Below are positions 1 through 24,000 of a stretch of 24,000 nucleotides of DNA, piece after piece. The DNA lies in NCBI RefSeq assembly GCF_004791165.1, contig NZ_SRUZ01000009.1:64873-88872 (forward strand). The letters are read 5' to 3'. A program made the position numbers and the translations under genes. Source of the stretch: Mesorhizobium sp. M8A.F.Ca.ET.218.01.1.1 (GTDB lineage Bacteria > Pseudomonadota > Alphaproteobacteria > Rhizobiales > Rhizobiaceae). Position 1 is the first letter of the stretch. The number at the start of each line of letters is the position of its first letter. The notes under the pieces are model-generated. The model had not been told where the DNA came from, searched no databases, and worked only from the letters and a program-made list of their open reading frames with translations.

Positions 1-1088
1 GGATCGCCCGCAACGAGCCGGAGATATTCCAGGCGGCGCATACGATCTGCGAATATCAGGATTTCATGACTCTGCGGCTAACCGGCGAGCGGGCCGCCAG
101 CCTCAACAATATCGCGCTTCGCTGGCATTACCAGACGGATCGCGGCGGATGGGCGACATCGCTGATCGAGACGCTCGGCATACCCGAACTGATGCAGAAA
201 TGGCCGCAGCGCGTGGTGCCCCCCGGTGAAGTCGTCGGCACGCTGAGCGCCAAGGCGGCCGATGCGCTGGGGCTTCCCGCCACGGTCAAGCTCGTGCAGG
301 GCGGCGCGGATGCGCTGATCGGCATGATCGGTCTCGGCGTGGCGCAGCCGGGCCAGTTGGCGCTGATCACTGGCTCCTCGCACCTGCAGTTCGGTGTCTC
401 GGAGACGCCGCTCAACGCGCCGGGGATCTGGGGCAGCTATCCCGATTGCGTCTATCCCAAACGCTACATCGTTGAAGGGGGGCAGACCTCCACAGGCTCG
501 ATCATCGCCTGGCTTGGGCGCTTGATGAACGGCACGATGGATCTCGACGAATTGAACCGCAAGGCCGTCGCACTCGAGCCGGGCTGCGACGGGCTGATCG
601 TGCAGGATCATTTCCAGGGCAATCGCACCCCCTATACAGACCCGCTGTCCCGCGGCGCCATTATCGGCCTGACGCTTGCGCATCATCCACATCATATCTT
701 CCGGGCGATCATGGAAGGTATCGGTTTCGGCACCCGCGCCATCCTCGATGCCATGGCCGACGCGGGCTATAGCGGCCAGGAAATTACGGTTGGCGGCGGG
801 GCCGGGGCATCGGATCTCTGGTTGCAGATCCATGCCGATACGGCGGGCCTGCCGGTTTGCGTGCCCGGATCCCGCGATGCGCCGTCCGTCGGTTCGGCTG
901 TGCTTGCCGCCCATGGTGCCGGCCATTTCGCTACTATCGACGACGGGATCGCGGCTATGGTCAAACCCGGAAAGCGCATCGAGCCACGCCCGCGCGAGGC
1001 AGGGCTGTATAACGATATCTACCTGCAATACCGGGCGCTCTATCCCGCCTTGAAATCCATTCGCCAGATGAGCGGAACCACGGCATGA
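1..1088 (+). CDS. FGGY-family carbohydrate kinase (xylulo-/ribulokinase-like), 3' portion; 5' end lies outside the window
   Basis: The frame is open from base 3 (IARNEPEIFQAAHTICEYQDF precedes the tracked Met at 66). FGGY C-terminal motifs GGADALIGMIGLG and GGGAGASDLWLQIHADTAGLPV are present. The stop overlaps the next start (ATGA at 1085-1088). Confidence 0.85.
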   Translation, partial: IARNEPEIFQAAHTICEYQDFMTLRLTGERAASLNNIALRWHYQTDRGGWATSLIETLGIPELMQKWPQRVVPPGEVVGTLSAKAADALGLPATVKLVQGGADALIGMIGLGVAQPGQLALITGSSHLQFGVSETPLNAPGIWGSYPDCVYPKRYIVEGGQTSTGSIIAWLGRLMNGTMDLDELNRKAVALEPGCDGLIVQDHFQGNRTPYTDPLSRGAIIGLTLAHHPHHIFRAIMEGIGFGTRAILDAMADAGYSGQEITVGGGAGASDLWLQIHADTAGLPVCVPGSRDAPSVGSAVLAAHGAGHFATIDDGIAAMVKPGKRIEPRPREAGLYNDIYLQYRALYPALKSIRQMSGTTA

Positions 1089-1858
1089 CGGGCGATGCGG
1101 ATTTCAGGCTGGACGGCAAGGTGGCGGTGGTGACGGGGGCGGCCCGCGGCATTGGCCGGGCAGTGGCCGAGCGGCTGGCGGCAGCCGGTGCGCATGTGGT
1201 AATTGCCGATCGCGACGAGGCGGAGACTGCAGTTGCAATGTCTGCCATCGAGCAGGCAGGCGGCACTGCGAGCGCCATTGCGCTCGACGTCACGGATCGC
1301 GATCAGATCGCCGAGGTGGTCGAGCGTCTCTATGCCGCGCATCGCAGGATCGACATCCTCATCAGCAACGCAGGCATTGTGCGCAATGCGCCGGCCGCGG
1401 AGATGAGTCTCGACGACTGGAAATCCGTGATCGATATCGATCTTGGCGGGGTCTTCAATTGCTCGCAGGCCTTTGGACGGCGCATGATTGCGGACGGGCG
1501 CGGCGTGATCGTCAATATCTCGTCTATCTGCGGCGAGGTGACTGTCTATCCGCAGCCGCAGGTCTCCTACAATGCGGCCAAGGCCGGGGTAAATCTCCTG
1601 ACCAAATCGCTGGCCGTGGAGTGGGCCAAACAGGGCGTGCGCGTCAACGCCGTAGCACCCGGCTATGTCGCCACCGAGCTGACACTGCGGGGCCGCAGCA
1701 ACGAGGAATGGTTCGGCACCTGGATGCGCATGACCCCGATGGGGCGCCTCGGCGAACCGCGAGAAATCGCCAACGCAGTTCTTTTTCTGGCCGCCGACGC
1801 ATCGAGCTACATCACCGGCACGGTGCTGACGGTCGATGGCGGCTATACCGCCATGTAA
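1085..1858 (+). CDS. Short-chain dehydrogenase/reductase (SDR) family oxidoreductase
   Basis: 257 aa. Has the TGAARGIGRAVA cofactor-binding motif (TGxxxGIG), NAG, and catalytic S...YNAAK (YxxxK). Translationally coupled to the kinase gene. Confidence 0.9.
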   Translation: MTGDADFRLDGKVAVVTGAARGIGRAVAERLAAAGAHVVIADRDEAETAVAMSAIEQAGGTASAIALDVTDRDQIAEVVERLYAAHRRIDILISNAGIVRNAPAAEMSLDDWKSVIDIDLGGVFNCSQAFGRRMIADGRGVIVNISSICGEVTVYPQPQVSYNAAKAGVNLLTKSLAVEWAKQGVRVNAVAPGYVATELTLRGRSNEEWFGTWMRMTPMGRLGEPREIANAVLFLAADASSYITGTVLTVDGGYTAM

Positions 1859-1876
1859 TCTGGAGGACTTTGAAAG

Positions 1877-2632
1877 ATGAGTGAACAGACGAGAACGGTG
1901 TTGGTAACAGGCGCCAGCCGCGGCATCGGCAAGGCCATTGCGATCGGCATGGCCAAGCGTGGCTATGATGTGGCGATCAACGATATCAAGCGTCAGAAAG
2001 ACCTGCTTTCAGAGCTTGCGCGCGAGATCGAAGCACTCGGCCGCCGCGCCCTTATCGTGTTTGCCGATGTCAGCAGCAAGGCCGATGTCGGCCGAATGGC
2101 GGGCGAGATCCGTGCCGCCTTCGGGCACCTCGATGCCGTCGTCAACAACGCCGGCATTTTGATTTCCGGCGATGTCGAAGGCCTGAAGGAGGAATACTGG
2201 GACAGCGTTATGGACGTGAACGCGAAGGGCACTTTCCTTGTCATCCAGTCCGTTCTGCCGATGATGAAGGCCCGGAAATATGGCCGCATCGTCAACATCG
2301 CCTCAATCGGCGGCAAGCATGGCGCGCCCGAACAGGCGCATTACTCCGCGTCCAAGGCGGCGGTGATGGGCTTTACCCGGGTTCTGGCGCAGGAAGTTGG
2401 TGTCGATGGCATCACGGCCAATTGCGTCTGCCCCGGCATCATCTTGACCGATATGGGCCGTGTCAATCTCGATGATCCGACCGTGCGCAAGGGCTGGCAG
2501 GACAAGACCGCGATGCGCCGGATCGGCGACCCAGAGGATGTTGTCGGCGCAGTTGCCTTTTTAGCATCCGACGATGCAGCCTTCATCACGGGTCAGACAT
2601 TAAATGTCGATGGCGGCATCGTGCTGAGTTGA
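1877..2632 (+). CDS. SDR family oxidoreductase (FabG-like 3-oxoacyl reductase type)
   Basis: 251 aa. Has TGASRGIGKAIA, NNAG and YSASKAAV. GGAGGA at 1862-1867 is a good RBS about 10 nt upstream of the ATG. Confidence 0.9.
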   Translation: MSEQTRTVLVTGASRGIGKAIAIGMAKRGYDVAINDIKRQKDLLSELAREIEALGRRALIVFADVSSKADVGRMAGEIRAAFGHLDAVVNNAGILISGDVEGLKEEYWDSVMDVNAKGTFLVIQSVLPMMKARKYGRIVNIASIGGKHGAPEQAHYSASKAAVMGFTRVLAQEVGVDGITANCVCPGIILTDMGRVNLDDPTVRKGWQDKTAMRRIGDPEDVVGAVAFLASDDAAFITGQTLNVDGGIVLS

Positions 2633-2709
2633 ATTCAAGATGCTGAAAACGTGGAGGCATTCTCATCTCCTTCGGACCGTGTCAAAAGAATCCCATGAAA
2701 CATCCGCGT

Positions 2710-2736
2710 GCAGCAAGGCGATTGCTGCCTTTGGTT
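2710..2736 (+). terminator. Possible intrinsic terminator of the kinase/SDR operon
   Basis: 7-bp stem GCAGCAA (2710-2716) / TTGCTGC (2722-2728) with a 5-nt loop, followed by CTTTGGTT. It lies about 80 nt after the SDR stop. The T-tract is weak. Confidence 0.3.
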
Positions 2737-2788
2737 GATAAAGGCCCGACACGAGGTCGAACGGAGCAGGAACGTTATACGGCGCGCC

Positions 2789-3354
2789 TTAGCCCAACCG
2801 GAAGACGAAGCGACCTGAAGCCTTCCGGGAGACGTTGCTCGCTGCCCCAGGTGTGCCCCTGTCCGATCGACCATGCCGTCCGACCTTCATGCCTTCGTCA
2901 AAGCGTGCGGCATGGCGCTGCAGCGTCCGCAGGGAATAGCTGACCGCCGTGCCCTCCCAGTTCCGCGTTGGGTTGTCTGCTAGCTCGGACAGAGCGTCGG
3001 TGCGGGCAGTCGATTTGGCTGGATGCTGAAGCACTGGCCTCAGGTAATCGAGCCACCATGTGTGCTCTGCCGTCCTGCCGGTGATTGATTTCGAGTGGTC
3101 TCCAACGAGGGTTTGAGAGACCTTTAAGCGGTGCTGGTATTCGAGCGGCAGGGACGCGGAATTCACCTATATTGCTCCCCGGCGTTCCCGCCGCGCCGAC
3201 CATTGACCTTCCGCACTTCGAGCGGATTTTTTCGCCAGTGACGCCGACGAAGAGCGCGGTGAGCGACTTGTCGCCCAATGCCGACCAGCGCAGCAAACTC
3301 AACTGTGGGCAGCCACTCACTCATAGCTAGCAACCTGGCGTCGACGCGGGGCAA
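2789..3354 (-). pseudogene. MuA-like (Mu-type DDE) transposase, N-terminal DNA-binding part only; frameshifted and 3'-truncated
   Basis: Two ORFs in different frames abut at 3163-3166. Joined, they read MSEWLPTVEFAALVGIGRQVAHRAL..WRKNPLEVRKVNGRRGGNAGEQYR / VNSASLPLEYQHRL...SYSLRTLQRHAARFDEG..GRHGRSDRG. This follows the MuA N-terminal pattern as I remember it (W..xE.A.LPG...GW..R.R.G.KGG.A.EY...SLP) and the downstream RSDxG motif. No DDE catalytic core follows before the SDR gene. Confidence 0.6.
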
Positions 3355-3379
3355 TTCCTGAGAATTTTGCGGGGATATG

Positions 3380-3428
3380 CTACCTCGCGAACGTGTAGAC
3401 TATTTAGATCGTCCGAGACTACCTCGCG
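3380..3428. repeat. Direct repeat CTACCTCGCG x2
   Basis: Exact 10-mers at 3380-3389 and 3419-3428, with 39-bp periodicity, in non-coding DNA beside the transposase remnant. Confidence 0.6.
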
Positions 3429-3599
3429 GAGGCAATATCGGCGAGTGCGAGCGCCACTCGCTCGATGAGGGTTACCAAACCTGTCGCTGGAGGTTACGAA
3501 TGCGCGTGTTCGTTGGCCTTAGGTTCCCAATCGTGGCTGCAATAAGCTCAATCAAAACATCCCCTTAAGGCCAGTCGGGAATCGATTGTCGTCGGGGCA

Positions 3600-3636
3600 C
3601 ATTGGTAACCTGTTGTCCAAAGGGCATTGGTAACCT
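3600..3636. repeat. Direct repeat CATTGGTAACCT x2
   Basis: Exact 12-mers at 3600-3611 and 3625-3636 (25-bp spacing), each preceded by GGGCA / GGGGCA. The inverted partial GGTTACCAAACCTG lies at about 3469-3482. Confidence 0.6.
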
Positions 3637-3680
3637 CTTCGGGCGAAAGCGGCGGGATATCATCCACTTAGAAGTCCGGC

Positions 3681-3734
3681 CGACGACAGATAATTCTGGA
3701 CTCTTGCCCCTCACGACGACAGATAATTCCGGAC
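3681..3734. repeat. Direct repeat CGACGACAGATAATTCYGGAC x2
   Basis: 21-mers at 3681-3701 and 3714-3734 differ at one base and are 33 bp apart (about 3 helical turns). They explain the duplicated IICRR peptide in the spurious ORF 3668-4126. Confidence 0.7.
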
Positions 3735-3849
3735 GTCATACCAGTCTGCCATTTATGCGACTTTTGAGGCCCAAATGGTGAACACCAATGCCGTCCTTGT
3801 TGGCGCGGCGCCTCATCGATCGGACTTGTGCTCCCGCGGTGGGCCCTGA

Positions 3850-6264
3850 TCATGCCGCGACCGCTTGGTCCGGAGTGAAGACGTGGGGCAGGTAGTTCAT
3901 CAGCGTTTGGCCATCGGCATTTCGGCTGAGCTCGATGGTAATCAGCCGGTCGTTCTGGAACGCCGGGCTGAGCTCCAGCGAGAGATAATCGAACAGCGGC
4001 TTTTCGTGCACCGCGATAATGATCTGACGCTGCAGGTTTGATTTGGCCAGCATTCTGAGCAGTGCGGTGAACTGGGCAATATGGACCTCGTCCATGCTCT
4101 GCACGGGGTCGTCGATCACCAGCCAAGGGAGGTCGGGGGAAACCGAAAGATGTAGAGCGAGGAAAAGCGTGAGCGCGGCCGTGTTGAGATTGCCGGCACT
4201 CAGCATTGCGCGGGGATCGCCGCCCTTGCCGCCCGAGCGATACCAGGTCTCAAGCACCGCCTCTACCGGACCGCCATTGGTTTCGGGGACGGCAAAGGCG
4301 GGCACAAAAGGCTCTTCCGGCGCCAGCCGCACGAAGAGGTCGCGCCACACCCGGTTTAGCGAGCCGTTGAAGACTTTCCTGACAATGGCGGTCCGGGCTT
4401 CTCCCGCGCGCTTTGCCAGTTCGCGGGCGTCAAGAATCAGGCGGTCAGCGCGATCTTTCGCGGCATTCAGCCTGCCAAGGCGACCCTGAGCGGTTCCCGT
4501 TGCAATAACGACTGGTTGCCGTGAGGCATTGAGCCGCTGCACTTCAAGGGCGTTTCCCGCCATTTCGCGGCGGATCGTCTGGTTCGCGGTATAGATTTCG
4601 ACGAGGCGTGACGCCTCGGCGGCAAAGCGCGACAGAGCGGCTGCAATATCTTCGGTCGGGCCGAGAGGCGCCACACCGAGCTCCGTGCTGAAGCGCTCGA
4701 CCGACTGGCGCAAAGCGGTGCCGCCCTGGTCCTGGACGGCGAGATCTGAAAGCGCGCGGGAGGCCGCAGCGGCCTCACCCATCAGGCGTTGACCTTCCTC
4801 CACGTCGCTGATCATGCCGGCCAGTGACAGGTCCACTTCCTGCAACAGTGCGACGCGGGTCCGAAGCGCGTCTCGATTGGTGGCGTCGAGGCGTCGCCCT
4901 CGGACTTCGCCGAGCTCCCTCTCGGCGACGACCACTGTCGAAAGGGAAGAGGTCCGGTCGCGGCTTAGGGCCTGGAGCTGCCCGGCGACAGCGGTGAGCT
5001 CTGCTATCCGCGCAGAGACATGGGCCTGTAGCGGCACCTCCGAGGTCTCTTTGAAATTGCGGCCGCAAACCGGGCAGTCGTCGGTATGGATATGCGGCAG
5101 CACGCCGCTCAATGACTGGGCAAGGGCGCCGGCCTCGGATGCGAGGTTCGAGATTTGTTGCTCGAGCGCCTGTATGCGCGCCCGACCGCGTGTGACGGCG
5201 CCCTCATGATCGGCCTCGAGCTTGGCGTCGGCTGCGTCGTTGTCGAGAAGTTCCTGGCAACGCCGAAGTTCTTCCCGCACCGCTCTTGTCGCGGCGGCAT
5301 GGGCCGGCTGGGGCCCGCCGGCGCTCAACGACGGAAGGTCGGAGAACAAGGGCATGAGCCGTTCGAGCACGGCCTGAAGCGCGGCTCCCTTTGTCGCGGA
5401 CCATGCCGCGACCGCCCGGCCGGCGTTCTCGCTGCGCGGCTGCGCGGCGGCGCGATCGCGAGCAAGGTCTGTGCCGGCGATCTGCTGCCATTGCAAGCCA
5501 GCGGCCTCAAGCTCGCGGCGCACCGTCGTGAGCCTCAGGAGTTCGCTCTGCTCGGTCTCGCCGGCAGTTGGGCCGGTGGCGGGACCGTCGCCAACTGAGA
5601 CCAATCGATTCGATAGAGCGTCGTTCTGCTCTTCGAGCTGTCGGATCCTGACGTCGGTCTTCTCCAATTCGGCACCCAGGCGGTCACGTTCGCCCTCGAC
5701 CTGGGGAATGGTGTCCCTGGTCTCGCCATATCCCGGAACGCCGCTTCGCAGCCGCCGCACATCACCCGCATCATGCAGGCCATCGATGATGGCATCGAGG
5801 TGATCCAGGCCCAGCAAGTCCTTGACGAACTTGGTAAGGGCGGAATCCGAGCGCTTCGCGGAATCCTGATAGAGTTCGAGCAGGCGGCCCAGCGATGACT
5901 GCGCGAGGAAGCAGCGTTCGGCATAGAACCGGGCGAGATCCGGTCCGAGCAGCGCCTCGCCCTCTATCGCATTGGCGGTCACCTTGAGGCTGGCCTCATT
6001 GCGCTTGAGGCCACTCGTCTCAATTTTGAGCTCCGCGGACTTGGCGTCCTTGTGGACGAGGTGGGCTGCGTAGTCGGGATCGACCCGTTGGAGCGACGCG
6101 ACTTGGCCCGTCAGAGCCAGCTCGATGGCCGACAGCAGGCTTGTTTTGCCCGCGCCGTTTGCGCCGTGGATGAGGACGATGGGAGCGTCCAGCGGGACGG
6201 TGATGGTCCCCTTGATGCTGCGAAAATTTGTGAGGGTGATCGAACTCAACTGAGCAGCGCTCAT
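3850..6264 (-). CDS. Rad50/SMC-like ABC ATPase with long coiled coil and central zinc hook (LmuB-like / ABC-3C ATPase component)
   Basis: 804 aa. N-terminus ITLTNFRSIKG..., Walker A GANGAGKTS (nt 6139-6165), Q-loop region CFLAQSSLG. CPVC lies at aa 397-400 (nt 5065-5076), at the protein midpoint between helix-rich Ala/Leu/Glu/Arg segments. C-terminus has signature-like LSAGN, Walker B/D-loop WLVIDDPVQSMD and H-loop AVHEK. The ATG overlaps the upstream stop (ATGA at 6261-6264). Confidence 0.85.
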   Translation of the reverse strand: MSAAQLSSITLTNFRSIKGTITVPLDAPIVLIHGANGAGKTSLLSAIELALTGQVASLQRVDPDYAAHLVHKDAKSAELKIETSGLKRNEASLKVTANAIEGEALLGPDLARFYAERCFLAQSSLGRLLELYQDSAKRSDSALTKFVKDLLGLDHLDAIIDGLHDAGDVRRLRSGVPGYGETRDTIPQVEGERDRLGAELEKTDVRIRQLEEQNDALSNRLVSVGDGPATGPTAGETEQSELLRLTTVRRELEAAGLQWQQIAGTDLARDRAAAQPRSENAGRAVAAWSATKGAALQAVLERLMPLFSDLPSLSAGGPQPAHAAATRAVREELRRCQELLDNDAADAKLEADHEGAVTRGRARIQALEQQISNLASEAGALAQSLSGVLPHIHTDDCPVCGRNFKETSEVPLQAHVSARIAELTAVAGQLQALSRDRTSSLSTVVVAERELGEVRGRRLDATNRDALRTRVALLQEVDLSLAGMISDVEEGQRLMGEAAAASRALSDLAVQDQGGTALRQSVERFSTELGVAPLGPTEDIAAALSRFAAEASRLVEIYTANQTIRREMAGNALEVQRLNASRQPVVIATGTAQGRLGRLNAAKDRADRLILDARELAKRAGEARTAIVRKVFNGSLNRVWRDLFVRLAPEEPFVPAFAVPETNGGPVEAVLETWYRSGGKGGDPRAMLSAGNLNTAALTLFLALHLSVSPDLPWLVIDDPVQSMDEVHIAQFTALLRMLAKSNLQRQIIIAVHEKPLFDYLSLELSPAFQNDRLITIELSRNADGQTLMNYLPHVFTPDQAVAA

Positions 6265-6878
6265 TCCGAAGCTCCCTGTGTTAACTCTGGCCCAAGATCG
6301 ATGTCTTCTTCTGGTTCAATTTCTGCCTCGATGGCGGCGTTGAGAAGCTCGTGCAGATGTTGCTGGACGCCATCTGCGCCTTGGTCCGCGAAGGCAACCA
6401 GGCCGACGATATTTTGGTCGAGATCGGCGGATCTGCTGACGATCGAGTCTAGCGACTCCGCCGTGTCGCTGGTCGGTTCAGGCAACTTGAGCGGCAGCAG
6501 GACAGCCAGCCAGTTCTCCAGCAGAGCAGTTGTCGCTCCCTGTTCGGTCACACCGACGGGAAGCACACGGCAAACCTTGGTCATCGCATCAAGCGTGGCG
6601 GCGGAGGGTTTGGGCCCGACAAGGATCGTGGTCAGGGGACGTTTGGAGCGGGTGACGTCGAGCGCGCGCGCCACCCCTTCCACCTTGCGGAGGATCTTCT
6701 GTTCGGTGTCGAACGCCGTGTCAGCGACAAGGATGAGGTCGGGCGACGGGCTTTCGCCGACGAGGGCGGCTGGAAGATCGAACGATAGGCCGGCGATCGA
6801 CAGCGGGACTGACAGAGGGCGGTAACCCGCTTCCGAAAGCAGCGCGACGACCCCCTCGACTGGCGTGGCGCTGGTCAT
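6261..6878 (-). CDS. 205-aa protein of unknown function; sits where the middle component (LmuC-like) lies in an effector/middle/ABC-ATPase operon
   Basis: ATGA overlaps at both ends (6875-6878 and 6261-6264) indicate translational coupling. It has an acidic C-terminal tail (EAEIEPEEDIDLGPE). I recognise no family motif, so the call rests on position and size only. Confidence 0.55.
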   Translation of the reverse strand: MTSATPVEGVVALLSEAGYRPLSVPLSIAGLSFDLPAALVGESPSPDLILVADTAFDTEQKILRKVEGVARALDVTRSKRPLTTILVGPKPSAATLDAMTKVCRVLPVGVTEQGATTALLENWLAVLLPLKLPEPTSDTAESLDSIVSRSADLDQNIVGLVAFADQGADGVQQHLHELLNAAIEAEIEPEEDIDLGPELTQGASE

Positions 6879-8593
6879 ATCGCTGCCTCCGAACGAAACT
6901 GCTGCATGAGATCTGCCGCACTGGTCGCGTGCTGGAGCAGGTCGTAAATGCTGACCTCCCGCAATCCCAGCACGCCCGTCCGACCGGGTGAGCTTCGGGG
7001 CGAGCGGGGCATCGGCGGTGGCTTCTCTGCACTATAGACCAGGACGGCGTCCTCGTTGTCATCGATATGGCCATTCTGCTGCAGCCGGATGGCTGACCGG
7101 CCATTGGCCGCAAGGACAAGCTTAGTGCTTGCCGACGCAGTCACCACTTTCACCGCACCCGAGGCGGGATCAGCGGGATCACTTTCGGCTAGGGTCCAGG
7201 TGCCCTCCGCCACGCCAATACCAAGCAAACCGGCAAAGACCGCGATCTCCGGCAATCCGGATGAAGGGAGGGTCTGGTCAGCCGCAATCTGATGAAGCGG
7301 CAAGGGCGTTACAGGGTTGTAGCGGCGCGGGGCAACCCCTGCCCCCCCGTCCCGGAACATCATCATCGTGCGCGAGGCGTGGTCGACGAATTTGCGGACG
7401 AACTGCAGTCGATCGCCATTGTCGAGGGTCGCCAGGTGGTCCCGCAGTGCCACCACTCCCTGTTGCAGAGCCGCGCGCGCGGCGGGGTCGAGGGTACCCT
7501 GGACCGTGTCGACCATGACCTGCATCTTGTCGGCGATGACCGAGAGTACGAGCGCGAGCAAAAGCGGGTTGGCGTATGCTCTGACAAGCGACTGCTCGTT
7601 GATCTGGTCGCGGGTCGCCGCCGTATAGATCTGCGGATAGACGTTCTTGAGTAGTCCCTCCTGGTCGGCGCCGACCTGTTCTCCCGAGAAGACGAAGCTG
7701 GGCCTGTTTCCGGGCCAGGGCCAGCGCATCACTGATTCCGCCTTTGCGAAGAAGGCCTGGATATTGGAGTCCTGGGCCGATAGGCCCATCATGATGGTCG
7801 GCTTCGAAACGGCAATATCGAGCAGACGGTTGATCACGGCTTGATTTTCGGGTGCGGCGGCCCAACGGTTGATTTGCGAGTAGCGGCCGACAAGAAACGG
7901 CCTGTAGGTTCCCTCGTCGGCGACGGCCAACACTGCGCAGCCATGAAATTTGATGATCTGACCGGTAAGCTCCGGCTGACGAAGATCCTCGGCGCGAACG
8001 CAGACCACGAGCTTGGGAACGCCTCCCGTCAGTTCGGCAACAGCCTTCTCGACCAGTCCGTCCCAGTTCGCCGTGGCGATGCTAGACGCACTGCCTTCGA
8101 GAACTAGAATGCCCATACATAGATGCTCGACATCGGGTTCGATGGCGGGGTTCGCGAAGGTGGCGGGGACGCCCACGCCGTCCCACAGCAAATAGTCATC
8201 GGCCTTCCCGGCAACGGTGACGTCGAGCAGCCGAGCATAATTGTTGGTCAGCCGCGCGACAATGGCGGCCTGGTCCGGCCAAGCGGCGAAGCCAAGGGTG
8301 AAATCGACCCTTGCCCATTCGTCGGCCGACAGCGGGGCGAGGCCGAGGGCACGCTTGAGGGCTATGTTATAGGGACAGTTGGGGTTGGCCGGATCGCTCT
8401 GCTGGCGCAGAAACTCCATCACACGCACGATGATGTGCTTCAGGCCATCTACCCGTCCGAATGAGATGCCCGAACCAAGCCAAAAGGCATACTGGTCCTC
8501 GGCGATGCCCGTCGCGACGCTGCGAAAGGGACCATCGAGGATGTCGAGGGTTTGACGAACGGAAATCGTTGAAGCGCTTGGCGCAGCTGGCAT
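6875..8593 (-). CDS. SIR2-like (SIR2_2-type) NADase-family effector with a roughly 270-aa C-terminal domain of unknown function (LmuA-Sir2-like)
   Basis: 572 aa. FWLGSGIS (GSGIS aa 40-44, nt 8462-8476), ATANWD with N176 (nt 8066-8068), IKFHG with H217 (nt 7943-7945) and GLSAQD (aa 270-275) match the GAGIS / TTNYD / KxHG / GYSxxD pattern of prokaryotic defence SIR2 domains. It is the first gene of the 3-gene operon. Confidence 0.8.
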   Translation of the reverse strand: MPAAPSASTISVRQTLDILDGPFRSVATGIAEDQYAFWLGSGISFGRVDGLKHIIVRVMEFLRQQSDPANPNCPYNIALKRALGLAPLSADEWARVDFTLGFAAWPDQAAIVARLTNNYARLLDVTVAGKADDYLLWDGVGVPATFANPAIEPDVEHLCMGILVLEGSASSIATANWDGLVEKAVAELTGGVPKLVVCVRAEDLRQPELTGQIIKFHGCAVLAVADEGTYRPFLVGRYSQINRWAAAPENQAVINRLLDIAVSKPTIMMGLSAQDSNIQAFFAKAESVMRWPWPGNRPSFVFSGEQVGADQEGLLKNVYPQIYTAATRDQINEQSLVRAYANPLLLALVLSVIADKMQVMVDTVQGTLDPAARAALQQGVVALRDHLATLDNGDRLQFVRKFVDHASRTMMMFRDGGAGVAPRRYNPVTPLPLHQIAADQTLPSSGLPEIAVFAGLLGIGVAEGTWTLAESDPADPASGAVKVVTASASTKLVLAANGRSAIRLQQNGHIDDNEDAVLVYSAEKPPPMPRSPRSSPGRTGVLGLREVSIYDLLQHATSAADLMQQFRSEAAI

Positions 8594-8612
8594 ACTTTGG
8601 CTTTCGACGCAC

Positions 8613-8686
8613 GGATAGATAGTGACCGTAGATGAGCATGGCGCGCGCGGCTAGATAGCGACACCGCCAAGTAGAACTCCATGCTC
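8613..8686. repeat. Repeat-rich intergenic spacer between the abiEii stop and the SIR2-operon start
   Basis: Direct repeat TAGATAGYGAC at 8616-8626 and 8652-8662 (1 mismatch, 36-bp spacing). 8-bp inverted repeat GAGCATGG (8634-8641) / CCATGCTC (8679-8686). Function unknown; it could be a promoter/operator for the SIR2 operon or a terminator-like structure for abiE. Confidence 0.4.
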
Positions 8687-8698
8687 CGGCAGCAGACC

Positions 8699-9763
8699 CT
8701 ATTTCGGTGTGTCGGCGGCCGGAACATCTTTGTTGATCGTCGTCTGCAGCTTTTCGATGCGCGCAAGGATCTCATCGAACGAATAAGATTTCTCGTCGAA
8801 CATCATCGCCTGCATGGCTTGGTAGTCGGTGCGCAGGTCCTTTAGGCGATACTCGGCCGGCATCAGACGCAGGGTGCCCGAACGCGCGGTGTCATAGCTC
8901 GCCCAGCTCGATCGAAAGTACACGGCCTTGTGCCTGGCGACCTGCGCCAACATCTCGAAGTCGACAGCCGCCGCCTGCCCCTCGGCCGTGTCGAGAAGCA
9001 TCGCCACATCATAATAGTGGCGTGAAAAATACTGAGGGGTGGGAGAGTCTTCGGGACGGTGCGCTTCGGAGTGAAGCGCAGTGGCCTTCTCCCAGAAAGT
9101 CCTGCGCGCCGCCAGCACCGTGATGGTGCAATCCGGATTCTCGAAGAAGGTGGGGAAATCGTCAGCTGAATAGGGTCGGATGGTCTTCTGCTCGGTCGGC
9201 CAAGGATCGCCGCGTGCACCGAACTCCAGTTTGACGCGCGGAGTTATGTAGGTGACGCCTTGATAGTCCTGACCGGTCAGCGCGGCCGGGTAGTGAAAGT
9301 TCAGGGTCTGGGGGTCGTTGGCGTCGACCTCCAGCGACCAGTTGCCCTTGACCGGCTCGCCAAGTTGGACAGCGATCGCCTCTCGCAGGGCAGGAAGCAT
9401 GTTGTTGGCGATATGTTTTTCGACATCGGCCATGAGCGCATCGATGAGCTTGGCGGACTGCTTCTTGCTGATCCCTTCCCGCTCTGGATCCCGATCACCA
9501 TCATAGCCGAGGTCGGCACGATCGAATGAGAGGTCGATGTCCTCCGAAAAGCGTCGGATTGCACCATAGGCCTTGGAGAGAGAGGTGCCACCTTTGAAAA
9601 CCAGAGTGGGCGCATCGCCCTTCTGGAGTTCAAAGAGACGCTTCAAGGTCCAGCAAACCCAGAAGTCCTTCTCGATGATAATGCTGGCGACGCCGCGCAA
9701 GGCGCCGGACTCGCCGAAGACAGCCGCCCTATCGGACGCGTCCTGGCGAGCGAAGCTATCCAT
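8699..9763 (-). CDS. abiEii: AbiEii/AbiGii-family nucleotidyltransferase toxin (type IV TA / abortive infection)
   Basis: IIEKDFWVCWTLKRLF, then LVFKGGTSLSKAYGAIRRFSEDIDLS (the GS...DxD NTase motif typical of AbiEii). I place the start at ATG 9763 (MDSFARQ...). That start overlaps the abiEi stop by 8 nt (ATGGATAG). Confidence 0.9.
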   Translation of the reverse strand: MDSFARQDASDRAAVFGESGALRGVASIIIEKDFWVCWTLKRLFELQKGDAPTLVFKGGTSLSKAYGAIRRFSEDIDLSFDRADLGYDGDRDPEREGISKKQSAKLIDALMADVEKHIANNMLPALREAIAVQLGEPVKGNWSLEVDANDPQTLNFHYPAALTGQDYQGVTYITPRVKLEFGARGDPWPTEQKTIRPYSADDFPTFFENPDCTITVLAARRTFWEKATALHSEAHRPEDSPTPQYFSRHYYDVAMLLDTAEGQAAAVDFEMLAQVARHKAVYFRSSWASYDTARSGTLRLMPAEYRLKDLRTDYQAMQAMMFDEKSYSFDEILARIEKLQTTINKDVPAADTPK

Positions 9764-10385
9764 TGGCCGCGTCCGATCTGGTGTCCGCAATGGCGCGCAG
9801 CGTCGGGCGCATCCAGGCCGGGGCCTGAACGGCCGTCGACGCGAGCCTCTTCTTGTCGCTCGGCGACAGCTGGCGCGACGCGACGTGAACGATATCGGCC
9901 GCCCGTGACGGCCCCAGATGGCGTAGCGCCTGAACAACAGTCCCCGCCGCACTGCCCGGTGCGATGAGATGCTTGGGCGAAGCGTGGCGGAGATCGACGA
10001 TGCGTTTTCCGAGCACCACCCGACGGGATGGTCCATCCGTCAGGTATGAACTGCGGGCCGGAACCTGGGTCGATAGGCCGAGGACGTTCGCCGCGCGCGG
10101 GCCGGCGACCTGCACCTGAGAGCCTGTCTCTCTGGCCAGTGCCTGGGCGATGTCATCGGCCGCTGGAGAAAGGGGACCAAGCTTTGGATGCATTTTGGGG
10201 AAATCGTAAAGGCCGCGCGCGAGGCGACGGAGCCTGCCGCTCTTGACGAGGCGAGACAGGGCCTGATCGATCGCCGCCCGCGCAGCCAGGTCAAGGAAAT
10301 CGTTGGGCGTGAAAACGCTGCCGCGTCCGCTACTGCGGGCGCGCCTTACAATCCGATCTGGAGCTGACGTAACGGTCGTGTTCAT
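9756..10385 (-). CDS. abiEi: AbiEi-family antitoxin / transcriptional autoregulator
   Basis: 209 aa. Its N-terminal winged-helix-like segment (GSVFTPNDFLDL...ALSRLVKSGRLRRLARGLYDFP) is typical of AbiEi. It lies directly upstream of abiEii and overlaps it. Confidence 0.85.
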   Translation of the reverse strand: MNTTVTSAPDRIVRRARSSGRGSVFTPNDFLDLAARAAIDQALSRLVKSGRLRRLARGLYDFPKMHPKLGPLSPAADDIAQALARETGSQVQVAGPRAANVLGLSTQVPARSSYLTDGPSRRVVLGKRIVDLRHASPKHLIAPGSAAGTVVQALRHLGPSRAADIVHVASRQLSPSDKKRLASTAVQAPAWMRPTLRAIADTRSDAANG

Positions 10386-10386
10386 G

Positions 10387-10416
10387 TGTCAGAAAATAGT
10401 ACATATTTTTCTGACA
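10387..10416. promoter_or_regulatory. Perfect 10-bp inverted repeat abutting the abiEi start codon; candidate AbiEi operator
   Basis: TGTCAGAAAA (10387-10396), a 10-nt AT-rich spacer, then TTTTCTGACA (10407-10416). It begins 2 nt upstream of the abiEi ATG (10383-10385, minus strand). Confidence 0.5.
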
Positions 10417-10779
10417 TGCAAGGCCTACGTGATACGCGAAGTTGGGCGTTTCAAGCGAGTTTGCCGGCCGCGGTCCGCGAAAGGACCGGCGTCTGGGTTT
10501 TGTCGATCGATGACCGTTATGACGTGACCTTAGCCCCTCTCCAAGGGTTCCTTGTACGCCCTCCCATCGATTGCCATAAGTTTGGCCACTCTTCATCCCC
10601 AGACCGCTCGATGATGGTTCATTACTCGGTCGGTTGCATGTTGACCAAGCTCCGACGTTTGAATTTCACCTGGTCCCCTTTGGGCCACCGTCCGTAACTC
10701 TCTTATTCAAAACCCGTGCAGCCAATTGACACCTGCTTGGACAAACAGCACAACCGACGGCTGGGCTTGGAAACTTCTT

Positions 10780-12552
10780 ATGTGGTCCGATTCGGATACC
10801 GACATCGACTTTTTGAACTATTCGGAAGTTGCGGAGGTTGTTGTAGACCTTCTCGCCGACCCGAAATTGTTGCCACTTTCTGTCGGCGTGTTCGGCGGCT
10901 GGGGAATCGGAAAGTCAACTACACTTCGCCTTGTTGAGCGCGAATTGGATAAGGCACCGGAACGCTATCTCGTCATCAAGTTCGATGCTTGGATGTATCA
11001 GGACTTTGATGACGCGCGCGCCGCACTGATGAGTGTGATCTCCGGTGCGCTTGTAAAGGCGGCCCCGCCTGCCCTCAAGGACAGAGCGAAATCCTTGATC
11101 GGGCGCGTGAACAAACTACGGTTTTTGGGCGTGGCGCTGGAGGCCGGCGCCTGGGCAATGGGTGTGCCCACCTTCGGGGCGATTTCCAAAGGTGTGACAG
11201 CCGCTGGCGCGCTTTTTTCGGGTTCGCAAGAGGACACGAACCTCGAAGCCGTCAAGGATGCCGCCTCTGACGTCCAGTCACGCGGTGCATCGCTCTTGCG
11301 CGAGGCGGAAGAGAAGGGTCCGCCCGATGAGATCGACGCATTTCGTGCCGAATTCAAAGCTGTTCTCCAGGACCTCGGGAAAACGATGGTCGTCTTCATC
11401 GACAACCTCGACCGCTGTTTGCCCCGAAACGCCATAGAGACCATGGAGGCCGTGCGGCTTTTCCTGTTCATGCCCAACAGTGCATTCGTCGTAGCCGCCG
11501 ACGAGGACATGATCCGACATGCCGTCAGTCAACACTTCAACAGCCCCTCGCAGCGCCACATCACCGACTATTTGGATAAGCTGATCCAGGTCCCGGTAAG
11601 GGTGCCAAGGGCGGGCATACAGGAGGTCCGCGCATACCTTATTCTGCTGCTTGCGAGCCGGTCCGATCTGAATGACGGAGCCGTTGAAAAACTGCGGCTC
11701 TATCTCATCGACCGCCTCCGGACCTCATGGAAGGATGATGGCGACTTCACGATCAACGAGATGCTGACCCAGTCCGGCGTGCAGGCGTCGAAAGAGCTGG
11801 CGACTGCATGGGAGATGGCCGACAGGATGGCGCCGATCCTGGCCCTGTCGCCCGGCGTCGTCGGCAACCCCCGCACCGTGAAGCGCATGCTCAACGTGGT
11901 GAGGATGCGGGCGAACGTTGCTCGTCGCCGTGCAATGCCTATCGACGAGGCGATGATCACCAAATTGGCGTTGTTCGAGCGTTGCACCGACATCGATGCG
12001 ACGGAAGAGCTTCATAATCTCATCAACGCCAGCCCGCGCGGAAAGCCCGCCATCCTGGCCAACCTTGAACATGCCAAGCCCGGCGTAACAGTCGCTGACT
12101 TGCCTGAGAAGTGGTCGAAACATGCTCCATTTCTGATGGAATGGGCGAAGCTGCCGCCTGGGCTGGCTGGTGTTGATCTGCGGCCTGCAGTGTACCTCGC
12201 CCGGGAGACTGTCCCGCTTCGCATGAGATCCGGTTCTCTCGCCGGCGGCGCTGCAAAAGCCGTCGAAACACTCCTTCAGATCCGGTCCGTGTCTTCGCCA
12301 GCCGCCAAGGCGGCGTTGGACAGCCTGCAGCCGGGGGACATGATCCCCGTCATGGAAGCGGTCATCGAGGTGATGAGAAAAGACTCTGATTGGTCGCGAG
12401 CACGGATGGATTTTCGTGGAGCCACATTGGTTGCCGACAGATCCGCAGCCGCGGCCGAATTGCTGAACCGCTTTTTCAGATCGCTGCAGCTTCCGAAGAC
12501 CCCGGGATGGGTCTCAACGATGCTCAAAGACAAGCCGTGGTGGGAGGAGTGA
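10780..12552 (+). CDS. qatA: QatA: KAP-family P-loop NTPase
   Basis: MWSDSDTDIDFLNY...SVGVFGGWGIGKSTTL (Walker A, nt 10894-10920), VIKFDAWMYQD, and Walker B VVFIDNLDRC, the KAP hallmark. The tracked ORF starts at TTG 10726. ATG 10780 fits the family N-terminus better. Confidence 0.85.
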   Translation: MWSDSDTDIDFLNYSEVAEVVVDLLADPKLLPLSVGVFGGWGIGKSTTLRLVERELDKAPERYLVIKFDAWMYQDFDDARAALMSVISGALVKAAPPALKDRAKSLIGRVNKLRFLGVALEAGAWAMGVPTFGAISKGVTAAGALFSGSQEDTNLEAVKDAASDVQSRGASLLREAEEKGPPDEIDAFRAEFKAVLQDLGKTMVVFIDNLDRCLPRNAIETMEAVRLFLFMPNSAFVVAADEDMIRHAVSQHFNSPSQRHITDYLDKLIQVPVRVPRAGIQEVRAYLILLLASRSDLNDGAVEKLRLYLIDRLRTSWKDDGDFTINEMLTQSGVQASKELATAWEMADRMAPILALSPGVVGNPRTVKRMLNVVRMRANVARRRAMPIDEAMITKLALFERCTDIDATEELHNLINASPRGKPAILANLEHAKPGVTVADLPEKWSKHAPFLMEWAKLPPGLAGVDLRPAVYLARETVPLRMRSGSLAGGAAKAVETLLQIRSVSSPAAKAALDSLQPGDMIPVMEAVIEVMRKDSDWSRARMDFRGATLVADRSAAAAELLNRFFRSLQLPKTPGWVSTMLKDKPWWEE

Positions 12553-12561
12553 CGAAAGGGT

Positions 12562-13323
12562 ATGGGGACATCGTCGTCGTCTAAGGGGCGCAAGAACAAC
12601 AGCCCGATGGTTCCACCGCATGCCGATGCCAATCCAGGCCAACCGGTACCTGCGCCCGAGGGACAGCGGTTCAGGGGCTTTCGTACGGAGTTTGGCCGGG
12701 CAGTGGCTGGCGCCGGCGGTGGATCTCTGTCTGCCGCGCTAGGCAAATATGCGCGTGACGCAACAGGGGGTGCCACAGTCGGACCCCGAAGGTTTGGCAC
12801 TGCATACCAAGCCGGCGGCGCGCTTGTCGGGCTGCTCAACGATCTTCAACAAGGCGGCTCTGGCGCCGAGTTCGCGGGAATAGACCTATCGACGCTGAAT
12901 GGACGCCCCCTGGCCGAGGCGGTTCAGGCGATTGCGCAAGCACTCGCCCCTGAGAATGCGGATGCCGACCTGATCCGCATAGCGGTACAAGAGGCGCTGG
13001 CCGAAGTGTTGCCCGATACCGCGTCATTCGAACCCGCCGATCTTGATGGCGACGTGTTGATCGCAGTCCTGATCGAGTTTTTCACGAGGATCATCTTTCA
13101 GGACATTGTCAGCGACGCCGGGGACGCCTGGAACAAGGCTCCTGACCAGGATCGCACGATCGAGGCGGAGAACGAACTTTTTGACATTATCCATGCCGCG
13201 GTCGACAGGCACCTTTCGCCTGCTCTGGCCAACGGGATGCAGAACATGACGCGGGCGCAAGTGGAGGCACAGGAACGTCGCGCAATGGACGCGATCTGGG
13301 CCGAATGGGAGGGAAATGAGTGA
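12562..13323 (+). CDS. qatB: QatB: unknown-function partner protein of the Qat system
   Basis: 253 aa. RBS AAGGG at 12556-12560. Gly/Ser/Pro-rich, low-complexity N-terminal region of about 90 aa, then a helical acidic domain. Identified by its position between the KAP NTPase and QueC-like genes. The stop overlaps the qatC GTG (GTGA at 13320-13323). Confidence 0.7.
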   Translation: MGTSSSSKGRKNNSPMVPPHADANPGQPVPAPEGQRFRGFRTEFGRAVAGAGGGSLSAALGKYARDATGGATVGPRRFGTAYQAGGALVGLLNDLQQGGSGAEFAGIDLSTLNGRPLAEAVQAIAQALAPENADADLIRIAVQEALAEVLPDTASFEPADLDGDVLIAVLIEFFTRIIFQDIVSDAGDAWNKAPDQDRTIEAENELFDIIHAAVDRHLSPALANGMQNMTRAQVEAQERRAMDAIWAEWEGNE

Positions 13324-14630
13324 CGCTGTGCCGCTTCTTTCTGGACAAGGAGACTTTTCCCGCCGACTGCCCTCCCAACGAATTGCACGTTCTCCTTTAC
13401 GGAGGATCAGCCCCAATTCCGGGAGCCATCGCCATCGGGAACCAGGTCCGAGACCTCTTTTTGCGTTTCGGTGTGCAGCCGTCCGCGACAGCCGTTGATT
13501 TTGTGTCCATCGCGCTCGCGGTCACCGCGGCCGACACATTCGTTTTAAGAGATGACGCTGCGGACAGCTGGAGCAGGGATATCGAGATCCACCTGCCGCT
13601 GCGAGCACCCGACACATGGAATATGGTAAAGTCCCAACTGCAGCGCCTGCTCGGCTTTCTGAGCGGTGACCAATGGCGTTTTCACTTTGAAGGCGGCGGC
13701 GAGGCTCCTCCCCTTCCCTCGGTCATCCGGCAGCATGACAGACGGATAGACCTCCTTGCCGGCGATCTCGTTTCGCTTTTCTCAGGAGGTCTGGACAGCA
13801 CCGTCTCTACGTTCCGGCTCATCGAGGAGAGCGCCCGCCCGGTCCTGGTTTCTCATGCCTACACCGGCGACAAATCCGTCCAGAACGCCATTGTCGCCCG
13901 CTTACCGACAGCCCTTCAGCACGTCTCGGTAAATGCCTGGCCAAACTCGGAGCGCACGTCCGAGATATCGATGCGTTCCAGAAGCTTCCTCTTCATAGCC
14001 ATCGCCGCTTTGGTTTGTGACGTGAAATCAAGGCTGGTCGGCGGGCGCCCGATCGCACTGCAAGTTCCCGAGAACGGCCTGATTGCGTTGAACGCGCCAT
14101 TAACGCCGAGACGGATCGGGTCCCATAGCACGCGCACAACGCATCCCTTTTTCTTGGATGGTGTCCAAGCGATTTTCGGCGCCGTTGGCATCCCGGCCAC
14201 GATCGACAATCCGTTTGCAACCTGGACAAAAGGGCAAATGGTGCGATCGGTGAGCGGGAGCGAACTCTTTCAGGCCATTGCCTCAGAAACAGTCTCTTGC
14301 GGAAAGTGGAAGCGAGAAGGCCAACAATGCGGACGCTGCGTGCCCTGTCTCATCAGACGGGCGTCTCTCTACGAAGGTGACGTGGATGACCAGACCTCTT
14401 ACCAGTCTGCCAGCCTCGTTGAGGTGATGAAAGTCGAAGACACCCGAGACGACCTGGTCGCGATGCTCTCGGCCGTCAAGCGCTTGGACAGTGCCAATGC
14501 CGACACGTGGGTTGCTCAATCAGGGCCTATGCCTGCCGATGTCGATCGCCGATCGGCCCTTGTCGATGTCCATCGACGCGGTCTAATGGAGGTCGGCAGA
14601 TACCTCGCGGACAGTGGCTTCAAGATGTGA
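13320..14630 (+). CDS. qatC: QatC: QueC-like PP-loop ATPase with a roughly 150-aa N-terminal extension
   Basis: PP-loop SGGLDS (nt 13782-13799). C-terminal Cys cluster CGKWKREGQQCGRCVPC, as in the QueC zinc site. GTG start. Confidence 0.9.
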   Translation: MTLCRFFLDKETFPADCPPNELHVLLYGGSAPIPGAIAIGNQVRDLFLRFGVQPSATAVDFVSIALAVTAADTFVLRDDAADSWSRDIEIHLPLRAPDTWNMVKSQLQRLLGFLSGDQWRFHFEGGGEAPPLPSVIRQHDRRIDLLAGDLVSLFSGGLDSTVSTFRLIEESARPVLVSHAYTGDKSVQNAIVARLPTALQHVSVNAWPNSERTSEISMRSRSFLFIAIAALVCDVKSRLVGGRPIALQVPENGLIALNAPLTPRRIGSHSTRTTHPFFLDGVQAIFGAVGIPATIDNPFATWTKGQMVRSVSGSELFQAIASETVSCGKWKREGQQCGRCVPCLIRRASLYEGDVDDQTSYQSASLVEVMKVEDTRDDLVAMLSAVKRLDSANADTWVAQSGPMPADVDRRSALVDVHRRGLMEVGRYLADSGFKM

Positions 14631-15361
14631 TCGATTTTCATTGCCATCTCGACCTCTATCGGTATCCCGAGCTTGCGGTCGAAGATGCGGACAAATCAGG
14701 GGCTTATGTCCTCTGCGTGACCACGACGCCAAGGGCGTGGAAGTCAACGTCGGCATTGTGTGCGAACCGGCCACGGATCCGCACAGCCTTGGGGCTGCAC
14801 CCCGAACTCGCCCATGAGCGCGAAGGTGAGTTACCCCTTTTCAAGCATTTTGCCTCTGAGACCAGATATTTTGGCGAAATCGGCCTGGATGGCTCCGAGC
14901 ATTTGCGAAGCGCGAAGGCGGCTCAAGAGCGCGTCTTCACTGCCATATTGGCCACAGCAGCAGACCTCGGCGGCAAGATCCTGTCCATTCACAGCCGCCG
15001 CGCCGCTGACGAGGTCCTTGATTGTCTATCCAAACACTCCGCTGCCGGCACTCCCATCTTGCATTGGTTCAGCGGATCTCAAAGACAGCTCAGACGGGCT
15101 GTCGACCAGGGCTGCTGGTTCAGCTGCGGGCCCTCCATGTTGAAGTCAGAGAACGGAAAGGCGATTGCAAGGTCCTTGCCGCGCAACCGCGTGCTCACCG
15201 AAACCGACGGTCCATTCGCTCTCGAAGGCAGTCGGCCGCTTCAGCCAAAGGATTCCTGGCAAGCATTGAAGATGCTCTCCGACATCTGGCAAATCCCCGA
15301 AGCGGAAGCGGCTGCAATTCTCAAACACAATCTTGTGGCGCTGACAACGGGCAAGCCGTAG
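14627..15361 (+). CDS. qatD: QatD: TatD-family metal-dependent hydrolase/DNase
   Basis: (V/M)IDFHCHLD at the N-terminus (the TatD HxH motif), then GEIGLD and SIHSR. GTG 14627 overlaps the qatC stop (GTGA). The tracked ATG at 14507 would overlap qatC by 124 nt and add a Cys/Arg-rich non-TatD leader. Confidence 0.85.
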
Positions 15362-15570
15362 GGCCTGCATCAAGTCGGAAAGGCCAGCACGGGCCATCGT
15401 CGCGACGTCGTTGGGCAACGCAATCTGATGCTGGAAAGGCTCGATCAATGACCGACGGCGTTGAGATGCTCCGGCTGCGCTTGGTGAGCCATGACAGACA
15501 TCGCTGTGTGGCGCATAGCTGTGGACGTGAACGGAAAATCCTTGTGTAATAGAAAGAGGGGGACAGCACC

Positions 15571-17535
15571 ATGGACAAGGAAAGACCAAACCAGGCCGTC
15601 CTGTTCGATGACCGTTTCCTGGACAAATATGCAGGGCCGATCATTTCCGATCCTGCAGTGGCCATCGTTGAACTTGTCGCGAATGCTTGGGACGCCTACG
15701 CGACCAAGGTGGATATAGTCTGGCCCAAGCGCAGCCAAGACATCCGATTTTCCATCACTGACAACGGCAAAGGGATGACCCCGGCGCAGTTCGAGAGGCG
15801 TTGGAATACGCTTGACTACAATCGCCTTGCCGACGAGGGCACCAAGTCGGGGCCGCCCGAGGATCTGTCAGACTCCCCTCCCCGAAACCCGTATGGCCGC
15901 AACGGTAAAGGCCGCCATGCGGCCTTCAAGTTCTCCGACCCTTACACGGTGCGCACCTGGCGGGACAGCGTCGAAACCGTCTACGAAGTTCGTCGCGGTG
16001 TCACCCAACCCTTCGACGTCATGGTGATCAACTCCCGCGACAAGGTCATTGGGCATGGTACGGAGATAATGGCGACCGCCTCCGATGGCACTTCCATGGG
16101 CGCGGACACAGCCCGCGAGATCATCGGCACGCGCTTTCTCGCGGACCCGAATTTCGTGGTCTCGCTCGACGGAACTTTGGTCACATTCGATGACATCCCG
16201 ACGCGCAACATCCAGAAGGTCAACGTCGACGTGCCCGGCTTTGGGGTGGTCCAGATCGTAATGATCGATAGCCAGAAAGCCGATCGGACCACGAGGCAGC
16301 ACGGCATTGCATGGCGCGTGAATTCGCGGCTTGTCGGAAACCCGGGCTGGGTCGGGTTCGACCATGAGCGTATCCTCGACGGGCGGAGCACCGAAGCGAA
16401 ACGCTTCCAGTTCATCGTCTCGGCAGACATCCTCGAGAATGCGGTGCAGCCGGACTGGAGCGGGTTCCTTCCCAATGACCCGGCATGGCAGGCCACCCGG
16501 CCCGCCGTGCATGCGCAGATCAAGCAGTACCTCTCCACCTTCTCTGCTGATCGCCGCCGTGAGGCGAAACACTCCGTCAAGGAACAGCTGGTCAAGACGG
16601 TGCGGCAGCTACCTCCCGTTGGGCGCGAACGCTGGAATCAGTTCGTGGATGAGGTGATCGATAATTGCCCCTCGATCTCGACGGAAGAGATCGGCAAGGT
16701 CGCGGGCATCCTCGCCAATCTTGAACTGAGCACGTCGAAATTCAGCCTAGTAGGGAAGCTGAACGAGCTGCAGCCGGGCGATCTCGATGCGCTGTACGAA
16801 CTCCTCGACGACTGGACTCTCAGGCTCGCGAAGGACGCCCTCGATGAAATCCAGACGCGCCTGAAGCTGATCAAGGACTTGGATAAGAAGCTTCGCGACG
16901 ACACCATGGACGAGGTCGGCGACCTGCAGCCGCTGTTCGAGCGATCGCTGTGGGTGTTCGGCCCTGAGTTTGAGAGCCTCGAGTTCACAAGCAACAAAGG
17001 CATGACGGAGGTCATTCGCAAGATATTTGGGTCGAATGAAACGGGTAGCAGGCAGCGACCCGATTTCGTGATGCTGCCCGATGGCAGCGTTGGGCTTTAT
17101 AGCCGCGACGCGCATGATCTCGGACATGAAGTGGATGGTGTGTCCCGCCTGGTCGTGGCCGAGATCAAGAAGCCCGGCGTGGGCATAGGCTCCGAGCAGA
17201 AAGATCAGGCGTGGCGGTATGTGAAGGAGCTGAGGAGCAAGGGGCTTCTGACCGAAGCGGCCGTGACGACCTGTTACATCCTCGGCTCGAAGATCGATGC
17301 CGCCGAGGGCGGGAGTCGAACCGAGTGGGACGGACGCGTTACCATCATCCCGATGACCTACAATACTTTCATCCGTAGAGCGGAAAAGCGAATGCTCGGC
17401 CTTCGCGAAAGGCTAAAGGAGGCCCCGTTCCTGAAGGAACACGGTGTTGATGGCGATGCCTTCATCACGCCGCCACCGGATCCACAGCGGGACCTGCTAG
17501 CCGCTGCCGGCGCAGGTGCTTCGGCACACCCTTAG
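15571..17535 (+). CDS. MORC-like GHKL ATPase fused to a C-terminal Shedu/DUF4263-like PD-(D/E)xK nuclease core
   Basis: 654 aa. RBS AGAGGGGGA at 15555-15563. Bergerat-fold motifs: N-box ELVANAWDA (nt 15670-15696), G1 DNGKGM (aa 64-69), G2 [11 protein letters not shown] (aa 109-119). C-terminus: [22 protein letters not shown] (D498, nt 17062-17064), VVAEIKKP (E531/K533, nt 17161-17169), QAWRY (Q546), [13 protein letters not shown]. Confidence 0.8.
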
Positions 17536-17542
17536 GATCAGC

Positions 17543-18977
17543 ATGGCAACGTTCGGCCCACGATTTGGAGAGGACGACCTAGGCACCTTGTCCATCGAGG
17601 AACGAGGACGAGGCCTCGTGGAGGTGTTTTTCCAGCCTTCAGCGACGCGACTAAAGATCGCGCACCGCGAGGGGGACCCAACGACCCGCGTCCTGCTTAT
17701 AAAGTTCGAGGCTAGGACGGACACGACCACGCTCTATCCCGTCAATACCATGCCCACGTCCGCGAGCTTCCTGACGCCTAAGCACGATCCCATTGTTTCG
17801 ATCGAGCTGGTACTGAAGAATGGGTTCGCCCACATGGTCGATGATTATGACGGAGCCGAACATTTCGTCGTGCCGAGCACCCTCGATGACGTGCAGATGT
17901 ACCTAGAGGAGTGCATGCCCTCGGGGTTCACTAAAAACCCGAATTTCGGGCTTGGGCTCGATCGCACGCTTTCATTCATCACCCAGGCGCTGTCACAGAT
18001 CGACGGTATCAAGCAATTGCGCCTGACCGACGAGAAGACCCTCGAGGTCTCTCGGTCGGCCGACGGCAAGACCTTTGAGATGGGCTATCGCCTTTTCGAC
18101 GAGTTGCGCCGCGGGGCCAATCGTTTTGATGACAAGGCGCGCGCCTCGAGCAGGAAGAAGAAGCACCAGGCCGCCTACACCAATCTTCTCACCAGGCTCG
18201 ACCGTACAAAGTTTCCGCTGAAGCTGTTCGAGCGCGCACCTGATGATCTAGCGGAAGTGATCGGCGAGACTATTGTAGACGCCCGCCTTTCGGAAAAAGA
18301 CCGGGCGGCCGTTGTCAGCCTCGCCGGCGCAACGGTCCGCAAATCAATCAAAACCCAGCGCGCCGGGCTCGTAAAACTTCATGACGAGATTGAACTTGCT
18401 TCCCTCGATGAGCTGATAGTCCATATGGAAACGCAGTTCGCCGCGAGGGCCACCGAGCCGCAATGGCAGAAGCTGTTCGAGGCCAACCCTTTTATCCTGG
18501 ACATGGCATTCAACGTGCCGGTGCTTTTGCTGCAGGGGCAGGCCCATGTCGGCGGGAAGATCCTCGACGGGTCAGGCGAGAAGATCGCCGATTTCCTGTT
18601 CACCAACCAGCTGACCGACAGTATTGCTATTTTGGAGATCAAAACGCCCGGCATGGACCTGGTCAGCAAGAAGCAATACCGGGGCGGAGTCTTGGCGCCC
18701 TCCCCCGAGCTCGTCGGCGCGGTCGTGCAGACCCCGCGACCAGATCGACAAACTGCGTAGCGATATCTACCGAATTAAAGCGCTTAATCCCCAGCATAAG
18801 CTGGAGTCCTACGGCATCAAAGGTGTGGTGCTGGCGGGCACAATCCCGGATACCGAGCGGAAGCGTTCCTTCGAACTGTATCGCAACAGCTTGTCCGGGC
18901 TGTCTATCATCACCTTCGATGAGCTGCTAGCGAAGCTGAAATCCTTGCGCGAGCTCCTGTCGGCGAAGCCGGCATAG
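17543..18977 (+). pseudogene. sduA: Shedu-type (DUF4263) nuclease with an unknown N-terminal domain of about 300 aa; reading frame broken by a 1-nt frameshift near 18732-18737
   Basis: ATG 17543 is preceded by AGGA (17535-17538). Frame A reads EPQWQKLFEANPFILDMAF, IADFLF (D, nt 18590-18592), ILEIKTP (E/K, nt 18635-18643) and GAVVQ (Q, nt 18728-18730), then stops at 18758-18760. Frame B continues DQIDKLRSDIYRIK...GVVLAGT...SFELYRNSLSGLSIITFDELL to 18977. The span of 1435 nt equals 3n+1. Confidence 0.75.
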
Positions 18978-19035
18978 CGGCATGGCGCGGACCCTCTGCA
19001 ACGCGATAAGAGGGACCCTTGGTGTCAACGCAGAG

Positions 19036-19752
19036 CTATTCGTCCGTCTCGACTCCGATGTCCTCTGGGACGCCAGCAAAGTCCGGCATGATGCTGCCCG
19101 CAAGCAACTTCTCCTTCGACAGCAGGCCGGCATCCTCGAGCGCCTCGAAATCCGGCAGGTCGCGCAGCGTATCGAGCCCGAACTCCAGCAGGAATTCTTT
19201 CGTCGTCACATAGGTGTAGGGCGCGCCGGGTGTCGGACTGCGCGGACCGGACGCAATCAGCTTCGCGCCGCGCAGATGACCAATAAAATCGCGGCTGATC
19301 TCCTTGCCGAAGAAGGAAGAAAGCTCGGCGCGAGTGATCGGCTGGAAGTAGCCGATGCACATCAGCACGAGCACCTCGGACTGCGTGAGGTCTGCCGCGC
19401 GCTCGTTGCCGCCAACCGCGGCACGAATGGCGTCGGCATAGGCCGACCGCGTCAGATGCTTCCACCCGCCAGCGACGGCGACCAGGTCGTAGGGCCGGCC
19501 GCGCAATTCTTCCCGGATGTCGTCGATCAGGAGATCGATGCTGCAGCCTTTCCCCACGATGCGGGCGAGCGTTTCGCGCGTCACCGGTTCGCTGGCCGCA
19601 AAAATTGTTGCCTCGACGCGATGCATCCACTCGCGCCAGCGCGCCTCCGGCGGCAGGTGATCCAGCTCCCGGTCAAACAACTGGTCAGCTGATCGACGGT
19701 CATCTGACCGGCTCCCCCGTTGCCTCCGCGCCGTCTCCGCCATGATCGTCAC
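19036..19752 (-). CDS. scpB: ScpB-like protein (SMC-ScpAB kite subunit homologue, tandem winged helix)
   Basis: VEATIFAASEPVTRETLARIV..., LTQSEVLVLMCIGYFQPITRAELSSFFGKEIS..., PGAPYTYVTTKEFLLEFGLDTLRDLPD follow the ScpB consensus. GTG 19752 overlaps the upstream stop (GTGA). An alternative ATG is at 19743. Confidence 0.85.
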   Translation of the reverse strand: MTIMAETARRQRGSRSDDRRSADQLFDRELDHLPPEARWREWMHRVEATIFAASEPVTRETLARIVGKGCSIDLLIDDIREELRGRPYDLVAVAGGWKHLTRSAYADAIRAAVGGNERAADLTQSEVLVLMCIGYFQPITRAELSSFFGKEISRDFIGHLRGAKLIASGPRSPTPGAPYTYVTTKEFLLEFGLDTLRDLPDFEALEDAGLLSKEKLLAGSIMPDFAGVPEDIGVETDE

Positions 19753-20780
19753 AGCCCGTAGATGCGGAACGTTGGGCGCCCGGAAAGCTCGCGCACGGCG
19801 CCAAGTTCGACCAGCCGATCGAACAGGCGTCGAAGGCCGCGGTCGCTCATGCCGGCAACCTTTTCCGAGGCAATGATTGCATCGTCGGCCAGTAGCTTGT
19901 CGACAACAGCGTCCGCCGCCTTGGCCCGGAGTTTCGGCGCGACCGCAAGCAGCCGGTCCGCGCGGCGCTTGAGTTCAGCGGAAAGATCGATGGCGCGAAG
20001 CGCAGCGCGCGCCTGCACGGCCAGCAGACTTCTGGCACGCTCAAGATCTGTCTCAATGCCTGTCACCGGAGAGATGGCTGCCGATCGACGCGGGCGGGCG
20101 CTTATGCCCAAGGCTGCCTCGGCGCCCAGCAGCGGCACCGCGTGTACCCAACCCAGCCGTTGCGCCAGCAAGCCGTCGGCGAGCCATGCCCCGACGGCGC
20201 GCGCAAAGCCGTGGCGTTCGGCGGCCATGAATGTGCCGGTCAGCGTTGCGACCATATCAGTGCCGGCAGCGAGTTGCCGGAGATCATCCGCCAAATCGCT
20301 GACCACCTCATCATCCGGGGCATAGCCGAACTCTTCCAACACCGCGGCGAGGTTTTTCTCCGTCAGCAATTCCTCCGCGGGCCGGGCTGCCAGCCGGCGC
20401 CAGGCAAGCAGCAAAAGCCCGGCGGGACCGACGGACCAAAAATCGCCCGGTCGCGCGAGCAGCAAGGCATCGCGCAGTGCGCTTTCATCCTCGACGCGGC
20501 CGGCCTGTTTCGCCGTTGCCGCTGCCGCCGAAAGCGCAAGCCGCTGCCGCCAAGCGCCGGCCCACCGCTCCTGCTGGCGAACGACTGCATCGAGCGCGCC
20601 GATGGCGGCACCAGCAGCGAGCGCGACGTCATCAACACCTTTTCCCGCAAGGCTTTGCGCATCCGGTACGGCGCGGCGCAGCCAGGCCGGCACCGCTGCC
20701 ATCGGCGCGGTCGAAGCGGCACCGGCAAGCGTGGCGTAATGACGCGAAAAGGGTTTGGCGCGCAGAATCATTGCAAGCAC
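19749..20780 (-). CDS. DUF1403-family protein (alphaproteobacterial; Ala/Leu-rich helical body plus C-terminal winged-helix-like tail)
   Basis: 343 aa. I recognise the overall pattern as DUF1403 (memory-based call). C-terminus is MSDRGLRRLFDRLVELGAVRELSGRPTFRIYGL. Tracked start is GTG 20780; an alternative ATG is at 20771. Confidence 0.65.
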   Translation of the reverse strand: MLAMILRAKPFSRHYATLAGAASTAPMAAVPAWLRRAVPDAQSLAGKGVDDVALAAGAAIGALDAVVRQQERWAGAWRQRLALSAAAATAKQAGRVEDESALRDALLLARPGDFWSVGPAGLLLLAWRRLAARPAEELLTEKNLAAVLEEFGYAPDDEVVSDLADDLRQLAAGTDMVATLTGTFMAAERHGFARAVGAWLADGLLAQRLGWVHAVPLLGAEAALGISARPRRSAAISPVTGIETDLERARSLLAVQARAALRAIDLSAELKRRADRLLAVAPKLRAKAADAVVDKLLADDAIIASEKVAGMSDRGLRRLFDRLVELGAVRELSGRPTFRIYGL

Positions 20781-20848
20781 GATGAATCATGACGGCGCTT
20801 TTCGCAACGGAAATAGGCAAAAAGCGCTGTACCTGTAGGCAACACACA

Positions 20849-20877
20849 ACGAATGATAATCTTGCATTATCGTTCGT
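20849..20877. promoter_or_regulatory. Imperfect palindrome in the divergent DUF1403/recombinase intergenic region; candidate recombinase core site or operator
   Basis: ACGAATGATAAT (20849-20860), CTTGC spacer, ATTATCGTTCGT (20866-20877). 11 of 12 arm positions are complementary. Confidence 0.4.
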
Positions 20878-20896
20878 GTTGGTCTTTATAGAGGAA

Positions 20897-22120
20897 ATGG
20901 CCCCTATCGTCGATCAAAACCCCGAAAATCGTACTCGGCATCGCTCCGCTCGACCACAGGAAACGGCGCGGGGTGTCGATCAAATCGCGCAGGTGGCCTC
21001 GGCCGGGCACGACACGCCGATCGCCGACGACCTGCCCGACATCGTCGACGTTGTCATGGAGATGGGTCGTATCCCGGAGGAACCGCCGGCCGAAGCCCCC
21101 TCCCCTCTCCCGGCCGTCGCCAATCCCCGCCTGCCGGCGCATCTCGACGCGCTGGCCGATCGCGCCCGCGACTATGTCGAGGCGGCGAGTTCCGCCAATA
21201 CGCGTCGGGCCTATGCGGCTGATTGGAAGCATTTTGCGAGTTGGTGCCGGCGCCAGGGCGTCGAAACGTTCCCGCCGGATCCCCAGGTGGTCGGGCTCTA
21301 CATCACCGCGTGCGCCTCTGGCACGGCGACCGGCGACAAGAAGCCGAACTCGGTGTCCACGATCGAGCGCCGGCTTTCCTCACTGACGTGGAACTATGCG
21401 CAGCGCGGCCAGCCGCTCGACAGGAAGGACCGCCATATCGCGACCGTCATGGCCGGCATTCGCAACAAGCACGCCTCCCCACCCCGGCAGAAGGAGGCGG
21501 TGTTGCCGGAAGATCTGATCGCCATGCTGGAGACGCTCGACCGCGGCACGCTACGCGGCCTGCGCGACCGCGCCATGCTGCTCTTGGGTTTCGCCGGCGG
21601 CCTGCGGCGCTCCGAGATCGTGGCTTTGGATGTCGGCCGCGACCAGACCGAGGACGGCCGAGGCTGGATCGAGATCCTTGACAAGGGCATGCTCGTTTCT
21701 CTTCGCGGCAAGACCGGCTGGCGGGAGGTCGAAGTCGGGCGCGGCTCGTCCGATGCCACCTGCCCAGTTGTCGCGGTGCAGACTTGGCTCAAGCTCGCCC
21801 GTATCGCGCATGGTCCCCTCTTCAGGCGCGTCACCGGCCAGGGCAAGGCGGTCGGCGCCGATCGACTCAACGACCAGGAGGTGGCGCGCCTGGTCAAGCG
21901 CACTGCGCTGGCGGCCGGCGTGCGCGGCGATCTGTCGGAAGGCGAACGAGCAAAGCTCTTTGCCGGACATTCGCTACGCGCTGGCCTCGCCTCTTCGGCC
22001 GAAGTCGATGAGCGCTATGTGCAAAAGCAGCTCGGCCATGCCTCGGCTGAAATGACTCGCCGCTATCAGCGCAGACGCGATCGCTTCCGTATCAATCTCA
22101 CCAAGGCGAGCGGACTATAG
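20897..22120 (+). CDS. Tyrosine recombinase / site-specific integrase (Cre-like N-terminal SAM-like domain)
   Basis: SANTRRAYAADWKHFASWCRRQG (N-terminal core-binding domain). Catalytic set: LLLGFAGGLRRSEI (R), GHSLRAG (HxxR), LGHASAEMTRRY (H...Y). The start is uncertain. The tracked ATG 20789 would put the palindrome inside the CDS, so ATG 20897 (GAGGA just upstream) is chosen. Confidence 0.88.
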   Translation: MAPIVDQNPENRTRHRSARPQETARGVDQIAQVASAGHDTPIADDLPDIVDVVMEMGRIPEEPPAEAPSPLPAVANPRLPAHLDALADRARDYVEAASSANTRRAYAADWKHFASWCRRQGVETFPPDPQVVGLYITACASGTATGDKKPNSVSTIERRLSSLTWNYAQRGQPLDRKDRHIATVMAGIRNKHASPPRQKEAVLPEDLIAMLETLDRGTLRGLRDRAMLLLGFAGGLRRSEIVALDVGRDQTEDGRGWIEILDKGMLVSLRGKTGWREVEVGRGSSDATCPVVAVQTWLKLARIAHGPLFRRVTGQGKAVGADRLNDQEVARLVKRTALAAGVRGDLSEGERAKLFAGHSLRAGLASSAEVDERYVQKQLGHASAEMTRRYQRRRDRFRINLTKASGL

Positions 22121-22164
22121 GCCGGGCACGCCTCTCCCCTGCCCTTCGGATGCCGAGAAGTACG

Positions 22165-22683
22165 TTATCGCCAGGATAGCTGGTCCTTCGGCAACCGGCC
22201 GCTTGGGTCGAATACGGTTATATTGTGCGGCAGACCCGGACCCCAGTCCCAAAGGACCAGGTTACGATCCTCCATTTCGGCGCTCGGCGCGAAACTTGGG
22301 ACCACAATGCCGGCAATACTCCGAGGCCGCAGCCGGTCGCAGACGGACCAGGACGCCGGGCGCTCTCCGTCGCTAAGCGCCGTCGCCCAGGCGCAGGCCA
22401 TGTCCTCGAGCGCGATAGAAAATTCTCCCCTCGCCTCGTCCGTTGTCAGATCCACGATGTCGTCGCAGTCGATCTCATAGGAACACAGCACGCAAGGATC
22501 GATCCGGTGCGCGAACCCCTGGTTGGCTTCCTTGACCGCTGTCATGATGGTCAGCGCCAAATAGAGCGCCGGCACGCCTTTGGGATTAAATCGCGCACCT
22601 CTGATCGCCGCCCCTTCGCCGGAAGTCGGCTTGAATGCCCAACGTGGATCGTGTGCGCGGTAGCAGGTTCCAACGAACCTCAC
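22165..22683 (-). CDS. RES-domain toxin (Xre-RES / ParT-MbcT-like NAD+-targeting family)
   Basis: 172 aa. CYRAHDPRW...GEGAAIRGARFNPKGVPALYLA...AVKE is the RES-domain N-terminal pattern. The GTG start overlaps the antitoxin stop (GTGA at 22680-22683). Confidence 0.9.
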   Translation of the reverse strand: MRFVGTCYRAHDPRWAFKPTSGEGAAIRGARFNPKGVPALYLALTIMTAVKEANQGFAHRIDPCVLCSYEIDCDDIVDLTTDEARGEFSIALEDMACAWATALSDGERPASWSVCDRLRPRSIAGIVVPSFAPSAEMEDRNLVLWDWGPGLPHNITVFDPSGRLPKDQLSWR

Positions 22684-23111
22684 GCAAACCCGCCAACGGC
22701 CATGTGATCGAGATAGTCACGGACCGCTGCTGCCTTGCCGTCCTTCACCAGCGCCTCAGCGGTGCGTCCGCCAAATGCTGGAAGCGGCTGAGCTCGATAC
22801 CAAGCCATCGCCTGCTCCTTGCCGCCCGCCCAATCCGTCACGCGACTTATGATCTCGAGCATTTCCCGCAGACGCCCCTGTGTCTTAACCGTAGCGCTGC
22901 GCTCTGAGCGATAAAGGGTCTCGCGAGCAAGACCGGCGGTCTGGGCCAACTGGCCCTTGGACATGCCAAAACCATCCGCGACCTGCTCGATCGCAATCTT
23001 CCCGTTCCGGTCCATATAGGACAAAACGAGAGGTCCATTCTGCTCGGGGATCTTGAGTGCATGGGCCACAGAATTCATCCTACCATATGGAGAGTCATAT
23101 TTCTTGTGCAA
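22680..23111 (-). CDS. Xre-family antitoxin with DUF2384 (MbcA/ParS-type) C-terminal domain
   Basis: HTH segment IEQVADGFGMSKGQLAQTAGLARETLYR. C-terminus is AMAWYRAQPLPAFGGRTAEALVKDGKAAAVRDYLDHMAVGGFA, typical of RES-partner antitoxins. Tracked start is TTG 23111; an alternative ATG is at 23078. Confidence 0.85.
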   Translation of the reverse strand: MHKKYDSPYGRMNSVAHALKIPEQNGPLVLSYMDRNGKIAIEQVADGFGMSKGQLAQTAGLARETLYRSERSATVKTQGRLREMLEIISRVTDWAGGKEQAMAWYRAQPLPAFGGRTAEALVKDGKAAAVRDYLDHMAVGGFA

Positions 23112-23176
23112 AAGATATGGCAGTTCTCGGCACCTTTCAAGCCCAGGACCGAACCATTCAAGCTGCTCCCACCGTC

Positions 23177-23850
23177 TGCGCGCTTATGTCGAAGCAGCGA
23201 GTTAGGCAAACACCCGTCGTGCCTATGCCGGCAACTGGAAGCATTTTTTGAGCCCGGTGCCGGCGTAAGCTATTTGATCCGCAGCCGCCAGACCCACAGA
23301 TCGTCGGCCTCAACATCGCGGTCCAGGCCTCGGGATCGGCAAGGGACACAGGTCGGCGTCGACCATCGAGTGCTGCCTGTCGTCGCTGACTTGGCACGCA
23401 ACGCGGTCGACCGTTCGACCGAGAGGACCGGCATATCGCCACGGTGCTCGCCGGCATCCGTAACAAACACGCCTCTCCTCCCATCAAAGGAAGCCATCCT
23501 GCGCGACGTTCTTCTCGCCATGCTGGAAACGCTTGACCGCGGCACCTGCGCGGTCTGCGCGACCGCGTCATGCTGCTTTTGGGCTTCGCCGGTGGCTTGC
23601 GCCGATCCGAATCGTCTGCCTCGATGTTGCCGGCTGGCGACAAATCCTAGCCATTGAATTGCCATTCGCGAGAATCGCTCGGCCCGGACAGAATGCCTCG
23701 TTGCAAAAAGGGGGCCGTGGGGCGTCTGACTGGCCAGCCCGGCGGGGCGATCACGAAGCGCGATTTGCCAGCAATCGACACCGTTTGGCGCGTGGGCGCC
23801 CCACGCGCACTCTCCTCCGGTGCGTCGACGATGAGGCAAGCAAGAGGCTG
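23177..23850 (+). pseudogene. Decayed, 5'-truncated paralogue of the tyrosine recombinase gene
   Basis: Nucleotide homology to 21165-21840 is visible by eye. For example, 23181-23250 (CGCTTATGTCGAAGCAGCGAGTTAGGCAAACACCCGTCGTGCCTATGCCGGCAACTGGAAGCATTTT) aligns with 21171-21236, and 23420-23620 with 21430-21630 (…GCCATGCTGGAAACGCTTGACCGCGGCAC…). It carries in-frame stops (TAG at 23203-23205, TAA near 23265) and indels. The first roughly 90-110 codons are missing. The 3' limit is approximate. Confidence 0.7.
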
Positions 23851-24000
23851 CTGCAGCCGTCAGGCAACTTCCCTCTGGGTCTAGTCCAATTGTTGGCGAA
23901 GGATCCTGGGGACGTATCGAGAACCAAACTTCTCGCACAACTCGTCCGCCCGTACTTTGAGTTCCCAGCTGGGAACAGCTCTTCAAGTTGGAGGCTTGCA

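Follow-up and report, generated by a model that had tools for sequence, protein, structure and literature searches.

Background

A recent study (Haudiquet, Chakravarti et al., PNAS 2025; PMC12663957) described a "long" branch of the Lamassu systems, in which LmuB is ~800 aa in length with a Walker B motif of the form hhhhDD and a single CxxC, LmuC has its main domain joined by an unstructured linker to a short helical domain, and the C-terminal domain of LmuA is made up of helices and a beta-sheet, with Sir2 among the listed effectors. According to that study, the LmuC and LmuA C-terminal-domain families have diverged beyond the reach of sequence methods, and long and short Lamassu acquired their Sir2 effectors independently (PMC12663957). 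Our literature searches recovered no experimental work on any long Lamassu with Sir2. Short Lamassu, or DdmABC, as represented by Vc-Cap4 of Vibrio cholerae (PDB: 9NY5, 9NYG), supplies a mechanistic template: a sequestered monomeric effector that oligomerises upon sensing of DNA ends. A further group consists of ABC-3C systems of the MComp1/CTD1 type, for which we used examples from Catenovulum adriaticum pCadTS8_1 (L027) and an IMG/VR contig (L037). The MComp1 and CTD1 families, as in Pfam, reportedly go back to Krishnan et al. 2020.

Here we analyze a three-gene operon in a 24,000-nucleotide stretch of DNA from Mesorhizobium sp. M8A.F.Ca.ET.218.01.1.1 (the window), which is probably a Lamassu (ABC-3C) system of the long type, equipped with a SIR2 effector and acting by abortive infection or against plasmids.

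Organization of the operon

The three ORFs lie on the minus strand and are joined by two ATGA overlaps, which were read directly and agree with the first-pass annotation (Table 1). The overlap between the SIR2 and middle genes suggests that the two are translationally coupled; the same junction is kept elsewhere, the end coordinate of the SIR2 gene being the start coordinate of the middle gene in most complete genome loci. GGAGG and GGGAG occur 7-9 nt upstream of the start codons of genes 2 and 3.

Table 1. Features of the operon, with positions in the window
Feature	Position	Strand	Evidence or conservation
LmuA-like effector gene, 572 aa	6875..8593	-	ORF, Pfam SIR2_2, AF2
Predicted SIR2 NADase domain, aa 1 to ~335	7589-8593	-	part of LmuA-like effector
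C-terminal docking-type domain, aa ~336-572	6878-7588	-	part of LmuA-like effector
SIR2 N176 codon (ANWD), predicted catalytic Asn	8066..8068	-	invariant in 42 homologues
SIR2 H217 codon (KFHGC), predicted catalytic His	7943..7945	-	invariant in 42 homologues
ATGA overlap, SIR2 stop / middle-gene start	6875..6878	-	read directly
LmuC-like middle component gene, 205 aa	6261..6878	-	ORF, AF2, gene position
ATGA overlap, middle-gene stop / ATPase start	6261..6264	-	read directly
LmuB-like Rad50/SMC-type ABC ATPase gene, 804 aa, long type	3850..6264	-	PADLOC, Pfam, family HMM
ATPase Walker A GANGAGKT, aa 34-41	6142..6165	-	sequence
ATPase CPVC zinc-hook motif, aa 397-400, arm midpoint	5065..5076	-	invariant in 21 orthologues
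ATPase ABC signature LSAGN, aa 688-692	4189..4203	-	S689, G691, N692 invariant
ATPase Walker B WLVIDD (hhhhDD), aa 714-719; then D-loop PVQSMDE	4108..4125	-	D718, D719, P720 invariant
ATPase H-loop H753 (AVHE)	4006..4008	-	invariant

A long LmuB-like ATPase

Judged by its sequence, gene 3 encodes an ABC ATPase of the Rad50/SMC type that is clearly LmuB-like. PADLOC and a set of Pfam models had been named as checks by the first-pass annotation; the best PADLOC model by far is an LmuB model (PDLC03859; 117 bits, E=3.4e-34), whose match spans residues 186-761 and hence the arm and the C-terminal head, with other ABC families matching the Walker A region only. Pfam SMC_N covers residues 6-758 and AAA_23 also matches, with AAA_13 reaching 33.2 bits on the C-terminal head, under its gathering score of 36. 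A Q-loop glutamine (Q122) complements the motifs in Table 1, and the single, central CPVC is present in 21/21 orthologues examined. Several comparisons link this central region to the Rad50 zinc hook: a weak match to Pfam Rad50_zn_hook (E=0.014), an alignment of positions 386-462 of NCBIfam Rad50_Sulf with residues 363-433, and matches of the ATPase profile to the Rad50 hook structures 6zff and 1l8d (E=0.005-0.009). The arm of ~450 aa (residues ~169-616) displays a hydrophobic 3.5-residue periodicity well over background, with a ratio of ~4-30 in most windows of the arm as against 1-3 in the heads; it dips to 2.5 at residues 225-280, one of the Pro/Gly-rich breaks. These observations bear out the earlier description of a full ABC ATPase whose split halves flank a midpoint CPVC.

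Rad50 heads and hooks are the nearest solved relatives of the ATPase family profile, and the operon shares with Rad50-Mre11 and SbcCD the split ABC head, the antiparallel coiled coil and the CxxC zinc hook. It might accordingly be read as a housekeeping DNA repair complex of the SbcCD/Rad50 kind with a regulatory sirtuin deacetylase, or its ATPase as one of the RloC/PrrC anticodon-nuclease type; PGAP assigns it the GO term 'double-strand break repair', and the sub-threshold AAA_13 match also points this way. We consider this highly improbable. The arms are shorter than those of Rad50-Mre11 and SbcCD, the Walker B glutamate is replaced by D, and E. coli SbcC scores just 13.6 bits with the ATPase family HMM, which gives 50-52 bits for two ABC-3C long ATPases, collinear in both head halves. 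Moreover, the locus has neither a Mre11/SbcD nuclease gene nor an anticodon-nuclease domain, a SIR2 effector taking the place of the nuclease; it occurs sporadically, on mobile elements; and its SIR2 domain groups with defence NADases, not deacetylases. The Walker B/D-loop, which had earlier been taken as RloC-like, does not sustain that link, since DDPVQxMD is common to both MComp1/CTD1-type ABC-3C ATPases (LIDDPVQTMDE in L027; also in L037).

The SIR2 effector and the middle protein

The SIR2 catalytic pattern noted earlier in gene 1 is backed by Pfam SIR2_2 (26.7 bits against a gathering score of 24.5) and by the invariance of G40-S41-G42, N176-W177-D178, K215/H217-G218-C219 and G270-L271-S272/Q274-D275 in 42 homologues with identity down to 32%. 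A SIR2 fold, on whose presence the first-pass annotation had staked its reading, is confidently predicted by the AF2 model (pLDDT 85.9, pTM 0.88) and is nearest to defence NADases: the top Foldseek matches in PDB are all such enzymes (KomBC at 3.8e-6, followed by DSR2, ThsA, SPARSA and SIR2-HerA), with classical deacetylases 3-4 orders of magnitude worse. By analogy with ThsA/DSR2-type enzymes, N176 and H217 are probably catalytic, and the protein is likely to hydrolyze NAD+ as defence SIR2 NADases do. Members of that assemblage (ThsA, DSR2, SIR2-HerA, SPARSA, Avs5, KomBC) have in common with gene 1 the fold, the catalytic N/H and a predicted abortive infection by NAD+ depletion, but they use wholly different sensor modules (SLOG, a tail-tube-binding domain, HerA, pAgo and STAND).

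The C-terminal domain of ~240 aa is modeled by AF2 as a mixed helix/sheet structure (helices at 341-463, a beta-sheet at 467-548, then two helices) and has neither a PDB match with Foldseek nor a Pfam match; with hhalign it shows no similarity to CTD1. Its most conserved disordered loop is basic (RSPRxxPGRTG, 530-540), which is a point of difference from the long Lamassu Sir2 subtype, and a conserved acidic loop (HxxDxxDA, 509-516) is present too.

The middle protein is predicted to contain an alpha/beta domain (1-127), a disordered linker (128-142), a helical hairpin (143-187) and an acidic disordered tail (AF2, pLDDT 77). One search for its family gave 493 members and another gave 466 clusters at 50% identity; all are ~190 aa, and none matches Pfam, PADLOC or NCBIfam, in line with the initial failure to place any motif in it. 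Its gene always lies between those for the SIR2 protein and the ATPase in the genome and metagenome loci inspected. Foldseek returned only weak matches to generic alpha/beta and restriction-endonuclease-like folds, and hhalign detected no similarity to MComp1 or SbcD; the resemblance to SbcD published for long LmuC was not reproduced.

Probable affiliation with long Lamassu

The Lamassu/ABC-3C architecture first proposed for this operon is supported by the LmuB affiliation of the ATPase, the order effector, small middle protein, ATPase, and the combination of an N-terminal SIR2 domain with a C-terminal docking-type domain. The same annotation had suggested a possibly divergent branch. This stands inasmuch as the operon is not of the DUF3732/DdmC-like short type and its partners are missed by the PADLOC LmuA/LmuC and Pfam MC/CTD models; the branch itself, however, is apparently the long Lamassu clade already published, whose stated features are all found here (PMC12663957): an ATPase of 804 aa with hhhhDD and one central CxxC, a two-domain middle protein, a helix-plus-sheet C-terminal domain behind an N-terminal Sir2 domain, the LmuA-LmuC-LmuB order and a defence-island context. 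As a probable member of this recently described branch, the operon would not be a new kind of system; the SIR2 trio is well conserved, yet the kind of system to which it belongs is already known.

Short Lamassu follows the same logic, in which an SMC-like sensor works with a small LmuC and an effector that carries a docking C-terminal domain, but its LmuB, of ~600 aa, is often without a zinc hook and has a Walker B of the form hhhhD[QSTE], and in Vc-Cap4 the effector is a Cap4 nuclease and the C-terminal domain a helical bundle. The ATPase family profile did not detect the short Lamassu structures in PDB at E<=0.01. The MComp1/CTD1-type ABC-3C systems agree with our operon in gene order, in the best PADLOC LmuB model and in their ATPases, which are 789-791 aa long, have a CPxC at the center and carry hhhhDDP and the DDPVQxMD D-loop; one ABC-3C ATPase with PDLC03859 as best model has Cap4+CTD1 (PADLOC LmuA, 3e-25) and MComp1 as neighbors. 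They differ in their partners: the L027 effector is a Cap4 nuclease with CTD1, the N-terminal domain of the L037 effector has no Pfam match, and the middle protein is MComp1, with neither MComp1 nor CTD1 detectably related to the partners here.

This divergence raises the alternative of a separate SIR2 and Rad50-like defence system that merely resembles Lamassu, a long LmuB-like ATPase having independently recruited an unrelated adaptor and docking domain. In that case, the resemblance of the partners to LmuC and the LmuA C-terminal domain would be one of analogy and not of homology, and the complex could differ both in its architecture and in how it is activated. Neither the SIR2 protein (PADLOC LmuA models) nor the middle protein (PADLOC LmuC models) gives a match even at E<=10, and 0/64 middle-protein and 0/23 SIR2-protein family members match the Pfam ABC-3C MC/CTD families at E<=0.05. 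The middle protein and the C-terminal domain accompany SIR2 without exception in >45 loci, and the published independent acquisition of Sir2 effectors (PMC12663957) would also suit such an origin. We nevertheless deem it unlikely: the ATPase shares its length, hook position and D-loop with ABC-3C ATPases; the gene order, sizes and two-domain layouts fit the long-Lamassu description; and the partner families are known to defeat sequence methods (PMC12663957). The PADLOC LmuC negative carries little weight, because the annotated MComp1 protein of L027 is missed as well. The distinction is in part one of naming.

Proposed mechanism

Reading the operon as long Lamassu, and by analogy with the Vc-Cap4 structures and defence SIR2 NADases, we propose that the LmuB-like protein dimerizes via its heads and/or the apical Cys-Pro-Val-Cys zinc hook and, in the manner of Rad50/SbcC, senses structures in foreign DNA, for instance dsDNA ends, palindromes or replication intermediates. 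The middle protein and the SIR2 C-terminal domain would dock on the ATPase head and coiled-coil base, keeping the SIR2 enzyme an inactive monomer. Under the control of ATP binding and hydrolysis, the sensing of DNA might then release or re-arrange the effector, which would oligomerize and hydrolyze NAD+, arresting or killing the infected cell.

Distribution and genomic context

Co-occurrence of the three genes is obligate. All three genes are present, in an unchanged order, in 16/18 genome loci from alpha-, beta- and gamma-proteobacteria, and the 28 metagenome loci, those of the most distant middle-protein subclade, all show the trio to the extent that their contigs cover it, with 25 of them covering all three genes; no effector swapping within the clade was seen in these genome and metagenome loci, a point against the long-Lamassu reading. 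The trio is likewise present in 4/4 plasmid loci inspected (Agrobacterium, Rhizobium and Brucella plasmids), with ATPase identity down to 37%. Co-occurrence in other genomes, on which the original reading had been made to depend, is thus evident; with the whole trio conserved in dozens of unrelated contigs, it is real and chance is excluded.

Many copies sit on conjugative plasmids and integrative elements beside type IV secretion genes, and the DdmABC type of Lamassu is known to act on plasmids, so that the operon could mainly serve plasmid competition or plasmid elimination, responding to the entry of plasmid DNA as in Vibrio cholerae, and not be an anti-phage system. We give this little credence: such a role is compatible with anti-phage activity, and the neighbors within the window, AbiEi/AbiEii, QatABCD and Shedu, are phage-defence systems. 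The sporadic distribution of the trio across defence islands, conjugative elements and plasmids also includes an IMG/VR contig and a conjugative element on which it adjoins BrxR/TIR/MmeI.

Organization of the operon

The minus-strand operon comprises three ORFs, coding in order for a SIR2 protein, a small middle protein and a Rad50/SMC-type ABC ATPase of 572, 205 and 804 aa respectively. As proposed in the first-pass annotation, the genes are joined by ATGA stop/start overlaps at both junctions; the second and third starts are also preceded, at 7-9 nt, by Shine-Dalgarno-like sequences (GGAGG and GGGAG). At species level the nearest match is Mesorhizobium intechi, whose three proteins share 87-94% amino-acid identity with these.

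Coordinates of the operon and associated features in the window
Feature	Position	Strand	Remarks
Left end of the island	about 2650-3850		beside FGGY kinase and SDR genes
Imperfect inverted repeat, 23 nt	3573-3595 / 3680-3702		downstream of the ATPase gene
Two pairs of short direct repeats	3600-3639 and 3681-3734		non-coding, just downstream of the ATPase stop
Three-gene operon	3850-8593	-	SIR2 protein, middle protein, ATPase
Gene 2/gene 3 overlap	6261-6264	-	ATGA
Tail of the middle protein, aa 188-205	about 6264-6317	-	acidic, disordered
Gene 1/gene 2 overlap	6875-6878	-	ATGA
Loop of the SIR2 protein, aa 529-541	about 6971-7009	-	basic
AbiEi/AbiEii type IV toxin-antitoxin	8699-10385	-	AbiEii PADLOC E=2.6e-108; antitoxin DUF6088/AbiEi_4
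QatABCD, complete	10726-15361	+	PADLOC QatA 3.9e-214, QatB 5.8e-68, QatC 2.3e-113, QatD 1.4e-89
GHKL-type ATPase (HATPase_c_3, 654 aa) and Shedu SduA	15571-18760	+	SduA PADLOC 1.4e-102
DUF1403 protein and tyrosine recombinase (phage-integrase family)	19749-22120	- and +	right island edge

The SIR2 protein and the middle protein

The first gene had been read as carrying the SIR2 catalytic pattern followed by an uncharacterized C-terminal domain, and both parts of this reading were borne out. Pfam SIR2_2 matches residues 171-291 with 26.7 bits (gathering score 24.5), and an alignment of 42 homologs with identities down to 32% revealed invariant G40-S41-G42, N176-W177-D178, K215/H217-G218-C219 and G270-L271-S272/Q274-D275. 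A confident AlphaFold2 model computed from 34 sequences (pLDDT 85.9, pTM 0.88) has defense NADases exclusively as its top Foldseek matches in the PDB, all with a Foldseek probability of 1.00: KomBC (3.8e-6), DSR2 (1.5e-5), ThsA (2.1e-5), the SPARSA SIR2-APAZ protein (2.7e-5) and SIR2-HerA (1.5e-3). Classical deacetylase sirtuins scored 3-4 orders of magnitude worse. With the SIR2 fold and the invariant N176 and H217, the protein belongs with the defense-type SIR2 enzymes and is predicted to be an NADase.

In the model the SIR2 domain (1-335) is followed by a separate, structured domain of ~240 aa (~336-572), composed of helices (341-463), a beta-sheet (467-548) and two terminal helices, for which we recovered no match in PDB, Pfam, NCBIfam or PADLOC. 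It contains a conserved acidic loop (NGHxxDxxDA, 507-516) and a basic loop (R530-S531-P532...G537-R538-T539-G540) that is disordered yet more highly conserved than the acidic one, with R530, S531, G537, R538, T539 and G540 being invariant.

The middle protein had been noted for the absence of any placeable motif, and indeed nothing in Pfam, NCBIfam or PADLOC matches it. It nevertheless typifies a sizeable family: one search recovered 493 relatives, and a profile search of 1.84 billion representatives yielded 466 clusters at 50% identity, with nearly all members being 185-205 aa in length. Its AlphaFold2 model (pLDDT 77) displays an alpha/beta domain (1-127), a disordered linker (128-142) and a helical hairpin (143-187), beyond which lies the acidic tail. 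Foldseek searches of the PDB returned only weak matches, to restriction-endonuclease-fold and receiver-like structures (E>=5e-3, TM<=0.38). The residues conserved across the family (D47, R71, D74, S78, R80 and R104) make up no nuclease motif, and we read their conservation pattern as that of a probable interaction surface. It is possible that the acidic tail and the basic loop of the SIR2 protein form a charge-complementary contact, or that they contact the ATPase.

The zinc-hook ATPase

The third gene product is, as had been recognized, a full ABC ATPase: the Walker A motif (GANGAGKT, 34-41), Q122 of the Q-loop, the signature LSAGN (688-692), the Walker B motif (WLVIDD, 714-719), the D-loop PVQSMDE and H753 of the H-loop are invariant or nearly so across 18-21 orthologs. 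Pfam SMC_N spans residues 6-758 over the split head and AAA_23 matches its N-terminal half; the orthologs are 803-818 aa in length. Between the head halves the alignment-averaged profile shows a strong 3.5-residue hydrophobic periodicity along an arm of ~169-616, its ratio to background being about 4-30 in most arm windows versus 1-3 in the heads, with dips at Pro/Gly-rich breaks near 225-240, 301-320 and 521-540 (2.5 in the 225-280 window). Judging from sequence, the arm is likely to be antiparallel.

The sole CxxC of the protein, CPVC at residues 397-400, is central and invariant in 21/21 orthologs. Three matches tie it to the Rad50 hook, upholding the earlier proposal of a Rad50-style zinc hook at the midpoint: Pfam Rad50_zn_hook weakly matches residues 394-409 (E=0.014), the hook region of NCBIfam Rad50_Sulf aligns to 363-433, and the family profile recovers the Rad50 hook crystal structures 6zff and 1l8d (E=0.005-0.009).

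Among PADLOC families the best match is LmuB PDLC03859 (117 bits, E=3.4e-34), with three further LmuB models coming next; LmuB leads the other families by 15 orders of magnitude, and matches of the mad3, PbeC, DndD, PtuA and GajA models are confined to the Walker A region. The Walker B motif takes the form [WC]L[VIL][IL]DD in the 21 orthologs, and hydrolysis may be slowed by its second Asp, which replaces the catalytic Glu. The first-pass annotation had associated this Walker B/D-loop with RloC/PrrC-type ATPases. We reject this assignment: AAA_13 reaches 33.2 bits, below its gathering score of 36, and covers the C-terminal head only, Pfam searches found no anticodon-nuclease domain in the protein, which ends at the head, and the same form is present in the long ABC-3C ATPases of two reference loci. 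A HMM of the operon-ATPase family matches these ATPases with 50-52 bits, collinearly in both head halves (E. coli SbcC: 13.6 bits), and the motif is thus the long-LmuB form.

Plasmids of Rahnella, Polaromonas and Vibrio cholerae (IncC pNDM) code for a stand-alone 880-890-aa 'AAA family ATPase' with CPAC at about 370 and 24-28% identity to the N-terminal 168 residues of the operon ATPase; neither a SIR2 gene nor a middle gene is annotated alongside, and it is a different Rad50-like plasmid protein.

Relationship to Lamassu and ABC-3C systems

Haudiquet, Chakravarti et al. (PNAS 2025; PMC12663957) distinguish a short from a long type of Lamassu. Short LmuB proteins are about 600 aa in length, carry between zero and two CxxC motifs and have Walker B hhhhD[Q/S/T/E], whereas the long ones are about 800 aa, have Walker B hhhhDD and always one CxxC, and are closer to SbcC. 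Long LmuC proteins are longer, have an extra short domain beyond an unstructured linker and show similarity to the SbcD C-terminal region, and the C-terminal domain of long LmuA is more complex, with helices, a conserved acidic loop and a beta-sheet. Sir2 is among the long-type effectors and was acquired independently (PMC12663957).

The operon ATPase agrees with long LmuB in length, in WLVIDD and in its single CPVC, and its LmuB match agrees with Lamassu at large. The SIR2 protein shows the LmuA layout of an N-terminal effector domain and a C-terminal domain of the docking kind, and its gene lies upstream as that of LmuA does; no PADLOC LmuA or Pfam CTD model matches it. Its C-terminal domain shares the helices, sheet and acidic loop of long LmuA, differing in the additional basic loop. 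The middle protein likewise resembles LmuC in size and in its position between LmuA and LmuB, without matching PADLOC LmuC or Pfam MC models.

Two loci served as references, both placed in ABC-3C partner families by Pfam; PGAP annotates the first of them likewise. This locus (L027, on a Catenovulum plasmid) contains MComp1, a Cap4+CTD1 effector (PADLOC LmuA, 3e-25) and an ATPase of 789 aa bearing CPTC at 427 and LIDDPVQTMDE; the top PADLOC hit of this ATPase is again PDLC03859 (2.7e-61). In the second (L037, an IMG/VR contig), MComp1 accompanies a CTD1 effector and an ATPase of 791 aa that has CPYC at 426. The operon-ATPase family profile, searched against the PDB at E<=0.01, detected Rad50 and not the short LmuB whose complex from Vibrio has been solved. 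We conclude, in agreement with the architecture first suggested, that the operon represents a Lamassu/ABC-3C system of the long type with Sir2 as its effector; its clade is probably identical with the published 'long Sir2' subtype. The further proposal of a distinct lineage stands insofar as the partner proteins lie outside the Pfam and PADLOC libraries, but the branch itself appears to be the already described long Lamassu.

PADLOC 2.0.0 LmuA and LmuC models matched neither the SIR2 protein, nor the middle protein, nor their plasmid homologs, even at E<=10, and LmuC matched 0/60 diverse middle proteins. Pfam ABC-3C MC and CTD families at E<=0.05 recovered 0/64 middle proteins and 0/23 SIR2 proteins, SIR2_2 matching all 23 of the latter; hhalign comparisons with MComp1, CTD1 and SbcD were also negative. 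PGAP names MComp1-type systems explicitly, and calls the present trio 'SIR2 family protein' (or 'hypothetical protein'), 'hypothetical protein' and 'AAA family ATPase'. These negatives could be taken to mean that the middle protein and the SIR2 C-terminal domain are an uncatalogued, SIR2-exclusive partner pair for the long LmuB chassis, with the middle alpha/beta fold being degenerate restriction-endonuclease-like or receiver-like rather than SbcD-derived. In that case, the linkage of SIR2 to a Rad50-like sensor would have arisen separately from other Lamassu systems, with a geometry of docking and activation that might not be the one seen in the solved short Lamassu. We consider this unlikely. 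The PADLOC LmuC models also miss the annotated MComp1 of the Catenovulum plasmid, and LmuC is too divergent for sequence methods according to the authors of the classification (PMC12663957); the negatives therefore lower confidence in the long-Lamassu assignment only modestly. Since PADLOC 2.0 (2023), Pfam and NCBIfam recognize only the ATPase and the SIR2 domain of the trio, such loci can be under-called in defense-system censuses built on these libraries.

As for the IMG/VR reference contig (UViG_3300017589_000185), its effector at 4713-6269 has a clear CTD1 and a 220-aa N-terminal domain without a Pfam match, and two serine recombinases flank it.

Conservation of the trio

Co-occurrence of the three genes in other genomes, on which the original proposal hinged, is extensive. 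A genome scan seeded on the middle protein identified 18 loci in alpha-, beta- and gamma-proteobacteria, 16 of which have the complete trio in the same order, the other two being a decayed copy and a contig end; the SIR2-stop/middle-start junction is mostly kept across the complete loci. Identity falls in step for all three proteins, from about 90% down to about 42%. Each of the four plasmid loci inspected (from Agrobacterium, Rhizobium and Brucella, with ATPase homologs down to 37% identity) has a SIR2 gene and a small ORF upstream of the ATPase. With the middle-protein subclade furthest from the protein in the window (about 28-30% identity) as seed, a metagenome scan gave 28 loci with usable flanks; as far as the contigs extend, all 28 show the order SIR2 (both domains, full length), middle protein, ATPase, and 25 of them reach all three genes. 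Across the genome, plasmid and metagenome loci we found no middle protein or C-terminal domain with another effector. The trio is thus one unit.

The decayed copy, in Rhizobiales bacterium AFS048116 (UBWZ01000023.1, 4284-6786), has its SIR2 gene split over four frames, a middle gene lacking the first 24 codons and an ATPase reduced to 59 codons, with an AbiEii fragment about 5 kb downstream.

Proposed mechanism and significance

Building on the observed parts, folds, motifs, linkage and context, the complex, its trigger and its NADase activity may be modeled by analogy with the cryo-EM work on short Lamassu and with defense SIR2 enzymes. A LmuB dimer, joined at its heads and probably through Zn2+ between two CPVC hooks, would survey DNA. 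A single SIR2 subunit would be kept inactive by the middle protein and the C-terminal domain of the SIR2 protein, both bound around the heads and the coiled-coil base. Phage or plasmid dsDNA ends, or palindromic or replication intermediates, would together with the ATP cycle free the effector, which would then oligomerize, deplete NAD+ and abort the infection. The defense-island, plasmid and conjugative-element neighborhoods are in keeping with the predicted anti-phage or anti-plasmid role.

A specialist would not be surprised by the operon, although its partner proteins fall outside the Pfam and PADLOC libraries searched. The kind was described computationally in 2022-2025; we found no long Lamassu with a Sir2 effector experimentally tested or structurally solved in the literature. 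The family to which the cassette belongs is large and tightly co-evolving: its middle protein alone forms about 470 clusters at 50% identity, found on proteobacterial chromosomes, plasmids and conjugative elements. Being both large and clean, this family would offer a good model for long Lamassu, and for how a Rad50-like zinc-hook sensor turns on a non-nuclease effector.

Genomic context

The operon sits within a defense island. The AbiE pair lies directly upstream on the same strand, and QatABCD is transcribed divergently from this AbiE/Lamassu block. The window contains no tRNA, and a single integrated element may account for the entire 3.8-22 kb block. Elsewhere, the trio occurs in Rhodoferax on an integrated conjugative element with BrxR, a TIR protein and a MmeI-type restriction-modification enzyme; another genome has just the three genes, inserted amid housekeeping genes; many rhizobial plasmids carry it, and an IMG/VR contig bears an ortholog with 44% ATPase identity. 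The operon behaves as a mobile defense cassette.

Several smaller observations concern these neighborhoods. The longest AbiEii ORF is 445 aa, but NCBI calls a gene of 354 aa and the HMM match begins only at residue 92 of the ORF, so that the first ~90 codons (Arg/Pro-rich) are probably untranslated. The GHKL-type ATPase ORF overlaps the SduA start by 20 nt, and the pair resembles a Shedu variant of two genes in which SduA has an ATPase partner. Directly downstream of the trio in Rhodoferax ferrireducens (CP138198.1, 13853-20579) are genes for a BrxR-like WYL regulator, a TIR_2 protein, a 510-aa protein, the MmeI-type enzyme and a DEAD helicase. Finally, the direct repeats downstream of the operon ATPase consist of CATTGGTAACCT(G/C)TT, present twice with a spacing of 25 nt, and CGACGACAGATAATTC(T/C)GGAC, present twice with a spacing of 33 nt.

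Follow-up and report, generated by a model that had tools for sequence, protein, structure and literature searches.

An intact GHKL ATPase-Shedu nuclease fusion gene and a frameshifted classical Shedu gene, head to tail in a Mesorhizobium defence island

Two neighbouring genes on the forward strand of a 24,000-nucleotide stretch of Mesorhizobium DNA (the window) appear to encode nucleases of the Shedu family, and the question they raise is whether they form a two-gene immune system or two systems that stand side by side. A sequence-only reading of the locus had proposed the former, as an undescribed module that pairs a fusion of GHKL ATPase and Shedu-type nuclease with a second Shedu-type gene. 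Given that the two genes adjoin in only a few genomes, we do not regard them as a new obligate two-gene system. Instead, we consider it highly probable that they are two separate single-protein Shedu-family nucleases arranged head to tail within a defence island on a plasmid, neither of which needs the other. The island itself is as that reading described it, with QatABCD located directly upstream of gene 1 and in the same orientation. The product of gene 1 is identical to WP_135867130.1 of Mesorhizobium, and the features of both genes are collected in Table 1.

Table 1. Features of the two-gene locus, in positions of the window
Feature	Positions	Strand	Basis or remark
Conserved leader/promoter region of the cassette (GCGGAAA..TGTGTAATA..GGGGG..ATG)	15510-15570	+	blastn, upstream-region alignment
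Gene 1, GHKL-ATPase/Shedu-nuclease fusion, 654 aa, intact	15571-17535	+	paraMORC3 / Type 1D Shedu-like
GHKL (Bergerat fold) ATP-binding domain, gene 1 aa 29-146	15655-16008	+	Pfam HATPase_c_3 E 9e-17; motifs I-III
Beta-rich middle domain, S5/transducer-like, gene 1 aa ~147-300	16009-16470	+	AF2 pLDDT 70-90; Foldseek
Long alpha-helical linker, gene 1 aa ~304-448	16480-16914	+	DSSP helices H304-339 to H405-441 in AF2 model
PD-(D/E)xK nuclease domain of Shedu (DUF4263) type, gene 1 aa ~449-616	16915-17418	+	hhalign, conservation, secondary structure
Gene junction: AGGA ribosome-binding site, 7-nt spacer, gene 2 ATG	17534-17542	+	same in all cassette copies
Gene 2 as a whole, canonical SduA, split by a 1-nt insertion	17543-18977	+
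Gene 2 first frame, 405 aa: N-terminal domain of ~270 aa and first half of the nuclease (IADF, LEIKTP, AVVQ)	17543-18760	+	PADLOC SduA PDLC00384 E 1e-102; Pfam SduA_C 41.5 bits
Frameshift site: inserted C at ~18737 and one T replaced by C, compared with intact homologues	18735-18737	+	alignment with L001, L006, L007
Gene 2 second frame, C-terminal part of the SduA nuclease (..IDKLRSDIY..GVVLAG..IITFDELLAKL)	18738-18977	+	PADLOC SduA E 6e-24; Pfam SduA_C positions 107-159

The N-terminal part of gene 1 carries the complete GHKL ATPase that had been recognised by eye, with motifs I to III where they had been placed and motif IV in addition. Motif I is ELVANAWDA, with E34 and N38; motif II is DNGKGM at residues 64-69 (D64xGxG68); motif III spans residues 109-119 (G109xxGxG114); and motif IV, GHGTEI, occupies residues 161-166 (positions 16051-16068), just downstream of the stretch matched by the Pfam model. 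Across 80 representatives of the family, at 28-47% identity to gene 1, there is no variation at E34, N38, D64, G66, G68, G112 or G114; G109 is present in 79, and H162, G163 and T164 are conserved.

The AF2 model of gene 1 places a putative S5/transducer-like domain, corresponding to the N24 domain of Gu et al., after the GHKL domain. A Foldseek search with the full-length model aligned approximately 370-400 columns with the ATPase-plus-middle modules of MORC2/3/4, Hsp90/GRP94/TRAP1 and MutL (E ~2e-10), at TM-scores that are low (0.2-0.45) because the orientation of the domains in the model is uncertain. The likeness to MORC2/3/4 is seen at the level of the fold only, and paraMORCs are described as lacking the MORC-specific motif (Iyer et al., PMC2292703). 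The helical linker that had been read between the two halves is also present in the model, and it aligns collinearly with the corresponding region in a family of 587-aa GHKL-DUF4263 proteins.

General searches recover this first half of gene 1 and little else. Scans with Pfam, NCBIfam and PADLOC models matched the GHKL part alone, family profiles searched against the sequences in the PDB recovered no proteins other than those of the GHKL type (MutL, PMS2 and Hsp90), and the Foldseek matches of the full-length model were dominated by the GHKL module. Matches to the NCBIfam BbrUII/HgiDII and PADLOC REase_II models were rejected as evidence for a restriction enzyme, as they cover only residues 19-209.

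The C-terminal domain of gene 1 shows, in order, the motifs E...D...ExK of restriction-endonuclease-fold domains: a helix motif at residues 452-467 is followed by RPDF (D498), AEIKKP (E531 and K533) and QAWRY (residues 546-550), and the secondary structure in the AF2 model is alpha-beta-beta-beta-alpha-beta. D498, K533 and Y550 are invariant in all 80 representatives, while Q546 is found in 79 and E531 in 78. The helix glutamate, E457, is present in gene 1 and is kept in only 47 of the 80. A conserved insertion of approximately 18 residues, specific to this clade, lies between D498 and E531.

A check of gene 1 against Pfam bore out the predicted ATPase and not the predicted nuclease, since HATPase_c_3 matched, whereas SduA_C (DUF4263, PF14082) gave no match at E-values up to 0.1; the best E-value obtained with the PADLOC SduA models was only 0.036. 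When the C-terminal family of gene 1 was compared with the SduA family by hhalign, the alignment covered 147 columns with a probability of 91% (P = 1e-6), and it pairs the same motifs that had been matched by eye. A second comparison with Shedu nucleases gave a probability of 82% (P = 1e-5) over ~145 columns. The first comparison scored 51.4; for the controls, 25 with shuffled columns and one reversed, scores stayed between 10 and 20 (P = 0.06-0.87). Judged by these profiles, the nuclease core common to gene 1 and SduA, as claimed for both genes of the pair, is more than a chance resemblance.

Relatives of gene 1 point in the same direction. Residues 24-611 are collinear with the 587-aa proteins, many of which carry both PF13589 and PF14082, and hhalign aligned the gene 1 family with this GHKL + DUF4263 family over 543 collinear columns (E = 8e-48). 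Two distant relatives of gene 1 (L072 and L073) match SduA_C directly, with E-values of 6e-5 and 2e-4, and bridging relatives reach 22-24 bits on PF14082, for which the gathering cut-off is 27 bits. The AF2 model of the C-terminus is poor between D498 and E531 (pLDDT <50), and Foldseek with a model of this part only found no significant match in the PDB, although weak matches to restriction-endonuclease folds were seen with this poor model. Thus, the assignment of the gene 1 nuclease rests on sequence profiles rather than on the fold. On these grounds we accept the proposed reading of gene 1, in which a PD-(D/E)xK nuclease of Shedu type is joined to a GHKL ATPase.

Gene 2 is the more familiar of the two. 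By its sequence it can be assigned to the classical SduA proteins, with D, ExK and Q motifs, in agreement with the DUF4263 signature reported earlier. In addition to the profile matches listed in Table 1, the Bacillus cereus SduA structure 8ti8 matches gene 2 with an E-value of 1.5e-27 (C-terminal domain, residues 274-472), and the repaired protein aligns with 8ti8 through its last residues. Relative to the Pfam SduA_C gathering threshold of 27 bits, the 405-aa half scores above and the 117-aa half, with 25.1 bits, just below.

Intact homologues of gene 2 are 468-478 aa long. Here the first frame closes at a premature stop produced by the frameshift already suspected in the sequence-only reading, which consists of one extra base: the sequence ACCCTG-GACC of intact homologues reads ACCCCGCGACC in this genome. 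The open reading frame is thus interrupted within the nuclease domain, and gene 2 is a pseudogene here. The same lesion, identical in sequence, is present in L085 and L086. Because it recurs in a second assembly (L086) and combines an insertion with a substitution, we rejected sequencing error as its source, with the caveat that the two assemblies may be clonal.

As had been noted, gene 2 begins immediately downstream of gene 1 with its own ribosome-binding site. The AGGA sequence (17534-17537) overlaps the TAG that ends gene 1, and 7 nt separate this TAG from the start codon of gene 2, the ATG at 17543. A blastn comparison of the window with four other loci (L001, L006, L007 and L081) revealed that homology begins at positions 15509-15531, ~60 nt upstream of gene 1, and that in three of the four copies compared it extends no further than the gene 2 stop codon; in L007 it continues for another ~220 nt. 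The two genes therefore delimit a cassette of 3.45 kb, which is found in at least four genomic contexts with an identical junction, exact boundaries and 80-87% nucleotide identity, and which is flanked by wholly different sequences (Qat genes, a DEAD-helicase block or DUF6119). Persistence in at least four contexts exceeds what would be expected for random adjacency in a shuffling island, and this counts against the reading of two independent genes. Between positions 15200 and 19200, a scan for consensus sigma-70 promoters yielded no promoter-like site, and terminator-like sites occurred at background level.

The cassette is confined to genomes in which gene 1 is at least 90% identical, in the genera Mesorhizobium, Rhizobium, Manganibacter and Martelella, and the idea that the gene pair is conserved across genomes did not hold beyond them. 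Of 69 species-level loci that contain a gene 1 homologue, just 2 have a Shedu-type neighbour at a distance of up to ~4 kb, and the other 67 have none. Gene 1 homologues without gene 2 occur at 88%, 84% and 64% identity, and six gene 2 homologues (73-49% identity) reside without gene 1 in other defence islands. Among plasmids in PLSDB, three carry the pair, three most of gene 1 by itself, two only gene 2, and one a remnant of gene 2; a fourth plasmid with only gene 1 matches just 11% of the query. A 666-aa HATPase_c_3 protein near the gene 2 homologue of L083 was considered as a displaced gene 1 and rejected, as tblastn identified it as a different GHKL protein. It is encoded beside a gene for a TIR-domain protein.

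These distributions, together with the frameshift of gene 2 in a genome where gene 1 is intact, lend no support to the notion of an obligate pair of Shedu paralogues. Little of the pair idea is left: within one shallow clade, both genes move jointly as a self-contained cassette of 3.45 kb. The best-supported alternative to two autonomous nucleases is a true two-gene module, in which both genes are selected together and the GHKL-Shedu protein acts in concert with classical SduA, whether by forming a hetero-oligomer or by one product sensing and the other amplifying cleavage. The spacer of 7-10 nt, the overlap of the ribosome-binding site with the gene 1 stop codon and the lack of space for a separate promoter speak for such a module, and given these features the two genes are probably co-transcribed. 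Shared cassette boundaries in entirely different surroundings are also consistent with it, as are the intact copies of both genes in Rhizobium, Manganibacter and Martelella and the precedent of two-component Shedu systems such as KELShedu (PMC12577705). Nevertheless, we judge this module to be unlikely. The pairing is limited to a single shallow clade, both families are solitary elsewhere, and it is gene 2 that has been frameshifted in this lineage while gene 1 remains intact. Moreover, VcSduA and classical SduA each work alone, and a mixed tetramer is unlikely because the nuclease domains of gene 1 and gene 2 are only ~18-20% identical.

In its narrowest form, the proposal would be that in one Rhizobiales lineage the two genes are a co-transcribed and co-mobilised tandem cassette whose products cooperate, and to this we assign a low likelihood. 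If it were true, two Shedu nucleases with unlike sensors might widen one another's range or serve as its backup, or the products might interact physically, and the cassette would then show two autonomous systems that have only begun to evolve into a two-component one.

It is very improbable that the cassette is instead a decaying remnant in which neither gene functions in this strain. Gene 2 is indeed a pseudogene, and homologues of gene 1 are split into two open reading frames in L055 and L061, but gene 1 itself is full length with every catalytic residue in place, is identical across several Mesorhizobium assemblies and belongs to a family under strong purifying conservation. Finally, a housekeeping role for gene 1 in DNA repair or topology, of the MutL/MORC type, is hardly credible: although the solved structures closest in sequence to its N-terminus are MutL, PMS2 and Hsp90, its family is distributed sporadically with variable flanks, is often found on plasmids or in defence islands, carries a Shedu-type nuclease and has a relative, VcSduA, with proven phage defence activity (PMC12137116).

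With two autonomous nucleases as the preferred reading, a mechanism for each can be proposed from its relatives. By analogy with VcSduA and other GHKL enzymes, the gene 1 protein would form an entwined dimer with an N-terminal clamp that shuts around DNA when ATP is bound and reopens when it is hydrolysed. These movements would gate the C-terminal nuclease, which would then cut invading phage or plasmid DNA directly rather than act by abortive infection. An intact gene 2 protein, judging from the B. cereus and Escherichia coli SduA structures, would assemble as a tetramer, with sensing by its N-terminal domain and nicking or cleavage of DNA by its nuclease; in this genome, the gene is inactivated by the 1-nt insertion. 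The two genes would have become adjacent only recently, and then have spread among Rhizobiales replicons as the 3.45-kb cassette.

The current picture of Shedu biology is unchanged by these results, and their value is of a more practical kind. The gene 1 clade comprises at least 618 clusters at 50% identity (E-values up to 1e-3), mainly from alphaproteobacteria, and it is missed by the Pfam SduA_C and PADLOC 2.0 SduA models and labelled by NCBI only as 'ATP-binding protein'. Defence censuses that rely on these models would probably report too few Type 1D Shedu systems among rhizobia and their relatives. Furthermore, the insertion in the nuclease core of gene 1 may have a bearing on the gating of the active site by the ATPase, and the tandem cassette offers a cheap natural test of cooperation between two Shedu variants.

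Among known systems, KELShedu resembles this pair in being a Shedu-family system of two adjacent genes, the partner KELA being a dsDNA-binding protein (PMC12577705). However, KELA is neither a second DUF4263 nuclease nor a GHKL ATPase, whereas here a nuclease is encoded by both genes and the pairing is not conserved. Classical SduA proteins (B. cereus 8ti8/8ti9; E. coli SduA, Loeff et al. 2025) share with gene 2 the D, ExK and Q motifs and a length of ~477 aa; gene 2 differs in its frameshift and in its N-terminal 270 residues, which matched none of the Pfam families or solved structures.

For gene 1, the claim that a GHKL-Shedu fusion had not been described must be withdrawn, since the same architecture is known as paraMORC3, Type 1D Shedu and VcSduA. 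ParaMORC3 was defined by a GHKL domain, an S5 domain and a C-terminal restriction-endonuclease-fold domain with E-D-ExK motifs, often standalone in proteobacteria (Iyer, Abhiman and Aravind 2008, PMC2292703), and Type 1D Shedu by HATPase_c_3 plus the N24 middle domain, with 278 proteins (Gu et al. 2025; bioRxiv 10.1101/2023.08.10.552793). Gene 1 has this composition, and its family, like the nuclease-bearing subset of the paraMORC3 proteins prevalent in proteobacteria, mostly stands alone without conserved neighbours. The bridging gamma- and betaproteobacterial family is ~22% identical to gene 1 and shorter (587 versus 654 aa).

VcSduA, from the WASA lineage of Vibrio cholerae, is a single-gene defence system that combines a GHKL ATPase with DUF4263, and it requires residues of both the ATPase and the nuclease, as either of the substitutions E27A and K557A abolishes defence (Adams et al., Nat Microbiol 2025, PMC12137116). 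Like members of the gene 1 family, it is a single polypeptide encoded by a lone gene in defence islands. The order of parts is also the same, from N-terminal GHKL motifs I-IV through a clamp-like middle domain to a C-terminal PD-(D/E)xK Shedu nuclease, and, comparing VcSduA by its published description, E27 and K557 are nearly collinear with E34 and K533 of gene 1. Defence has been demonstrated experimentally for VcSduA, whereas gene 1 is known from its sequence; gene 1 is further set apart by the ~18-residue insertion between the catalytic D and ExK, and by belonging to a divergent alphaproteobacterial clade that escapes Pfam SduA_C. On the evidence of sequence comparison, gene 1 is best described as a divergent, poorly annotated alphaproteobacterial member of the GHKL-ATPase/DUF4263 fusions typified by paraMORC3, Type 1D Shedu and VcSduA.

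The amino-terminal region of the gene 1 product is a GHKL ATPase (Pfam HATPase_c_3, residues 29-146, E = 9e-17), and every motif listed in the sequence-only reading was found at the residue it named. An AF2 model built with 33 homologues as input (mean pLDDT 71) presents, from N to C terminus, the GHKL domain, a middle domain rich in beta strands, some 150 residues of helix and an alpha-beta-beta-beta-alpha-beta unit. When compared by Foldseek with MORC2/3/4, Hsp90/GRP94/TRAP1 and MutL, this model aligns over approximately 370-400 columns (E ~2e-10). Residues E34, N38, D64, G66, G68, G112 and G114 are invariant among 80 cluster representatives sharing only 28-47% identity with gene 1.

The carboxy-terminal region is less conspicuous. 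The proposed Pfam check recovered HATPase_c_3 in gene 1 and SduA_C in gene 2, but a search of the gene 1 C terminus with Pfam models gave zero matches, DUF4263 included, and the best PADLOC SduA match to gene 1 reached only E = 0.036. Despite this miss, the Shedu-type nuclease core that had been claimed for gene 1 is supported at the profile level. A 54-sequence profile of the C-terminal region aligns by hhalign with a 105-sequence SduA alignment over 147 columns (probability 91%, P = 1e-6), pairing a 13-residue stretch of gene 1 with WQKLFEANPFIL, AEIKKP with LEIKTP, Q546 with an SduA glutamine, and the C-terminal strand-helix elements with each other. An independent profile from the 80 representatives gave 82% (P = 1e-5), whereas the controls (25 column-shuffled, one reversed) reached scores of just 10-20 and P values of 0.06-0.87. 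Distant gammaproteobacterial relatives of gene 1 at loci L072 and L073 (589 and 588 residues) match SduA_C directly (E = 6e-5 and 2e-4), and many members of their family, from Pseudomonas aeruginosa, Burkholderia and Thauera, carry precomputed PF13589 and PF14082 annotations. The two families align over 543 collinear columns (hhalign probability 100%, E = 8e-48), spanning residues 24-611 and covering LWVFGPE, RPD, ExK and Q..Y. Finally, D498, K533 and Y550 are invariant in the 80 representatives, with E531 retained in 78 and Q546 in 79. Because of the SduA alignments, the bridging relatives and this conservation, we assign the domain, on sequence grounds, to the Shedu nuclease family.

Pfam probably misses the domain because of a clade-specific insertion of about 18 residues between D498 and E531-x-K533 (residues ~505-523; window ~17083-17139), which is missing from the 587-residue GHKL-DUF4263 family in the hhalign alignment. 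The insertion is kept within the gene 1 clade, where Y510, D513, D516, V521 and G523 are invariant in the clade alignment, and both AF2 models have low confidence there.

Gene 2 is a textbook SduA, as its proposed DUF4263/Shedu signature had indicated. PADLOC PDLC00384 matches it with E = 1e-102, Pfam SduA_C scores 41.5 bits on the first half and 25.1 bits on the second (cut-off 27), and residues 274-472 of the repaired protein match Bacillus cereus SduA (8ti8; E = 1.5e-27). Nothing matched the N-terminal ~270 residues. Its ATG lies 7 nt past the gene 1 TAG, and its AGGA overlaps that stop codon. Relative to intact homologues, the frameshift near 18735-18737 consists of one inserted base plus a substitution (ACCCTG-GACC to ACCCCGCGACC), and the broken gene lacks the last ~80 residues of the nuclease fold. 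Since a second assembly (L086) has this lesion too, gene 2 is a pseudogene in this lineage.

Features of the defence island and its borders
Feature	Coordinates	Strand	Remarks
FGGY kinase and two SDR genes	66-2632		left island border
Lamassu-like three-gene operon with SIR2 effector	3850-8593	-	resemblance
LmuB-like SMC ATPase	3850-6264	-	Lamassu-like operon; PADLOC LmuB E 3.5e-34
204-aa protein	6261-6878	-	Lamassu-like operon; no match
SIR2_2 protein	6875-8593	-	Lamassu-like operon
AbiEi/AbiEii toxin-antitoxin abortive-infection pair	8699-10385	-	PADLOC E 1e-67 and 2.5e-108
QatABCD, complete	10726-15361	+	QatA E 4e-214, QatB 6e-68, QatC 2e-113, QatD 1e-89
Gene 1	15571-17535	+	654 aa; identical to WP_135867130.1
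Gene 2 (SduA)	17543-18977	+	ATG at 17543; one frame to 18760, other frame to 18977
Right island border	19036-23111	both	comprises the three entries below
ScpB-like gene and DUF1403 gene	within 19036-23111	-	right border
Tyrosine recombinase	20789-22120	+	right border
RES / Xre-MbcA-ParS toxin-antitoxin pair	22165-23111	-	right border

The two genes do reside in a dense defence island directly after qatD on the same strand, as had been described, with 210 nt separating the QatABCD genes from gene 1. The AbiE pair sits between QatABCD and the Lamassu-like SIR2 system, and the replicon is of the repABC type, with the repABC genes just outside the window (seen in assembly L085). Mesorhizobium sp. 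contig SRUW01000009.1 (GCA_004791755.1) is the same as the window: a comparison of 18.4 kb showed not one mismatch.

The family of gene 1 is large, falling into more than 1,453 clusters at 90% identity and, with E up to 1e-3, into 618 at 50%. It is almost wholly alphaproteobacterial, with members of ~620-700 residues. An obligate pairing with a Shedu paralogue is not borne out. Among 69 homologue loci, sampled as one genome per species, tblastn with repaired gene 2 located a Shedu neighbour only in Rhizobium leguminosarum and Manganibacter; searching every six-frame ORF of 74 loci with an SduA nuclease-domain HMM gave those loci again and nothing further close by, and clustering of flanking genes revealed no other family-wide partner. 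Martelella (L081) and plasmids of Rhizobium sp. (L001-L003) have the pair as well, and in every pair-bearing locus gene 1 shares 90% identity or more with that of the window. Beyond this clade each gene stands by itself: homologues of gene 1 at 88% (L089), 84% (L088, L011) and 64% (L004) identity lack gene 2, and gene 2 homologues at 73, 70, 69, 64, 60 and 49% lack gene 1, neighbouring instead an OLD/UvrD gene pair, AbiE, SIR2 or HTH-peptidase genes. Of the plasmids in PLSDB, three have both genes, three have most of gene 1 without gene 2, two have gene 2 without gene 1 and one has a gene 2 remnant; a fourth gene 1 match covers only 11% of the query. That remnant, 585 bp of the gene 2 3' end (93.5% identical) in Pseudorhizobium flavum (NZ_LR723672.1, 198326-198907), and homologues of gene 1 broken into two ORFs at L055 and L061 (305+334 and 555+361 residues) are decay products of both families.

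Within the clade, the two genes move as one 3.45-kb unit, as established by conserved boundaries and junction amid differing flanks. Homology among copies (80-87% at the nucleotide level) begins ~60 nt upstream of gene 1 and ends at the gene 2 stop codon, except that in one of the four copies examined, that of Manganibacter, it extends ~220 nt more; the junction TAGGATCAGCATG is conserved, and the flanks are wholly different (Qat in the window, an HTH-DEAD helicase block in Rhizobium and Manganibacter, DUF6119 in Martelella). The genes are probably co-transcribed. That their products also cooperate strikes us as improbable, and the shared travel fits simple co-mobilisation of neighbouring defence genes.

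Several neighbourhoods merit separate mention. Upstream of the Rhizobium and Manganibacter cassettes lies an HTH_17 + DEAD/ResIII SF2 helicase (694-797 residues; weak PADLOC matches to type IV REase and PbeA), separated from the cassette by an extra 154-158-residue protein in L001-L003 and Manganibacter; the helicase is missing from the window and Martelella. A gene 1 homologue of 56% identity, represented in five genera (Devosia, Phenylobacterium, Paracoccus, a Rhodobacteraceae MAG and Xanthobacter), lies 40 nt 3' of an 832-residue LmuB-like SMC ATPase (PADLOC E = 3e-21), with a 405-residue ORF farther 5' in four of the five. This block has identical coordinates (1451-5911) in all five loci (L035, L038, L039, L043, L066) and looks like a conserved unit disseminated through recent horizontal transfer. 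At L072 and L073 (1191-5689), the GHKL-DUF4263 gene follows a 902-906-residue ORF by 9 nt, itself preceded by a ~400-residue ORF. The three may form an operon, in contrast to the alphaproteobacterial genes, which are solitary. At L083 (193-3362), a 666-residue HATPase_c_3 protein precedes a CAP12/PCTIR TIR protein, 3.8 kb 5' of a solitary gene 2 homologue; it has no tblastn match to gene 1 and was rejected as a homologue.

Gene 1 retains an intact ATP site, middle domain and nuclease active site, and its family occurs standalone, while gene 2 is broken. By analogy with VcSduA and with GHKL enzymes at large, the N-terminal domains would be driven by ATP to dimerise into a clamp around DNA, and the ATPase cycle would license direct cleavage of foreign DNA by the C-terminal Shedu nuclease. 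Judging from the B. cereus and Escherichia coli proteins, intact gene 2 would form a tetramer whose N-terminal domains sense a trigger and release nuclease activity.

The fusion had been regarded as undescribed, and here the earlier reading must yield, by the very outcome it had named as removing the novelty. Its observation is confirmed and its interpretation partly supported. The paraMORC3 proteins combine GHKL, S5 and a C-terminal RE-fold domain with E-D-ExK motifs, and their nuclease-bearing proteobacterial members are standalone genes (Iyer, Abhiman and Aravind 2008, PMC2292703); Type 1D Shedu includes GHKL fusions (HATPase_c_3 plus an N24 middle domain; Gu et al. 2025, bioRxiv 10.1101/2023.08.10.552793). 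For VcSduA, a GHKL-DUF4263 protein, one gene suffices to protect against T1-like phages and vibriophage X29, protection extends to every MOI tested, and either E27A (ATPase) or K557A (nuclease) abolishes it; the model is an entwined dimer enclosing a clamp-like cavity (Adams et al. 2025, PMC12137116). The helicase upstream of the Rhizobium and Manganibacter cassettes recalls the SF2-helicase link of MORC and paraMORC operons (Iyer et al.), and the L083 arrangement resembles the paraMORC4 GHKL-TIR theme. Gene 1 is therefore a divergent, under-annotated member of a known and experimentally validated kind, beside a pseudogenised classical Shedu.
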